Shown here: positions 1 to 64,000 of the stretch, piece after piece
How positions within the stretch are numbered: position 1 is the stretch's first letter
How the letters are laid out: each line of letters starts with the position of its first letter
Source: a virus
Lineage: Duplodnaviria > Heunggongvirae > Uroviricota > Caudoviricetes
Direction: 5' to 3' (one strand)
IMG/VR virus record: IMGVR_UViG_3300027301_000002
DNA: 64,000 nucleotides
The notes under the pieces: generated by a model
What the model was told of the DNA's origin: nothing
Databases searched by the model: none
Seen by the model: only the letters and a program-made list of their open reading frames with translations
Translations under genes and position numbers: made by a program

Positions 1-1
1 A

Positions 2-427
2 TCAAAGGGCACTTATTTCTTAGATATAATTGATAAACAAATCGAGCACACCGTCACTCAGTCTGTAAATCGTTCGAAATACTATGATTCGGAACGAATT
101 ATAGGGTCGCAAACGAATCCCATCGATTCGACAAAACCGTTAATTTTGTGTATTACAGATATTCGTTTTCAAGAATATGAAAATGACGAAGTTAATTGGT
201 TGCAGCAGAGGCATAATGGTAAATTAATCTATATCGATCGATACGATCTTGTTGATGGAAACAAAATGCCAATTTCCTTTATCAATGAGACTGAAAAGGA
301 ACAAATCCCTAAATTGATGAATCGAGCAGATATATGCATTAGCTGGCCAACCACTCCAGATCTTAACCTTAAAAATTATGTCACACCAATCGCAGACGAA
401 ATCCGACAAAATTGGTTGCCTGTATAA
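2..427 (+). CDS. Deoxynucleoside monophosphate kinase (T4 gp1-like), 5'-truncated by the window edge
   Basis: Frame is open from position 2 to the stop at 425-427. The C-terminal motif ITDIRFQEYENDEVNW...GKLIYIDR resembles the xxDxRF...E...G...I.R lid region of phage dNMP kinases. The P-loop would lie upstream of the window. Confidence 0.55.
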   Translation, partial: SKGTYFLDIIDKQIEHTVTQSVNRSKYYDSERIIGSQTNPIDSTKPLILCITDIRFQEYENDEVNWLQQRHNGKLIYIDRYDLVDGNKMPISFINETEKEQIPKLMNRADICISWPTTPDLNLKNYVTPIADEIRQNWLPV

Positions 428-710
428 AGCAACCTACATAGAAAGATTCTTTATTATCCTTGATGAATCTGAGCTGAGTTTGACATTACTGATTTACCCA
501 ACCTATTCCAAAGCTGTTGTGTCTAAAACAGAATTTTTAGCTAGCATTGCACAAAAACAAGTTGAGTATATTGCAACCCTGCCGCAAAGTGATATCACAG
601 ATCTACAGAAGTCATATTCTGGTGACAAATTAGAACCATTCAAACAAGCATATGAAGATTATCATCGACGGAAACAATCTATTATTTCGAGCGAGCTTTG
701 CGATTCCTGA
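378..710 (+). CDS. Hypothetical protein (start uncertain)
   Basis: Fills the gap between the kinase and RNase H genes in the same direction; no motif recognised. Confidence 0.35.
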   Translation: MSHQSQTKSDKIGCLYKATYIERFFIILDESELSLTLLIYPTYSKAVVSKTEFLASIAQKQVEYIATLPQSDITDLQKSYSGDKLEPFKQAYEDYHRRKQSIISSELCDS

Positions 711-1542
711 ATTTCGGAATAGTGACGGCGTGAATATTGCTGCAATCGCACAGAGTTTGAAAATGATTCGGTCGTATGCTATTGGATATGATACCAAGGA
801 TGTCATCGTTACATGGGACCAGAAGCTTGATTATGATCCAGCAAGACCTTCGTTCCGCAGTGAGTTGAATGATAATTACAAGCAGAATCGAAGCGACAAC
901 ACGGCAGTGTATCATACCGTTTCATATATTATTGAGTTTCTTAAATATATGGGCGTTCCTTCTATATATCCATATCGAATGGAGGCGGACGATGTTATTG
1001 CATGGCTTTGCCAAAAAGAATCTGGCGCGATCACAGTCATTTCCGGTGATAAAGATCTTTTGCAGTTAGTAAATGAACGGGTTAGTGTTTTTAATCCATA
1101 CCAGAAGAAAACATACACACATTTGAATTTTGAAAATGAAGTAGGACTTCCTATCGAACAATTTGTATTGTATAAATGTATTTTAGGGGATCCTTCCGAT
1201 AACATCAAAGGGCTCGATAGGTATGGTGAAAAGAAATCAAAGAAATTAGCTGTGGAGATTGGTGGCTTTGATAATTTGAGTAGTGTTTGCGATGCTCATC
1301 AGATTGAAGTCATTCTCACTAATCGAAAAATCATGGATTTGGGTATGGGGTGGTCTTCAGAGCCAGACGAGATGAAATCGTATGAAGATCAATATGCTTG
1401 GTTAAATACTACACAGGATCCGGTGAAATTTGTCGAACTCGCGAATAAATTAGAAATGACCAAACTTGCCAATGATAGTCACTACTGGCTTAATCCATTT
1501 ACATCGAAATTGAGTGACGTCATGGCACAATGGTTTTCATAA
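652..1542 (+). CDS. rnh: 5'-3' exonuclease / T4 RNase H-like (FEN/PIN family)
   Basis: IIDGNNLLFR, EADDVIA, VISGDKDLLQL and LGDPSDNIKG (helix-3-turn-helix) motifs. Confidence 0.9.
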   Translation: MKIIIDGNNLLFRASFAIPEFRNSDGVNIAAIAQSLKMIRSYAIGYDTKDVIVTWDQKLDYDPARPSFRSELNDNYKQNRSDNTAVYHTVSYIIEFLKYMGVPSIYPYRMEADDVIAWLCQKESGAITVISGDKDLLQLVNERVSVFNPYQKKTYTHLNFENEVGLPIEQFVLYKCILGDPSDNIKGLDRYGEKKSKKLAVEIGGFDNLSSVCDAHQIEVILTNRKIMDLGMGWSSEPDEMKSYEDQYAWLNTTQDPVKFVELANKLEMTKLANDSHYWLNPFTSKLSDVMAQWFS

Positions 1543-1543
1543 T

Positions 1544-1732
1544 ATGGAAATACGTACGTATCCAATTAACGATTATAATCTTTATGCCTGCAATTTAAAA
1601 TTGCACATATCAGAGATTCTAGCGTTGCACTATGATAGTGAAGCACTATTTGAAAAACAATTGATTCAGAAAATCAAAGAGCAAACTGCAGAAGTTGCTG
1701 AACGCATTAAAACCCAAAAAGAAAATGTTTAG
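1544..1732 (+). CDS. Small hypothetical protein
   Basis: ATG at 1544 directly after the rnh stop; translationally coupled arrangement. Confidence 0.4.
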   Translation: MEIRTYPINDYNLYACNLKLHISEILALHYDSEALFEKQLIQKIKEQTAEVAERIKTQKENV

Positions 1733-2135
1733 TTCATTTTTTGTACCTCTCTTTAAATCGATTCTATTGCTGGTCGTAGTGGGGTCGAGTATATCTGGTG
1801 TATTCTCCTTATTCTTTGACTGGAGTCTGTTAAAATTCAGTATTGCGACGGCAATCGCGATAGTCTTGCAGATCACTGTTAAATGGTATGCGGATCTCTT
1901 TCGTTCCTCAAGAATTCAAGAATTAGTTGATACAATGCCATCACCAACAATCAAAATGAATATTGAGTGTGCGTTCTGCAAAAAGCCCAGTATCATTGAT
2001 TATAATGTGTATGAAGAAGAATACGAATGTGTGCATTGCAAAAATATAAATGCCATTTACGGTAAATTTTATGCTGCTCGCAAGATCGTACCAGTAGATA
2101 CTTTATTGACTAATCATGAATCCTCAATACAGTAA
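1725..2135 (+). CDS. Membrane protein with C-terminal zinc ribbon
   Basis: Two hydrophobic N-terminal segments, then CAFC...CVHC. ATG at 1725 overlaps the upstream stop. Confidence 0.55.
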   Translation: MFSSFFVPLFKSILLLVVVGSSISGVFSLFFDWSLLKFSIATAIAIVLQITVKWYADLFRSSRIQELVDTMPSPTIKMNIECAFCKKPSIIDYNVYEEEYECVHCKNINAIYGKFYAARKIVPVDTLLTNHESSIQ

Positions 2136-2469
2136 CATCGATACATCAAAATATAGCGAAATGCTTCGTTCAATGGATATTTTTAAATCTTCTTTGATCG
2201 ACGAAACGCCTGCAGATAGAACCAAAAAACATCTAGTAGAGCTTACCTGCTTTGATAAAGACTGCTATACTGTGGGTGAGATGTTGAGTAAGCAAATATT
2301 AGATGCGAGAGACCTTGGCTCGTCGTTAAAGACATTATTGCATTCGATGTTCACAAATGCAGATCCTATGGTTATTGATGAAATAGTATCCGCTGCAAAA
2401 ATTGACGACCACAAAAAGAATCAAATAATCTCGTATATTGGAGGATTTATTTCTGGCTTAATAAAATAA
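2116..2469 (+). CDS. Hypothetical protein
   Basis: Tiled ORF in a plus-strand operon; no motif recognised. Confidence 0.5.
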   Translation: MNPQYSNIDTSKYSEMLRSMDIFKSSLIDETPADRTKKHLVELTCFDKDCYTVGEMLSKQILDARDLGSSLKTLLHSMFTNADPMVIDEIVSAAKIDDHKKNQIISYIGGFISGLIK

Positions 2470-2472
2470 TAT

Positions 2473-2916
2473 ATGCTCACGTGCAAATGTATTAAATGCC
2501 ACAAATACAAACAAAGATCGCAAATAAGCTGGAAACAGGCTACTATTGAGTATGGTGCTAGAGAGCTATTACGTGCAAATTTTATTTGCGGTGAATGTCA
2601 GAAAAATCAACGCCAGGAAAAATTCAAATACATGCTCGAGAGATCGAGTGATTATGTGCAGTTGATGCATAAAATCTCAAAAGAGAAACACAAATACGAC
2701 ACTACAAAATACGGATTGCCATTTCCTCAATGCATACAAAAATTTAAAGAAACCATCGACAAATATCTTAGAGAATCGTATATACAAAATTATACTTTTA
2801 TAGTTGAAAATAACAATTTAACAGGCATATTAGTTAACAACATTCCTTTTATCAAACAAATAATTTTAAAAATCTATGAAAAAACTCCGCAAATACCAAA
2901 GGCCGAAACCGAATAA
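2473..2916 (+). CDS. Hypothetical protein with putative zinc-binding N-terminus
   Basis: CIKC...CGEC cysteine pairs. Confidence 0.5.
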   Translation: MLTCKCIKCHKYKQRSQISWKQATIEYGARELLRANFICGECQKNQRQEKFKYMLERSSDYVQLMHKISKEKHKYDTTKYGLPFPQCIQKFKETIDKYLRESYIQNYTFIVENNNLTGILVNNIPFIKQIILKIYEKTPQIPKAETE

Positions 2917-3148
2917 GTTTGAAGATCAAGATGTGCACGTCGTTTCACGATGGCTCGCGCTGATCCGTTCAGTAAATGTCATTTTTGATAAAGCCGATAA
3001 ATTAGGAGTTCACGAAGATCTTGTTGATTTATCGCCAAACGACATTCAAGATTATATTGATGATATAAGCGGGGATATTTATTTTGAAATTATGGGATCT
3101 GGCAACGCCAATAAAATCCGACCATACGCATCTCGTTTGACTGCATGA
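2876..3148 (+). CDS. Hypothetical protein
   Basis: Tiled ORF; its stop overlaps the next start (ATGA). Confidence 0.5.
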   Translation: MKKLRKYQRPKPNKFEDQDVHVVSRWLALIRSVNVIFDKADKLGVHEDLVDLSPNDIQDYIDDISGDIYFEIMGSGNANKIRPYASRLTA

Positions 3149-3390
3149 ATTATATTCCTGGTGAAAAGCTTGAAGTGTTGAACGAACGATATTCATCCTT
3201 GGGATTTTCGCCTGGGGTATTTATCATACAAAATATCCGTCTCGATAGAGAGACACAAGAAATTGTCTATCGATTTACGAACGGCAAAACCATCAAATTT
3301 AAATCCATCCAAGAGGCGGAGGCGATTTTTGATAGAATAAAGGGCGTAGTCCGTGAGATGACTACGCCCTTAGGTGGTGACGGGTATTAA
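3145..3390 (+). CDS. Hypothetical protein
   Basis: Last gene of the plus-strand run, convergent with the tail tube gene. Confidence 0.5.
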   Translation: MNYIPGEKLEVLNERYSSLGFSPGVFIIQNIRLDRETQEIVYRFTNGKTIKFKSIQEAEAIFDRIKGVVREMTTPLGGDGY

Positions 3391-3403
3391 TTGAGGTTGA
3401 GTA

Positions 3404-4045
3404 TTAGCAGGCGTTTCCAGCACCAAGAGCAGGTGTAAGGCCAGTCGTTCTGTCGAAATCTGTAATGACTTGTGCCCCAGGAACTTTGGATTTATTGATA
3501 CGGTAGTATTGATATGCCAATGTTGCATTGAATGTCATGACTTCGGCATTGCCGGTCAATTCAAATGACAATCCATTAAACGCTACTGGATATACACCAA
3601 TCAAATCATAGTATCTTACTGCTTCTCCCTTAATGTTTAACAAGGCTAGCGTAATGATATTTCTGCTATTAGGCACTCCATAGCAGCCCGTGGATGTTCC
3701 ATCATCGAAGATATCGTAGCTCATTTGCTCGAATGCGTTTCGAATTGAAAGATCACCAGGCAATCTGAATGTAACTTGCCAGTTGTTGCTGTTATCATAT
3801 TTGGCGTTGCCTGGTACATTAAAATCCAATCCCATAAATGGTGCGGTAACGTTTTGGATAGTCCGGCCTGGCACTGTGGCTGTCGTTAGATATGCGTTTG
3901 AAATGCCACCATCTAGAGACGTTAACTCTGCCGCCAGTTTAGATAAAATGCCATCTCCATTGATCGCAGCAATGCGGAAGAGATTTCTTCGCTGAAATCC
4001 CTTTCTTTGGATTGTGTCGTAGTAGTCTTGAATACCTTGTGCCAT
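3404..4045 (-). CDS. gp19: Tail tube protein (T4 gp19-like)
   Basis: ATVPGRTIQNVTAPFMG, WQVTF, and YDLIGVYP...LAYQYY pattern of gp19; lies downstream of the sheath gene. Confidence 0.85.
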   Translation of the reverse strand: MAQGIQDYYDTIQRKGFQRRNLFRIAAINGDGILSKLAAELTSLDGGISNAYLTTATVPGRTIQNVTAPFMGLDFNVPGNAKYDNSNNWQVTFRLPGDLSIRNAFEQMSYDIFDDGTSTGCYGVPNSRNIITLALLNIKGEAVRYYDLIGVYPVAFNGLSFELTGNAEVMTFNATLAYQYYRINKSKVPGAQVITDFDRTTGLTPALGAGNAC

Positions 4046-4060
4046 AAAAATACTTATGAT

Positions 4061-4411
4061 TTAACCTTGATTTTCTTTTAGGAACGCATACATATCTTCC
4101 AAAATCTCTTCGACTGCGTTGAATTGGTCCATTCTATTTGTTTTAAAATAGCCTTCAAGGAACATAATCATACTTGAGTCTGTATTTTGATTTTTTTGAT
4201 ACTTTTCTCTCAATGATGTTTTCTGTGAGGCTTGGGGGGTATTAGATGCTGTTTTGACATGCATTCTCTCTGGCAAATATGTATTGATGACTGCTTCTCT
4301 CTCAGTCAGTTTTGCTGCTCTTGACGCTGGTGGTGCTTCAAACGGATCCATGTGAATAGAAGGTTTGCCAAATACTCTAGCGCCGTAAATTTCATCTAGT
4401 TTATTACTCAT
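4061..4411 (-). CDS. Hypothetical late protein
   Basis: Between the endonuclease and tail tube genes; preceded by a TAAGTA box (plus-strand tactta 4423-4428). Confidence 0.55.
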   Translation of the reverse strand: MSNKLDEIYGARVFGKPSIHMDPFEAPPASRAAKLTEREAVINTYLPERMHVKTASNTPQASQKTSLREKYQKNQNTDSSMIMFLEGYFKTNRMDQFNAVEEILEDMYAFLKENQG

Positions 4412-4425
4412 AGGTTTGAATGTAC

Positions 4426-6165
4426 TTATCTATCTTTGTATACAAAAACTGCATGACCACAATCCCAAATTCTGTCAAATCCATTATTCAACATGTTTTG
4501 ATACTCCGATAGATTCTCATCATATTCTTTTAAGACCTTGTGTAATCTATGTTTCATAAATCCACTGCGGTGTTTGAGTGTATTGTTGATGACATACCAA
4601 TAACCTGGTTTGCTGTCATGCTTATGTTTGAATCCTAATTTGTGGTATAGATCACCATTCGAATATCTCAAGTCGGCATAAGTGATGATGTTTTGTGGGT
4701 TGTGTGTATTAATGAAATATTTTAGAAGCCTCGAAGCACCACCAATGACAGTGTGGTTTAATTTATTACAAAACCGAATCATCTCCCAATCACTGTAATC
4801 ACCTTTGACAATTTTACGATGACCAAAAGTCATCATAGATACCAATTGACTGTCATGGTATAGCCCATAAGAAATTTGGCTATTATCGTTTCCTTGTATA
4901 TGGTTCTCGTCTAGGAATTTGACCTTCTCATGTCTATCAGTTATTTGGTGGATGGTGCACTTTCTGCCAAATATCCTTTTCGAAATACCCAATTTACTAT
5001 CTATAATAGATTTGACAATTTGTTGCTTTGTTTGCCATTCAGATTCCCATATCTGGATTAATTGAATGTTTTTAGCTTTGCATTCCATATATTTATTACG
5101 ATGGTAATTTTTGTCTTTTCCATTTGATTCATTGTGCCAATATATGCCATTGCATTCGATTGCTATGTTTTTTGATGGAATAAATATGTCTATTTCTTTT
5201 GGTGGTATAACGTCTCTTGAATTATTAATACACTCCAACCCAAGGGTTTTTATGTATTGATATACCTCTAATTCGAATGCACTTGATCGAGGATTGCATT
5301 GAGGGCATATAAGTGTGTTTTGCCACTGACCACTCGATATGGATCTGGTAAATTCGTGGCCACATGTCTGGTGCTTAATGTGATGTTTTCCTTCGTTTAT
5401 GCCGTGGTTGGTAATCAATTCGTAGCCATTGTCTAAAAAATGTTCGGTCACTAATTTAATGCGATTTTTCTTTTTGGACTCTGCTACAAGTTGCTGGGAG
5501 CATCTTTTTGCATGGCATGATGAATAGCCAAATTTGCTATTTCGGAAGTTAAGGTGATTACCACATTTATGGCATTTTGGTGGTGTGTGTATGTTATGTA
5601 TAAAGTTATAAAATACTTGTGACCATTTTATATCATCTCCATACTTAATATATCCGATTTTTAGCAGAGTAGATAGATGCGTACTATGTGTTCTTAGCAA
5701 CGCTGTATTAAATGTTGAATTAGGTTGCTGAAGCCTTTCGAGGCAGAACGCCATTAAAGCATCATGTGATACTAATTCATGATTTGAATTTAAAATTTCA
5801 ACAAATCCATTTTTTTTATTCTTCTCTGTGTTAATCTTTCCGTCTTTGCATGATTTCCATTTTGTAGATGCTCTCTTGCAAATGTTGTTTGAGCAAGTTT
5901 TTGAATATGGTTTGTTTTTATACCCCTTCCATTTTAATGGCTTATTGCAAGCTTTACATCTTTGCTGAGATGTGGTCTTATTGACGATACAGTAAATTCG
6001 TTCAGAACAGCATGCTTGCTCGTCTAGAAATTTGGTCTTTTCTTTTATACTTTGATACAATTCACTAGAATCAAACCCGGGTTGTCTTAGCACAGCACTA
6101 TTAATGTTACCTGTTTTGGTGTATAATTGTGCTTTTATCTGTTCTATGAGTAATTCATCGTCCAT
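4426..6165 (-). CDS. Free-standing homing endonuclease-like protein (Hef / Vsr-DUF559-like nuclease with zinc-binding repeats)
   Basis: Two N-terminal CxxC...Y...C...C repeats, CPQC, nuclease motif EIDIFIPSKNIAIECNGIYWH...IQIWESEW, and a C-terminal FCNKLNHTVIGGASRLL...YADLRYSNG...WDCG block typical of Hef-like phage proteins. Confidence 0.75.
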   Translation of the reverse strand: MDDELLIEQIKAQLYTKTGNINSAVLRQPGFDSSELYQSIKEKTKFLDEQACCSERIYCIVNKTTSQQRCKACNKPLKWKGYKNKPYSKTCSNNICKRASTKWKSCKDGKINTEKNKKNGFVEILNSNHELVSHDALMAFCLERLQQPNSTFNTALLRTHSTHLSTLLKIGYIKYGDDIKWSQVFYNFIHNIHTPPKCHKCGNHLNFRNSKFGYSSCHAKRCSQQLVAESKKKNRIKLVTEHFLDNGYELITNHGINEGKHHIKHQTCGHEFTRSISSGQWQNTLICPQCNPRSSAFELEVYQYIKTLGLECINNSRDVIPPKEIDIFIPSKNIAIECNGIYWHNESNGKDKNYHRNKYMECKAKNIQLIQIWESEWQTKQQIVKSIIDSKLGISKRIFGRKCTIHQITDRHEKVKFLDENHIQGNDNSQISYGLYHDSQLVSMMTFGHRKIVKGDYSDWEMIRFCNKLNHTVIGGASRLLKYFINTHNPQNIITYADLRYSNGDLYHKLGFKHKHDSKPGYWYVINNTLKHRSGFMKHRLHKVLKEYDENLSEYQNMLNNGFDRIWDCGHAVFVYKDR

Positions 6166-6175
6166 TATGAATATA

Positions 6176-6184
6176 ATTATATCA
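6176..6184 (-). promoter_or_regulatory. Extended -10 promoter candidate for the endonuclease gene
   Basis: Minus strand reads TGaTATAAT, 10 nt upstream of the ATG at 6165 and just downstream of the sheath terminator. Confidence 0.4.
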
Positions 6185-6191
6185 TCAACAT

Positions 6192-6226
6192 AAAATAAAA
6201 GCCAGTTTTTAGCTGGCTTTTATTTT
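6192..6226. terminator. Intrinsic (probably bidirectional) terminator after the sheath gene
   Basis: AAAATAAAAGCCAG (6192-6205) pairs with CTGGCTTTTATTTT (6213-6226); A/T tracts on both sides. Confidence 0.8.
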
Positions 6227-6238
6227 TGAATGTATTGA

Positions 6239-8569
6239 TTAGATCAATTCAGCGAAGTCTTGATTTGTTCTTGTTGCTACGAAGTTGACAAGGATGAACT
6301 CACTCGCTCTGACTGGCTTGAGATAAATGTCTACAACCATCTCATTTCGATCGATTACAGAACCGGTGTTATTCCGTTCATCGCACACGATCAGATAATC
6401 ATACAGACCTTCATTGCGTTTTGCATTCTCAAACAGCGGTGTCAATACGTTGATTACTTGCGTTCTTGTGAATACTGTATTAGGCTCGAACACGAAGTAT
6501 TTAAGAACTCTAGCAGTTGGCTTCTCAAGAGCTAAGAACAAGCGACGCACATTAATACGATCGAATGCACTTGGTTTTCTGAATAGAGTCTTCTGGCCCC
6601 AGATTACGTACCCATCGTTAGGGAAGTAGCACACAGGATTTTGTCCGATGCGATAGAGAAGATCGCGTTCTTTTTGGTTAGGATTGATTGCAAGATCTAC
6701 CACATTGCGTACAATGCCTCTTGTCAATCCAGCCGGTGCAATCCATGGGAAACGATCTCTATCAGTTTCAGCCAATGCGCGCCCTGCCCACCCAGAGAAT
6801 GGAACCCAGCAATAACCATCAGCGGCGCTGTCGTATACTCTCACCCAGTTTGCATATGATACTGAATATGATGTATTTGCAGCTTGATACAGATTGCGTA
6901 GCGGCCAGTATACTACTTTAGAGAATGGATTGGTTACGCGATCGCATTTGGATTCAAATACTTTGTAGTTGGTACCATTAACAAGGAGCTGGCGGAGTGG
7001 ATCACTAATATGGATGTGGTCTTTGCGTGTTGATTCTGCGAAGTTGTTGAACAGATTGAAGATTGTTTTGTGAGCATCGCCAATACCATTGTCCCCAGTG
7101 AAGCTACCGTCAAATGAAGCCAATTGGGTAAGTGCTGCATTCGGTACAAATACAGTATCGTCAAAGATTTCAGACCCTAATGTGGCAGATGTTGTTCTTG
7201 TCGTAGCCCAGATAGTGCTCAGCCCGCCATCGAGAGTTATGTCGATAGGAATCAAATCTGGATTCGATACACATGCAAAAATACGAGCCAATTTATCTGG
7301 AAGATTACCGATTAATTTATTTGCATCTGTAGTTGTCGCAAATGTGCTAGCTTCATAAAGACTTCTTGATTCTGAGATGTTAGTGGACGCAATTGTTTTG
7401 CCGTCTGGCAGAACGATAAATCCTGTGCCTGATACACCAGTTGTTTTCCAGAAGCGAACCTTATTAGCTGGCTGACCGCTAGCGTCTGACCATGTAGTAG
7501 ATTTCGAAATATATGGATTTACAAGTACTTTCAAATTAGAAGATGAATTATTTACAACATCTTCGATGAAGAATGATTTTGGTGGTCCTCCAAGCGGATC
7601 TGCAACTCTGCGTGACGAATCGAGCGAGCCGATATATGTCTCTACTAGAACTTTGTCGAGTGTACTATTACTCGCCCCAGCATAAATGGATTTGCGTACT
7701 TTAAAGAGACCCAAGACAATTGTATCGTTGTATGATGTTGTGTCATATACAAAATTCGGTACAGTTTCAAGAATTTCTGAAACAGAACCGGCTACACCGG
7801 CGTAGGATGCACTTAGCGCAAACCCAACTCTGCTTGAATCGACAGTGGCATATGTATTCGCACTGTTCACTGCTTTCAGATTCAGAATGTCTGTAAAATC
7901 TTGTGTAGGATTTGCTAATGCATTGTCTATAATCCCGACATAATATCCTTCTTGGATGTTATTGGACATCGACTTTGTGGTATCAATCACAATCATACCT
8001 GCGGAACTTAGTTTATTAACTCCCGTGCCGGTCGCAAATCTTGTTGCATTTGTTGCAGATAGTGCAGCAGCCGTAGCGCTCGCAGCCCATGAAATATTGT
8101 TGTTAATCAAGTCATAATACTCATCTTGTGTTAGTTCGACGTGATATGGTTCACCAAACACCAATGTATTAGAAATCAAGCTAAACGATGAAGTTGCTCC
8201 TGTTGCTGTTCCTACTGCTGCTGCACTATATGTCGACGACGCAGGAATTACAGGATACACCAGTGCACCAAATTTTTCACCATAGCTGCTGCCAGTACCA
8301 CTACCATATGGAATTCTTGTAGCGATAAGATTACCACCGGAATTCAAATACTCGCGGCATGTGTGATAAAAATATCTTTCAGCTGCATTTGCCGGAGTAC
8401 CATAAACAGATTCAAATTCTGAAAAACTTGTAACTGTAATTGGTTCTTCTGTAGGTCCTTGGCTTGCATATCCAAGAACCCATGTATTAGTGCCAACTGT
8501 TGGTTCAACGCGTAGGGTTAGATCGCGTTCTCTGATTTCTACGCCTGGTGATTCGATTGTACGTGCCAT
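6239..8569 (-). CDS. gp18: Tail sheath protein (T4 gp18-like)
   Basis: N-terminal SPGVEIRERDLT; C-terminal PWIAPAGLTRG, WGQKTL, DRINVRRLF, FVFEPN, IYLKPVRASEFI. Confidence 0.95.
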   Translation of the reverse strand: MARTIESPGVEIRERDLTLRVEPTVGTNTWVLGYASQGPTEEPITVTSFSEFESVYGTPANAAERYFYHTCREYLNSGGNLIATRIPYGSGTGSSYGEKFGALVYPVIPASSTYSAAAVGTATGATSSFSLISNTLVFGEPYHVELTQDEYYDLINNNISWAASATAAALSATNATRFATGTGVNKLSSAGMIVIDTTKSMSNNIQEGYYVGIIDNALANPTQDFTDILNLKAVNSANTYATVDSSRVGFALSASYAGVAGSVSEILETVPNFVYDTTSYNDTIVLGLFKVRKSIYAGASNSTLDKVLVETYIGSLDSSRRVADPLGGPPKSFFIEDVVNNSSSNLKVLVNPYISKSTTWSDASGQPANKVRFWKTTGVSGTGFIVLPDGKTIASTNISESRSLYEASTFATTTDANKLIGNLPDKLARIFACVSNPDLIPIDITLDGGLSTIWATTRTTSATLGSEIFDDTVFVPNAALTQLASFDGSFTGDNGIGDAHKTIFNLFNNFAESTRKDHIHISDPLRQLLVNGTNYKVFESKCDRVTNPFSKVVYWPLRNLYQAANTSYSVSYANWVRVYDSAADGYCWVPFSGWAGRALAETDRDRFPWIAPAGLTRGIVRNVVDLAINPNQKERDLLYRIGQNPVCYFPNDGYVIWGQKTLFRKPSAFDRINVRRLFLALEKPTARVLKYFVFEPNTVFTRTQVINVLTPLFENAKRNEGLYDYLIVCDERNNTGSVIDRNEMVVDIYLKPVRASEFILVNFVATRTNQDFAELI

Positions 8570-8611
8570 AATTACAATCTACTTACATTTTATCTTATGG
8601 CCGTTTTTGAT

Positions 8612-9244
8612 TTAACTACAAATTTGTACTGAATTATTCGATGTTGGGTCTAATACGGATTCGAATTCTGTATCGCATAAAAGCTCTGCTCTGAATTGTG
8701 AATACATGAAACGAAACTCTCCGGCCATCGCTTTGCTGTCTTGATATGACCAATCAATACCACTTAGATAGACTGGGAATGCATTTGTATACGTAAATTT
8801 TATAGTCTTTGCTTTTTGGTATTCATCCAGAGCATAAACTGTCAGATTTGTTTGATATCCAATTCCTGGCATCCCTGCAACTCCTCGTGAAATATTTTTA
8901 CCATCATAAATGCCATGAACATCATCAGAAATGAAGTCAAGCCATTTATATATGAACCAATAATTGTTAAAATTATTATCTACATTAAATCTTACCGAAA
9001 TTGGGTCGGGTGCTTGTTTATTATGTGTTGACACCGATATTGATTGCCCTGCTAATCTTTCTGTCAGATATGGCACTGTGATTGACGGTATAACAGAGCC
9101 ATATACAGTGAATTGCATCGAGTTCGAATTTAACAATTGATTCGTCCGTGCATTTTTGGTTTTTAAATGCCTTAATGCTGGTGGCGTGTCGAGTACAAGT
9201 AAAAACCTATCGACTGTTTGTTTATTGAGTGGACTAGAAAGCAT
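8612..9244 (-). CDS. gp3: Tail completion / tube terminator (T4 gp3-like)
   Basis: SVIPSITVP, DPISVRFNVDNNFNNYWFIYKWL and NAFPVYLSGIDWSY match the gp3 tube-fold pattern. Start reassigned to ATG 9244. Confidence 0.7.
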   Translation of the reverse strand: MLSSPLNKQTVDRFLLVLDTPPALRHLKTKNARTNQLLNSNSMQFTVYGSVIPSITVPYLTERLAGQSISVSTHNKQAPDPISVRFNVDNNFNNYWFIYKWLDFISDDVHGIYDGKNISRGVAGMPGIGYQTNLTVYALDEYQKAKTIKFTYTNAFPVYLSGIDWSYQDSKAMAGEFRFMYSQFRAELLCDTEFESVLDPTSNNSVQICS

Positions 9245-10922
9245 ATAGATAATTAATATCCTCTTGGCTGAATTCTGCTGCGCTTGGATCAAAATACACC
9301 GGCATCTGGCCTCTGAATATAGGCTCGACTGCCAATGTCAATTCACTGATCGGTGCATATTCATAAAACCCATACGGATCTACTAACTTAGAAACTTTAC
9401 CATTGCGATCTCTTTCGTATACATCATAATATTTTTCAACGATGCCGTTTTCTAGTATAAAAAGAGCCCACACTGTTGCCATGACCCGATCATCCCATGT
9501 ATTTCTCGAACCATTCTTTTTCCAAATGCCGTTTGAGTGTTTTACAAATGTACGAAATTCATCGATCAAGCCACCGCTTCTGACATCAACACATCTTAAG
9601 TGATTGACCCAATAACGCATATTTAATACACTATCATGTCGAACATTAGTATGGCTGAAGATTCCTCTTTTGTTTCTATCACTTTGTTTAGACGGCAGGA
9701 AGTCTAATAATCTTGTATAATGATATGATGTAACTAAGGTATCGACAACAGTGCCGCCCATGTTATTTCTTTCGATTGCAAGCATTGGCGAGCCCCACTG
9801 TAGAGCTATTTGGTATAATTTTCTAGTAAATGTCAACGGTTCAATTTGCCTATCATGGTATTCGGCGACTTGCTTAATGTTGCCAAGATCTGTAATGTCG
9901 TATATTTCCACAACTGACGCGGCTTCTCCTATGCCGTCAGATACATCGACTCCGATTGTATATACATGCGTTTTATCAGGCAAATCAAAGATCTTATAAT
10001 GCCCATCGTCTAATTGCAATATAGGTTCGCGTGCTTTTTGACGCATATCATCAATGAATGCCTCATCGACAGATCCGCTACCAGTGCTGATAAATTTGTT
10101 GTCATATTCTTGAGCAAATGCTTCTTCGTCGCCGTTTAGGCTTGCAAGCATTGATTCTTTCCATTTTTTGCCTCTGCCCGGAACATCCGACCAGTGAATG
10201 GTCTCTGCGTGCCATTGATCCAAACCCTCTGTCGGGGCCACCGACGTTGCATTCTTATATATTTCATAAAACATATTGTCAGTACCATTTGCGGTACTAA
10301 CTACAAATATCTGGGCCGTTTTAGAAGATGAAATTGTAGCTGACACGGATTTCCAAAATTGCGCCATGATGTTAGGTGCGATGAACGCCATCTCATCGAC
10401 GATGATTAAGTTGGTTGCCTTACCACGGCCCGTATTCGGTGATGTGGTTTCGACTGATAGATATGATCCATTTTCTAGCTTCATCCCTGTTTCACCCCAT
10501 TTCTCTACACCAGGCTTGAGCCAATTTGGTAATTGCTCATACGCCATTTTAACGCGGCTAAAAATTTCAATTGCGGTGTCTTCTCTGTTTGCAGCAATAA
10601 CGATTCTTTGGTGTTTAATGAAACATGCTTTCCATAATGAATAAACACACATCAAAGTACTTTTACCAACCTGTCTAGATGCTAGAGTCACTACGAAACG
10701 GTTTTTGCACAGTGACTTTAAAACGCGCTTCTGTGCGGGGTATAATTCTATCTTTTTTTCTCCATCATCAATGTTAATAATAGTAAAATAAGATTGTGCG
10801 AAATAAATGAGATCTTTTTTGCATTTCGCAATTTCCTCAATCATTTCCGATGTATAGTTGTGCTTTGTTGCCGGTAATGGTAGATTTTCGTTATTGAGAT
10901 AATGCGTTCGTTTTGACTGCAT
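9234..10922 (-). CDS. gp17: Terminase large subunit (T4 gp17-like)
   Basis: Walker A ASRQVGKST, Walker B LIIVDEMAF, coupling motif STANG, nuclease IGVDVSDG and DDRVMA. Confidence 0.95.
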   Translation of the reverse strand: MQSKRTHYLNNENLPLPATKHNYTSEMIEEIAKCKKDLIYFAQSYFTIINIDDGEKKIELYPAQKRVLKSLCKNRFVVTLASRQVGKSTLMCVYSLWKACFIKHQRIVIAANREDTAIEIFSRVKMAYEQLPNWLKPGVEKWGETGMKLENGSYLSVETTSPNTGRGKATNLIIVDEMAFIAPNIMAQFWKSVSATISSSKTAQIFVVSTANGTDNMFYEIYKNATSVAPTEGLDQWHAETIHWSDVPGRGKKWKESMLASLNGDEEAFAQEYDNKFISTGSGSVDEAFIDDMRQKAREPILQLDDGHYKIFDLPDKTHVYTIGVDVSDGIGEAASVVEIYDITDLGNIKQVAEYHDRQIEPLTFTRKLYQIALQWGSPMLAIERNNMGGTVVDTLVTSYHYTRLLDFLPSKQSDRNKRGIFSHTNVRHDSVLNMRYWVNHLRCVDVRSGGLIDEFRTFVKHSNGIWKKNGSRNTWDDRVMATVWALFILENGIVEKYYDVYERDRNGKVSKLVDPYGFYEYAPISELTLAVEPIFRGQMPVYFDPSAAEFSQEDINYLYAF

Positions 10923-10933
10923 ATAATTTTATA

Positions 10934-10995
10934 TACTTATATGCATTATCAATTTTTATTGTTGTGTGCGAAAATGGGGCTATTCTATATAAGTA
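10934..10995. promoter_or_regulatory. Back-to-back late-type promoter boxes (TAAGTA) in the divergent terminase / acidic-protein gap
   Basis: tactta at 10934-10939 (11 nt before the terminase ATG on the minus strand) and taagta at 10990-10995 (13 nt before ATG 11009). Confidence 0.55.
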
Positions 10996-11008
10996 CAATC
11001 TATAATCT

Positions 11009-11746
11009 ATGAATGTCAAATTAAAACAACTTTTAGAGGCACGCAAGAAAGCAAAAGGCGCGAAGTTCAAACAAACGTCAGCTACTAAAGCTCCTGGCGA
11101 TGCATTTAATGCGCCTAAAAAAGGGCTATCCGGTGCAGGCCCTGAGGGAGCAAAAACCCCAGTCAAACCAAAAAGTACCGTTAAAGAATCAAGAGTGCCT
11201 GCATTTGGTGCTAGATTCAATCGTCTATTCGAGCAAACACTTACTGAGCATGAAAATATGCTCGCAGAAGAAGATGGTGAACTATACGCTGAATATGATA
11301 TGATGTCAGACGACGATCAAGTCGATTCCGATCTTATTGGTGCTGAAGGAGAAGATGTGACAATTACCCTTGATAAAGAGACGGCTAAAAAGCTTCATGC
11401 ATTGCTGGCTGCAGTCATTGGTGGTGAAGAAGATGGCGGAGAGGGTGAAGAAGAAGGGGGAGAAGATTATGGATTAGGTGAGAGCAAAGATGAGGAAGAA
11501 GAAGACGATGAAGAAGTCGTTGAAGAAGAAGGTCATTATAGCATGGGAGCTGCTAATCTCGCAGCCGGTGCTAAGCTTGCACAAACAAGTACAGACAAAG
11601 TTAAGTGCAAACAGGTGGCACGCCCAGGCAAAGCAAGCCCGACAAAATCATACGACAGTAGCGGCAAGCTTAGCGCCGTTGGTGCTGCTAAACCACAACC
11701 GTTTCAAGTGAAAAGCAGTGTTGCCGCTGGTAAGGATCTTTTCTAA
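11009..11746 (+). CDS. Acidic low-complexity late protein, candidate prohead core/internal protein
   Basis: N-terminus KLKQLLE, a long D/E/G tract, and many (L/V)-x-E sites. Confidence 0.55.
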   Translation: MNVKLKQLLEARKKAKGAKFKQTSATKAPGDAFNAPKKGLSGAGPEGAKTPVKPKSTVKESRVPAFGARFNRLFEQTLTEHENMLAEEDGELYAEYDMMSDDDQVDSDLIGAEGEDVTITLDKETAKKLHALLAAVIGGEEDGGEGEEEGGEDYGLGESKDEEEEDDEEVVEEEGHYSMGAANLAAGAKLAQTSTDKVKCKQVARPGKASPTKSYDSSGKLSAVGAAKPQPFQVKSSVAAGKDLF

Positions 11747-11768
11747 TAGGCAGTCATATTGATAAACT

Positions 11769-11799
11769 AAAAAAGGAGAGCGTAAAGCTCTCCTTTTTT
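11769..11799. terminator. Bidirectional intrinsic terminator between convergent genes
   Basis: A6-GGAGAGC-GTAAA-GCTCTCC-T6. Confidence 0.85.
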
Positions 11800-12142
11800 A
11801 TTCGAATGAAATCACCAATTTCTCGTTTAAGTATTTGCTTGTTTTATTCTTGCCAATATAAAACATTAGCTCTTGATATGGTTGCGTGTTTTTGACTGCT
11901 ATCTTGTCTACGCTATAATCAAAAATTATCCCATTATCTGTAATGAATATATCAAACGGAATAGGTATCGGCAGAATCTCAATAGATGGTTTGGATGTCT
12001 TGATGTAGAGGTCAAACGAAAACGCATTTATCTTTGACAGCACAAATCTGCCTGTTTTGAATACGTTGGTTCCATTAATTGATAGCTTAATGGTTTTTTG
12101 GAAGTGCTGCTTTAACGCATTTTCGATTTTGTCTATTATCAT
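11798..12142 (-). CDS. Hypothetical protein
   Basis: Last gene of the minus-strand queC run; ATGA overlap with the upstream gene. Confidence 0.5.
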   Translation of the reverse strand: MIIDKIENALKQHFQKTIKLSINGTNVFKTGRFVLSKINAFSFDLYIKTSKPSIEILPIPIPFDIFITDNGIIFDYSVDKIAVKNTQPYQELMFYIGKNKTSKYLNEKLVISFE

Positions 12143-12531
12143 GAGTTCATGAATCTTAATTTATCTTCAGGGCTTAGCGGCAACATATTTGAGTCAAAAT
12201 AGTCCCAAAATTTTGCAACTTCGTCTTCTGTCGTTACTGGAATTTGTGTAATGATCGAAGATCCCTCTGCACCAAACAATCTATATTCTTGCCAGAGAAT
12301 ATCCCATGCAAGAATTAGATTGCGGGCTGCTGGTGTGAATTTTAATCCACCCCCACCACCACCTTCATATCGTAGTGTAATTTTACCTCGAGGGCTATTG
12401 AGTAGACTATTACTTGTTGTTATGAATGCTCTTCTAGTTGATGCTGCCCCTGGCTTTGGATTGCGCCTAATGAATTTGACCTCAAGTACATTAGTTTCCA
12501 GCAGATTGCTTAGTTCAGTGAGTGATGCCAT
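12139..12531 (-). CDS. SH3/WYL_2 (DUF2693)-like phage protein
   Basis: VLEVKFIRR...RRAFIT...LAWDILWQEYRLF resembles the V.F.K...R...T...V.D.....WRSF pattern. Confidence 0.4.
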   Translation of the reverse strand: MASLTELSNLLETNVLEVKFIRRNPKPGAASTRRAFITTSNSLLNSPRGKITLRYEGGGGGGLKFTPAARNLILAWDILWQEYRLFGAEGSSIITQIPVTTEDEVAKFWDYFDSNMLPLSPEDKLRFMNS

Positions 12532-12534
12532 ATT

Positions 12535-12876
12535 TTATTGTTCCTCTTTGAGGCTTACTTTGCCGAATAGTCTATCCTCGTTAATATATCGAACTTCGAC
12601 CCCCTTATGTTTGATGCCCGGAATCCCTCGATCATTAGGAAATAGAACCATATCTCCTACTTTGACATTGTCGCTGCATTTGGGTCCCTTGAGAATAATT
12701 TCTCCTACTCTCCACATGTTATAGGTAACACCTGGGTCTACCCACAGAGAGCCTCGCTTGACAAGACCTTCACCGTTATTATCTTTATAAGCAATTGCTA
12801 GTGTATCACCAAACAATTCACTGATTTCATAGTCTTCAGGAAGTGCGGAGCTACTGTATTTTTCTAAATTTTCCAT
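12535..12876 (-). CDS. GroES-like co-chaperonin (T4 gp31 analogue)
   Basis: LFGDTLAI...GSLWV...GEIILKGP...VKVGDMVLF...YINEDRLFGKV is the Cpn10 pattern. Confidence 0.7.
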   Translation of the reverse strand: MENLEKYSSSALPEDYEISELFGDTLAIAYKDNNGEGLVKRGSLWVDPGVTYNMWRVGEIILKGPKCSDNVKVGDMVLFPNDRGIPGIKHKGVEVRYINEDRLFGKVSLKEEQ

Positions 12877-12890
12877 ATGGGTGATTTATG

Positions 12891-13274
12891 TTACTTTTTG
12901 TAGATGTCAAGATCTTTTACCTTAAAATCAATTCTTTCCAAATACAACCGAACTTCTCTTTCAGAAATTTCCATATTTTTGGCAATTAATTTTACAGTAT
13001 CGTCGTCTTTGCTATTTTCCGCTTTTGCTTTCTTGATGTAGTTTAATTTACGAAATTTTACTCTCGGCAATGAGGTCATAAACGCATTATACCAATCTTG
13101 CTTATCAGCCAATGCCATCCAATATCTATTGGTAGTTTCGTTCAGAATGTATGTAACTTCTGGCGAATGCATTGATAGCCATCTTTGAATGAGAAACGGC
13201 ACAAAGTCATTTTCTTCTTCGAGCAACTCTGGTTGTTTCGAATAAAGGATATTTTTAAGATAATCAAATAGCAT
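12891..13274 (-). CDS. gp62: Clamp loader small subunit (T4 gp62-like)
   Basis: LFDYLKNI...FVPFLIQRWLS...NE.....KQDWY...LNYIKKAK...ISEREVRLYL. Confidence 0.75.
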   Translation of the reverse strand: MLFDYLKNILYSKQPELLEEENDFVPFLIQRWLSMHSPEVTYILNETTNRYWMALADKQDWYNAFMTSLPRVKFRKLNYIKKAKAENSKDDDTVKLIAKNMEISEREVRLYLERIDFKVKDLDIYKK

Positions 13275-13873
13275 TAGAGAATTGCCGTCTTTGAGGTTGC
13301 GACAAAAATGTCATCAATCATAACATAAAACTCATTAATGACATTATTTGTAAATTTCGTTAATTTATCACTATCTCCTAATACATCTCGTGTCGAGTAA
13401 GCGAATGCTGGTGCCTTTGCTCCTGCACTGATATTCACTGCTAAGTGTCCAAGACTTGCACCATTTACTTCATGACAAATAGAAACACTAGCCTTTCCTT
13501 TTGGAAGAACCAATGAATGATGGTCTGATACAAATTCGTTGTTAACCATAATGTCGTCTCCTTCGATAGATACTCCTGGCACTCCTTCTTCCCATAGAAG
13601 CTGTGCAACTTTCGCTGCGAACAATCGTTGGAAACTTACTCCACCAAACCTGCAGACGTTTGGAAGTTCCCAAACAAACTGAATGGCGTCCTCACTGTAA
13701 ATGTAATCATTCTTGAGAGCATCTTCAAGGTCAACGAGATTATCTGTTACTTCCATTGATCCTCGAAATGCCATGATATTGCCAAGCGGATGTACATTCT
13801 TGCCAAAATATCTATAAGCAAATCTTTGATGAATCAGCGAGCCGTCGTATTGTGTAATTTCTTTGTTAAACAT
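13274..13873 (-). CDS. DUF366 family protein (biotin/lipoate ligase-like fold)
   Basis: YDGSLI...AY..FG, VDLED, FQRL, EGDDIMV, GKASVSI and GHLAVNI match DUF366 as recalled. Confidence 0.7.
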   Translation of the reverse strand: MFNKEITQYDGSLIHQRFAYRYFGKNVHPLGNIMAFRGSMEVTDNLVDLEDALKNDYIYSEDAIQFVWELPNVCRFGGVSFQRLFAAKVAQLLWEEGVPGVSIEGDDIMVNNEFVSDHHSLVLPKGKASVSICHEVNGASLGHLAVNISAGAKAPAFAYSTRDVLGDSDKLTKFTNNVINEFYVMIDDIFVATSKTAIL

Positions 13874-14327
13874 AATATAGTGGTGATGTTGTTAATTTGT
13901 TAATATATAGCGGGATGTCTTTAGAATCAATATATAATCCTTGATAGCGCCAAAATATTTTATCTCCTTTTGCCAAAATCTTTTCAGCAATTCGATTTTT
14001 GATTATTTCGACTGCATTATTGTGGGGTCTCCAATCGTTGAGCAATTCATCTGGATAGTCGTCGAGGATAAACTTCTTGTCTGTTACCTTATATCCCCTG
14101 CGAATAATTTCATCTTTTATTTCGACATGTCGCTTGTGCAGGTATAAAATCTTATCAGTCCAAAATAAAATATGTCCTTTCCCAAGCGTAAATTCGTTGG
14201 GTACTTTTGATTTCATTTTGAATTTATTTTTTCTCAACATGCCATCCACAATAAGCAATTCAGATTGCTCTGCGATTAAATGCTGATCTAATAGCATATT
14301 AGGCTCAATGCCAGCATTGCATCTCAT
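13866..14327 (-). CDS. denV: Pyrimidine-dimer DNA glycosylase / endonuclease V family
   Basis: LLDQHLIAEQSEL and FTLGKGHILFWTDKILYLHKR...RRGY align with T4 DenV (LADQHLMAEYREL; FILGAGHVTFFYDKL). Confidence 0.85.
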   Translation of the reverse strand: MRCNAGIEPNMLLDQHLIAEQSELLIVDGMLRKNKFKMKSKVPNEFTLGKGHILFWTDKILYLHKRHVEIKDEIIRRGYKVTDKKFILDDYPDELLNDWRPHNNAVEIIKNRIAEKILAKGDKIFWRYQGLYIDSKDIPLYINKLTTSPLYYV

Positions 14328-14944
14328 GGAATAAAATAAAGAGGCTTGGTTTGATAACTGTGGACTTCGATGAATTCATTATCTTTAATTTCGTATACTA
14401 CTCTAGGGTTGATGCTCTGACTACATCTATTTGTAGCTGTTGAAGAAAAATCCCCAGTCTCTGGATCCATGAATAGAGTATTATCCGAACGTGTAACAAA
14501 AAGCTGATTGGTTAAAATATTATACATCCAACAAGCCCACGTTCCTTTAAATTTTTCAAAACATTGAAAGCCATGGATATGCAATTGAAACGGGATTACA
14601 CTACTATCTATTTCATATGTATGATTGTCTCGAATGTGTTCGGGAATAAGCTCTTTGTGGTTTGTTAGGATGCCGTTGTGAGCAACCAACCAATTCCGAT
14701 ATTCAAAAGGATGGCATCTTATTGGTGTAAATGTATGACCAATCCCAGTAGGCGCTCGCAGATGACCAAGATAAAGAGATGCATCATTCGCATTGAATCT
14801 GATATCCATGTCATCACTTTTGTATATAGTGTGTTTATTATTTCTCCGAAATACTCCGCCAAAACTACTAAACCCTCTAACGGTATTTGCGTCGTATAAT
14901 TCATTGAATCTTTCCAATTTAGTTGATTTAAAAATTCCGCACAT
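14324..14944 (-). CDS. Class II (Ntn) glutamine amidotransferase
   Basis: N-terminal MCG nucleophile, GHLRAPT, HPF, AHNG, DS motifs. Confidence 0.85.
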   Translation of the reverse strand: MCGIFKSTKLERFNELYDANTVRGFSSFGGVFRRNNKHTIYKSDDMDIRFNANDASLYLGHLRAPTGIGHTFTPIRCHPFEYRNWLVAHNGILTNHKELIPEHIRDNHTYEIDSSVIPFQLHIHGFQCFEKFKGTWACWMYNILTNQLFVTRSDNTLFMDPETGDFSSTATNRCSQSINPRVVYEIKDNEFIEVHSYQTKPLYFIP

Positions 14945-14948
14945 ATGA

Positions 14949-15629
14949 TTAACTATACTTTGCTAAAAACCTCTTTTCACTATTTTTCCATCTTTCATTA
15001 TCTGTAGAACTCAGTCCGCCTGATGCGTGTGTGACATGGATAGGAACTGTTGACATTTTCAACCCTGCTTTATTTGCGCGAAGACAAAAATCAATATCAT
15101 AATGATGGAAATCGAATTGAGGATCAAAAAGCACACCATTATCCATAAGTGCCTTTCTATTAGCAGCTAAAAACAGCCCATCCATAACGATGCATCTAGA
15201 TGGGGAAGGTCCAAAAGATGTTGCGAAAGATTGGTTTGTATTTGGAATATAATGATTCACAAATCCCATCCATTGTTCTCTAGGTGACATTAAATGCCAA
15301 AGTGCCGGTGATTTGATTTCTGTATTAGAACTACCAGCAAGACCCAAGATGTCGTAATTTTCAAATCCTTCTTTCAATTTTTCAAACCAAAAAATATCTT
15401 CAATTACGACATCATCATGAACACACACTACATAATCATGCTCACATTCCAAAATTGCATGGTTGTAAATTTCGGATAGGCCTTGCTTATTGTTATAAGC
15501 AACATATGTCTGGTCCGAGACTTTAGCCTTTCTCAAGAACTTTCCAAGATGGGAATTACACCAAAAATCGTAATGGTGCATTTTTGTCGCTGTGATGAAA
15601 TAAATATCAGTACTTTTCATAATTCTCAT
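14949..15629 (-). CDS. GT-A fold glycosyltransferase (Glyco_tranf_2_5-like)
   Basis: GLSEIYN, VHDDV, ILGLAG, MDGLFLA, FHHYDIDFCL. Confidence 0.75.
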   Translation of the reverse strand: MRIMKSTDIYFITATKMHHYDFWCNSHLGKFLRKAKVSDQTYVAYNNKQGLSEIYNHAILECEHDYVVCVHDDVVIEDIFWFEKLKEGFENYDILGLAGSSNTEIKSPALWHLMSPREQWMGFVNHYIPNTNQSFATSFGPSPSRCIVMDGLFLAANRKALMDNGVLFDPQFDFHHYDIDFCLRANKAGLKMSTVPIHVTHASGGLSSTDNERWKNSEKRFLAKYS

Positions 15630-16363
15630 TGAATGCCGTATTTCTCATAGTCAATGGAAATTGCATATTCCATGGAATCTTTTAACCCGGCATTAATAAA
15701 TCCTTGTAATCTATTGGCGCATGCGACACATTCGCCGCATGAAAGTGTTTTAACACCCGGAATATAAACCGGGTCGTAGCATGTCCATGTCAGTTCGAAT
15801 GGTACGTTTAATTCTGCACCTCTTCTAATGATTTCTTCTTTATTCATCGTCATTAGAGGTGCTTTAATTTCAATGCTATTTTTACGATTAAGGCAAATAA
15901 CTCTATTAATTGCTTCCAAAAACTCTGCAGAAGCGTCCCAATAACCCGACAGAGTATCTGCTTGTTGTGCTCCATAATATACTTCATTTGATTCTGTGCT
16001 TTCAGCGAAACCTACCGCAGTGCTCAGCATAATCATATTACGATTAGGCACGTAACTTAGTGGCTGCGGATCTCCAAGAACATCTTTTGCTTTTGGTATG
16101 TCATATTCTCCGTTGAGCAATGCAGATGTTTGCAAGTAGTCAAAAACATGCTTCAACGAAATTTCATGTAAAATTACTTTGTTGTTCGAAAGCGCCGCCA
16201 AATGATCTACTACTGCAGCTGCTCTGGCACATTCAATGGAATGCTTTTGGCCATAGAAGAAATTCAAACAATATAAAACTTCACCTTCTTCTAATTTTGA
16301 AGCGACGTCATACAACAGCACTGTGGAATCTAAGCCGCCGCTAAAGATAATAACCTTATTCAT
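15626..16363 (-). CDS. queC: 7-cyano-7-deazaguanine (preQ0) synthase
   Basis: FSGGLDST, YGQKH..E, YVPNRNMI, APLMTMNK, TWTCY...CGECVAC zinc site. Start reassigned to ATG 16363. Confidence 0.95.
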   Translation of the reverse strand: MNKVIIFSGGLDSTVLLYDVASKLEEGEVLYCLNFFYGQKHSIECARAAAVVDHLAALSNNKVILHEISLKHVFDYLQTSALLNGEYDIPKAKDVLGDPQPLSYVPNRNMIMLSTAVGFAESTESNEVYYGAQQADTLSGYWDASAEFLEAINRVICLNRKNSIEIKAPLMTMNKEEIIRRGAELNVPFELTWTCYDPVYIPGVKTLSCGECVACANRLQGFINAGLKDSMEYAISIDYEKYGIQ

Positions 16364-16368
16364 AAATA

Positions 16369-16397
16369 AATATAACATACGGAAATGATGGTTGCAA
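16369..16397 (-). promoter_or_regulatory. Sigma70-like promoter of the queC operon
   Basis: Minus strand TTGCAA-17 nt-TATATT with TGn extension. Confidence 0.6.
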
Positions 16398-16415
16398 CTA
16401 ATAAATAAATATTGT

Positions 16416-17261
16416 ATGGCAAACCTCAAACAAATTTTCCTAAACACATTACTCGAACAGGAAGCTCCTGAATCTGAAACCAATTATGATGCACAACAAG
16501 ATGAGGCACCTCTTCGTGATCGTCTTGCAAAAAATGATGTGCCTGAAGATGCATTAGACGTAGAGCCTGGACCCCCTAACACTGGATACAAAGCCGAAGT
16601 TGCCGCAGCAGAGGATTGGATTCAAAATATTGATGAGTTTGTCAAATACCTAAATGATACTGCGACTGGATCTATTAACCGACAAGTCAACGTATTAGAT
16701 AGAGATAATAGTGTGTTTAAGGGAATTGCATCACGTATTTCGGATAAGGTTGCGCGTGTTTCAAGCGACTTAGCTGAACTTAAAGAAATTATTGCTGGGT
16801 TTGTTATCGCATCGGATCGCAAGGCTAAGAACATTAGAATGGCTGATTCTTTTGAAAGTGAATTAACTCCGTCTGAAATCGTGATTGAGAGATTATCACG
16901 TTGCGGGTTTGAGTATAAATCGTCATCGCCAGCATCGCATAGAATGGTGCTTGAAACAGCAGACGGTGAGTTATTTGCTGAAATCAATCAAGAAGGTCTC
17001 GTCAATGGCGAGAGCATTGATGAGTACATGGAACGTCTTAATGCAGAATACAACATCACTGAACTAATCGATGATGCCGATGAAACCATTATCGGTGAAG
17101 ATGTTATCATGGATGAAAAAATCGTCAAGCAAATTAAAGAAATCGATGTAAAATTGGCTACAAAGTGGGACTACGATTTATACATCAAACGCCGCGAGCT
17201 TTTGTCTAAGATGGAAACTAACTACATTGATGTCGCCAAAAGCTTAGTCGAGGGTGATTAA
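16416..17261 (+). CDS. Acidic late protein, candidate head-internal protein
   Basis: TAAATA box 4 nt before the ATG; N-terminus LKQIFLNTLLE; strongly acidic. Confidence 0.55.
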   Translation: MANLKQIFLNTLLEQEAPESETNYDAQQDEAPLRDRLAKNDVPEDALDVEPGPPNTGYKAEVAAAEDWIQNIDEFVKYLNDTATGSINRQVNVLDRDNSVFKGIASRISDKVARVSSDLAELKEIIAGFVIASDRKAKNIRMADSFESELTPSEIVIERLSRCGFEYKSSSPASHRMVLETADGELFAEINQEGLVNGESIDEYMERLNAEYNITELIDDADETIIGEDVIMDEKIVKQIKEIDVKLATKWDYDLYIKRRELLSKMETNYIDVAKSLVEGD

Positions 17262-18292
17262 TTTATTTGCATGTATGATGCTTTTGCAGCAATGCCGTTC
17301 TTAGCATGCTTTAGTAGAATTTGATAAGGAAATTCATTTATTTTCTTATCAATGCAAATATCATTGATATCTTTATATATAGATAACGCAGCCGGCCATA
17401 CAAATACGGTTTCCCCTTTGTCTACTAATTCAATAAATTTATCAGTAACATCTTCATTGCGATCTTGATATGGATTGTCCAAAACCCATACAATTTTATA
17501 AAACGCCTTTAGTGTTTCTAATTGGCTCTCTTGTTTTGGAGTGCATGCAATTCCCGCAACTGCTACTCCATTTTTGACAAAGCATGCGTCTACAGGGCCT
17601 TCAAAAATAAAGCAATAGTCAATGTCGTTATTTACATTATTCAAATTGAATATGCTTTTGTCTGAATTGATTTTTGACAAATATTTTGGGCCATCGTCAT
17701 TGTCATTTATTTTTCTAGATTGGTAAAAGCAGATTTTATTACCAATATCGTAAAATGGGATGATAATACGATCTCCGTGGTATTTGTCCTTGTGTGAAAA
17801 ATAAATCGCCTTTGGTCTGTTTATGGCAGTATCTAATTTTCTCATTTTAAGATACTTAACTGCTTTCGTTACAGCAGGGTCACTTTTATAAAAATCGATT
17901 ACATTATCATCTAGCAGATTGATTGCATCGGTGGGTAGGTCCGGAATTGTGTATGTCTGTGATGATGCCTCTAATTTCTTAAAAAATTTGCCACCGGTGC
18001 CCATATCAAATCCATAATTTTTCATGGCATCATTAACAATTTGAGACGGGCTTTGTCCTGTGACCTCTTTAATCCACCACAGCGCCGTCCATGAGTTTTG
18101 ACAATTATGGCAAAACATTGAATTTGAACCTGGGTAATAGTAAAGCCTTTTTTTCTTTAACCAACTTTTACCTTCTCTGCATATTGGGCATGATGCGTTA
18201 TATTTGTCCCCAACTCGCCGAGCTTTGCCTGCATGAAGGTAAAACTTCTCAAGCACATAATCAGCTGGTAAATTATTGTCAAATTCGCTCAT
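17258..18292 (-). CDS. gp61: DNA primase (T4 gp61-like)
   Basis: Zinc-binding CPIC...CHNC; RIIIPF, GPKYL, TOPRIM FEGPVDA and LDN. Confidence 0.9.
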   Translation of the reverse strand: MSEFDNNLPADYVLEKFYLHAGKARRVGDKYNASCPICREGKSWLKKKRLYYYPGSNSMFCHNCQNSWTALWWIKEVTGQSPSQIVNDAMKNYGFDMGTGGKFFKKLEASSQTYTIPDLPTDAINLLDDNVIDFYKSDPAVTKAVKYLKMRKLDTAINRPKAIYFSHKDKYHGDRIIIPFYDIGNKICFYQSRKINDNDDGPKYLSKINSDKSIFNLNNVNNDIDYCFIFEGPVDACFVKNGVAVAGIACTPKQESQLETLKAFYKIVWVLDNPYQDRNEDVTDKFIELVDKGETVFVWPAALSIYKDINDICIDKKINEFPYQILLKHAKNGIAAKASYMQIN

Positions 18293-18317
18293 CTCTCTAA
18301 GTATAAATAAGGACTAT

Positions 18318-18683
18318 ATGAATTATAACGAATTGGTTGCATATTATCAAGTGAAATTATTAGGTGAAAAGGATTATCGTGGGTACAATCCTGATAATTT
18401 CGACCGTAAACATCAGAACATCACTACAACCAAGGACAAAAATCAATTTCGTCCTTACAACAAGGTATCACAGACACTAACGACATCTGCCGACCAAATG
18501 CTAAAGAATATAGATAAATCTGCTCCTGGCTCGATTATGAAAGTAACAGACCCAATAGCACAAGAAATAATGACATTCTATAACGTACGGCCTACCGAAA
18601 AAGAACCCGAAAAGAGATTGAACTCTGCTAATGGGTTAATGCTCATTCTCATAAATGGTGCATACTCATTGAAAAAAGAATAA
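18318..18683 (+). CDS. Hypothetical late protein
   Basis: TATAAATA box (18302-18309) then AAGGA and ATG 18318. Confidence 0.55.
   Translation: MNYNELVAYYQVKLLGEKDYRGYNPDNFDRKHQNITTTKDKNQFRPYNKVSQTLTTSADQMLKNIDKSAPGSIMKVTDPIAQEIMTFYNVRPTEKEPEKRLNSANGLMLILINGAYSLKKE
18322..18350 (-). promoter_or_regulatory. Sigma70-like promoter for primase, nested in the opposite-strand gene
   Basis: Minus strand TTGATA-17 nt-TATAAT. Confidence 0.6.
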
Positions 18684-18691
18684 ACTCAATT

Positions 18692-19456
18692 ATGTATTGC
18701 CCAGAACCTCAACCATATAAATTTAATCTAGCAGCTGGTGCCGACGCCGACAAAGGACCAATACCTGCTTTTTTGGATTTGTTAGGAAAATGGCCTACGT
18801 CAATTCCTCTCAAGACTATGTGGTCTGTAGAACTGACAGTGCCTCGAGTGATGAATACATATTTGTCTGAGCCTTTATCAAATCCATCAATATCATATGG
18901 CGTGAAGGGGGCCGACGCTGCAAAATCATGGGATGTAGATGATCAGCGTCAAGAGATTGTGACAGCAACTACAAAAGAAATAAATGGGTGGTATTTGGGA
19001 AATATGTTGGCTACGGGTGTTGATTTTATATCTGACGGGATTACAACTAAAAGGGCTGCTGTAGAAAAATCTGCTGGTTACTTGGGTGGTATCCTTACTG
19101 AGGGTCGTAATGAATTAGATGCGTTGCGTATATCTTTTCTCGAGACTAATATATCATATGTGGATACTGCAATTCGCCCATGGATGATCAATGTTGCTGC
19201 CGATAGTTTGGTTGCTTATAATCGCCGCGACAATTTGAAATTGCGGAGCGATATTATATGCAGCTTATATGCACTAACTGGCCCGGGTAAAGCACCTATC
19301 AAAAGAAAGACGTATTATTTTTATAATGCTTTTCCTTCAAGTATAGCCGGCGAAAAATATGCATCTGTGGGGGATTCGTCTATAATATCAACCACTGTTA
19401 ATTTTTCCTATTCTCATTATTCGATTATATCTGGGAAAACATTTAGTGGATCTTGA
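18692..19456 (+). CDS. Tube-fold baseplate protein (gp54-like tail tube initiator)
   Basis: ISFLETN, RPWM and RKTYYFYNAFPSSI...VNFSYSHY, a gp19/gp54-family C-terminal pattern. Confidence 0.6.
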   Translation: MYCPEPQPYKFNLAAGADADKGPIPAFLDLLGKWPTSIPLKTMWSVELTVPRVMNTYLSEPLSNPSISYGVKGADAAKSWDVDDQRQEIVTATTKEINGWYLGNMLATGVDFISDGITTKRAAVEKSAGYLGGILTEGRNELDALRISFLETNISYVDTAIRPWMINVAADSLVAYNRRDNLKLRSDIICSLYALTGPGKAPIKRKTYYFYNAFPSSIAGEKYASVGDSSIISTTVNFSYSHYSIISGKTFSGS

Positions 19457-19482
19457 AACCCGTTCATAGTAATTAACTTTTA

Positions 19483-20388
19483 ATGATATTGCGGTCGTTT
19501 AATAAGATTTGGATACCAAGTGCTGAGAAAGAATTATTCTTCGCTGAGATAACGCACGACCAAGAAAAAATTCTTGCAAAGGCTGCGAAGCAGACAACGC
19601 TAAATTCTTCGTCATTTTGTTTTGCTATTGACAAAATCATGCAAGAAAATTGCATGGAATCTTATAATGATTTTAATATCATTGATCGATTATATTATGC
19701 CATATACACCCGAGGGTATTGCTTCGATAAAGAGTTAAAGTATTCCGTTGAATGTGATTGTGGTGATACTATGTCTTTTAATTTGGAGATTGATGAGGTA
19801 CTCAGCAAAATTAAATATGCAGACACACATCTTAGTATTGATTTTGGTAATGTATTGCGATATACTATCGGTTGGCCCCGGATTGTAAATGATCTTGAGT
19901 ATAGAAGACTGTCAGACAAAAAAGGAACGCTAGATCACAATTTATGGAGATCGTCGTTCATAAAAGAGATGTCTATTGAAGGTAATAATGTCCCTTCACA
20001 TTTTCTTACCGTTGAAAATAATTTCAAGTTGTTAACTGAGTTGGGTGTGTCTGTAACGTCTAATTTTTATAAGACTATTGATGCTTTTATTGAGAAGGAA
20101 ACCTATAAAGAAATCGCGTATTCTTATCGATGTTTCAATTGTGGATCGTTGCTGTATCATCTCGATACATCTCTAGACTCATTGTTTAATTTTGTGATAT
20201 CTATATACAATGCAAATCTCCAAGATTTATATACAAAGGAAATGAATTTCATGACTCTTTTCCCTGGGCAACCAATCAATCAATTAATTCCAATTGAAAG
20301 AGACCATCTCATTTCTCTGAAAATCAATTCGACACAACAACAACGTGAGACATCGGATTATGAAGATCAATTTCTTGATATAATGTAA
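19483..20388 (+). CDS. Baseplate hub assembly protein (gp26-like)
   Basis: WIPS...ITHDQEKIL...IMQENC...IIDRLYYAIYTR...ECDCG. Confidence 0.6.
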   Translation: MILRSFNKIWIPSAEKELFFAEITHDQEKILAKAAKQTTLNSSSFCFAIDKIMQENCMESYNDFNIIDRLYYAIYTRGYCFDKELKYSVECDCGDTMSFNLEIDEVLSKIKYADTHLSIDFGNVLRYTIGWPRIVNDLEYRRLSDKKGTLDHNLWRSSFIKEMSIEGNNVPSHFLTVENNFKLLTELGVSVTSNFYKTIDAFIEKETYKEIAYSYRCFNCGSLLYHLDTSLDSLFNFVISIYNANLQDLYTKEMNFMTLFPGQPINQLIPIERDHLISLKINSTQQQRETSDYEDQFLDIM

Positions 20389-20389
20389 T

Positions 20390-21241
20390 TTGGACATAAT
20401 TAAATGCATGCCAGAATCAATAAAAATCCTCGACTTTAATGACGCGTTAAATCTTATTAAGAAAAATACAATGTCTGCGGCAACTGCTGTATGGATTCCA
20501 TCTCTATCTCGTTCGTTTAAATTCAGACAACTCACAACACAGCAGCACAAAGAACTTTTAAAATGTGCCATTAATGCGTCTGTTTTGAAGTCCGAGATGA
20601 ATATTGTTCTGTATAATATTTTGAAAGACTGCCTAGTTGACGATGCTAATGTGGATCAATTTACTATTTTGGATAAAATAGCCATATGCTATCAATTGCG
20701 TCGATTTAATTCTGGTAATTTTGTCAAATGCGAATTTAATGTTGATGGTGTCAAGCATTATAATAATTTTGATATTGATATTGCTATTGACAATTTTGAA
20801 CAAAACTACTCATCAGTTGTATTAGATTCCGTTATCAATTCAAGCAATCTTCAAGTACGAGTTAGCATCCCGACTCTAAAAACACAAAAGGAAATTGATG
20901 AATATGTGGTTAATAATCATATAGCAGATCTTCATACTATATCAGATGAGGAGCCAAATTCTTTAAATAATTTCTTGGCTGAGATTATTATCTACAACAT
21001 TATCCAATTCATTGATGAAATTGATATTAATGGCAGTACTATTGCCTTTAATAAACTAACAGTAGATGAACGCATTCAATTAGTCAATCAGCTTGATAAG
21101 TCTACATTTGATAAAATTTCTAAATTCGTATCAGAATTTAATCAATTAAAGGAAACACTCATCAATAATAAATTTGAATACAACGGCACCACTATTAATT
21201 TTCCATTAGATCTTAACTCGAATTTCTTTGTGACCGAATAA
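20390..21241 (+). CDS. Second gp26-like baseplate hub assembly protein
   Basis: VWIPS...LTTQQHKELL...ILKDC...TILDKIAICYQLR parallels the upstream gene. Confidence 0.55.
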   Translation: MDIIKCMPESIKILDFNDALNLIKKNTMSAATAVWIPSLSRSFKFRQLTTQQHKELLKCAINASVLKSEMNIVLYNILKDCLVDDANVDQFTILDKIAICYQLRRFNSGNFVKCEFNVDGVKHYNNFDIDIAIDNFEQNYSSVVLDSVINSSNLQVRVSIPTLKTQKEIDEYVVNNHIADLHTISDEEPNSLNNFLAEIIIYNIIQFIDEIDINGSTIAFNKLTVDERIQLVNQLDKSTFDKISKFVSEFNQLKETLINNKFEYNGTTINFPLDLNSNFFVTE

Positions 21242-21268
21242 TAAGACACGTCGGCTGTAAATAATAAT

Positions 21269-23302
21269 ATGGCCGATGAATCCACACGCATTAATCTATC
21301 TGACGTACGTATCAATATGTCAGATCTGCAAGATTTGATCGGAAGGCGTGAGACTGAAGAAATTTCGTATGCGCTAGCACGTGCAATTAAAGAAAAGGTA
21401 TCAGCATCGATAACTAAATCTGATTTATTAATTGATCTAGGAGATAGGGTCAATAAAATTTTAGATTCTACAATGGATGATTCATTGGCAAATGCAATTC
21501 GCCCATCGATAATAGAATCTCTGAAGCTTAATTTATCTGACAATATCAAGAATACTAATTTCATTGATACTTCAAAGTCAGTCAATATATTCGACGAATT
21601 AAAAATACCTCTAGCTGAACAATATAGTACATTCGCTGCAGAATTATTTCAGCGCGCCTCATCTCAAACGTCAAATATAGATTTCAAAGCGTTAATTGAG
21701 GCTGGGTTTAATAATTCATTATTTGCACCTCAAAGTATTCCTCAGATAAATATCGAGAGCATTAAAGCTGATTTATCAAAATTGGCTTCAAACAATGCTC
21801 AGCCCTCGGCGCCTACTGTGAATTATGCATCTAATGATATGCTAAATGCATTGAAGGTGCAGAATACAACACAACAACAAAATGCAATATTTGATGCAGA
21901 GGTGACTGCTACTCCTGTTGTTCTTCAAGATGTCGGAGATAATGCTGTTAGTAAATTGAAGGGATTGTTCGCAGCTTCTGATCAAATTAGTGCAGGCAAA
22001 CGGAATGAAGTATCTTCTGAAGAAATGGGAGGCGGGGGTCTATTAGGTGGCTTGGTAGATTCAGTTTCTGAATTATTTGGAGGGGGCGGATCTGCCAGAT
22101 CTAGAAAACCATCTGGCGGGGGATCTCGTTCGGGTTCCGGCGGCGCGACCGGTTCTGGTTCCAGACCAAGAGGTTCGCGTGCAGCAAGAGCACCCAAACC
22201 CTCAAGAGGGGTTGTTTCGAGAGGAGCAGGTGCTGTTAGACGTGCTGCCACGAGAAGCGCTAAGACCGTTGCCAAAATAGGAGGCAAAGCGTTGCGAGCT
22301 GCCGGGGGTATTGCAAAGGGTGCTGGCGCAATGGCTTCATCAGCAGGTAAAATGCTAGGCCCTCTCGCACTTGCCGTAACTGCGGGGCAGGCTGTCGGGA
22401 CTGTTCAAGACTTATTATCTGATGAAGGCAAGGAGCGTCTATTAATGGAATCTGAGCAAATGAGAAAGCGAAGTGGTGTTGGTGGATTCCTAGAAAATAC
22501 TTTGGATTTAGTTTCGAACCCATCTGATTATCTTGCAAAGACTGGCATGGTTGCTGGTGGTGATATCGCCAAAAAAATCTACGGATCTGATCAGATAGAT
22601 GCTAATTTAGTGGCAAGCAATAAGCAAAATACAGATTTAGCTCAAAGTGCACGTGCGTCTATTGAGAAAAGAAATGAGTTATTGGGTGCAACTAATGAAG
22701 GTAAAGAATTGCTACAAAATTTGAATATCGGAGCTTCGTTAATTAAAAGCAATGCTGCTGCTGTTAAAACAGATGCAGGTGAAATTCAGCGAATAAATCC
22801 TGGCATGGCTGCTGTTATTCTTGACAAGTATCAGGGAGACACACAAAAAACAATCGACGAGATGAGACGAATCAATTCGTTGCCTGGTGCTGATGCTGTT
22901 AAAGAAATTGAATTATTAAAGCAACAATTTAATAAACTACAACAAAGTTCTTCTGAAAGAACAACACCAGTGCAAAGCACCCCAATAGTAAATCCGTCAC
23001 CAATGCTCGCACCCCCACAGGACTATAGCACTCCGGCTGTTACTCGGAATACCGAAAGCATAACGCCTCTGGTTGCATCGAGCAGTGATATCAAGAACAT
23101 GACATCAGTCATTTCGTCAAAATTAGACACACTAAACAATATGATCCCACAACTTGCACCACCAGATAGCGGCAGTGATACATCTGTTGTTGTTAGTACC
23201 GGTGGTGAATCTGGTGGTGGATTTGGGGGATCTAGAGATCCAGCATATGAATTTAGAATTTCATCATGGAATCGTATTCGAGGCAATTCAATCGTACATT
23301 AA
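21269..23302 (+). CDS. Tape-measure / hub protein candidate (gp29-like position)
   Basis: 677 aa, helical with G/S/R/A-rich low-complexity tract; sits in the baseplate module before gp48-like. Confidence 0.5.
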   Translation: MADESTRINLSDVRINMSDLQDLIGRRETEEISYALARAIKEKVSASITKSDLLIDLGDRVNKILDSTMDDSLANAIRPSIIESLKLNLSDNIKNTNFIDTSKSVNIFDELKIPLAEQYSTFAAELFQRASSQTSNIDFKALIEAGFNNSLFAPQSIPQINIESIKADLSKLASNNAQPSAPTVNYASNDMLNALKVQNTTQQQNAIFDAEVTATPVVLQDVGDNAVSKLKGLFAASDQISAGKRNEVSSEEMGGGGLLGGLVDSVSELFGGGGSARSRKPSGGGSRSGSGGATGSGSRPRGSRAARAPKPSRGVVSRGAGAVRRAATRSAKTVAKIGGKALRAAGGIAKGAGAMASSAGKMLGPLALAVTAGQAVGTVQDLLSDEGKERLLMESEQMRKRSGVGGFLENTLDLVSNPSDYLAKTGMVAGGDIAKKIYGSDQIDANLVASNKQNTDLAQSARASIEKRNELLGATNEGKELLQNLNIGASLIKSNAAAVKTDAGEIQRINPGMAAVILDKYQGDTQKTIDEMRRINSLPGADAVKEIELLKQQFNKLQQSSSERTTPVQSTPIVNPSPMLAPPQDYSTPAVTRNTESITPLVASSSDIKNMTSVISSKLDTLNNMIPQLAPPDSGSDTSVVVSTGGESGGGFGGSRDPAYEFRISSWNRIRGNSIVH

Positions 23303-23305
23303 TAT

Positions 23306-24379
23306 ATGCAAAATAAATCATTACACAATAGAATTCTAAGCCAATTAAGAACTCCATCTGATTCTGTTTATCAATATATGGGCGAATTGGGTGAAATTGA
23401 TGTAGTCAAAGACTTTCATTGGGCTGTATTTGATGGTTCAAAAGAAATCCCGCGCAATAGGGTGCCAAGTATACGACTAACTGAATATCAGCCAACTGGA
23501 AGTCAAACTATAGCAGGCATTGAAAAACTAATTGCAAATGCATTTGGCTCATTTAGGTCTATTGGTGAGTCACTTGATTACTATAAATCTTTATACAACG
23601 CAAAGCCAACAGGTAATACATATATCCTACCATATTTTACATCTTCATTGCGAACTAAATCTAACAATTGGCAAGTTAATAATTTGAATAATAAGGCAAA
23701 ACAACTATCTGATTTTTTTACTTCAAGTAAAGGCCAGGGGGCTGATGTTAATAAGAAGCAAACCAATAAAATCAAGCAAATCGGCGCGGCTTCAAAAGTA
23801 GTTGGTGTCGCTGCTGGTATTTTTACTGGCAGTCAATTGGGAGTAGAGTATCCAAAACAATGGGACGGTTCCCATGGTGTTGCGGAGTACTCATTTAGTA
23901 TTATACTTCATAATACAATGAGCCTGCAGAGTACTCAACAAAATTGGGCACTTGTTACTTTACTAACTTATAATAATTCTTATAATCGACGAAATCTCGC
24001 CCTTCAAGATGCTCCCGTTCTTTATAAAGTTGAAATACCTGGTGTTAGATACTCCCCCGCATCTTTCATGAAAAAAATCGACATTAGAATGCTAGGGCAA
24101 ATGCGTAAATATTCGCCTCAAGAGCTTTTGGGGTCATCTGGTGGGCAAATAATAATGCCAGAAGCTTATCAAATAGATATCACGATGCAAGATCTATTTG
24201 CCGAGTCAAGACAATTATTGTCTTGGATTACAGAGGCAGATAAAAGAGTTGAGGTTTTTTCAAAAAACACCCGCGAAATCGTTAATGAAAATCTTCAAAA
24301 TGGTGCTAGAGCAAACGACGGCAGTGCTGGTGCTCGTGGCGTCCCAAATCAATATATCAGAGACTATGGTGGTTTTTAA
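23306..24379 (+). CDS. Baseplate tail-tube cap (gp48-like)
   Basis: IRLTEYQ, YSFSIILHNT, PVLYKVEIPG and PEAYQIDITMQDL. Confidence 0.55.
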   Translation: MQNKSLHNRILSQLRTPSDSVYQYMGELGEIDVVKDFHWAVFDGSKEIPRNRVPSIRLTEYQPTGSQTIAGIEKLIANAFGSFRSIGESLDYYKSLYNAKPTGNTYILPYFTSSLRTKSNNWQVNNLNNKAKQLSDFFTSSKGQGADVNKKQTNKIKQIGAASKVVGVAAGIFTGSQLGVEYPKQWDGSHGVAEYSFSIILHNTMSLQSTQQNWALVTLLTYNNSYNRRNLALQDAPVLYKVEIPGVRYSPASFMKKIDIRMLGQMRKYSPQELLGSSGGQIIMPEAYQIDITMQDLFAESRQLLSWITEADKRVEVFSKNTREIVNENLQNGARANDGSAGARGVPNQYIRDYGGF

Positions 24380-24393
24380 AATATATTTGTACA

Positions 24394-24744
24394 ATGAAAA
24401 AATTAACCAAAACAAATATTGATATATACAAAATGTCTTCCTTGTTCAACAAGTATGAAGATAATGATGGTTTTGTGTTTTTTAATATTCTTAAAAGAAT
24501 CAATCTCAATGCTGATAATCTAAATGACTTTGAAATATTTGAGCCATATGTAATAAAGCCAGGAGATTCGTATACAAATATTGCATATAAATATTATGGC
24601 AATCTTAATGTGTGGTGGGTTATATGCACATTAAATAAAATTGACAATCCCTTTATTAAACCTGCAATAGGCGCTCGCATATATTTGTTGCGGCTCAATT
24701 ATATGTCTCAGCTATTAGATCAATTATCATTTGCCAATGGATAA
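24394..24744 (+). CDS. LysM-domain baseplate wedge protein (gp53-like)
   Basis: YVIKPGDSYTNIAYKYYGNLNVWWVICTLNKIDNPF. Confidence 0.7.
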   Translation: MKKLTKTNIDIYKMSSLFNKYEDNDGFVFFNILKRINLNADNLNDFEIFEPYVIKPGDSYTNIAYKYYGNLNVWWVICTLNKIDNPFIKPAIGARIYLLRLNYMSQLLDQLSFANG

Positions 24745-26278
24745 TAAATATTATAACAAAGGGGGCAAGGAGTATACCTTCAGGGTCATTTTATTGAATA
24801 AAAATGATTCAGAAACTATTGTCCATGAATTTAATCCTAATTTAATCGAAGAGCTTGTCATTGAGGATAATTTCTTTCAATGGTATTCTAACGGATATCT
24901 CGTGTATGCTAACCACGATGAAGTATTTGAAAGAGGCTCTGCCCCCGCCGATGGAAGAGGCAATCCTATTGATCCTGTATTCTTTTACAAATATCGTTTT
25001 GATTGCTACGACCAGCTTGTTGTTTCCATCAAGCCTAAAGATACTTCTGATGACTTTCTAATCGAGCATAAGTTTGTTGTGTATGATGTTGAAGACATTG
25101 CGTCTAATAACAATCAGCTCAAAGTTAAAAAATTGTATTTCTGGGATCTCGAATATCAAATGATGCTTGATAAAAATTTAGCGTGGTCAAGTGGAATGCA
25201 TTCTAAATTTACTGGAATGACTAAAGAGCAAAAGTTCAAATTGACCAATTATGAAAGATCTTTAAGAGCAGATGAAAATCTTGAATTGTTTTTAGAAGAT
25301 CCAAATATATGTAACTTCGCAGGTCGTATTGATCGTGATCTGTGGAGACAGACCAGTAAAGAACATCTATTCTTTTACACTTCTCCTAGTCAAAACTTTT
25401 TAGCAGATGATTTGGAGTATCTGATCAGTAATTCTGTAGGCGATGAAGATACAGATTTTTCTCCAATGATTTTTCGCAAAGAAGGTGTCTTGGGGTCTAA
25501 GCAAAATGGCAAATTTAGTTTCCTACCTTTGTCTGAATATTACGAAAAAGCACAAACCGATTTCTTCATGGAGAACTTTTTCCTGCAATACAAAGGACAC
25601 CAGGATAAACAAATGCTCACACTGAAGTCTCCTGATTATTTTAATACCAAGTCATATACCGAAAGTGTGATCTTTAATTATCAATATTCACAATCTAGTG
25701 GTATTGATAACTCTCGTGCATATCTAATCAAGCCACAGCTGTATTACAGTCATGGGTCTGGTCAATTCAATTGGGATATTACGTGGAACACACCATCGGT
25801 TGCTAAAAAATATGTTGCTAGTAAAATGACTAAGCATCTGAAGCAATTGGGTGACACCGAAACCAATACATTAGTGTTGCTTAACAAATATAAGAAGTCA
25901 AAATCATATACAGTAGAGCCTGAGTATAATATGAACCCTACCCGAAATGGCCGGCTTATTTCGGGTAGGAATAAGCTAGTAGAGTCGATGATTCAATTGA
26001 ACGATAGTATTACGTTTACTGCAAGAGGTCTGACTTCGAGAGGATCTGGGCGATTTATTGGTATTGATTTAATGGCTGGATTTCCTAATATAGACTTTGA
26101 TAATCGTTTGCTTGGACAATGGTTTGTGGTTAAAATTAGCCATATCTTTTTCAAGACTGGTTATATGAATGAGCTGACATGTGTCAAGACACACTCATAT
26201 CAGAATTTAAAACCACTTGCACAAGATTTTGATCCTGATGAATTAAATACAGAGGGTTGGCCAGAGCCTACGCCATAA
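24731..26278 (+). CDS. Baseplate hub protein (gp27/VgrG-like)
   Basis: C-terminal ITFTARG...GRFIGID...LGQWFVVKISHIF...YMNELTCVK. Confidence 0.55.
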   Translation: MPMDNKYYNKGGKEYTFRVILLNKNDSETIVHEFNPNLIEELVIEDNFFQWYSNGYLVYANHDEVFERGSAPADGRGNPIDPVFFYKYRFDCYDQLVVSIKPKDTSDDFLIEHKFVVYDVEDIASNNNQLKVKKLYFWDLEYQMMLDKNLAWSSGMHSKFTGMTKEQKFKLTNYERSLRADENLELFLEDPNICNFAGRIDRDLWRQTSKEHLFFYTSPSQNFLADDLEYLISNSVGDEDTDFSPMIFRKEGVLGSKQNGKFSFLPLSEYYEKAQTDFFMENFFLQYKGHQDKQMLTLKSPDYFNTKSYTESVIFNYQYSQSSGIDNSRAYLIKPQLYYSHGSGQFNWDITWNTPSVAKKYVASKMTKHLKQLGDTETNTLVLLNKYKKSKSYTVEPEYNMNPTRNGRLISGRNKLVESMIQLNDSITFTARGLTSRGSGRFIGIDLMAGFPNIDFDNRLLGQWFVVKISHIFFKTGYMNELTCVKTHSYQNLKPLAQDFDPDELNTEGWPEPTP

Positions 26279-26286
26279 TTAAATGT

Positions 26287-27258
26287 ATGGCATTTACGGT
26301 TGCATCCACATATGATGGCGAATATCTACAAGACGAAGAATTTTACGTCTATGTAAGCTCTGATCCTAATATCACACGTCAAGAAGCTCGAGTCATTGAT
26401 GAGATACGATGGTTCCTACAGACACAAAATAGTATTGATCTAATTGCATGCTATGACAAAAAGCTGCATACGGAAGAGGGCAATCCAGATGCAAACGAAA
26501 GATACTGCGAAAATGTGAGAGCCAATACAAGACCTTGCAAACTTATCTACCCAAAAATGTCGGCAGCACAGCTGCGTTACTTTGTACGCAAAATTGAGAA
26601 CATTCATCCGGAGATAGCAAGCTTGGTGTCTGTCAATGAAATGCATCAACCTATTTCCCCCTCTGTGGCAACCATTGCAATGTTCTCATCAGATGCGTCT
26701 TCTACTGAGTTACAAAATCAATCCAAGACTCATACTTTTACTACTCGGGAGCAATTCAATGGATTAGTATACGGCACAGATCCAACTATACCGGCAGTTA
26801 TGCCCTTGAATGTAATCCAGCAACAATTACCACAGGTTAATGAGTGGGTCGATAAATTAAATGCTTCTGTTAATGCTTTGTTCATCGAGACTCTGCCAGA
26901 AAAAACATACGGCAAGGTTAAATCTTCTTATAATCCCGGTGACGCACATGGGTTGGTGTTGAACAACGATGCACTAAAAGCAACTCGAGTGTCTGCTGCT
27001 ATAAGCAGTATTCTTAGTAATACTAAAAAACGATATAAAAATCGATTTAAGATGATGGATCATTTGACACCATTGGTATCTCGTATGGATCAAAGTAAAG
27101 TGACTCTTCTTTATAAATTCGATATTGAAGGAATTTTAACTGAAGTCGATCCTAATGGATCCAAAAAAGGAAGTAATTTGGTTAGCAATAAAATATTATA
27201 CGCATATTTGGAGCGATTTAATGATGACAACGTAAGTGGTAAATATATTCAATCATAA
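26287..27258 (+). CDS. Hypothetical baseplate-region protein
   Basis: Long tiled ORF between hub and spike genes; start could also be 26257. Confidence 0.5.
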   Translation: MAFTVASTYDGEYLQDEEFYVYVSSDPNITRQEARVIDEIRWFLQTQNSIDLIACYDKKLHTEEGNPDANERYCENVRANTRPCKLIYPKMSAAQLRYFVRKIENIHPEIASLVSVNEMHQPISPSVATIAMFSSDASSTELQNQSKTHTFTTREQFNGLVYGTDPTIPAVMPLNVIQQQLPQVNEWVDKLNASVNALFIETLPEKTYGKVKSSYNPGDAHGLVLNNDALKATRVSAAISSILSNTKKRYKNRFKMMDHLTPLVSRMDQSKVTLLYKFDIEGILTEVDPNGSKKGSNLVSNKILYAYLERFNDDNVSGKYIQS

Positions 27259-29867
27259 TGAAAAAACAGTATATTAGAAACTATCTTGGAATAGTCGTAC
27301 AAAACAATGACCCACTTAAAAGAGGTCGTGTTAAGGTATGGGTTCCTCATGTTGATATGACTGTATATGATGGTTGGAATAATAGCCAGAAGAATAAGCA
27401 GTTTAATTTTGTTGGTAAAAATACTTTTACGGATCTCAATGCAAATATTATAGAACAATTAAGATTATTTTTACCGTGGGCTGAAATGGCCATGCCAGTA
27501 GTTGGTTCTGGTAATACATCTGGTGTCTACAATTCTGTGCTTGATCGTGGATCTATATCTGATAAATCTGAATATTTGTCAGAAGGATTAGATTTTGTTA
27601 GTGACCGAAGCGCTGAGGAACAAAATGATGCTCGCAAAGAAGTTGGTGAATGGAAAGACATCTTGCCGACAACACTTGACAACTTATCAAGAACGGACGG
27701 ATTGCCTAAAACTAAAGGCAAATCATATCCGACGTTGGTAGATGACAAATATGTTCTTGGGAATAAGCCTGCCAAGTTATACCAAGACAAACCCATTTTC
27801 GATGCCTTTGCAACGAGTGGTCCTACTCAATTAAATCGATATACAAATCCTTATAGCAATTCGTATAGACCGATGCCATATTCCAATACTGCTGCTGGGT
27901 CGTTTGCCATTCCTAATGTGGGTGCTCACGTATGGGTTTTCTTTGAAAATGGCGATCCTATGAAGCCGGTGATCTTTGCTGTATCATATGGTCAAGAAGA
28001 CTGGAAGGGCATATATGATAGTCATAACGATACTACTTCTGTCGGTGCGTCACCTGATTATCCTGGTAAATTTGAGAATGGAATAGGCAGAGAGGATAAA
28101 GAATACGCAGCAAGCAAGGATGATATGATTTATCGAAGCAAGTACTCTTTAGTGCAAAGAGGAGGTGCACTGACATTCGTCAATACAGTTGAACGAGAGA
28201 TCCTCAATTTAACGCATTTTAGCGGTTCATATAAAGAATTCAATAACTACACTACTGTTGAGTTTGCTGCGAATAACGATCAGCGTCTTGTGTTAAATGA
28301 CGCGTTCTATACAGTCAATGGCCATCGCTCTGAGTATGTCGGTGGTGATTACGATTTAATTATCAAAGGAGCTTATAGGGTTACGTTTGGTGATCCCAAA
28401 AATCACAAAGCCCCTGCTGCGTCTATCAAGAGATTGATGGAAGAATTCCATAAAAAGTATAATCTCCCTTTTGAAATACAGCGTTCAATTATTGATAGTG
28501 CCGGAGGGCAATCCGGCACATTTGCTGCATGTCCTACTTGTAATCTAGCAGCATACGCAGCTCTTGAAAATGTTGCAGATGAAGTGGCCCAATCGATGTT
28601 CGATATCAAGTGTCCAACAGAGACTAGCCTAAAATCATTTCCAAAAGGATATGGCGTTGCTACTATACCAACAGAGATCTGTTTAACTTGTGGTGGTACG
28701 GGCAAGAGCCCTTCGACACAAGATGGTTCATGGGCAAGAAATTCTGATAAAGCAGATATGACGAGTGCGTTAGTTTCGCTCCAGACCCAAATGTATCCAT
28801 ATGAAGAGCAATTAGGAAATACTGCAGACGCCGTTATCAACTATGGAAAGAATCATGCTGTTGTCGTTGGTTCTGAGATGCATGATTTCCAATCATATCG
28901 AGTAGATCCTATTGGTAAGTTATCTCCGGCTGGTGTCAAAATTTCCCCTGGCACTGCTTACCAAAGATTAGCAGCTACTCCATTGGTAGAAAAAGTTCAT
29001 GTAGATGCGCCTCCTACTGGATCATTCAATTTAACCTGTGGCTATAAATGTTCCATGCTTGTGGGATCTGGTGGTGTTTCCATTAAGACTACAGGTGCTG
29101 TCGATATCGGTGGTTCTGTCACAACTATAACCGGCAAGCAATTGGTTCTGTCTTCTGATAATGAAGTATATGTTGATGGTGGACGCCGCGCACATATTAC
29201 TGCAGACAACATTAGCCTGGTTCCTAAAGGCAAAGATGGTGTTGCTGCTGTTTATGTGGGTGGGAACTTAGAGGTAGATAAAAATATCATCACCAAAGGT
29301 GGTGCGTACGTAGAAGGTGAATTATATGTCCAACACATTAGTGCTCCTATCGAATATCAATCGACTGAAACAGAGGTGACCGCTGCACATATTGTTCCTG
29401 AAATTGAAATTGGTTACATTCGAAAGGGTACAAAATTTGGTTATGATCTATTTGGTGTAGAGATTGTTACTGAAGAAGATATTCCTATCTATGGTAAAAC
29501 CTCAGAAGAACCTCAAGTCTACACAAGACCTCACTTCCACTTATTCAAAAACGTACCATTGCAGCTTTATGGTACTAGCGCAGAGATGAGAACAGATGCA
29601 GTTGGAATGAATGCTTCCCAAGCAAAGCTAGCTAAACCTGCAGCGTATGTTCCTGACATTACCAAAAAGTTCAAAGGGGTTGATTTTAGTTCTTTGACTG
29701 TAGGAGATCCAGTTCTATCCACAGCAAACTCTGATGTGTCACTTGATGCTGTACTATCGCTTGGTGATATCGTTGCACCCGATATCGTTATGGAGTCTGT
29801 AGAAAAATTACCACTATGTCCTGCTGAACACGATCTCAAGACTGGATTGACTCCAGTAATGGATTAA
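27258..29867 (+). CDS. gp5: Central tail spike (gp5/VgrG-like OB-fold plus beta-helix), no lysozyme domain evident
   Basis: YLGIVVQNNDPLKRGRVKVWVP, LPWA..AMP, PNVGAHVWVFFENGDPMKP; repetitive beta-strand C-terminal half. Confidence 0.75.
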   Translation: MKKQYIRNYLGIVVQNNDPLKRGRVKVWVPHVDMTVYDGWNNSQKNKQFNFVGKNTFTDLNANIIEQLRLFLPWAEMAMPVVGSGNTSGVYNSVLDRGSISDKSEYLSEGLDFVSDRSAEEQNDARKEVGEWKDILPTTLDNLSRTDGLPKTKGKSYPTLVDDKYVLGNKPAKLYQDKPIFDAFATSGPTQLNRYTNPYSNSYRPMPYSNTAAGSFAIPNVGAHVWVFFENGDPMKPVIFAVSYGQEDWKGIYDSHNDTTSVGASPDYPGKFENGIGREDKEYAASKDDMIYRSKYSLVQRGGALTFVNTVEREILNLTHFSGSYKEFNNYTTVEFAANNDQRLVLNDAFYTVNGHRSEYVGGDYDLIIKGAYRVTFGDPKNHKAPAASIKRLMEEFHKKYNLPFEIQRSIIDSAGGQSGTFAACPTCNLAAYAALENVADEVAQSMFDIKCPTETSLKSFPKGYGVATIPTEICLTCGGTGKSPSTQDGSWARNSDKADMTSALVSLQTQMYPYEEQLGNTADAVINYGKNHAVVVGSEMHDFQSYRVDPIGKLSPAGVKISPGTAYQRLAATPLVEKVHVDAPPTGSFNLTCGYKCSMLVGSGGVSIKTTGAVDIGGSVTTITGKQLVLSSDNEVYVDGGRRAHITADNISLVPKGKDGVAAVYVGGNLEVDKNIITKGGAYVEGELYVQHISAPIEYQSTETEVTAAHIVPEIEIGYIRKGTKFGYDLFGVEIVTEEDIPIYGKTSEEPQVYTRPHFHLFKNVPLQLYGTSAEMRTDAVGMNASQAKLAKPAAYVPDITKKFKGVDFSSLTVGDPVLSTANSDVSLDAVLSLGDIVAPDIVMESVEKLPLCPAEHDLKTGLTPVMD

Positions 29868-30178
29868 TCGAGGTAACTATTCAGAATACCTTCAATGGTT
29901 CTATAATTGGAATCACTAAAAGGTTCTTCTGCCAAACGAGATAGTGTAGCCTTGTCTGTTTCTGATACATGTGTAGGATCAAATAAAAGACCCATTGCTG
30001 CTACTTGCAAAGCATTGTATACTCCTCTCTTTTCTTGATCTGCTGTGTCTGGAGGTAATTCAACTCCTTGTGTTGTTCCAGGAGGCATTCCAGGCAATGC
30101 AGTGTCTTCCTGTTCTGCGTAAATCTTGTTTACATTTTCAATGCAAAGTTGTCTTAGAGTTTTGTAGAAAGTAGACAT
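29864..30178 (-). CDS. Small acidic hypothetical protein
   Basis: Convergent with the spike gene; N-terminus FYKTLRQLCIE...IYAE. Confidence 0.5.
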   Translation of the reverse strand: MSTFYKTLRQLCIENVNKIYAEQEDTALPGMPPGTTQGVELPPDTADQEKRGVYNALQVAAMGLLFDPTHVSETDKATLSRLAEEPFSDSNYRTIEGILNSYLD

Positions 30179-30182
30179 GATG

Positions 30183-30407
30183 TTATATTGGTGTGCTGCT
30201 TAGCTTCTGTTTAACAATTTCTGCTTTCTTTTTAGCATCTGCTGCTTCTAGTTCCTTTTGTTTTACCTTTGCATCGGCTGCTGCTGCTTCGAGCTCTGAA
30301 GCTTTTTTCTTCGCAGACGTCACTTCTGGGGATTCAAGTGCGGAACCTAGTTCTTCATTAAGGGTATTTAAAATTTCCTCTATAAGAGAATTGAATTTGA
30401 AACTCAT
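30183..30407 (-). CDS. Small late protein with coiled-coil tail
   Basis: ATAAATA box 5 nt before the ATG; N-terminus FKFNSLIEEILNTLNE. Confidence 0.55.
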   Translation of the reverse strand: MSFKFNSLIEEILNTLNEELGSALESPEVTSAKKKASELEAAAADAKVKQKELEAADAKKKAEIVKQKLSSTPI

Positions 30408-30514
30408 AAAAATATTTATCCAAATTGAGCAGAGTATGCCTTAAATGCTTTGAAATCTTTTTTGGCTCTCTTTTCTTTGTCTCTTTTTTAAATCCTATTT
30501 TTCAATTTAATCCA

Positions 30515-30528
30515 GATAAGCACTTATC
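30515..30528. repeat. Short inverted repeat in the longest intergenic region
   Basis: GATAAG-CA-CTTATC. Confidence 0.6.
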
Positions 30529-30573
30529 CATTAGCTATTTCTAACTACGCAAGCGCGTTTTTAAATGCAAGGT

Positions 30574-30601
30574 AATTTTAAAAAATAAATTTTAAAAAAT
30601 A
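30574..30601. repeat. Perfect 14-bp tandem direct repeat, pure A/T
   Basis: AATTTTAAAAAATA twice (30574-30587, 30588-30601). Confidence 0.7.
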
Positions 30602-30655
30602 AAAATAATTGCAAAGAGAGCACAATTTCACAAACTTTTAATGAATACTTCATTA

Positions 30656-31186
30656 TTATTTACTAAATGATGTGGACAGGGAACATCTCACACTCAAATT
30701 GTCGTTCACCTTTCGCTTTAGGCCAGAAAGGGAAAGACTATCAAAAAATTCAATTAATATTTTGAAATTAAATTTTTTATTGATTTGGAGTCGCTCAATA
30801 ATTTCCCCTGGAATATCATTTAAAGATATTTCTCCTTCATACGCAATATACTTGGTCTTAAAAATTTTCTGTAATGCCTTCTTTAATTGGTCAAGACATT
30901 TGTCGGCTTTGGAATCACCTATGATATTAGCAATGCTTTCATTATTGAAAGGCCCATTATCCACGATCAATGTTGTGGTACTAGTTTTTAATAAATCTAT
31001 GATAGTTTCAAAGCAGCAATGAAGAACAATCTTTTTAATATCACCTTGAAGACTTTTTTCATTAATCCCATAGTCGTCTAAAAAATTAAGTATTTTGTTC
31101 TGGCTTTTGCAGACTAGCTCCTTGACTGTTATTATCTGAAGTCCTCGATATAAGCCGTAGGAGGGTTTCGAATTCAATGCATGCAT
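30656..31186 (-). CDS. Hypothetical protein (true start probably downstream of 31186)
   Basis: Fills the gap after the resolvase; listed start overlaps that gene by 100 nt. Confidence 0.45.
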   Translation of the reverse strand: MHALNSKPSYGLYRGLQIITVKELVCKSQNKILNFLDDYGINEKSLQGDIKKIVLHCCFETIIDLLKTSTTTLIVDNGPFNNESIANIIGDSKADKCLDQLKKALQKIFKTKYIAYEGEISLNDIPGEIIERLQINKKFNFKILIEFFDSLSLSGLKRKVNDNLSVRCSLSTSFSK

Positions 31187-31496
31187 AGGGTTTTGTATGG
31201 TTTCGCTTGAATACTAATAGCGGAATGCGGTCTTTATTGCAATTGGTTTCGCATTGTTTAATGGAAGCCCATACATTCATCTTCTCTTGATTTTTGCATT
31301 CAATGTCAAACGGAATCAATTTCCTTGCTGCTGGAGACATTTTGATGTCTGTTCCACTCTCACCCATGATCGCACATTTAATGTCATCATCTTCAAGCTC
31401 TTTATGTATCGCGCGGAATGAATCGCGAACATAATCTTGCAAGCGCCGGCCTTTTGCTTTCGCAGCACTAGTTGAAATCTTCTTTGGCATACCCAA
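31086..31496 (-). CDS. Holliday junction resolvase-like PD-(D/E)xK nuclease
   Basis: AKAKGRRLQ, GTDI, IECKNQEK, PLLVFKRN. Confidence 0.75.
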   Translation of the reverse strand: MGMPKKISTSAAKAKGRRLQDYVRDSFRAIHKELEDDDIKCAIMGESGTDIKMSPAARKLIPFDIECKNQEKMNVWASIKQCETNCNKDRIPLLVFKRNHTKPYACIEFETLLRLISRTSDNNSQGASLQKPEQNT

Positions 31497-31500
31497 AGAC

Positions 31501-31707
31501 TTACATCTTTTTAGGTTCTAATACACCCTTAATTTTCTGGCGTCGGAACATTTTACCCTTAAAGAGTGCTTTTGGCATTCTCGCATCGCCTGGTGCATAA
31601 TCACCTTTAACACCAACACCCGCAGTTGAAGTTGTATTGCCATCTTCGCTAATAATATTTGCATTTGCGATGATAGTGTTGTATACTAAATAGAATTTCG
31701 ATCCCAC
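31501..31707 (-). CDS. Small late protein (GTG start)
   Basis: ATAAGTA box 5 nt before GTG 31707; contains ISE-DG and DYAPGDARMPK. Confidence 0.5.
   Translation of the reverse strand: MGSKFYLVYNTIIANANIISEDGNTTSTAGVGVKGDYAPGDARMPKALFKGKMFRRQKIKGVLEPKKM
31659..31687 (+). promoter_or_regulatory. Sigma70-like promoter of the uvsY-uvsW-55-47 run
   Basis: TTGCAT-17 nt-TATACT. Confidence 0.55.
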
Positions 31708-31717
31708 GTTTATACTT

Positions 31718-32113
31718 ATGGATATTATTGCAAAATATGATGAAGAAATAGCAAGAGATGCACACGTTGATGAACTCAACGTCAAAGATGTCGCAATGAG
31801 GTTGCCGGCAATTAAACACAAATGGGTATCAAGACTCATTGCTCATAAGAGAAGCTTATATCAATTAGAGCAGCAAAAAGAACAATTAGTAGAAGCAGCG
31901 TTAAAGCGTATGAAAGAAAAGACTGACATACAGCTAAGCAATAATGCAATGAAAACCAAAATAGATTCGTCGCCTCAAATGAAACAGATTAACGACGATA
32001 TCGCAGACCAAAAAAGCATAATCGACTACCTTGAGCATGTTGAATCTATTTTCCGCTATATGACTAACGACATCAAAAATGTTACAGAGATAATGAAACT
32101 TGAACTCACCTAA
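31718..32113 (+). CDS. uvsY: Recombination mediator (UvsY-like)
   Basis: IDELN...P.IKHKW...helical...IDYLEHV...IKN pattern; adjacent to uvsW. Confidence 0.75.
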   Translation: MDIIAKYDEEIARDAHVDELNVKDVAMRLPAIKHKWVSRLIAHKRSLYQLEQQKEQLVEAALKRMKEKTDIQLSNNAMKTKIDSSPQMKQINDDIADQKSIIDYLEHVESIFRYMTNDIKNVTEIMKLELT

Positions 32114-33582
32114 TGGCTTATTTGAATTTTACATTCCAAAAGAATAACAAAGCAGTATTGCACTCGGATGCCTTTGATATTATAAGAGAACAACTATCGG
32201 TTGAGACTGAATTGTTTCTTCGACGTGGTGGCAAATTTCAAAGAAAGAAAACAAGAACGTATGCAATAACCTCAGCAGGAGTCGTTGATATCGGACTAGT
32301 TCCTGAACTAGTTAAATTGGCTTCTCAGTTGGGATTCCCTGTTAGTGTATCTCTAGATGATAAAGTAAAGAGCATTCTTAAACCTTCATTTAAATTTGAA
32401 GAAAATAAACAAGCATTAGCATTTGATCAATTCGAACTGAGACCATATCAAAAAGAATCTGTTGAATTGGCGGTACCAAGAGGACGAGGAATTATTGTCT
32501 TGCCGACTGCCACAGGAAAGACTTTAACAATGGCATCGTTAATCAAGACGATACTGAATGAAAATCCTCTAGATGGCAAGCATATTCTAATATTAGTACC
32601 AGATATTGGGTTAGTCAATCAAACACATGCAGACTTTCTTAAATACGGTTTGGAGTATTCATGCAGCAAATGGTCTGGTAGTTTTGAATTTGATTCAACA
32701 AGCAAGGTCATAGTTTGCAATCAAGCAATTCTTCGTTCTGAAAGCCAACAAGAGATAGTGCAGTACCTGAAAAAGAATACAGGCTTGATCATCGTTGATG
32801 AAGTGCATACGTTAAAAAAAGATAATGCATCCACGAAGATCATCGATGAATTTGAGACTATACACAGATATGGCTTTACTGGGACACTACCTGATGCACA
32901 GCTAGACTATTGGACATTACTTGGTAAAATAGGTCCTGTGCTATCTAAAGTCGAAGCACACGAAATGAGAAGCGATGAATGGATTGCCGATGTGATCGCT
33001 AAGATCATTTTCATTAAGCACCAAAATCCACCTCATATCGTCGTAGATATTAAAGAACCAAACAAAGCATATCTTGAAGAAACTGAATGGCTAATCCAAA
33101 ACCATTTCAGAAATACATTGATGTGTAACTTTGCAAACAAGCTAAAGAAAAATAGCTTGTTGCTTGTCAATCGCAAAGAGCATGGTAGACAAATGTTAGA
33201 GATAGCAAAGTCTTTAGATGTTAATAACGAGAAAGAAATTTACTTCATTGAAGGTGAAGTCGATGTCGAAGAAAGAGAAAAGGTGCAAAAGATGATGGAA
33301 GAGAAAGACAACATAATTTGCATTGCAATGTCGTCTATTTTTAGCACAGGGATCAGTATCAATAACTTACATTATGTATTTTTCTGCTCCGGAGGTAAAT
33401 CAAGAATTCGCATCATTCAATCGATTGGTAGAGGTAGTCGTTTACATCATAGCAAAGAAAAAATGATTTTATTTGATTTTGCAGACAATACCCGCTATAG
33501 TTTTAAACATCTGCAACAGAGAATATCCCTCTATAAGCAGGAAAAAATTAGCCATGAAAAAATTGAAATCAAAGAAGTCTGA
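32113..33582 (+). CDS. uvsW: SF2 DNA helicase UvsW
   Basis: LRPYQ, LPTATGKT, IVDEVH, GFTGTL, FSTGISI, QSIGRGSR. Confidence 0.92.
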   Translation: MAYLNFTFQKNNKAVLHSDAFDIIREQLSVETELFLRRGGKFQRKKTRTYAITSAGVVDIGLVPELVKLASQLGFPVSVSLDDKVKSILKPSFKFEENKQALAFDQFELRPYQKESVELAVPRGRGIIVLPTATGKTLTMASLIKTILNENPLDGKHILILVPDIGLVNQTHADFLKYGLEYSCSKWSGSFEFDSTSKVIVCNQAILRSESQQEIVQYLKKNTGLIIVDEVHTLKKDNASTKIIDEFETIHRYGFTGTLPDAQLDYWTLLGKIGPVLSKVEAHEMRSDEWIADVIAKIIFIKHQNPPHIVVDIKEPNKAYLEETEWLIQNHFRNTLMCNFANKLKKNSLLLVNRKEHGRQMLEIAKSLDVNNEKEIYFIEGEVDVEEREKVQKMMEEKDNIICIAMSSIFSTGISINNLHYVFFCSGGKSRIRIIQSIGRGSRLHHSKEKMILFDFADNTRYSFKHLQQRISLYKQEKISHEKIEIKEV

Positions 33583-34108
33583 AGATGAAACATCAGAGAA
33601 GAAACCAGCAAAAAAGAACAAAGAGTTCTACGTAAAACCGGAAGAGTTTCATGATGCAATCTTGGCGTACTACCAAGACGAAACAAATGAGATTCCGCAT
33701 ATCCTTGGCGATATGGTTCAAAAGATTGCTACTAAAATTGGGTTTCTTCCCAACTTCAAAGACTATTCATATAAAGAAGAAATGATTGGCGATGCTGTTG
33801 TTCGAATGATATCAGCTCTCTCAAAAAAGAAATATGATATCAAAATTGGTAACCCATTTTCATACTTCACCAAGATTGCTATCAATACTTTTATTGGCAG
33901 AATTAAAAAAGAGAAACAAAATCAAAATACGCTCAAGGCATACCGCGAAGAACAGTTTGCAAATTTGGCAAACGATGAAGCTTGGTATCAAACACGACGC
34001 CAGCGGATTGCAGAATCGGATAGCAATGAATTCTATTACGAGAATGATACGGCTAGCTTTTACGATGATAGCAAAGACACTAGACTAGAGAATGATGATG
34101 AAATTTAA
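33554..34108 (+). CDS. gp55: Late-transcription sigma factor (T4 gp55-like)
   Basis: FYV...F...I, NFKDYSYKEEMIGDA, NPFSYFTKIAIN.FI.RIKKEK. Start reassigned to ATG 33554. Confidence 0.85.
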   Translation: MKKLKSKKSEDETSEKKPAKKNKEFYVKPEEFHDAILAYYQDETNEIPHILGDMVQKIATKIGFLPNFKDYSYKEEMIGDAVVRMISALSKKKYDIKIGNPFSYFTKIAINTFIGRIKKEKQNQNTLKAYREEQFANLANDEAWYQTRRQRIAESDSNEFYYENDTASFYDDSKDTRLENDDEI

Positions 34109-35135
34109 TTCTGATCGGATCGGTGTCATTGCAGATTTGCATTTAGGTGTTTATCGAGACAGCACTTTATGGCATACATTGGCATTAGAATTTGCCAGAT
34201 GGATGTCCAAGACGTATAAGCTTCTAGATATCAAAGACATTGTTATTAGCGGTGATATCTTTCACAATAGAAAAGAAGTGTGTGTCAATACAATGCACAC
34301 CGCATCTGAATTTTTCAAGATTCTTGAAGATTTTAATATTATCCTAGTTACAGGGAATCATGATGCATTTTATCGGGATCGGTCTGATGTCAACTCATTG
34401 AATATCCTCACCGGGTGGCAGAATATCCATGTCGTATCGGAAGCCACATCTATCACACACAACGACAAAAAAATAACATTTGTCCCATGGGCTACCAATA
34501 TGGATACGGTAGACAAGTGTGACATCATGTTCGGCCATTTTGAAATAACTAGCTTTACCATATCCGAAGGACAAGTGTGTGAACATGGTGAGTCTGCTTC
34601 TAAACTTTTGTCATTATGTCCTCTTGTATTAACAGGTCATTTTCACATGGCTGATATGAGGAAGTATGATAACGGACGCATCATATACGTGGGATCTCCA
34701 ATGGAATTGAGCTGGGGAGAGGCATACACACCAAAGTATATTTGGGTGCTTGATATCAATGAAAGCAAAGCAAGAGCGATAGAAAATAAAATATCACCAA
34801 AGCATCTGAAATTTAAAAGTTCGGCTATACGCGAGAATGTTGCTGAATATCGCTCAGCGATAGCAAATAACTTCATTCGTATACAGATAGATGAAGAACT
34901 TTCTGTTTCAGATATTGAGTTGATGCAATCGCAAATATCAGCACTGAAACCTATTGAATTGAATTTTGAGTATCAATCATCTGGAACTATTACGCTCGAT
35001 GATATCGATGAAGATTTTGATCCTATTGATATTGAAAAGACCTTCAAAGAAATAGTTGATAAGCTATCAGAGGAAGCACCAAAGAAACAAAGAATACTTC
35101 AAACACTAGTTGAAATATATAGACAAGTTAGTTAA
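34092..35135 (+). CDS. gp47: Recombination nuclease, Mre11/SbcD-like (T4 gp47)
   Basis: ADLHLG, GDIFH, GNHD, FGHFE, TGHFH, YVGSP. Confidence 0.9.
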   Translation: MMMKFNSDRIGVIADLHLGVYRDSTLWHTLALEFARWMSKTYKLLDIKDIVISGDIFHNRKEVCVNTMHTASEFFKILEDFNIILVTGNHDAFYRDRSDVNSLNILTGWQNIHVVSEATSITHNDKKITFVPWATNMDTVDKCDIMFGHFEITSFTISEGQVCEHGESASKLLSLCPLVLTGHFHMADMRKYDNGRIIYVGSPMELSWGEAYTPKYIWVLDINESKARAIENKISPKHLKFKSSAIRENVAEYRSAIANNFIRIQIDEELSVSDIELMQSQISALKPIELNFEYQSSGTITLDDIDEDFDPIDIEKTFKEIVDKLSEEAPKKQRILQTLVEIYRQVS

Positions 35136-35146
35136 TTTTACAAAAC

Positions 35147-35476
35147 ATGAATACAAACTTATTGCAGCCCGACGCCGACGTTGTTAAAACAGGCTTAGAA
35201 ATACCACAGTCATTAGACGGCATCCTTGTTGATAATGATGACACATGCATTTCGGTACAGACATCTGATGCGATGTTCAAATCATTTGAAAATGACCCAG
35301 ACAATATAAACATATCAAATCTCTATACACCACAAGAGTCAATTGACTTGACGGATCTTTTTAATGCTTTATCTCCTTATAAGTCACAGACCAACGGGAT
35401 ACCAACATTGGACTTTGATGACATTATGAAAAGTATTGACGATGATATAAAAAGCAGAATGAATGATGAAGGCTGA
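35147..35476 (+). CDS. Acidic hypothetical protein
   Basis: Tiled ORF after gp47. Confidence 0.45.
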   Translation: MNTNLLQPDADVVKTGLEIPQSLDGILVDNDDTCISVQTSDAMFKSFENDPDNINISNLYTPQESIDLTDLFNALSPYKSQTNGIPTLDFDDIMKSIDDDIKSRMNDEG

Positions 35477-35482
35477 TCAATT

Positions 35483-36265
35483 ATGAAAATAGGAATAGGA
35501 ATCATTACATGTAATCGTCCAGAGTTTTTAAAAAAATTATGGGCGACCATGCCAGACTATATTGATGATATAGTCATCGTCAATGATGGGAATAAAATCG
35601 ATAATATAGAAGGAGCACATATTATAAACAACCCCAAAAAAATACAAGTTGGTGGATCAAAAAATGTCGCGATGAAATATCTTATCGAACAAAAATGTGA
35701 TTACATCTTCACCTTAGAAGATGACATTTTAATCGAGGATCCGATGGTGTTTTTGAATTACATCAATGCGAGCAAGTCAACAGGAATTTGTCATTTTAAT
35801 TTTGGATTTTCGAATCGTGAAAATTTAGATGCATCTTTACAACCGGTTTATAAAAAAGTTATCGAATACCCAGACGGAACGAAAATTATATTAACACCAA
35901 ACATACTCGGTGCTCTTTCTTTTTATACAAGAGATGCGTTGATGGAAATTGGGCTACATAATCGTGTATTCAACAAAGGACACGGAGATCATCCAGAGCT
36001 AACGTATAGAGCATACAAGCACGGGTATACAACGCCGTTTTGGTGGTTTGCTGACATATATAATAGTTGGAGCATGATTAAAAATCAATCAAATATGTCA
36101 ACAGATAGTACGATTAGAAATAACAATTTTTGGCAGTCATTCAACGAGGCGAACGATTCATTTAAAGTGCTGCACGGTTACAAAATGACTGAAGTACCAT
36201 ATGAGGGCGAAGAAAAAACAATCGAAGTGCTCAAACAATTAAAAAATAACAAACAATTAAAATGA
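35483..36265 (+). CDS. GT2-family glycosyltransferase
   Basis: IGIITCNR, IVNDG, FTLEDD. Confidence 0.8.
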   Translation: MKIGIGIITCNRPEFLKKLWATMPDYIDDIVIVNDGNKIDNIEGAHIINNPKKIQVGGSKNVAMKYLIEQKCDYIFTLEDDILIEDPMVFLNYINASKSTGICHFNFGFSNRENLDASLQPVYKKVIEYPDGTKIILTPNILGALSFYTRDALMEIGLHNRVFNKGHGDHPELTYRAYKHGYTTPFWWFADIYNSWSMIKNQSNMSTDSTIRNNNFWQSFNEANDSFKVLHGYKMTEVPYEGEEKTIEVLKQLKNNKQLK

Positions 36266-36933
36266 AAATAAAAAAAGCTTTAAACCATTATTTCACATAT
36301 CCTGATAACGTAAAAGTACATCTTCCATGGTCACCTACAGGTCTTGGAGATGCCATTGATTGGCCAGAAGAAGTATTGAAATTATTTAATTATTCTCCAG
36401 GTTCTGGCCGCAATTTGTATATCTATCAATATTTTCAAAATCTAAAAAAACAATCAATTAAAAGCATTGATTATTTAGAAGTGGGGACGTTTATTGGCAG
36501 TAGCGTTATCGACATCTACAAATTTTCAACACTATTTGATATTAATGTAAATATTACAGTTGTTGATACATTTGAAGGGACTACAAATGAGGACATGAGC
36601 GGCTTCATGAGTCACTGGGATGAAACTAATAAATTCAAAAATAAATTTCTAGAAAATTTAAAGGAAAATAACATCACAAATGTTAACATATACGAGGGTT
36701 ACAGCGATGATTTTTTCAAGACAAATAAAAAAACATATGACTTAATATATATCGACGCAGATCATTCATATGAAGCAGTTGTTCGTGATATTAATAATTC
36801 ACTACAAATTTTAAATAAAAATGGTAAACTTACCGGCGACGACTATCATCCTATATGGGGTGTGTTTAATGCTGTAAATTCATTTGCAAATAGATTCAAT
36901 GTAAACATTATCGGTGAGATGTGGTATATTTAA
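36262..36933 (+). CDS. Class I SAM methyltransferase (Methyltransf_24-like)
   Basis: LEVGTFIGSS, DTFEG, DLIYIDADHSYE, GDDY. Confidence 0.8.
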   Translation: MKIKKALNHYFTYPDNVKVHLPWSPTGLGDAIDWPEEVLKLFNYSPGSGRNLYIYQYFQNLKKQSIKSIDYLEVGTFIGSSVIDIYKFSTLFDINVNITVVDTFEGTTNEDMSGFMSHWDETNKFKNKFLENLKENNITNVNIYEGYSDDFFKTNKKTYDLIYIDADHSYEAVVRDINNSLQILNKNGKLTGDDYHPIWGVFNAVNSFANRFNVNIIGEMWYI

Positions 36934-36976
36934 CAGACTTAAGTAACATAATAGTAATAGTTAAATTATTGAAATA

Positions 36977-37759
36977 ATGAAAGATAAAATCGGCGTTGGA
37001 ATCACAACATATAATTCGGAATCATACTATAAGGCTTTGTATGAATCTTTGCCCCTTGATAGAATTGATTGTCTAGTAACAGTAAACGGAGGTGACAAAT
37101 ATCAAAATAATTATTCAGGCAAGTGGATTCAGCATACTCAAAATAAATATCCATCTGTGTGTCGGAATGAATGTGTGGAATATTTACTCGAACAAGGATG
37201 TGAGCATATCTTTATTATTGAGGATGATATGATTATTTTAAATCCAAGCATATTCGATGAATATATTAGGGTTTCAAAAGGAACTGGATTAAAGTATTTT
37301 TGCTTTGTAAGCACAGGGGCTGGTTCAGGAGATGCGCATCACCGAACACCAAAAACGATAATTGATTATCCTAATAACTTGCAAGTTGCATTTTATCAAA
37401 ATATGTGCAATGAATTTACGTACCACCATAGATCGGCTTTTCTAGATACAGGTAAATATGATGAAAATATGCGCGATGGTTTTGATGTCGACATGGTATA
37501 TAGAGAATCAAAAAAAGATTATAGCTCATTATTTTGGTGGTTTGCTGACATAGTTAATTCAGATGGGTTTATAATGAATAACCCAATCGCAACGAGTCGC
37601 TTACAAACCAATAGAGCTGATGGAAGCAGAGCGGATATTATAGATAAAATATGGGAGTATTTTTATAATAAACACCAAATCCGTGTTAATAATATCCCAC
37701 AGCCAAGTCTTAGAGATTTGAAATTTAAACTTATGCAAGCATATGAATCAAAAGATTGA
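36977..37759 (+). CDS. GT2-family glycosyltransferase, paralogue of 35483-36265
   Basis: IGVGITTYN, FIIEDD; shares FWWFADI.NS with the first copy; both are 260 aa. Confidence 0.75.
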   Translation: MKDKIGVGITTYNSESYYKALYESLPLDRIDCLVTVNGGDKYQNNYSGKWIQHTQNKYPSVCRNECVEYLLEQGCEHIFIIEDDMIILNPSIFDEYIRVSKGTGLKYFCFVSTGAGSGDAHHRTPKTIIDYPNNLQVAFYQNMCNEFTYHHRSAFLDTGKYDENMRDGFDVDMVYRESKKDYSSLFWWFADIVNSDGFIMNNPIATSRLQTNRADGSRADIIDKIWEYFYNKHQIRVNNIPQPSLRDLKFKLMQAYESKD

Positions 37760-38525
37760 CGTATTTTTACCAATAGCACCAAAAGATCTTTTCAGGTCTA
37801 GACTCGTCATTAAATATCTTTTACGAAATGTGCCTGATATTGCAACGATTCATATTTGTACACCCACACCAATTTCACCAATATTTGAAACAGGCGAGCA
37901 TGATATCTGTTATCATTTGGATCGAGAGATTCTACCATATGCCACTCCACAAAAATGGAAATTTAGACCGAATTGGATTCTGCAGCAATTTTTGAAACTC
38001 TTCCAAAACGTTACAAAAACAGAATATTACATGACAATTGATTGCGACGCTATTGTTACAAATCGTCTGGAATTATTTGAAGAAAATAGACCAATATGGT
38101 ATTACGGATATGATCAATGTGAGCCCCAATATTTTGAATTCAATAAAAAAATGTTCAATTTAGATAGAAAAGCAACACATACATATATTGGCGATATCGG
38201 TTTCTTTAACAAAAATATTATTCAACACCTAGTAAATTATGTAAATTTAACACCACAACAAATAATTGAAAAGAGCTATGATATAATTTCATATAATTGT
38301 CACCCGTCTGAATTTGAATTATATGGCAATTTTGTTGAAATGTTTTACCCCGAGCTATATATATCAAAAAGGTTAAAAGATTTAAGAACTGGCAAACTCC
38401 AATCAGATCCGTACGATACTAACTGGAGTCTTGATGAAACCCTACAATTAATTCAAAGAGGCATATCAGAAAAATACGATGTAGTTAATATGCATTCTTG
38501 GTGCATACCTTCCCATGCGTGGTAA
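37743..38525 (+). CDS. GT-A-like protein (DUF6492-like)
   Basis: WILQQFLKL, YMTIDCD, SEFELYGNF. Confidence 0.55.
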   Translation: MNQKIDVFLPIAPKDLFRSRLVIKYLLRNVPDIATIHICTPTPISPIFETGEHDICYHLDREILPYATPQKWKFRPNWILQQFLKLFQNVTKTEYYMTIDCDAIVTNRLELFEENRPIWYYGYDQCEPQYFEFNKKMFNLDRKATHTYIGDIGFFNKNIIQHLVNYVNLTPQQIIEKSYDIISYNCHPSEFELYGNFVEMFYPELYISKRLKDLRTGKLQSDPYDTNWSLDETLQLIQRGISEKYDVVNMHSWCIPSHAW

Positions 38526-38538
38526 TAATTAAAAGCAA

Positions 38539-39411
38539 ATGAAAGTAATTTTAATACATTTATCGCCACATAAATTGCCGATTAATGACAAAATGATATA
38601 TGACTATACGTACGACGAGTTGCCTCCTTATGCAGATATCTGTATCAAACAATGCAAGCATTATCTATGCGACCCGATTGTCGTTGATGATCAATACGTC
38701 ATGAAATACATGCAGCATGACATACAAAAATTATATACAATCTGCAAAGAAAAATATCCATCACAATCAACAAATGCGTTTTGGTTCACAACGATGATAC
38801 GTTTATTTGTACTGTATCATTTTTGTAAGAATAATAATATTAACGAATTTATTCACATGGAGTATGATAATTTAATATACTCCGACATGACGATGCTTAA
38901 AAAATTACAGCCATCGGTGTACTTCACTAGAGTCGATCAATATAAAAGCTCTGCAGGGTTTGTTTATTGCAATTCCTTGATTCACTTAGAACAATTTATC
39001 TCGAAAATGATAAAATTGCTGAACATTGGCGAACAATCATTATACGCCAATAATGTTATTCCATATTTTACACCAATATCAGAAATGGTAATGATTGATT
39101 TAATATATAAGGGAACACAAAATATAATAGATTATCTTCCCGCATTGCCGTTCGAACCAGCAGACGACAATTTTAATAATTTAGGGATATTATTTGACGG
39201 GGCTTCTTATGGGCAGTACATAGGAGGCACAAATAACGGACATACTAAGGGATTCTGTGATCCGAATCATTATGTTGGCAAATGCATTATTGATAATAAG
39301 CTAGATGTTATATTCGATAACCAAAAGCCCTACGCTGTACATGATAACAAACTAATACCAATTGCAAATCTTCACATCCATAGCAAACAACTAGAGCTGT
39401 ATGTGAGTTAA
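38539..39411 (+). CDS. Putative nucleotide-sugar transferase
   Basis: FWFTTMIRLF, HMEYDNL, FDGASYGQY, NLHIHSK. Confidence 0.45.
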   Translation: MKVILIHLSPHKLPINDKMIYDYTYDELPPYADICIKQCKHYLCDPIVVDDQYVMKYMQHDIQKLYTICKEKYPSQSTNAFWFTTMIRLFVLYHFCKNNNINEFIHMEYDNLIYSDMTMLKKLQPSVYFTRVDQYKSSAGFVYCNSLIHLEQFISKMIKLLNIGEQSLYANNVIPYFTPISEMVMIDLIYKGTQNIIDYLPALPFEPADDNFNNLGILFDGASYGQYIGGTNNGHTKGFCDPNHYVGKCIIDNKLDVIFDNQKPYAVHDNKLIPIANLHIHSKQLELYVS

Positions 39412-39484
39412 TTCGGCCAAATAATAGATTAATGAAAAAGTATAGTATAATAAATAGTATAATAAATAGATTATAGTTCAGCTC

Positions 39485-40594
39485 ATGAAGAAAGAAAGAA
39501 ATAAGTGCATTTTGTGTGATAATACACTTTACAATATATTAGAATTTAAACTCCCATGTTTTATGGGTGTCGTAAAAGAAGCATCTCACACAGAAGATTT
39601 TAAATTATCTTTAACACAATGTCAAGAGTGTGGAGAGATACAAACAAAAGAGCTATTTGATGTAAATATTGTATACCAAAACAACCATAACATAAACACA
39701 GTTGGTAGTATTTGGGAAAATCATTATATAGAATTTGCGAGGTTTATAAAAAATGATATCATCAATAAATCTATATTAGAAATAAGTGATCCTTCGGCCA
39801 AAATAGCAAAATTGTCTACAGAATTTGCATCATGGGATATAATAGAACCAAATCCAGAAAATATAAAAATTGAAAACGTAAAATTCACACGAGGATTTTT
39901 CGATGAAAATTTCAAGACACAAAAAAAAGATATTATAATCCATTCGCATTTGCTGGAACATATGCACGACCCAATATCTTTTTTAAAGCAGTGTCATGAT
40001 ATCTTGAAGGATGATGGTATAATGGTATTTTCAATTCCAGATATGGATTTCTTGCTAAACGCCGGATACTCGCCTGGTAATATACTTCATTTCGAGCACA
40101 CATATTTTATAAATAAAGATGTAGTTCACTATATAGCAAAAAAAACAGGATTTGAAGTAAGCGAATTCTTTTTTTATAAAAATCATTCTGTGTTTTTTAA
40201 ATTAAAAAAAATTACACCCACTAACGAAAATATAAAACCAATTAAATTGGAATTAGGCAATAAATTTACAAATAATTTTACACACCACCTATCTAACATA
40301 AAAGACATAAACAAAATCACAAATGTTAGCACAGACGAAATATATCTATTCGGAGCTCATGTATCGTCGCAATTTTATATATCAAATGGGCTAGATACAT
40401 CAAAAATCACTACCATAATAGATAACGCACCTAGTAAATCTGGTAAATTTTTATTTGGCACGGAACTGCGAGTCGAACAACCCGAAATCTTGACAAACAA
40501 AAAATGCACAATAATATGTAGTCATGTTGGCGTATATTTTGACGAAATAGTATCAAAATTAAGAAGCATTAATCAGACAATTAATATAATATGA
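39485..40594 (+). CDS. NDP-sugar C-methyltransferase-like protein
   Basis: N-terminal CILC...CQECG zinc site, HLLEH..DP, EHTYF, LFGAH, IIDNAPSKSGKF. The glycine-rich SAM loop looks degenerate (LEISDP). Confidence 0.7.
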   Translation: MKKERNKCILCDNTLYNILEFKLPCFMGVVKEASHTEDFKLSLTQCQECGEIQTKELFDVNIVYQNNHNINTVGSIWENHYIEFARFIKNDIINKSILEISDPSAKIAKLSTEFASWDIIEPNPENIKIENVKFTRGFFDENFKTQKKDIIIHSHLLEHMHDPISFLKQCHDILKDDGIMVFSIPDMDFLLNAGYSPGNILHFEHTYFINKDVVHYIAKKTGFEVSEFFFYKNHSVFFKLKKITPTNENIKPIKLELGNKFTNNFTHHLSNIKDINKITNVSTDEIYLFGAHVSSQFYISNGLDTSKITTIIDNAPSKSGKFLFGTELRVEQPEILTNKKCTIICSHVGVYFDEIVSKLRSINQTINII

Positions 40595-41340
40595 AAACGG
40601 GATTCATCATAACAGCATATAAACAAATCGATCTATGCACCAACACTATTAATATGATAAGAAAAGACTATGGTATATTAAAGACCTCACCTATTATAAT
40701 AGTAACAACATCAGAAGAAGATATCGGTTTTAAAGAGTTAGAAAATATAAATGACAATATATTCGTAATTGAAAATAAAGATGTACCTAGGTGCACGCCA
40801 GTCAATTACCTAGGAATAGAACATTACGGATTCAACTTAAGCAAGAGAATATTAATTTCATTGCAGAAGGGGTTAGATAAAGCGATCGAACTAAATTTAG
40901 ATGTTATAATACATTTACATTCAGACACTTACTGGCAATCTAATAAAATTGATATTTTGACAGAATATTTAAAAGATGTTTACGAAAATAAATTACTATT
41001 CAGTGGTGATTTATCTTTGATCGATGTGGATTCGCCAATAACAAGAGATATCCATTTTGAACCAGAAGGATTAATTATAAACATAAAAGAATCTGTAAAA
41101 TGCGGGTTTGCAAAATTTGAAAATATTTGGGCTGGTGATTTTAATTCACACAATTATGGAAGTATAGAAGCCATGATAGGACAATTTGCAGTGTGGTGTC
41201 TATCAAAACAGACAATATTATCAAACGAACCACTGCCAAAGATATATAGAGAAAAGGTAAAAATACGCCAGACAAGACCATGTCATGGCATATTCGAAGA
41301 TGGCCTCGTAAATCAAAAAATAATCCAACCATACGACTAA
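40591..41340 (+). CDS. Putative GT-A-like glycosyltransferase
   Basis: GFIITAYKQ, IHLHSDTY. Confidence 0.45.
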   Translation: MKTGFIITAYKQIDLCTNTINMIRKDYGILKTSPIIIVTTSEEDIGFKELENINDNIFVIENKDVPRCTPVNYLGIEHYGFNLSKRILISLQKGLDKAIELNLDVIIHLHSDTYWQSNKIDILTEYLKDVYENKLLFSGDLSLIDVDSPITRDIHFEPEGLIINIKESVKCGFAKFENIWAGDFNSHNYGSIEAMIGQFAVWCLSKQTILSNEPLPKIYREKVKIRQTRPCHGIFEDGLVNQKIIQPYD

Positions 41341-41443
41341 AACATTCAGAATAGTCACAAATAGAAACGGATGGATTTATAACATATAGGTGTTCATGAT
41401 TGCAAAAATGTTTAGTGATAATAAATAATATTTAAAATACAAC

Positions 41444-42145
41444 ATGCTAGAAGAATTAAATAATTTAGCTATAGTAGTACAAGGCCCCAGTGCTAATGTA
41501 GATAAAATCAAAGAAGCATATGGGGAGTACAATTTAATAATATCTACGTGGGAAGGATCTGAAACATTATATGATGCAAACGATAACGTTATCTTTAATA
41601 AGATACCAGAGGATAGAGGATTTATGAATTTTAATTTACAGATATTGTCAACATTAAAAGGCATAGAAGAGGCTAGTAATAGGGGATATAAATACGTATT
41701 AAAAATAAGATCAGATATAATCCCAACCAATTTTACAAGGTTTATTTCCAATCTTGATAAAAATAAATTAAACATGTTTTCATGGAAAAATCATGTCTGT
41801 TACACAACCTGCCCTGGATATTTAACGGATCATTTAATGCTCGGGACGGTAGAGGATATGTACACGTTATGGGACATAAAAGACACAACATGGATTGAAG
41901 TACCTGAAATACAATTAACACAACAGTATATAACAAAACTACAAGGAAAAAGAGATATTCGTTTTTTTATAAACGACCTAGGAATTGAAAATGATTTTTA
42001 TTGGATAAAGCGTAATATATATTTATCATGGTTTAGGGAAATGTCACAAGATGGAGTTCGAGGCATGCACTTGTGCAACGATACCAAAGAATACATACAT
42101 AGCGAGTATATTAATTTTTTACCACCCGAAAGGAGAATCAAATAA
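41444..42145 (+). CDS. WavE-like lipopolysaccharide synthesis protein
   Basis: AIVVQGP, IISTWEG, NLQILSTLKG, VLKIRSD, DHLMLG, PEIQL. Confidence 0.65.
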   Translation: MLEELNNLAIVVQGPSANVDKIKEAYGEYNLIISTWEGSETLYDANDNVIFNKIPEDRGFMNFNLQILSTLKGIEEASNRGYKYVLKIRSDIIPTNFTRFISNLDKNKLNMFSWKNHVCYTTCPGYLTDHLMLGTVEDMYTLWDIKDTTWIEVPEIQLTQQYITKLQGKRDIRFFINDLGIENDFYWIKRNIYLSWFREMSQDGVRGMHLCNDTKEYIHSEYINFLPPERRIK

Positions 42146-43515
42146 TGATAAAATTAATTATCTTTGATTTAGACGGAGTCTTGATAGATACCAAAGCTCT
42201 ACATTATCAATGTCTAAATACTGCATTAGAATCAATTGACCCAAAATATACAATATCATTTAACGAGCATCTTATAAAATACGACGGATTAAAAACAGGC
42301 GAAAAATTAAAATTGTTATCAAAGGAAAAGAATCTACCAGAACACCTACATAGGCAAATATGGATAGAAAAACAACGACTGACTCTTAATTCATTAGATG
42401 ATATAAAAGAATCTGATAAGTTAAAACACCTACTTGATAATTTATCCCAAGATGGTTATAAGATTGCATGTTGTACTAATTCTATTCGAAAAACAGTAAA
42501 TACTATTCTCTCAAATTTAGGAATAATATCGCATTTTGATTTGATATTATCTAATGATGATGTTGAAAATAGCAAACCACATCCGGAGATATACTGGACC
42601 GCGATGAGTAAGCTAAAGATGATGCCAGGCGAAACATTGATAGTCGAAGATTCACCAAATGGTTTGATTGCCGCATGCAGAAGCAATGCAAATGTTTTTA
42701 GAGTAAATTCACCAAATGACTTGACACATGGATCATTATACGATAAGATAAATACCAATAAAAATAACATGAAAATACCAAAATGGAAAGGCGAAAATCT
42801 TAATGTTTTAATTCCGATGGCAGGAGCAGGCAGTAGATTCCAAAGTGCAGGGTATACATTTCCAAAACCACTAATCGATGTCCGCGGAGACCCGATGATA
42901 CAGCGCGTAGTTGATAGTTTGAATATCGATGCAAATTATATATATATTATCCAAAAAGAGCATAGGCAGAAATATAATCTAGATACTTTACTAAAATTAA
43001 TAACACCAAAATGTAGTATAGTCGAAGTTGATGGTATAACCGAAGGTGCTGCATGCACTACGCTCATTGCGAAGGAATTAATCGATAATGATGTGCCGTT
43101 ATTAATTGCAAATTCTGATCAATTTATCGAATGGGATAGCAGCGAGTTCTTCTATAAAATGATCGAACAAAAAGCAGATGGTGGTATGCTAACGTTTAAA
43201 TCTACACACCCAAAATGGTCGTTTGCCAAAGTCGACGAAAGTAATAATATCACTGAAGTTGCAGAAAAGAACCCAATATCCGACATAGCATCTGTCGGTA
43301 TATATTACTGGCAAAAAGGCAGCGACTATGTCAAATACGCAGAACAGATGATTGAGAAGAATATTCGTGTTAATAATGAATTTTATATCTGCCCAGTTTT
43401 TAACGAAGCGATTTGTGGCGGCAAAACAATCAAAATACATAATATCGAAAAGATGTGGGGATTGGGTACACCAGAAGATCTCGAGTACTTTATTAAAAAT
43501 TACACAACCAATTAA
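42145..43515 (+). CDS. HAD phosphatase fused to a sugar-phosphate nucleotidyltransferase
   Basis: FDLDGVL...KPHPEIY...VEDS, then IPMAGAGSRF...PKPLI...WGLGTPEDL. Confidence 0.85.
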   Translation: MIKLIIFDLDGVLIDTKALHYQCLNTALESIDPKYTISFNEHLIKYDGLKTGEKLKLLSKEKNLPEHLHRQIWIEKQRLTLNSLDDIKESDKLKHLLDNLSQDGYKIACCTNSIRKTVNTILSNLGIISHFDLILSNDDVENSKPHPEIYWTAMSKLKMMPGETLIVEDSPNGLIAACRSNANVFRVNSPNDLTHGSLYDKINTNKNNMKIPKWKGENLNVLIPMAGAGSRFQSAGYTFPKPLIDVRGDPMIQRVVDSLNIDANYIYIIQKEHRQKYNLDTLLKLITPKCSIVEVDGITEGAACTTLIAKELIDNDVPLLIANSDQFIEWDSSEFFYKMIEQKADGGMLTFKSTHPKWSFAKVDESNNITEVAEKNPISDIASVGIYYWQKGSDYVKYAEQMIEKNIRVNNEFYICPVFNEAICGGKTIKIHNIEKMWGLGTPEDLEYFIKNYTTN

Positions 43516-43527
43516 CCAACAAAAAAT

Positions 43528-44193
43528 ATGAATAAAGAAGATGCAGATCTGCTCTCAGTATTAATTGGGTCATGTGATAAATATCGCCACCTTTGGGAAA
43601 ATTTTGACATTCTGTTTAAAAGATATTGGCAATTAAAAACAAAAAATATTTTTGTAAGCGAAACGATTAAGATACAATATAAAGATTATATTAGTGTAAC
43701 TCCTGGGGCTAATTTACAATGGACTGATATCATGTTAAAAGGTCTTAATGAAATTAAGACACCATATGTTTGTCTTATTCTTGAAGATTATTATTTGACA
43801 GAGCCGATTACGTCGAAATTTATAAGAGAGCATATTCAAATGTTAGAGCATCATAATGCGGATAAAATATTATTTGATAGGTTATACCCACCAGGCATAT
43901 ATGAATTAAAACATCTTGAAAATAATTTGTATATATTCAATCAACATAGTGATTATTTAAATTCCGTACAACCTGCAATTTGGAAAACCGAGTATTTGAA
44001 ACATTTACTAGAATCACATTCTTGCAATCCGTGGCAATTTGAAGTAGATTGCAACAGATATACCCAACAACTTAATCCAAAAATTCTCTTAAATGCAAGA
44101 GATCATTCTATGTATTTTAACTACACGAGATCCGGTGGAATAATAGCAGATGGATGGCAGGATGTTTTTGCTAAAGAAGATTTGACACCATAA
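43528..44193 (+). CDS. Putative glycosyltransferase-like protein
   Basis: GSCDKY..LW, LILEDY, QPAIWK, PWQFE. Confidence 0.45.
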   Translation: MNKEDADLLSVLIGSCDKYRHLWENFDILFKRYWQLKTKNIFVSETIKIQYKDYISVTPGANLQWTDIMLKGLNEIKTPYVCLILEDYYLTEPITSKFIREHIQMLEHHNADKILFDRLYPPGIYELKHLENNLYIFNQHSDYLNSVQPAIWKTEYLKHLLESHSCNPWQFEVDCNRYTQQLNPKILLNARDHSMYFNYTRSGGIIADGWQDVFAKEDLTP

Positions 44194-44228
44194 TCTGGAC
44201 GGAGATAATATATAAAATAGAACATTAC

Positions 44229-44816
44229 ATGAACACACTTATTATTAATCTAAAGCATAGGCAAGATAGGTTTGAGCATATTACTAATGAGATTAAAAAA
44301 TTAAGCAATGTTATTAGCAATGTATATAGGGTTGAGGCAATTATCGACGAGACAAGAACTGCATTCAAATCACACAAACAATGCATCAGAATAGCAAAAG
44401 AACGCAAATGGCCGTATGTTTTAATTCTCGAAGATGACGCAATGTTTGAAGACAACGCGAATGATATTTTGCTGAGATCAGTAAACGAGATACAAAATCA
44501 TAATTGGGATGTACTATATCTTGGTGCATCTTTGCTTGCGCATACTACAAGAGTATCCGACTGCTTAATAAAATTAACGCACGCATATGCACTACATGCA
44601 TATATTGTAAATTCGCAAATGTATGATACTATTTTAAACTTACCACAAATATATGAAATGGATGTTCACTATAACCTGATTATGCCTCAACATAATATGT
44701 ATATGTGTGATCCTATGATAGCGTATCAAATGCCAAATTATTCTGATTTACAAAACGGATATAGGGATTACAACGCAGCGATGAAAGAAGCCTATAGTGA
44801 ATTAAAACCGCGATAA
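44229..44816 (+). CDS. GT25-family glycosyltransferase
   Basis: INLKHRQDR, SH, LILEDD, WDVLYLG, HAYIV. Confidence 0.75.
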   Translation: MNTLIINLKHRQDRFEHITNEIKKLSNVISNVYRVEAIIDETRTAFKSHKQCIRIAKERKWPYVLILEDDAMFEDNANDILLRSVNEIQNHNWDVLYLGASLLAHTTRVSDCLIKLTHAYALHAYIVNSQMYDTILNLPQIYEMDVHYNLIMPQHNMYMCDPMIAYQMPNYSDLQNGYRDYNAAMKEAYSELKPR

Positions 44817-44905
44817 AATTCATTTGAATACGAGCTTTTTTGCAATAAATACAAATGATATGATTTGATTTGTAAAGAGTCGGTTGTAATTTTTATAGAT
44901 ATTTT

Positions 44906-45436
44906 ATGATAAAAGTTCTCGGAGACGATATAATTATAGATGAAGATATTTTTATAAAACAGGATTTAATTATCAATGGTTCACATGTAGCCATTGATAA
45001 GGGATTTTATTGTACAACCAACACTACTATTGGTAGTTATGTGCATGTCGGCCCTTATGTAACAATAATAGGAGGTAAAGATGGCTCATTTACTTCAAAG
45101 GGATTTAATAATATAATGGCGGGTGCTAGGATTATATGTGGGTCTGATAGGTTTGATGGTAGTGGTTTATTTGGTGCAATGATACCAAAGGATTTAAAAG
45201 GAACACAAATTATAAAACCCATTGTGATGGAAGAGTTTTCTAATATAGGTACAAATTCTATCGTATTGCCCGGATCTATACTAAGAAAAGGTGTTTTACT
45301 AGCAGCAGGTAGTTTATTGATGGGAGATACAGAAGAATGGGGCGTTTATAAAGGAAATCCGGCAGTGTTAGTTAAAAAAATTAATCCTGAAAAAATAATC
45401 AAAAATGCTAAAAAATTAGGCTATGATGAATTTTAA
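44906..45436 (+). CDS. Hexapeptide-repeat (left-handed beta-helix) acyltransferase
   Basis: IGSYVHVGPYVTI, IGTNSIVLPG, GNPAVLVK. Confidence 0.85.
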   Translation: MIKVLGDDIIIDEDIFIKQDLIINGSHVAIDKGFYCTTNTTIGSYVHVGPYVTIIGGKDGSFTSKGFNNIMAGARIICGSDRFDGSGLFGAMIPKDLKGTQIIKPIVMEEFSNIGTNSIVLPGSILRKGVLLAAGSLLMGDTEEWGVYKGNPAVLVKKINPEKIIKNAKKLGYDEF

Positions 45437-46250
45437 AAAAGTTAAAATCAATATGATTGCTGGCGGGTTTCAACACAGTATATCATCAAACGACCTGCCT
45501 CCAAAATTTATTGAATGGACCAAAGACGGCTCGGCATCGATTTCTGTTTATATAGATCATGGAATATATCATCAAACAACACCACATACAAAAAACTATG
45601 GATGGATATGTGAATCTAAAACAATTATACCCGATATTTATTCATGGGCCGAAAATAATTCTGATTTACTGAAGACAAAATTCATAAAAGTTTTTACACA
45701 TGATGCACAATTAGCCAAAACGTCAGATATATTTCAATTAACACAATGTAGTGGCAAATCATATTTTAAGCAGGGCGAAATATATCCAAAAACTAAATTA
45801 ATATCAATGATCGCATCAAATAAAATAATGTGTGCAGACCATCAATATAGACAGCACATAATTCAAAAATTTTCAAGTAAATGTGATCATTTCGGCAGAG
45901 GTTACAATGAAATACAAAACAAAGAAAGTGGTTTAAAAGATTATTGCTTTTCAATAGCAATGGAAAATGCAACGTATTCCAACATGTTTACCGAAAAAAT
46001 AACAGACTGCTTTATGACAGGCACAATCCCGATTTACTACGGTATGCCAAATATTAGTGATTACTTTGATACTGATGGTATAATAATATTGGATGATAAT
46101 TTTAAAGTCGAAGATCTGTCTTTTGAACTGTATTATTCTAAAATAAAATCAGTTGAAAAAAATCTTCAATTAGCCGTTGACTTGTTGATGGCGGAAGATT
46201 ATATTTATAAAAACTTTATTGAAAATAGATACATAAAATATGTCATTTGA
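45423..46250 (+). CDS. GT10-like (fucosyltransferase-type) glycosyltransferase
   Basis: YCFSIAMEN, FTEKITDCFMTGTIPIYYG. Confidence 0.7.
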   Translation: MMNFKKVKINMIAGGFQHSISSNDLPPKFIEWTKDGSASISVYIDHGIYHQTTPHTKNYGWICESKTIIPDIYSWAENNSDLLKTKFIKVFTHDAQLAKTSDIFQLTQCSGKSYFKQGEIYPKTKLISMIASNKIMCADHQYRQHIIQKFSSKCDHFGRGYNEIQNKESGLKDYCFSIAMENATYSNMFTEKITDCFMTGTIPIYYGMPNISDYFDTDGIIILDDNFKVEDLSFELYYSKIKSVEKNLQLAVDLLMAEDYIYKNFIENRYIKYVI

Positions 46251-46836
46251 AACCGTTAATGAATTTGAAAAGGCTGTAGCTAATTTTTTTGGTTCACCAT
46301 ATGCTGTCGCAGTAGATAGTTGTACTCATGGCATTGAATTATGCTTAAGATATACAAAGGAGACAAAAATAAATGTACCTAAAAGAACGTATTTATCAGT
46401 GCCTTTTTTAGCGGAAAAAATGGGACTACAAAGAGTGTGGAGAGATGAAGAATGGGAAGACTACTATGTACTTAACTACAGTAGTAAGAAGATAATAGAC
46501 GCTGCGGTTCTTTGGAGAAAGGATAGCTATATACCAAATACATTTATGTGTATTAGCTTTCAATATCAAAAGCATCTTTCACTGGGTCGTGGTGGAATGA
46601 TTTTGATTGACAATAAAAATGATTACGCTATACTTAAAAAAATGTCTTACGATGGTAGGTTACCAAATATACCATGGAGAGAACAAAATATTGATACAGT
46701 TGGATATCACTACTATATGACACCAGAGGTAGCCGATTTAGGATTAAAAAAAATAAAACAGGCAATTGATACTGCACCTAAGAAATGGCTAGTTACTGAT
46801 TGGCCCGACCTGACAAAAATGGAAATTTTTAAATAA
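46240..46836 (+). CDS. Short DegT/DnrJ/EryC1/StrS-family PLP enzyme
   Basis: FEKAVA.F.G..YAVAVDSCT, IIDAA, SFQYQKHL..GRGGM; only 198 aa. Confidence 0.75.
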   Translation: MSFETVNEFEKAVANFFGSPYAVAVDSCTHGIELCLRYTKETKINVPKRTYLSVPFLAEKMGLQRVWRDEEWEDYYVLNYSSKKIIDAAVLWRKDSYIPNTFMCISFQYQKHLSLGRGGMILIDNKNDYAILKKMSYDGRLPNIPWREQNIDTVGYHYYMTPEVADLGLKKIKQAIDTAPKKWLVTDWPDLTKMEIFK

Positions 46837-46840
46837 AATT

Positions 46841-47878
46841 ATGGAAAAAGAAAAAATTAATTATAAAGGCCGCCGGGCGTTTCTGACGGGTACTAACGGA
46901 CAGGACGGAAGCTACCTGGTCGAATATTTACTGGATTTGGGTTATGAAGTTCACGGCATTATAAGAAGAAATTCAACTGTAGAATCACAACAAAGCAGAT
47001 TTAGTGAAGATGTCAGACATAAAGTTAATATTCATTACGGAGATTTACTAGATCAGGGTGGTTTAGAAAAATTATTGGATCAAATACAACCGGATGAGAT
47101 TTATAACCTTGCAGCCCAAAGCCATGTCAGGATTAGTTTTGACATTCCACAATTTACAATTCAAACAAACGCTATTGGTGTTCTTAATATTTTAGAAGCA
47201 TATAGACGTTCTTGCCCAAGTGCTAGATTTTATCAAGCGAGTTCGTCTGAAATGTTTGGAAATTCTGTAGATATAGATGGGTTTCAGAGAGAAACAACCC
47301 CCATGAATCCTGTTAGTCCTTATGGCTGTTCTAAAGTTTTTGGTTATAATATCGTCAGAAATTATCGCAACGCATATAAATTGCATGCGTGCAATGGAAT
47401 ATTATTTAACCACGAATCACCAAGAAGAGGGTCAAATTTTGTAACCAATAAAGTAGTCAAAACGGCAGTTGAAATAAAATTAGGATTAACTGATAATTTA
47501 GTATTGGGTAATATGGATTCTTATCGCGATTGGGGCCACTCAAAAGATTATGTAAAAGCAATGCACATGATAGTAAATCATGATATTCCAGATGATTTTG
47601 TTGTGTCAACAATGACAACACATTCAGTTAGAGAAATGGTTGAATATGTTTTTAAAAAATTAGATTTAGATTATACTAAATACGTGTCGCAAGATCAAAA
47701 ATTTTTAAGAGCAGAGGAATTAAAATACTTAAAAGGCGATTCTACAAAAATAAGAAAAACACTAGGATGGGAACCAGAATATAATTTCGAAACGCTCATG
47801 GATGATATGATAGGTGAGTGGACGGCTAAGTTAGAAAAAAACTATGAAAAAAATATATTCAAAAGTTGTGCCAGATAA
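46841..47878 (+). CDS. gmd: GDP-mannose 4,6-dehydratase
   Basis: TGTNGQDGSYL, YNLAAQSHV, YQASSSEMFG, SPYGCSK, NGILFNHESPRRG, RDWGH. Confidence 0.95.
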   Translation: MEKEKINYKGRRAFLTGTNGQDGSYLVEYLLDLGYEVHGIIRRNSTVESQQSRFSEDVRHKVNIHYGDLLDQGGLEKLLDQIQPDEIYNLAAQSHVRISFDIPQFTIQTNAIGVLNILEAYRRSCPSARFYQASSSEMFGNSVDIDGFQRETTPMNPVSPYGCSKVFGYNIVRNYRNAYKLHACNGILFNHESPRRGSNFVTNKVVKTAVEIKLGLTDNLVLGNMDSYRDWGHSKDYVKAMHMIVNHDIPDDFVVSTMTTHSVREMVEYVFKKLDLDYTKYVSQDQKFLRAEELKYLKGDSTKIRKTLGWEPEYNFETLMDDMIGEWTAKLEKNYEKNIFKSCAR

Positions 47879-48257
47879 ACTACTTCACATAATAAACAGA
47901 TTAAGTGAAATAGAATCAAGAACCGAAATAGTGCCGGAAAATAATTTTATTCAATGTGCATCATTAAATATGCCAAAAAATAAAACATTCCCCCCTCATA
48001 AACATATAACAAAAAAAAGAACCCATGAGAATCAGATAGCGCAGGAATCTTGGATTGTAATAAAGGGCAGTGTTAAGTGTTTTTTATATGATCTAGACGA
48101 TACTATCATCGCTGAGGAAGTTCTTCTACCAGGTGACGCAAGTTTCACTCTTTATGGAGGCCATACATATCTAATATTAGAAGACGATACAATAGTTTAC
48201 GAATATAAAACTGGCCCATACGAAGGCGCAAATTTAGATAAAGAATTTATATCTTAG
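47844..48257 (+). CDS. Cupin-fold sugar isomerase/epimerase (WbuC-like)
   Basis: PHKH, QESW, GGH, YEYKTGPY. Confidence 0.65.
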   Translation: MKKIYSKVVPDKLLHIINRLSEIESRTEIVPENNFIQCASLNMPKNKTFPPHKHITKKRTHENQIAQESWIVIKGSVKCFLYDLDDTIIAEEVLLPGDASFTLYGGHTYLILEDDTIVYEYKTGPYEGANLDKEFIS

Positions 48258-48260
48258 TTC

Positions 48261-48289
48261 TTGATTTTTTTAACATAGTGCTTTATAGT
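48261..48289 (+). promoter_or_regulatory. Sigma70-like promoter for gp46
   Basis: TTGATT-17 nt-TATAGT. Confidence 0.55.
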
Positions 48290-48297
48290 AATTCACA

Positions 48298-50109
48298 ATG
48301 AAGCGAGTTGTCTTAAAAAAATTAAAGATCAAAAATTTTCTAAGCATTGGAGATGAATGGGTCGAACTGGATATCAAACCAGGTCTAACTTTCATTACAG
48401 GATATAATCACGACAAAAATAGCTCAAACGGAGTCGGTAAATCTGCATTGTTTACCGACTCCTTTTTCTTTTCTCTTTATGGCAATACTCTCCGAAAGCT
48501 AAACAAAAAAGAAATAGCTAATAACATTACAGGCAAGCCCTGCAAATCAGTTATTACATTTGACGTATACGACAACCACAACAAGGATGAATATATTCTT
48601 ATGAGGCAGTTGTCGCCTTCAAAAATGCAGCTGTATAAAAACGGTATTGATATAACCCAAAATATCCGTGAGACTGACAACGTAATCGAGAACACCATAA
48701 ATGCTACTGCAGATGTATTCAAATACGCGGTTATTATGACGCTCAATGATTCTATCGGATTTATGAATCAGAATAAAAATGACCGCAGAAAATTCATTGA
48801 AAGCATATTGCATCTAGGTGTCTTTACTGACATGGCAAAGGTTCATTCAAAGATTATTTCCGAAACCAAGAAAGATTTTGAAGTAGCGTCGAGTAGATTA
48901 GATGACTCGAAAAAAACTCTTGCTCAGTATGAAGAGCAGGCACAAAAGAGCATTGAAAGAAGACAAAGCAAAGTCACAGAGTTACAGGAACGTATTCAAT
49001 CAAATGCAACAGAAATTGGTAGATTAACGGAAAAATTAAATTCAATCGTAATACCTGATGCAGAAAAGTTGGCAATCAATAAACAACTCATTGAGCAAAA
49101 ACAAGACGAACTTCGAAAAACTAAAGATGTTGTTTTGACTAATAAAACACGCATTAGCTTTGAAATAAAGATACACAAACAAAGGATATCACATATTAGC
49201 AATCACGGCCCTTCATGTGATAAATGTCTGCGTGTTTTTACCGAATCCGACATTAAAAACCAAGATGATGAAATTGAAAAATTAAAACAATCAATAGAAG
49301 AACATACGCTCCAAATAACAAAATGGACTAATGTGCATAATGAAATTGAATCAAGATTAATAAAATGTAGCGATGCATTGAATGAAATTAATCAAAAGCT
49401 GGTCTATGGAGAAACAAAGAAAAGCGAAAAATCAAGCATAGAGTCACGCATTAACCAACTAAGAAATTGGACAGCCACTATTGAAAGTGATTTGGCTAAT
49501 CTAAATCTAGAAGATGATGATTTTACGAAAATAATCAATACAGCAGTCAGCCATCTTAACACCATCGAAATTAAAGTCAAAGAAGAGGCAGATAAAATTG
49601 AAATTCTTGAAATAGTTAAGTTCTTATTATCTGAAGAAGGCATTAAGAAATTTATTGTCAAAAAAATTCTCAAGCTGCTTAATTCAAGACTTGCACATTA
49701 TCTAAAGGCATTAAACGCCCCATGTACATGCACATTTGATGATGTGTTCGAAGAGAAAATTAACAATGATAAAGGAATTGAATGTTCTTATGAATCGTTT
49801 TCTGGCGGCGAAAGAAAAAGAATCGATCTTGCAATGTTATTCACATTCCAAGACATTCGCCGGTTACAGTCTAATACAACTATTAACATTAGTGTGTATG
49901 ATGAATTAATTGATTCTGCTTTATCCAGCGAAGGTGTTACTAGTGTTCTAGATATGCTTAAAGAAAGATCGGTGAAGTACAGTGAAGCAATGTATATCAT
50001 CACACACCGAAAGGAAAATGCAACACTTATGAACGACGCCAATGTAATCTTTTTAGAGAAAAAAAATGGCATAACCGAATTGACATTGAGGGAAACTGCT
50101 ACTATTTAA
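48298..50109 (+). CDS. gp46: Recombination ATPase, Rad50/SbcC-like (T4 gp46)
   Basis: IKNFLSIG, NGVGKS, coiled coil with CDKC zinc hook, FSGGE signature, VYDE, ITH. Confidence 0.93.
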   Translation: MKRVVLKKLKIKNFLSIGDEWVELDIKPGLTFITGYNHDKNSSNGVGKSALFTDSFFFSLYGNTLRKLNKKEIANNITGKPCKSVITFDVYDNHNKDEYILMRQLSPSKMQLYKNGIDITQNIRETDNVIENTINATADVFKYAVIMTLNDSIGFMNQNKNDRRKFIESILHLGVFTDMAKVHSKIISETKKDFEVASSRLDDSKKTLAQYEEQAQKSIERRQSKVTELQERIQSNATEIGRLTEKLNSIVIPDAEKLAINKQLIEQKQDELRKTKDVVLTNKTRISFEIKIHKQRISHISNHGPSCDKCLRVFTESDIKNQDDEIEKLKQSIEEHTLQITKWTNVHNEIESRLIKCSDALNEINQKLVYGETKKSEKSSIESRINQLRNWTATIESDLANLNLEDDDFTKIINTAVSHLNTIEIKVKEEADKIEILEIVKFLLSEEGIKKFIVKKILKLLNSRLAHYLKALNAPCTCTFDDVFEEKINNDKGIECSYESFSGGERKRIDLAMLFTFQDIRRLQSNTTINISVYDELIDSALSSEGVTSVLDMLKERSVKYSEAMYIITHRKENATLMNDANVIFLEKKNGITELTLRETATI

Positions 50110-50121
50110 TTTCTAAATTAT

Positions 50122-51378
50122 ATGCATTTTAATACCCAGCCACATATTCATGGTAGTGTTTTCGGCAAGCCCGCATTTGGAAATTATAATCCAGAATTCT
50201 TCCGCCATAGGATGGATCAACAAACAGAGCAGTTGAGAAATTCTCAACAGGTTGTCAATACTACTGAACCTCCAGGTGCGGGCCTCAAGAGAGCTATTCA
50301 TTTCTATGCTGATTATGGTGGGTGTGGATTATGGAGAATGTCATGGCCAGAATTGCTAATGAATGGGTATAATAAAACAGTAGTCAATGGGTTGACACAA
50401 ATGAATACGGATCCCAATTTTTACAGACCAGTAAATGCTATCAAATTACAAAGACAAGCAACTAACGAACAACTCATGTTTGTTAAATTCTTGAAATCAA
50501 TGCAAAAAGAGTTTGGATTTAAATTGATCTACGAAGTGGATGATGTTGTATTCTCCGAAGATATCCCCCTATACAACACAAGCAGACCTGCATTTACAGA
50601 TCCCCAAATTAGAAGTAATATTATAGAAATTATTAATCTATGTGATGAAATGTGTGTAGTCTCTCCATACATGAGAGATTACTATAAGAAAAAATCAGGC
50701 AAGCAAGAAATCAACGTCATTCCAAACTATGCCCCTAAATTCTGGCTTCATGATTTTTATGACCCGATTAAGATTGACAAGAATTACGTCAAAAATAAAA
50801 AGAAACCAATAATCGGGTATATGGGATCTGGCACTCATTTTGACCCGGCTAATACTGCGAATCAACAAGATGACTTTGCACATGTTATTGAAGCAATTAT
50901 CAAAACGCGGAATAAGTTTCAGTGGGTATTTATGGGTGGCATTCCGATGAGATTGCTGCCCTTTGTAAATCGAAAAGAAATTATTCACGTGCCGTGGGTA
51001 AACATTTACGAAATGCCAAGAACATTTGGATCTCTTAATATCAATGCCGTAATCGCACCACTCGCACGTAATGAATTCAATCGTGCAAAATCGGATATCA
51101 AAATGCTTGAGGCTGGTGCATTAGGTATTCCCGGAGTATATCAAGACATGGAACCATACCAAGAGGCGCCGTTCAAATTCAAAACAGGCGATGAAATGAT
51201 TTCTAAATTAGAAACACTGCTTAAAGATAGAAATGAATACCTTAAGCAATCAGTGAAGGCGCGCAAATTTGCAGAGAAGAGATGGCTAGATGACCATCTT
51301 GATGAACATGTTGAGATGCTGTTCAAGATGCCAACCGAAAATAGACCAGCCATCGCTAATAATGGATTCAATGTATAA
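50122..51378 (+). CDS. GT-B fold (GT4-like) glycosyltransferase
   Basis: GCGLWRMSWP, YEVDD, VIPNY, IGYMGS.TH, IAPL..NEFNRAKSDIKMLEAG..GIP. Confidence 0.75.
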   Translation: MHFNTQPHIHGSVFGKPAFGNYNPEFFRHRMDQQTEQLRNSQQVVNTTEPPGAGLKRAIHFYADYGGCGLWRMSWPELLMNGYNKTVVNGLTQMNTDPNFYRPVNAIKLQRQATNEQLMFVKFLKSMQKEFGFKLIYEVDDVVFSEDIPLYNTSRPAFTDPQIRSNIIEIINLCDEMCVVSPYMRDYYKKKSGKQEINVIPNYAPKFWLHDFYDPIKIDKNYVKNKKKPIIGYMGSGTHFDPANTANQQDDFAHVIEAIIKTRNKFQWVFMGGIPMRLLPFVNRKEIIHVPWVNIYEMPRTFGSLNINAVIAPLARNEFNRAKSDIKMLEAGALGIPGVYQDMEPYQEAPFKFKTGDEMISKLETLLKDRNEYLKQSVKARKFAEKRWLDDHLDEHVEMLFKMPTENRPAIANNGFNV

Positions 51379-51383
51379 TTTGC

Positions 51384-51412
51384 TTGATTAATGAGCCACC
51401 ACATGTTATGAT
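51384..51412 (+). promoter_or_regulatory. Sigma70-like promoter for the polymerase N-fragment
   Basis: TTGATT-17 nt-TATGAT with TGn extension. Confidence 0.6.
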
Positions 51413-51417
51413 ATCTC

Positions 51418-51843
51418 ATGTGGAGAAATGTTTACTATGACAATAGCCGCAAGAAGATTTTCTTGTGGAGTTGGGATAAAAATGGCAAACGCAAAATGTA
51501 TGATTTTGAGTATGAGCCATTCTTGTATGTAGAGACAAACAGTGCTCAGTATGATGCAAAAAGTCTTTTCAATACCAACCTTAAAAAGATTGTATTCAAA
51601 AACGAATCAGCAAGAAATCAATATGTAAAGGATGCAGGCATTCGTCGTGTGTTCTATAACTTGAGAGCAGAGCAACAATTTTTACTTGATCTTTATCGCG
51701 ATAAAGAATTTGATTGGTCTCATTTGCCATTCAAAACATTTTATTTGGATATTGAAGTTTATACTGCAAAGTATAAAAATGATAAAAAAGTCAAAATACG
51801 CAAAAAGATAGACACACAAAAAACGCGGGGAAGCAATATCTAA
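51418..51843 (+). CDS. gp43: Family B DNA polymerase, N-terminal fragment (N-domain to Exo I)
   Basis: YEPFLYV, QQFLLDLY and Exo I YLDIEVY, followed by a basic tail and TAA. Confidence 0.85.
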   Translation: MWRNVYYDNSRKKIFLWSWDKNGKRKMYDFEYEPFLYVETNSAQYDAKSLFNTNLKKIVFKNESARNQYVKDAGIRRVFYNLRAEQQFLLDLYRDKEFDWSHLPFKTFYLDIEVYTAKYKNDKKVKIRKKIDTQKTRGSNI

Positions 51844-51988
51844 AGCAAAAAAAGGAGTCAAAACAAACCAAAAACAATTAACATCGTCAAGACTTAAAAA
51901 AATGTCAGACGAAGAATTTGAAATCTATTTATCGAAAATTAATCCATGCACAAGAAAACGCATGATACACTACCGAAACAATGAATGA
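51812..51988 (+). pseudogene. Start-less remnant resembling the C-terminal DNA-binding (NUMOD3-like) tail of a homing endonuclease
   Basis: 58 open codons in a third frame: THKKRGEAISKAKKGVK...LKKMSDEEFEIYLSK...RNNE*, whose TGA overlaps the ATG region of the polymerase C-fragment. Confidence 0.5.
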
Positions 51989-54338
51989 AGTAATTGAAAC
52001 AACATTGGGTGAAATCCGTGGAAATCCGCAACTACTTGAGCAATATGAAATCTGGGACGAAGAGACAAAGGAATGGACTTCATATCATAATTCATGCTAT
52101 ACTCATCAGTCAGAATTTCCAGAAGCAGACGAAGCAAAACATCCAATCAACGTAATCACAATTTATGATAACATATCTGAAAGCTTTTATAGTTGGGGTT
52201 TACATCCGTACGAAAAATCTGGCATCAACGCCGCGTTCGCATCGCAAGGAATTAAAGAGTTGGATGTTCAGAGAATCCATTATACCTATTGTAGAACCGA
52301 AACGGAGTTGCTCCAAAAATTTCTAGAGTTTTGGTCTAAAGATTATCCAGATGCAGTAACCGGATGGAATATTGAAGGGTTTGATATTCCATATATCATT
52401 AATCGGATTTCTTATGTTTTGGGAGAGGATGAAGCAAAGATGCTCTCTCCTGTGCGCAAGCTTTATGTTCGACAAGGAATTGCTACAAAGTTTGGCAGAG
52501 AAATTAATAAGTGGTATATTCGAGGAATGACTTGTCTTGATTATATGGACTTGTACAAGACCTTTAGTAGAGGAGAACAAGATTCATATTCTCTTAACAA
52601 CATTGCAGCAGCAGAGCTTGAAATTGGTAAATTGGCCCACAATGCGTCGGATTTGGCAGCGCTTGCTGAAAGCGATTGGAATTCATTTGTTCATTACAAT
52701 ATTCATGACGTAAACCTTGTCAGATTGTTGGACGAAAAATTGAATTATGTTACTATTGCGAGATTCTTAGCTTATAAAGGATTTACCAAAATCGAAGACT
52801 CATTGGGTAAAATTATGATAGTGACTGGTGCGATGTGCAAGGAAGCTAATCGCATGAATAAAATCATTCCGACATTCAATGCAGTTGCAACACAAGAGGA
52901 TTATGTTGGTGGATATGTCCGAGAACCGCAGCGTGGGTTGAATGAAGCAGTTGTATCATTTGACGCCAACTCCCTATATCCAAATACGATCATCACCCTG
53001 AATCTTTCACCGGAAACAAAAATCGGTAAAATCATTTACAGGGATGACACCGAATGCAAAGTAAGATTTATCAACAAAAAAGAACAAGTATTTACCATAG
53101 ACCAGCTTGAGGAATTTTGTACAAAAGGAAGGCTTGCATTATCACAAGCAGGTGTTTTGTATCGTCAAGATGTCAAAGGCATTTGTCCGACTTTTATTGA
53201 TTCACTTTATCAAGAACGGGTTGTTATCCAAAACCAAATTGAACAGCTTGAATCACAGCAAGTAACACCAGAAATTAAACATAAGATTAAGCATTTGGAT
53301 CAGATGCAGTACACAATCAAGATTTTCTTGAATTCTGCGTATGGTACTTATGCGAACAAATACAGTCCGTTCTATGATATTGATATGGCTGCAAGTATTA
53401 CGGAAACAGGGCAGGCGGTTATTAAACAAGCAGCATCGATTGTTAATAAATTCTTTGTCGAGGAAAATGGTTTGCCGGATAAGGATTATATCGTATATGG
53501 AGACACAGATTCGGTTTATTTAACTATTAAAGATTACCTCACAAAACATAATATTCCGATCTTAAAGGAAAACGGAGACGTTACAGAAGAATGCGTTGCA
53601 GCAACGGATACACTACAGTCATTCATCAATGATAAAATTAATCATTGGGCGCGCAATACATTACATTCAGTAGATCCGCGATACTTCTTCAAGAGAGAAT
53701 CAATTTGTGATGTTGGTCTTTTCTTGGAAAAGAAACGGTATATTCTTAGTGTGAGGTATGATGGCAAAAGAAACAAACACAAATACAAATATGTTGGTGT
53801 TGAAGTTCAGCGCAGTACATATTCAAATGCTGTTAAGAAGTTGATGAAGGATATCATTACGACCGCGTTTAAATCAAAAGATCGTGCGATTACTGACGCA
53901 AAGTATAGAGAGTGTTATGAGAGTTTCAAGACCTTACCAATTGATGATATTGCATTGCGTTCCTCTATTAAAGATTATGAGAAATATGCTTCACAGTCGA
54001 ACGGATTCAATATTGCATTGCATACTCCTATTCATGTCAAATCGGCGATTTATTTCAATACATTAATTAATACATTGAATTTGAAATCAAAATACATGCC
54101 AATCATTTCGGGCACAAAGATTCGGTATGTATACACAGCCCAAAACAAATACGGGCTCAAATGTATTGGATTTAATGACACAATCCCACCAGAGTTCGAC
54201 ATTAAAATCGACACAGAAAAAATGTTTGAGAAGCTAGTTGCACCTTGCATTGAAAGAGTGTATAGTTGTATCGGCTGGCAAATTCCAGACATGAGCAGAC
54301 AATATCAATGTGATTTTTTAGATCTTTTTGCCTTATGA
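51981..54338 (+). CDS. gp43: Family B DNA polymerase, C-terminal fragment (rest of exonuclease plus polymerase)
   Basis: EFP...HPINVIT, Exo II GWNIEGFDIPY, Exo III YNIHDV, Pol A FDANSLYP, Pol B KIFLNSAYG, Pol C YGDTDS. Confidence 0.95.
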   Translation: MNEVIETTLGEIRGNPQLLEQYEIWDEETKEWTSYHNSCYTHQSEFPEADEAKHPINVITIYDNISESFYSWGLHPYEKSGINAAFASQGIKELDVQRIHYTYCRTETELLQKFLEFWSKDYPDAVTGWNIEGFDIPYIINRISYVLGEDEAKMLSPVRKLYVRQGIATKFGREINKWYIRGMTCLDYMDLYKTFSRGEQDSYSLNNIAAAELEIGKLAHNASDLAALAESDWNSFVHYNIHDVNLVRLLDEKLNYVTIARFLAYKGFTKIEDSLGKIMIVTGAMCKEANRMNKIIPTFNAVATQEDYVGGYVREPQRGLNEAVVSFDANSLYPNTIITLNLSPETKIGKIIYRDDTECKVRFINKKEQVFTIDQLEEFCTKGRLALSQAGVLYRQDVKGICPTFIDSLYQERVVIQNQIEQLESQQVTPEIKHKIKHLDQMQYTIKIFLNSAYGTYANKYSPFYDIDMAASITETGQAVIKQAASIVNKFFVEENGLPDKDYIVYGDTDSVYLTIKDYLTKHNIPILKENGDVTEECVAATDTLQSFINDKINHWARNTLHSVDPRYFFKRESICDVGLFLEKKRYILSVRYDGKRNKHKYKYVGVEVQRSTYSNAVKKLMKDIITTAFKSKDRAITDAKYRECYESFKTLPIDDIALRSSIKDYEKYASQSNGFNIALHTPIHVKSAIYFNTLINTLNLKSKYMPIISGTKIRYVYTAQNKYGLKCIGFNDTIPPEFDIKIDTEKMFEKLVAPCIERVYSCIGWQIPDMSRQYQCDFLDLFAL

Positions 54339-55129
54339 AAATAGCACACGAAGCACCAATAGCAATATTAAAACAAGTACAGAAAGTAACGCACTATGAA
54401 TATGTTCTAGTTCATCTTTTAGATGAATCACAAGAATATAAAGACCATTTCTACAGCAAAAGCAAGATTCCAGTCAATCAGCTAATACTTGATAACAGTA
54501 TATTTGAACTAGGGCATGCTTTTGATTGGGATAAATATGCAGTACATGTGCAGGGATTGAATCCTACTAGGTACATCTTGCCAGATGTTCTGGGAGATAA
54601 AGAAGACAGTATTCATAATGCGAGGGTTTGGATGTCGACATATCATGACAAATTCAACAGGTCTCCACGTAATTTGTTACCAATGGCAGTTGTGCAAGGC
54701 CAATCAATGGATGAGCTGACCGAGTGTTATGTAGCATATTACAAAAATGGCATTAGAAATATCGCCATCGGATTCAATCATGATTTCTTTGTTAAAGATT
54801 CAGAGACTAGAGACTGGGATCAAGCAAATGGCAGAATTCAATTTGTGAAACATCTCAAAGAAACAGGAGTATGGAAATCGGATTGCTATCATCATTTGCT
54901 CGGATGTTCTTTGCCAATTGAATTGGGATATCGAGGATATAATGATATTAATTCTGTAGACACATCAAGCCCAATTCTACACGGATTGCTTGGTATTAAA
55001 TATGACGCATTGGGAATTTATCAGAAGAAGAAAATCAAAATGAATGATTTGATTCATAGCGAGGTTTCTGATGAACAACTGCAAATTATACTTGATAACA
55101 TAAAAACCTTTAGATATATTACTGAATGA
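54335..55129 (+). CDS. TGT/DpdA-like guanine transglycosylase (TIM barrel)
   Basis: ILDNSIFE, PDVLGD, AVVQG, IAIGF, HHLLG and SVDTSSP correspond to the two catalytic-Asp regions and the H/YLxG strand of TGT-fold enzymes; no C-terminal zinc site. Confidence 0.65.
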   Translation: MKIAHEAPIAILKQVQKVTHYEYVLVHLLDESQEYKDHFYSKSKIPVNQLILDNSIFELGHAFDWDKYAVHVQGLNPTRYILPDVLGDKEDSIHNARVWMSTYHDKFNRSPRNLLPMAVVQGQSMDELTECYVAYYKNGIRNIAIGFNHDFFVKDSETRDWDQANGRIQFVKHLKETGVWKSDCYHHLLGCSLPIELGYRGYNDINSVDTSSPILHGLLGIKYDALGIYQKKKIKMNDLIHSEVSDEQLQIILDNIKTFRYITE

Positions 55130-55689
55130 AAATTTGTATTAGCGGACCCCAATGTGCGGGTAAAAGTACTCTAATGCGCAAACTTAAAGAGTGCGGTAAT
55201 TTTGACCAGTATCATTTTATTGATGAGCCTGTAAGAAGGCTGGTGAAAGAAAAGAATATTAAAATCAATCAAGATTCGAATTATGAATCTCAGATGACTA
55301 TTCTTGAGGAGCATCATCGTAATATCTATAGACATCCGAAGTTCATCACCGACAGGGGTGCATTAGATGCGTTTACGTACGCTACGCATGATTATCTCAT
55401 TGGAAAATATTCATTCAAGGAATGGAAAACATTCTATGAAATTTATGCGGAGACTATGCATCAATATGATCATATTTTCGTATTACCACCTCTTGAAATG
55501 AAAGATGACGGATTTCGGTCATTGGATGTTCAATGGCAGGAGCAGATCTACAATCTAATGTCAGATATTGGCTATCGGTGGCTAGATATTACAAGCACTC
55601 TTTCTACGCCTATTTGGCAAGTTCCGCAAGGTAACCCCGATAGTTATGTTGAATATATTTTAGCTAAACTAGATCAGGAGCTCTGGTAA
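55126..55689 (+). CDS. P-loop nucleotide kinase (AAA_28 / dNMP kinase-like)
   Basis: ISGPQCAGKSTL, ITDRGALDAFTY, DDGFRS. Confidence 0.75.
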   Translation: MKICISGPQCAGKSTLMRKLKECGNFDQYHFIDEPVRRLVKEKNIKINQDSNYESQMTILEEHHRNIYRHPKFITDRGALDAFTYATHDYLIGKYSFKEWKTFYEIYAETMHQYDHIFVLPPLEMKDDGFRSLDVQWQEQIYNLMSDIGYRWLDITSTLSTPIWQVPQGNPDSYVEYILAKLDQELW

Positions 55690-55691
55690 CA

Positions 55692-56162
55692 ATGAAGACT
55701 TATCTATCTTGGGATTACGTAGAGGAAAGTACTGAATCATTAGCACAAACGCTCGTTACAGATTATTCAGATAAGCTAAATGATTTTGTAATTTTGGCAC
55801 CATATTATGGAGGGTGGCCTGTAGCCACAATGACAGTCAATGCGATACGAAATTTGACATCCACCGAATTCAAACCACCAGCAATTAATGAAACAGATCT
55901 AATTCGTCTTAATCTTCTTTCATTGTTTAATTCTCAAAGGTACTTGGTTATATTTGATGATGTCCTGGATACCGGAAAAGTCATTAATAATATTATCTGG
56001 AGAATTGATCATGAGTGCAGATCGTTTATCAATACAGATAAAATCCATGAACGAATCATTGTCGCCACGATTGGTCGTAAAAGAAAGTGCGAATGGCCAT
56101 GTCGGCATATTTTCAACACAGAATGGAAGTTAGATGAATGGATTGTATTTCCATGGGAATAA
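55692..56162 (+). CDS. Type I purine phosphoribosyltransferase (Gpt/HGPRT-like)
   Basis: LSWDYV, PRPP loop IFDDVLDTG, C-terminal WIVFPWE. Confidence 0.75.
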   Translation: MKTYLSWDYVEESTESLAQTLVTDYSDKLNDFVILAPYYGGWPVATMTVNAIRNLTSTEFKPPAINETDLIRLNLLSLFNSQRYLVIFDDVLDTGKVINNIIWRIDHECRSFINTDKIHERIIVATIGRKRKCEWPCRHIFNTEWKLDEWIVFPWE

Positions 56163-56170
56163 ATTATTAT

Positions 56171-56644
56171 ATGAATACATTTTTAGAATACATCAACACG
56201 GCGGAACAAGAATCAATTTTAAGAGAGTCGAAACAAACCAATAAATTTGACATCAAATGGCAGATTGTTCGAACAGACGCTAGAGACATCAAAGACCCGA
56301 GCAAAAAACTGTCATTCGTTCTGAATTTCCTTGAAAAGAATCCATCAAAACAAAACTATGATAGAGTAGCCAATTGGGTTAAAATGACGGGTGTTTCCTA
56401 TAAAGGAAATGATCGTGAAAAATTTGAAAAAGCCCACGATAAACTAAAACAAGACAAAGAGGAATACAAAGAATCTAATGACGAAGATAATGACCTCAGC
56501 AAAATCAATACATCAGAATTACAAAAGGTATACAAAGACCTCAGCAAGAGAAAATATGGATTTCAATTTAAATCAGTACCAAAAGCACACACTGAATTTA
56601 TCAATGCAGTTGAAAAAGAGTTAAAATCAAGAAATAATAGTTGA
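56171..56644 (+). CDS. Hypothetical charged protein
   Basis: ATG 56171; N-terminus MNTFLEYI...ILRE. Confidence 0.5.
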   Translation: MNTFLEYINTAEQESILRESKQTNKFDIKWQIVRTDARDIKDPSKKLSFVLNFLEKNPSKQNYDRVANWVKMTGVSYKGNDREKFEKAHDKLKQDKEEYKESNDEDNDLSKINTSELQKVYKDLSKRKYGFQFKSVPKAHTEFINAVEKELKSRNNS

Positions 56645-56684
56645 ATACACAACAACCACAATATAACATATAACATATAAATTT

Positions 56685-57068
56685 ATGAGTAACGAAACAC
56701 CAAACATCCGCACATTCGTCAAGGAAAACCTTATCGCATTTATCGATCCAGCAGGACGCACTGGATTCGGTGAATTGGTTCCACATCTCGATACAGATAC
56801 TACAGTAGCAATCAAGAATCCAGTAGTAGTTCATGTTGTTCCCCAAGGACAGAACATGGCACTACAACTCTTGCCTGCATTCTTCCGCGAATTCGGCGCA
56901 AGCCTCGAAGAACCAATTGTCTTCAATTATCCAAAGAGTTCAATTGCACTTACCAATGGCGCCACCTTTGACTTCAAGTTGTACGGCCAATATGAAGCAA
57001 TGTTTGCACCGCCGCCTTTGGTGCAGCCGATTTCAGACCCAAAGGTTGTCAAGCTTTTTGACGAATAA
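56685..57068 (+). CDS. Hypothetical beta-rich (Sm/SH3-like) protein
   Basis: AFIDPAGRTGFGEL...IKNPVVV pattern; followed by a strong terminator. Confidence 0.5.
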   Translation: MSNETPNIRTFVKENLIAFIDPAGRTGFGELVPHLDTDTTVAIKNPVVVHVVPQGQNMALQLLPAFFREFGASLEEPIVFNYPKSSIALTNGATFDFKLYGQYEAMFAPPPLVQPISDPKVVKLFDE

Positions 57069-57085
57069 TCAAACCAAACTAAACC

Positions 57086-57113
57086 AAAAGCCCCTCTTCG
57101 GAGGGGCTTTTTT
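57086..57113 (+). terminator. Intrinsic terminator with C-UUCG-G tetraloop
   Basis: AAAA-GCCCCTC-TTCG-GAGGGGC-TTTTTT. Confidence 0.9.
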
Positions 57114-57163
57114 ATTGCACAATACATGTGATTTAACACACACCGCCTCTTATATTGATATAC

Positions 57164-58264
57164 ATGAAAAAGAATCCGATTTTAGAAAAGGCTTTCAAGA
57201 GTTTAAAGAAGATTAATCCGGACGCTGAGTTCCTTAATAACAGTACACTATCGACTATTACAGGCTTCATTGATACAGGAAGCTATGCACTGAATGCTAT
57301 CATCAGTGGCAAGATCAAAGATGGTGGGGTACCAAAGGGTCGTATTACAGGATTTTCTGGTCCATCCGGATGTGGCAAGACTCTTATTATCAATAAGATT
57401 TTTGGGAATGCACAAAAACAAGGAATGATTCCAGTCATCTGGGATACAGAGGGTGCGGTTGATCGCAGAGCAGCTGAGGGTGTTGGGTGTGATGTCAACA
57501 ATTATATTTGGAACTCGGCAGATACGATCGAGCAATGTCGTAATGATATGGTTAAGTTTCTGGATGAAATTATCGCAGATCCAGAAATGAAAGGTAAATT
57601 TATTTTTGCAATTGATTCTCTTGGCAACCTTATCAATGCAAAAGAGTTGCAAGACATTTCCAAAGACAAAGAATCTGCGGATATGGGTCTTCGTGCAAGG
57701 GCGATGAAAAGCCTTATGCGAACATTGAGCAATAAAGCATCGAAAGCACAGGTTCCAATTTTATTCACAAACCATATCTATGATGACCCATCTGCGATGT
57801 TTCCATCATTGATTAAGAATCAAGGTGGTGGTAAGGGACCAATTTATCTTTCAACTGTTTTAGTTCAGATGTCAATGACACAAAATAAAGACGAGGACGA
57901 TGATGATAAAAAAATCGCCATTGCAAATAAAGTTAGCGGCATTACTATGTCTGCAATGACTGTTAAAAATCGTGTAGTTCCGCCATTCTTGAAGACTGAA
58001 CTAGAGCTTAACTTTAAAACAGGTCTCGATAAATTTTCGGGCCTTGAGGTGATGGCAATTGCATATGAAGTTGTTAAGCAAACTGGTGCAACATATCAGT
58101 TGCCAGATGGCACTAAGCTCGGATATTTTAAACAGTGGCGCAAGAATGAAGATCTTTGGGAGAATACCATTATTCCTAATCTTCAAAAGAAACTCGACAC
58201 TGAACTGATGTATTCAACCACCGACCTAGACACCAATGACGAAGAAGACAACGAAGAAGCTTGA
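57164..58264 (+). CDS. uvsX: RecA-like recombinase (UvsX)
   Basis: DTGSYALNAIISG, GPSGCGKT, DTEGA, IDSLGNL, TNHIY, GGGKG, KNR. Confidence 0.9.
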   Translation: MKKNPILEKAFKSLKKINPDAEFLNNSTLSTITGFIDTGSYALNAIISGKIKDGGVPKGRITGFSGPSGCGKTLIINKIFGNAQKQGMIPVIWDTEGAVDRRAAEGVGCDVNNYIWNSADTIEQCRNDMVKFLDEIIADPEMKGKFIFAIDSLGNLINAKELQDISKDKESADMGLRARAMKSLMRTLSNKASKAQVPILFTNHIYDDPSAMFPSLIKNQGGGKGPIYLSTVLVQMSMTQNKDEDDDDKKIAIANKVSGITMSAMTVKNRVVPPFLKTELELNFKTGLDKFSGLEVMAIAYEVVKQTGATYQLPDGTKLGYFKQWRKNEDLWENTIIPNLQKKLDTELMYSTTDLDTNDEEDNEEA

Positions 58265-59603
58265 TTTAAATCTTTTTGAATCGGTAATTGCATACCATGC
58301 TCTGTTTAATTCAGAGTATCTCGCAAGCATTATCGACCATCTTAAACCTGAGTTATTTCATCGACCGGAGACAAAGGCTGCGATCTTTCCTATCGTTGAC
58401 TTTTTCAATGAGCACAATGAAATTCCGTCTATCACGGAAATCAAAGTAAGACTCAAAGAGTCAACCGAAAGAGAGTTGTTTGCAAAGCTTTTAAAAGAGT
58501 TCACAGCGATCGACAAGACATTTAACTTAAAAGAATTGCTCACGAATACAGAGCAGTTTTTGAAAGAAAGATCGCTTGTTGCATTCTTGAGTAAGACCGC
58601 AACGCAGCTAGCAAAAGAAGGCAGTGTAGATTACACTGCAGCATATGCAGAGCTTGAGACTGCGGTGACAATGTCGCTGATTGATGATGTTGGTCTTGAG
58701 TATTTCAAGGACTTTGAAAAGCATTTGGATTACCTTGATCGAAAAGAATCTCGTCTCAAGACAGGGTGGAATTGGCTTGATGAGAAGCTTGGTGGTGGGC
58801 TTTTGGAAGAAGGAAGAGCACTGTATATTTTCTGCGGTACTACGAATGTAGGCAAATCAATCTTCTTAGGCAATATAGCTAATAACATTGTGGCACAAGG
58901 TAAGTGTGCGGTGATTATTAGTTTGGAAATGCCTGAGCAGATTTATGCTAAGCGTATTTCTGCACAGCTATCTCGGATTCCTATCAATACACTTGCAGAG
59001 AAGAAAGAAGAACTCCGTGATTGGATGAATGAGTACACCTCAAATCATATGGATTCAAAGCTCTTCATTAAAGAGTTTCCGCCATCGTCGATTAGTGCAA
59101 ATCATATTAGAGCGTACTTAACAAAGCTCGTACGTAAAGGAATTAAGATTGATGCCATCATTTTGGATTATTTGAATTTGATGATTCCATGCAGAGGCTC
59201 TGGTGATGGCAATTCTTATGAAAAAATTAAGAAAATTGCAGAAGAAGTGCGTGCCTTGTCGTATGTGTTCAATGCACCTGTTATTAGTGCCACTCAATTA
59301 AATAGGTCGGCATATGATCAAGCAAATCCTGGATTAGAGACGACAGGTGAATCGATGGGGTTGCCTATGACAGCAGACGCTCAGTTCGGTATCTGGTGTA
59401 CAGATGAAGATCGGGAAGCTGGGATTTTGCATCTTAACTTGATGAAGAACCGTTTTGGACCTAATCATGGCAATACAGCGTTTCAAATTGATTATGATAC
59501 TTTGCATCTTTCGGAATATGATGCGGAGACATTATCATCGGGAGAAACCAATTTCGATGATGATGATTTTAACAATGCAATGAAAGACCTGAAGTTGACA
59601 TAA
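58236..59603 (+). CDS. gp41: Replicative DnaB-like helicase (T4 gp41)
   Basis: GTTNVGKS, ISLEM, ILDYLNL, SATQLNR, KNRFG. Confidence 0.92.
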   Translation: MTKKTTKKLDLNLFESVIAYHALFNSEYLASIIDHLKPELFHRPETKAAIFPIVDFFNEHNEIPSITEIKVRLKESTERELFAKLLKEFTAIDKTFNLKELLTNTEQFLKERSLVAFLSKTATQLAKEGSVDYTAAYAELETAVTMSLIDDVGLEYFKDFEKHLDYLDRKESRLKTGWNWLDEKLGGGLLEEGRALYIFCGTTNVGKSIFLGNIANNIVAQGKCAVIISLEMPEQIYAKRISAQLSRIPINTLAEKKEELRDWMNEYTSNHMDSKLFIKEFPPSSISANHIRAYLTKLVRKGIKIDAIILDYLNLMIPCRGSGDGNSYEKIKKIAEEVRALSYVFNAPVISATQLNRSAYDQANPGLETTGESMGLPMTADAQFGIWCTDEDREAGILHLNLMKNRFGPNHGNTAFQIDYDTLHLSEYDAETLSSGETNFDDDDFNNAMKDLKLT

Positions 59604-59627
59604 TTCTTTGTATGTCTAAATACAGGC

Positions 59628-59939
59628 ATGGAATTTGAAACAAAAAAGGATTATGAATCAACAGAATTTTTAGGCGAAAATGAAATCGACGAACATTATA
59701 TCAAATCTTGCTCTTTGATCTGTCTTTTATCAAATAAGAATTTAAGTCCTACATCGATTATTATTTCTTTCATACAAAATCAGGAATTGCGTAAAATAAT
59801 GTGTGATATCATGGATATTACATATTATGATTTTGTGAGAAAGATGTCGTACAATTACGATATTGTCAATAGATCAAAGAAAATATTATATGCACTAAAT
59901 CAAAGTAATGACAGAAAACGAAAAACAGATTTACAATAA
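59628..59939 (+). CDS. Hypothetical protein
   Basis: TAAATA box 5 nt before the ATG; tiled ORF. Confidence 0.5.
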   Translation: MEFETKKDYESTEFLGENEIDEHYIKSCSLICLLSNKNLSPTSIIISFIQNQELRKIMCDIMDITYYDFVRKMSYNYDIVNRSKKILYALNQSNDRKRKTDLQ

Positions 59940-60564
59940 ATGGCTTGCTACTACTTCTGGACAAATTAATAAGCCATTTAGATTAAGAGAAAATTGGCTG
60001 AATTTTGATTGTAGAGAGGATTATCCATATCTACAAAGACTGAGCCATTTCTTTGGTAAGCACCCGCATATTAAATGGGAAGATTATTTTGCGGCTCCAT
60101 ACAAAATCCACAAATCACAAAAAAACAACGGCAGGATAGCACTTGAGTATTACATATCACCAAAAGCAATTAAAGACTATACGTCATATATGAAGTATTT
60201 GTCATTGCTGGAACCAGATGATCCACAACAAGCAGCACTCACCATACAATCATTTAAGTTCATCCGTGATTTTTGTGTTGAGAATAAAATTAGAGCATCA
60301 CAATACTGCCAGTTTAAGCAAGGATATACATCTACCTTTCTTAAGCATATCAAACAACACCAAGTATCATTGTATGCCATCTTTGCATTTCCAGATGCAT
60401 TTTCTATTATGAACGGGCTGCACCCAGAAGAATTTGGTTTGTTTCTTGGAGATGTGAATTTGTACTCACACAAGACTAAATACGATAGATCAGATATCAA
60501 ACCAAAAACACAACAACTATACCAAGCACTACAAAACTACACTAAAAAAATTCTTGAATCCTAA
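59908..60564 (+). CDS. Hypothetical protein, possible helicase loader (gp59-like by size and position)
   Basis: 218-aa helical, aromatic/basic protein between gp41 and gp32; no diagnostic motif recognised. Confidence 0.35.
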   Translation: MTENEKQIYNKWLATTSGQINKPFRLRENWLNFDCREDYPYLQRLSHFFGKHPHIKWEDYFAAPYKIHKSQKNNGRIALEYYISPKAIKDYTSYMKYLSLLEPDDPQQAALTIQSFKFIRDFCVENKIRASQYCQFKQGYTSTFLKHIKQHQVSLYAIFAFPDAFSIMNGLHPEEFGLFLGDVNLYSHKTKYDRSDIKPKTQQLYQALQNYTKKILES

Positions 60565-60605
60565 ACAACCAACAATTATAATAAAATACACAACCAAATA
60601 ACACT

Positions 60606-61562
60606 ATGTCTATTCTCGACGAAATCTTCAGCAAAATTCAAACCTCACAAACACCACAAAGTGCATCACCGAAAAACGATAATCTCTTTAAACCAGAAAT
60701 TGACAAGACGTATATCGTACGCTTTGTTCCATATCTTCCCAATCCCAGCAACTCAATGTTGTCGTTTATGAATCACGGATGGGAGTCGAGACAGAATGGT
60801 CGTTACATCTCTGTGCCGTGTCTCAAATCATGGGGCAAGTCAGAAATTTGCCCTTGCTGTGAAACCAGATTCGCAGAGCTTAAAATTGGCACAGATGCCG
60901 CGAAAAATAAAGCACGACTGCTTCGTCAGAAGACAATGAATTACGCCAATATTTACATTATCGAATCTCCAAATGAAAAGGATATTGGTCAGGTTAAGCC
61001 ATGGCGCTATGGTGCCGAAATCGGCAAGATTTTGAGTGCAGCAATTGTCGGTGAAGATAGTGAAGAATACGGTAAGCGTATTTTCGACCTATCACCAAAT
61101 GGGGTTGATTTTCGTATTCGTTGTGAGATGAAAGGCACTGGTAAAGAAGCAACACCTACATATGTAGCAAGCAAATTCATCAGTAAGCAACGCAACCTGA
61201 ATTTTACCGCAAGTGAAATTGAAAACATTTACGGGCTTGCACAGGATTTGACTACGTTGCTTCCTCCAAAGAAGACAGCAGACGAGATTCAAAAGGTGCT
61301 GAATGAACATTATTTCACAAATCAAAATAGACCTTCTATTCAAGTTATCTCATATGCAAATGATGATGTTGATGTTGATGATGTACAGCCTAATACGATT
61401 GGTCAATATGGTGGACCGCCAGCTAGTGTAATCAATACAAATAATGCAGTACGCGAAGCAGTTGCAGAAACACAGTCAAAGAGAGAAATCAAAACCAATT
61501 CGGTGGATATCGATGAAACGGTAAACTCTCTCCTCAAAGAATTCGAAATCCCTACTTTCTAA
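60606..61562 (+). CDS. gp32: Single-stranded DNA-binding protein (T4 gp32-like)
   Basis: IVRFVP, HGW, CLKSWG...CPCC, YANIYII, WRYG, FDL..NG.DF, acidic tail. Confidence 0.85.
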   Translation: MSILDEIFSKIQTSQTPQSASPKNDNLFKPEIDKTYIVRFVPYLPNPSNSMLSFMNHGWESRQNGRYISVPCLKSWGKSEICPCCETRFAELKIGTDAAKNKARLLRQKTMNYANIYIIESPNEKDIGQVKPWRYGAEIGKILSAAIVGEDSEEYGKRIFDLSPNGVDFRIRCEMKGTGKEATPTYVASKFISKQRNLNFTASEIENIYGLAQDLTTLLPPKKTADEIQKVLNEHYFTNQNRPSIQVISYANDDVDVDDVQPNTIGQYGGPPASVINTNNAVREAVAETQSKREIKTNSVDIDETVNSLLKEFEIPTF

Positions 61563-61567
61563 TATAC

Positions 61568-62176
61568 ATGAAACAACAAAAATATAATTTCGACGATGCC
61601 AAAAAGGCATATGGTGGCTTCTTGACGGCACTTGGATTTGATTGGCAGAATAATCCGCATATGAAAGATACACCCTCTCGTGTCACAAAGGCATGGGTTG
61701 AAGATCTTGCTCGTGGTTGTTTTGAACCAGCACCAAAAATTACTGCATTTGATAATGACGGTAGTTACGACGGGATTGTTTGTCAGACCAATATTCCTGT
61801 AGTATCCATGTGTGCACATCACAACCTACCATTTTTTGGATATTGCCATGTTGCGTATATTCCACAAAAGGATGGCAAAGTCATCGGTCTTTCTAAGCTC
61901 AATCGAGTAGTTGATTACTTTGGTCGGCGCCCGCAAGTACAAGAAAATCTTACGATGGAGATTCACAACTTCTTAAACGATCTTTGTGAAAATAATCTTG
62001 GAGTCTCGGTGCTAGTCGAGGCAAATCACACGTGCTGCTCTATGAGAGGCATTAAACAGAATTCAACAATGCGTACGGCAAAAATGTCGGGCGCGTTTAT
62101 TGAAGCATCCAATAACAGCAGAAACGAATTTTATAAATTCGTAGAATTTGCACAAACAAGTAGAAGCCTAGTATGA
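61568..62176 (+). CDS. folE: GTP cyclohydrolase I
   Basis: TPSRV, SMCAHHNLPFFG, GLSKLNR, RRPQVQENLT, HTCCSMRG. Confidence 0.95.
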   Translation: MKQQKYNFDDAKKAYGGFLTALGFDWQNNPHMKDTPSRVTKAWVEDLARGCFEPAPKITAFDNDGSYDGIVCQTNIPVVSMCAHHNLPFFGYCHVAYIPQKDGKVIGLSKLNRVVDYFGRRPQVQENLTMEIHNFLNDLCENNLGVSVLVEANHTCCSMRGIKQNSTMRTAKMSGAFIEASNNSRNEFYKFVEFAQTSRSLV

Positions 62177-62754
62177 TTGAATTAAGCAGAGATGAAGCGA
62201 TCGCGACGGCAAAATTGGCATCATTTGTTTCCGGTGCTCTGAATAGTATTGGTGAAATGTCGACAGGATCTTCTCGCAATATCACAGATGGGAGAGACAT
62301 TGATGTGAATAATATTCTATCACAGTTCACTATTACAGCACCACCAAAACCACCAGGACCAGTGATCGAAGGTATTGCAGTCGATCGCGAAGATAAAGAG
62401 GTCGTTTTGCATCCTGTAGAACAATCAAATGTTATCGATGAACCAGTTAGAATCGAAAATCCTTTTGCTAAACAATCGACTATGATAACAAGCAACAAGC
62501 CAGTAATTCCACTCAATCCAAATGGCAAATCACCGATAGCATCTTTTCTCAAAAAAGAGGCAACAAGTACTGTGGAGGCAGCACCAATACCAACACAATC
62601 ATTACCAGGTACGCCAGGGCTGAATGAGGGTGATATTAGCAAAAATAGTGTTGCATCGTTAATCTATGAGAAATTAGTATCAATTGAACTTAAGTTAAAA
62701 ACAATACAAACGTCAATTAAGAAACTAAATGAAAATAAAAGTTCAAAAGGATAA
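62173..62754 (+). CDS. Hypothetical protein with proline-rich linker
   Basis: ATGA overlap with folE; tiled ORF. Confidence 0.5.
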   Translation: MIELSRDEAIATAKLASFVSGALNSIGEMSTGSSRNITDGRDIDVNNILSQFTITAPPKPPGPVIEGIAVDREDKEVVLHPVEQSNVIDEPVRIENPFAKQSTMITSNKPVIPLNPNGKSPIASFLKKEATSTVEAAPIPTQSLPGTPGLNEGDISKNSVASLIYEKLVSIELKLKTIQTSIKKLNENKSSKG

Positions 62755-63478
62755 TTTCAGTAGCTTTTTATTGCCAGTTTCACGCATTAGTGACGCCAAT
62801 ATTTCTTGTGCAATTCACATAGAATCGGATTATCTGTATGTTGTATCTCATGACGCAAGTGCGGTTTGCATTTACTATGCAAAGCATGTTCCGATAAAAA
62901 TAGAAGACGTTAGCGAACCGTTTGTTATATATGTATCGGATATTCGCAAGGTAATTAATGCAATTGATGTTATCGACGAAGACGAAATTATATTGAATAT
63001 TACGTCAAAATTCATCAGTTATGAATCACCAACCATCAAGTTCAAATGTTATCTTTTGGATCCCGCAGTAGCGGCTGCTGAAAAAATCAGTGCCAAGATG
63101 ATTGATTCATTTAAGTTCGATACGGAATTTGTTATGAACACAAATACGTTTTCAAAAATTAATAAAGGATGCACATTTACAGACAACAAAGGAAAGATCT
63201 ATTTCTATACCAACGCGGAGAATAAAAAGGTATATGTTGACTTGGATGATAAATCCGCAAACCATAGCGTCAATAACATTACGTTTATCGCCGCTGATGG
63301 GTATATTGGATCAGACCTGACACCAACATCACCATTATCAATTGATACATTTAAAATTATCAGTGCATTAAAACATGACGTGCAAACGAAAGTAAATATT
63401 ACCAAGGGAGCATATATGTTTTATTACAGAGATGGAAATACAGAAATCAAATACTTGCTTAGAGCACTTAAATCTTAA
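62729..63478 (+). CDS. Sliding clamp candidate (T4 gp45-like)
   Basis: 249 aa with alternating beta/alpha pattern and duplicated halves (K...F...L..+..I; DTEFVM....FSKI), consistent with a ring clamp. Confidence 0.6.
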   Translation: MKIKVQKDNFSSFLLPVSRISDANISCAIHIESDYLYVVSHDASAVCIYYAKHVPIKIEDVSEPFVIYVSDIRKVINAIDVIDEDEIILNITSKFISYESPTIKFKCYLLDPAVAAAEKISAKMIDSFKFDTEFVMNTNTFSKINKGCTFTDNKGKIYFYTNAENKKVYVDLDDKSANHSVNNITFIAADGYIGSDLTPTSPLSIDTFKIISALKHDVQTKVNITKGAYMFYYRDGNTEIKYLLRALKS

Positions 63479-63493
63479 CCAAACACCACATAT

Positions 63494-63844
63494 ATGGCAA
63501 ATAAAAACAAACCAACTAACGAAAGTTATTTCATCAAAAGACTCCGCGACAGCGGATACCTTGTTGACAGGCTTCCGATTCGATACGGCCAACATGATCC
63601 ACGCTCATGGTCAGTAGTTATCGATCCTGGTAATTCCTCTGTAATCGCGACTATGTATCGCAATCTAGACGGAGTGGACGAGAACTATCTTGAATTCTAC
63701 GATGGGGATCAATTTGTACCACAACGATTCAGACTGTCTACAGATTCAATGGAAGTAATTATGGAGTGGTTGTATAAATTCGGCATCAATAACAAAACTA
63801 CACTTTATAATGCAAGAGGGTCGAATACATCGACCGCAGAATGA
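63494..63844 (+). CDS. Hypothetical protein
   Basis: YFIKRLRDSGY...DPRSWSVVIDPG; tiled ORF. Confidence 0.5.
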   Translation: MANKNKPTNESYFIKRLRDSGYLVDRLPIRYGQHDPRSWSVVIDPGNSSVIATMYRNLDGVDENYLEFYDGDQFVPQRFRLSTDSMEVIMEWLYKFGINNKTTLYNARGSNTSTAE

Positions 63845-63847
63845 ACT

Positions 63848-64000
63848 ATGAAGAAAAAACCTAAATCTTCTGATTATGGCTTGTATAAGTCATTAAAAGA
63901 ATTATCAAGCCAACTACAAACAGAGGGATTTAGTTTATCTCCTGAGCAACTGCGCGACCTGAAAGCACAGATTGCTCAGGAGATGTCAGTTCATAAAAGC
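63848..64000 (+). CDS. Hypothetical protein, 3'-truncated by the window edge
   Basis: ATG 63848; frame open to the end (MKKKPKSSDYGLYK...). Confidence 0.4.
   Translation, partial: MKKKPKSSDYGLYKSLKELSSQLQTEGFSLSPEQLRDLKAQIAQEMSVHKS

Follow-up and report, generated by a model that had tools for sequence, protein, structure and literature searches.

The three genes directly behind the DNA polymerase gene of this virus encode a transglycosylase of the DpdA3 subfamily, a linked P-loop kinase and a purine phosphoribosyltransferase (PRTase), and we think, from fold, gene linkage and analogy, that they form a conserved module through which guanine in the phage DNA would be replaced wholesale by a 7-deazaguanine, most likely by acting in the nucleotide pool and before replication. 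More precisely, base exchange by DpdA3 would take place on a deoxynucleoside or nucleotide in free form, its product would be phosphorylated by the kinase and the PRTase would recycle the released guanine, an assignment of roles to which we give an about even chance. The window, i.e. the whole stretch of DNA analysed, is 64,000 nucleotides long, and its relevant features are the following:

14324-14944, - strand: ORF matching neighbourhood cluster 9 (cluster HMM, G000:78333-78953, E 1.3e-22)
15626-16483, - strand: QueC homologue (PF06508, E 6.4e-55 at G000:79698-80363)
51418-54338, + strand: T4-type family B DNA polymerase (polB), split between the ORFs 51418-51843 and 51981-54338 (DNA polymerase genes of T4-like phages matched by blastn)
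54335-55129, + strand: gene 1, ORF of 264 aa, DpdA3-subfamily minimal TGT-fold guanine/7-deazaguanine transglycosylase with no Zn subdomain (PHROG, BLAST, AF2 model)
55126-55689, + strand: gene 2, ORF of 187 aa, DpdA3-linked P-loop kinase of the AAA_28 family, with a deoxynucleoside-kinase/NadR-RNK/TMPK-like fold (Pfam, profile, AF2/Foldseek)
55692-56162, + strand: gene 3, ORF of 156 aa, Gpt-type 6-oxopurine phosphoribosyltransferase (family profile against the PDB)
56138-56644, + strand: unknown ORF of 168 aa, overlapping the PRTase stop
56685-57068, + strand: unknown ORF of 127 aa, the final gene before the terminator-like hairpin
57086-57111, no strand: bidirectional terminator-like hairpin with an 11-bp stem and T-runs on both sides (consensus match only)
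57155-58264, + strand: UvsX/RecA-type recombinase, downstream border of the slot (phmmer against the PDB)
61568-62176, + strand: FolE (GTP cyclohydrolase I), first step of 7-deazaguanine synthesis (Pfam GTP_cyclohydroI, E 5.7e-48)

The original prediction had claimed that the three genes were tightly coupled by ATGA overlaps or a 2-nt gap and occupied a T4-like slot, and both points were borne out. All three lie on the + strand; the C-fragment of polB ends at 54338, sharing its last 4 nt (ATGA) with the beginning of gene 1, another 4 nt are common to genes 1 and 2, and a gap of 2 nt lies between genes 2 and 3. Downstream, the product of 57155-58264 is a UvsX homologue (phage UvsX 9gbg, E 4e-43; T4 UvsX 3io5, E 5e-20), and the trio is therefore situated between polB and uvsX. 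Two further ORFs follow within this slot. The 168-aa product had no match in Pfam or PHROG and no usable match in Atlas, its BLAST cluster comprising four loci, as did that of the gene 3 PRTase, while the Pfam search with the 127-aa product gave no match. Judged from its sequence, the hairpin probably marks the end of a transcription unit formed by polB, DpdA3, the kinase and the PRTase.

The enzyme families named in the original prediction (a TGT fold with both catalytic-Asp regions, a P-loop nucleoside or nucleotide kinase and a type I purine PRTase) were each recovered. In gene 1, the motifs LDNS (D53) and VDTSSP (D209) were unchanged across 26 homologues, D84, Q121 and HLLG187-190 being further invariant positions, and the AF2 model (pLDDT 92) had its best structural match in bDpdA (7ui4, VIA Z of 18.3), with values of ~17.5 for TGTs. 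The placement of 54335-55129 among the DpdA types, which had been suggested as a check, led to DpdA3 (phrog_19058, E 4.7e-41; DpdA3 of Flavobacterium phage immuto, 38% identical, E 5e-53). This subfamily, unrecognised in the original prediction, is already named (PMC10516641), and the transglycosylase itself is therefore not new. Against the NCBIfam DpdA model, gene 1 scored 12.7 bits (cut-off 200), and HHalign gave a probability of 0.6% against the DpdA1 of phage 9g. DpdA3 consists of the (beta/alpha)8 barrel alone, with ~150 residues fewer than bDpdA, and the CxCxxC zinc motif was absent from all 84 DpdA3 members examined; bDpdA has a Zn site.

Gene 2 matched Pfam AAA_28 (E 5.7e-15), and its motifs GPQCAGKS, D76-R77...D81 and DDGxR were invariant in the 20 kinases aligned. 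The family profile matched NadR RNK (2.5e-6), dNK (6e-5) and TMPK (3.5e-4) in the PDB, while its alignment with guanylate kinase was confined to the P-loop (E 0.03). The best Foldseek matches of the AF2 model (pLDDT 90) were deoxynucleoside kinases, and the conserved substrate-site residues comprised E34, R37, Q56, D76-R77 and the LID-like DDGxR motif; the predicted fold is compatible with nucleoside kinases and NMP kinases alike. As regards gene 3, the single sequence matched Pfam weakly (E 0.079), and the family profile matched the purine PRTase 1vdm (1e-30), Sulfolobus GpT-1/2 (2e-25) and E. coli XGPRT (~3e-15). The PRPP motif DDVLDTG and the C-terminal WIVFPWE were conserved in 17 PRTases; the PPi-loop Arg is substituted in this phage, with YYGG in place of RGG.

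FolE, QueD, QueE and QueC are all encoded in this genome, with folE and queC found elsewhere in the window as had been claimed. QueF, DpdN and DpdL are absent from the genome, and no dGTP-clearing enzyme (HD, MazG or PRA-PH) was recognisable in this phage; enzymes of these types were present in only 7 of the 11 DpdA3 genomes tested. Moreover, neighbourhood cluster 9, for whose representative no Pfam family was found, recurs next to DpdA3 in 30 viral loci, and the N-terminal MCSIVG of the ORF matching it here suggests a putative amidotransferase of class II (Ntn).

The joint working of the trio with the que genes, as proposed, was strongly supported by co-occurrence. A tblastn search of 50,697 phage genomes matched the kinase only in the Campylobacter CP220-group and the Flavobacterium immuto phages, which are also the two groups with DpdA3. 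Among 83 viral loci, 63 had the kinase no more than 10 kb from DpdA3, mostly 0-1.3 kb downstream and on the same strand, and DpdA3 was adjacent in 68 of 74 kinase-anchored loci, three of the six exceptions being cut by the contig end. Of the complete or reference genomes of DpdA3 phages that were tested, all 11 had the kinase, namely eight viral records at least 90% complete (8/8), CP220, immuto and this genome. About 20 DpdA3 loci had no kinase within 10 kb, and the four for which the whole record was searched were all on fragmentary contigs; a related kinase without DpdA3 appeared in three small viral genomes. The PRTase was found in six of the eight complete records and, counting all records, in 14 of 19 (~75%), usually adjoining FolE or QueE, as well as in CP220 (next to a radical-SAM gene), in immuto and in deazaguanine/que clusters with no DpdA3 within 10 kb. 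Thus, the kinase is more tightly conserved with DpdA3 than the PRTase is, and neither has a counterpart in the cluster of phage 9g (DpdA1, 25% replacement).

With recurrences in four phage lineages and on dozens of viral contigs that are independent of one another, this linkage is far above chance. Distant branches repeat the theme of a DpdA3-like gene with a kinase-like one: in Bacillus phage BSTP12, a DpdA3-like gene and a P-loop/dNK-like ORF overlapping it immediately precede Pol I, and one bacterial DpdA3-like protein, which carries a fused nucleoside-phosphorylase-like domain, has a TMPK/AAA_28-like gene before it and NUDIX, CYTH and PNP genes nearby. It is extremely improbable that the trio is generic nucleotide-metabolism cargo adjoining DpdA3 by accident. 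T4-like phages do have many nucleotide-metabolism genes in the same region, and the kinase of relatives is annotated 'thymidylate kinase', but the pairing recurs in lineages that are divergent and differ in polymerase and gene order, tblastn matched the kinase in phage genomes of the two DpdA3-bearing groups only, and the co-occurrence counts already contradict an accident. The strict pairing and the translational coupling would also suit a 'kinase' that, in the manner of DpdB, assists DpdA3 on DNA as an ATPase, since preQ0 insertion by bDpdA reportedly requires ATP hydrolysis by DpdB in the bacterial Dpd system. Such a role is nevertheless quite unlikely, the compact dNK/RNK/TMPK fold and the conserved substrate-site residues being typical of small-molecule kinases and DNA-binding or ParB-like features being absent from the kinase.

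The distribution of the PRTase bears on a further arrangement, in which this enzyme would join deazaguanine to PRPP, the kinase would form the diphosphate, the phage RNR would reduce it and the polymerase would incorporate it, leaving DpdA3 to mop up residual G or to act on another target. Although the family is conserved in deazaguanine clusters even where DpdA3 is not within 10 kb, and is found in all three reference lineages tested, we consider this order of events unlikely: the PRTase is missing from two of the eight near-complete DpdA3 genomes, where DpdA3 and the kinase are always present, its PPi-loop Arg is replaced in this copy, and a universal DpdA3 would have no necessary role.

In DpdA3 phages, 100% of G is replaced, and the published model is one of post-replicative insertion, which names only DpdA3 and assumes that it acts on DNA (Cui/Hutinet et al., NAR 2023, PMC10516641). 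The same paper detected the ADG nucleoside in the cytoplasm of CP220-infected cells and no DNA modification upon expression of DpdA3 in E. coli, and mentions neither the kinase nor the PRTase (PMC10516641). Following that interpretation, DpdA3 would swap guanine in new duplex DNA, and the PRTase and kinase would recycle the released guanine (G->GMP->GDP->GTP) into FolE. This is consistent with the nearest solved structure being the DNA preQ0 insertase bDpdA, with a Gpt-like PRTase that usually adjoins FolE/QueE directly and is found as well in que clusters lacking a neighbouring DpdA3, and with the lack of a dGTP-clearing enzyme here. We regard it as somewhat improbable, however, as the kinase does not resemble guanylate kinase, the Zn subdomain and other accessory elements are missing from DpdA3, the heterologous enzyme left DNA unmodified and the DpdA1 phage 9g does without both the kinase and the PRTase. 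Furthermore, pure guanine salvage would lead one to expect the PRTase to follow DpdA3 more strictly than the kinase, and the reverse was observed: bacteria generally possess their own guanylate kinase, and a strictly co-inherited kinase for the second step is therefore hard to explain by salvage.

In the nucleotide-pool route, whose steps after synthesis of the free base we infer from fold, gene linkage and analogy, FolE, QueD, QueE and QueC would supply a free 7-deazaguanine base by established chemistry. The derivative made may be preQ0, ADG or G+, given that the genome has no QueF. The minimal barrel of DpdA3 would then swap the guanine of free deoxyguanosine or (d)GMP for deazaguanine through the usual covalent Asp-ribosyl mechanism, and the dedicated kinase would phosphorylate the unusual product, which host kinases may handle poorly. 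Host or phage enzymes would carry it on to the triphosphate, to be incorporated by the polymerase encoded immediately upstream, while the Gpt-type PRTase would convert the released guanine to GMP, pulling the exchange forward and refilling GTP for FolE. We thus favour a kinase acting on the DpdA3 product, with the PRTase as an auxiliary recycler or feeder, rather than a PRTase making the deazaguanine nucleotide. Counting against this route, every characterised TGT-superfamily enzyme uses, to our knowledge, a polynucleotide (tRNA or DNA), with no mononucleotide or nucleoside precedent; a dGTP-clearing enzyme is missing here, the published model is post-replicative, and there are the ~20 DpdA3 loci with no nearby kinase and the three small viral genomes with a related kinase and no DpdA3.

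In T4, the hydroxymethylcytosine pathway employs gp56 dCTPase, gp42 dCMP hydroxymethylase and gp1 dNMP kinase, beta-gt acting later. Under the favoured reading, a mononucleotide base-modifying enzyme with a dedicated kinase would likewise lead to complete replacement, and the genome position between gene 43 and uvsX is shared, whereas there is no relationship between the folds, a purine is targeted instead of a pyrimidine and no NTPase arm is recognisable here. The TGT-superfamily barrel and the substrate class are common to bacterial DpdA/DpdB/DpdC and phage DpdA1/DpdA2, although bacterial DpdA and DpdA1/DpdA2 are enzymes of 317-413 aa that modify at most ~30% of G. ToyH and TubE, the phosphoribosyltransferases of toyocamycin and tubercidin biosynthesis, attach a deazapurine base to PRPP; the PRTase family similarly adjoins FolE/QueD/QueE-type genes and could load a 7-deazapurine onto PRPP, but ToyH and TubE belong to Streptomyces secondary-metabolite pathways. 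The 2-aminoadenine (dZ) phages also achieve complete purine replacement through the nucleotide pool with a small gene set (PurZ, the HD dATPase DatZ and MazZ), albeit with other chemistry and enzymes and with obligatory NTPase components (PMC8342488). Finally, this uncultured phage resembles the published DpdA3 phages in gene 1, a full-length homologue (38% and 36% identity), in having FolE, QueD, QueE and QueC, and in the kinase and PRTase families of immuto and CP220, and differs from them in the trio being one translationally coupled block right after a T4-type polB and in lacking QueF, DpdN, DpdL and a MazG/HD-type enzyme. If the nucleotide-pool reading is true, deazaguanine nucleotides would be built before replication, instead of finished DNA being edited as published.

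The window corresponds to positions 64010-128009 of a complete IMG/VR virus record of 195,888 bp with terminal repeats. Downstream of the DNA polymerase gene, the following features were located:

Features between the polymerase gene and uvsX (window coordinates)
54335-55129, + strand, gene 1, predicted DpdA3-type transglycosylase (264 aa; ORF listing)
55126-55689, + strand, gene 2, predicted kinase (187 aa; ORF listing)
55692-56162, + strand, gene 3, predicted phosphoribosyltransferase, PRTase (156 aa; ORF listing)
56138-56644, + strand, fourth ORF of the block, 3′ of gene 3
56685-57068, + strand, fifth ORF of the block, 3′ of the fourth ORF
57086-57111, bidirectional terminator-like hairpin, 3′ of the fifth ORF
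57155-58264, + strand, UvsX homologue, 3′ of the hairpin

The stop codon of the polB C-terminal fragment (51981-54338) overlaps the start of gene 1 in an ATGA motif, the same overlap joins genes 1 and 2, and a gap of 2 nt separates genes 2 and 3. Thus, both the tight coupling of the three genes and their location in the slot between the polymerase and uvsX, as claimed in the original prediction, were borne out. The three-gene block is probably cotranscribed with the polymerase; a promoter scan of the sequence returned sites no more numerous than in shuffled sequence, and nothing usable was obtained for the ORF at 56138-56644 from Pfam, PHROGs or Atlas. Upstream, the DNA polymerase was found to be split into two ORFs (51418-51843 and 51981-54338) lying 137 nt apart in different frames, and a glycosyltransferase-like gene (50122-51378; phrog_7162, E 2.7e-21) appeared between a gp46-like SMC/Rad50 gene and the polymerase.

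On sequence grounds, the transglycosylase is assigned as a new member of the known DpdA3 subfamily. The HMM placement of 54335-55129 suggested alongside the original prediction pointed to this subfamily, with a full-length match to phrog_19058 (E 4.7e-41) and similarity to immuto26A_65 of Flavobacterium phage immuto, annotated as DpdA (38% identity over 264/264 aa, E 5e-53), and to gp056 of Campylobacter phage CP220 (36% identity, E 3e-37). Pfam gave no useful match. The NCBIfam model NF041059 (DpdA) gave 12.7 bits for a cut-off of 200, and HHalign against DpdA1 of phage 9g gave a probability of 0.6%, leaving gene 1 outside the bDpdA/DpdA1 group. Among 50,697 phage genomes, homologues were confined to phage immuto and the Campylobacter CP220 group. 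The family as a whole is large: 1581 homologues came from metagenomes, and 555 or more loci from IMG/VR. The genome encodes FolE, QueC, QueD and QueE, that is, the pathway to the 7-deazaguanine base, and QueF was not found in it.

The kinship of DpdA3 with the tRNA-guanine transglycosylases (TGT) was seen only by fold comparison, since sequence profiles found no TGT: the Pfam TGT family (PF01702) was not listed for gene 1 even at E-values up to 1, and no TGT was found when the DpdA3 family profile was compared with PDB sequences. An AlphaFold (AF2) model built from 26 homologues (pLDDT 92) consisted of a bare eight-stranded (beta/alpha)8 barrel plus one C-terminal helix and matched TGT/DpdA structures in Foldseek (E 2e-8, probability 1.0). 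The nearest solved neighbours were the bacterial DNA preQ0 insertase DpdA, archaeosine TGT and bacterial TGT; VIA superposition gave a Z of 18.3 for the bacterial DpdA structure 7ui4 (227 of 413 residues aligned, rmsd 2.9) and of about 17.5 for bacterial TGT and archaeosine TGT. By this model, the gene 1 product is predicted to have the barrel of the TGT superfamily. D53 (LDNS), D84, Q121, H187-G190 and D209 (DTSS) were invariant in the 26 aligned sequences. The motifs around D53, D84, Q121 and D209 resemble TGT motifs, making these residues candidate equivalents of the two catalytic aspartates (Z. mobilis D102 and D280) and of the base-binding Asp/Gln. The Zn-binding CxCxxC motif was found in none of 84 DpdA3 members, and the alignment contained no invariant Cys cluster. 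Net charge was also considered as a sign of DNA binding and was set aside, the median pI of DpdA3 being 5.2; it has no discriminating power because the DNA-acting 9g DpdA1 is acidic too (pI 5.6).

The kinase encoded by gene 2 matched Pfam AAA_28 (E 5.7e-15; 56.3 bits, gathering cut-off 27) and phrog_2107, labelled ‘thymidylate kinase’. The invariant residues of the family were G7, G12 and K13 (Walker A), D76-R77, and D128-G129-x-R131 (a LID-type DDGxR). The family profile had the NadR ribosylnicotinamide-kinase domain (2.5e-6) as its best PDB match, followed by deoxynucleoside kinase and then thymidylate kinase, TMPK (3.5e-4). The model (pLDDT 90) had deoxynucleoside kinases, NadR and TMPKs as its closest folds, the top Foldseek match being the M. 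mycoides deoxyadenosine kinase (E 1e-6, TM 0.67-0.72), ahead of dCK, NadR and TMPK. As both profile and model are closest to these enzymes, gene 2 is predicted to encode a small-molecule kinase, with a modelled fold compatible with a nucleoside or a monophosphate acceptor alike. The label ‘thymidylate kinase’ carried by its relatives found no support, as Thymidylate_kin was absent from the Pfam matches at E-values up to 1 and TMPK ranks behind the NadR domain and deoxynucleoside kinase. Guanylate kinase was rejected, since only residues 3-38 (P-loop) aligned (E 0.03). A DpdB-like ATPase role for this ‘kinase’ is considered very improbable.

Gene 3 carries the PRPP motif DDVLDTG and, as a single sequence, reached 12.7 bits for Pfam Pribosyltran, below the cut-off of 26.3. 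A profile of 17 members matched 1vdm (E 1e-30), Sulfolobus GpT (2e-25) and E. coli XGPRT (about 3e-15) in the PDB, and the C-terminal WIVFPWE is common to the gene 3 family and 1vdm. The PRPP motif and the family profile together identify gene 3 as a putative Gpt/XGPRT-like type I 6-oxopurine PRTase. However, its activity may differ, because gene 3 and its nearest relative have YYGG in the PPi loop in place of the RGG of the family, and because the Pfam score is sub-threshold. A tblastn search of phage genomes with gene 3 gave no match, its relatives being seen by profiles only.

The association of the three families was examined in a locus census drawing on the best 80 loci per query (from a DpdA3 total of at least 555 IMG/VR loci). 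Among the 50,697 phage genomes, tblastn matches of the kinase occurred only in the Campylobacter CP220-group and Flavobacterium immuto phages, which are the DpdA3 holders. Among the best loci per query, the kinase family lay within 10 kb of DpdA3 in 63 of 83 DpdA3-bearing loci. In most of these it followed DpdA3 at 0-1.3 kb on the same strand, and DpdN, where present, lay between the two; conversely, DpdA3 was present in 68 of 74 new loci anchored on the kinase. The six exceptions comprised three loci cut by the contig end and three small viral genomes without DpdA3 (L142, L154 and L158; 21-27 kb, 71-95% complete, kinase identity 37-39%), which also lacked que genes and are genuine exceptions to the pairing. 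Co-occurrence, proposed as a check of the original prediction, held in whole records: the kinase was present in all eight viral records that hold DpdA3 and have a completeness of 90% or more, as well as in CP220, immuto and this genome, and the PRTase in six of those eight (14/19 overall) and in immuto and CP220 (beside a radical-SAM gene). The cluster of phage 9g (DpdA1) had neither kinase nor PRTase.

Several DpdA3 genomes, CP220 included, had two kinase paralogues, the second one of CP220 being at 5419-5931; the P-loop half of CP220 gp055 was rejected as a paralogue, as its Pfam matches (HD + AAA_33) indicate a different kinase family. In the present virus, a second AAA_28 paralogue of 234 aa (E 1.6e-13) was observed just beyond the window end (G000:C1:128215-128919 in the whole record; L167:3216-3920 in locus coordinates), 2 kb downstream of FolE, with four ORFs without family match between them (window 62173-63844 region) and a 414-aa ORF of no assigned family following it. 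Possibly, the modification module has a second arm here. Furthermore, kinase tblastn matches appeared at two places in Campylobacter phage CC_R7 (PQ092953.1), with no DpdA3 match at E <1e-3, perhaps because the DpdA3 gene of this phage is interrupted or has diverged.

In DpdA3 loci, the PRTase typically adjoins FolE directly. Among eight loci anchored on the PRTase, seven had it next to FolE and QueE without DpdA3 nearby. These loci (L159-L166, e.g. L164:9998-13102 on a 340-kb contig) showed a block of Gpt-like PRTase, FolE and QueE beside an epimerase gene and an ORF with weak likeness to glycosyltransferases, with DpdA3, kinase and QueC all absent within 10 kb in 7/8 cases, and the block looks like a different deazaguanine-related module.

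The DpdA3-kinase theme recurs in two distant branches. In Bacillus phage BSTP12 and its relatives, the family HMM matched (E 9e-22) a distant DpdA3-like gene (L174:5336-6684 in MW354678.1), misannotated as ‘NadR’ there and as ‘polynucleotide kinase’, ‘integrase’ or hypothetical in siblings, which lies inside a Gat-QueC/QueD/QueE/FolE cluster with an overlapping P-loop ORF (weak deoxynucleoside kinase similarity) immediately upstream and DNA polymerase I downstream. In bacterial proteins of about 605 aa (P0125-P0127; L173:7204-9818), a distant DpdA3-like barrel, whose second motif is CDSN and not DTSS, is fused to a nucleoside-phosphorylase-like domain (Atlas feature score 0.95; TM 0.76 to MTA/SAH nucleosidase models; Pfam PNP_UDP_1 at E 0.003 only); a TMPK/AAA_28-like gene overlaps upstream, and CYTH, NUDIX, SKI-type kinase, PNP_UDP_1 and toxin-antitoxin genes surround it. 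Among the longer DpdA3 forms examined, two metagenomic fusions to QueF (P0123 and P0124, of 531 and 568 aa) and one form reading through into a tail that resembles homing endonucleases (NUMOD3) were found, and no fusion to the kinase or the PRTase.

Complete base replacement usually proceeds through the nucleotide pool, as in T4 (hmC) and the dZ phages. By analogy, the product of DpdA3 may be a free nucleoside or nucleotide that would be phosphorylated by a dedicated kinase, as is also suggested by the near-obligate pairing with a kinase of deoxynucleoside kinase/TMPK fold, the absence of this kinase from phages with partial modification, the minimal architecture of DpdA3 and the fusion of a distant branch to a nucleoside-phosphorylase-like domain. 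The Gpt-type PRTase would recycle the released guanine into GTP, a role that fits it better than deazaguanine-nucleotide synthesis because it is less conserved, Gpt-like and located beside FolE. A ribonucleotide route starting with the PRTase is regarded as improbable. We place at about one half the chance that modification is pre-replicative, with DpdA3 acting on free nucleosides or nucleotides together with its own kinase and the PRTase helping. In the main rival model, DpdA3 would instead act on DNA, as assumed in the sole paper naming it, with kinase and PRTase both serving guanine salvage; this is rather unlikely, as the kinase lacks the features of a guanylate kinase and is kept more strictly than the PRTase. 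For the pre-replicative model, a PRA-PH-type NTP pyrophosphatase or HD gene was found in 7/11 DpdA3 genomes, while no dGTP-clearing enzyme was detected in this genome with the HD, MazG, PRA-PH and MazG-like families or with HMMs from the neighbours of other loci, and the lack of a recognisable dGTP remover is the largest gap in the model for this phage.

DpdA3 phages have 100% of their G replaced, and DNA transglycosylase activity has been demonstrated for no DpdA3, assays in E. coli having failed (PMC10516641). The same paper, the only one naming DpdA3, takes DNA as its substrate and names neither of the two partners, the terms ‘kinase’ and ‘phosphoribosyl’ occurring zero times, and no link between DpdA and a pre-replicative route was found in the literature searched. 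Relative to that literature, both the conserved partnership with a kinase and a PRTase and its pre-replicative reading are new. The compact trio, with neither DpdN nor QueF interposed, is a convenient minimal set for expression.

These phages are the only ones known with every guanine replaced by a 7-deazaguanine, and the near-obligate kinase and frequent guanine-type PRTase point toward nucleotide-pool chemistry. The case is evenly balanced that DpdA3 is the first TGT-fold enzyme acting on free nucleosides or nucleotides instead of a nucleic acid and, with the kinase and the help of the PRTase, the first pre-replicative route to a 7-deazaguanine-type hypermodified purine. If true, ‘thymidylate kinase’ and ‘hypothetical’ annotations would be corrected in hundreds of environmental phage genomes, a route would be opened to the enzymatic synthesis of 7-substituted 7-deaza-dGTPs, and the TGT superfamily would gain a new class of substrate.
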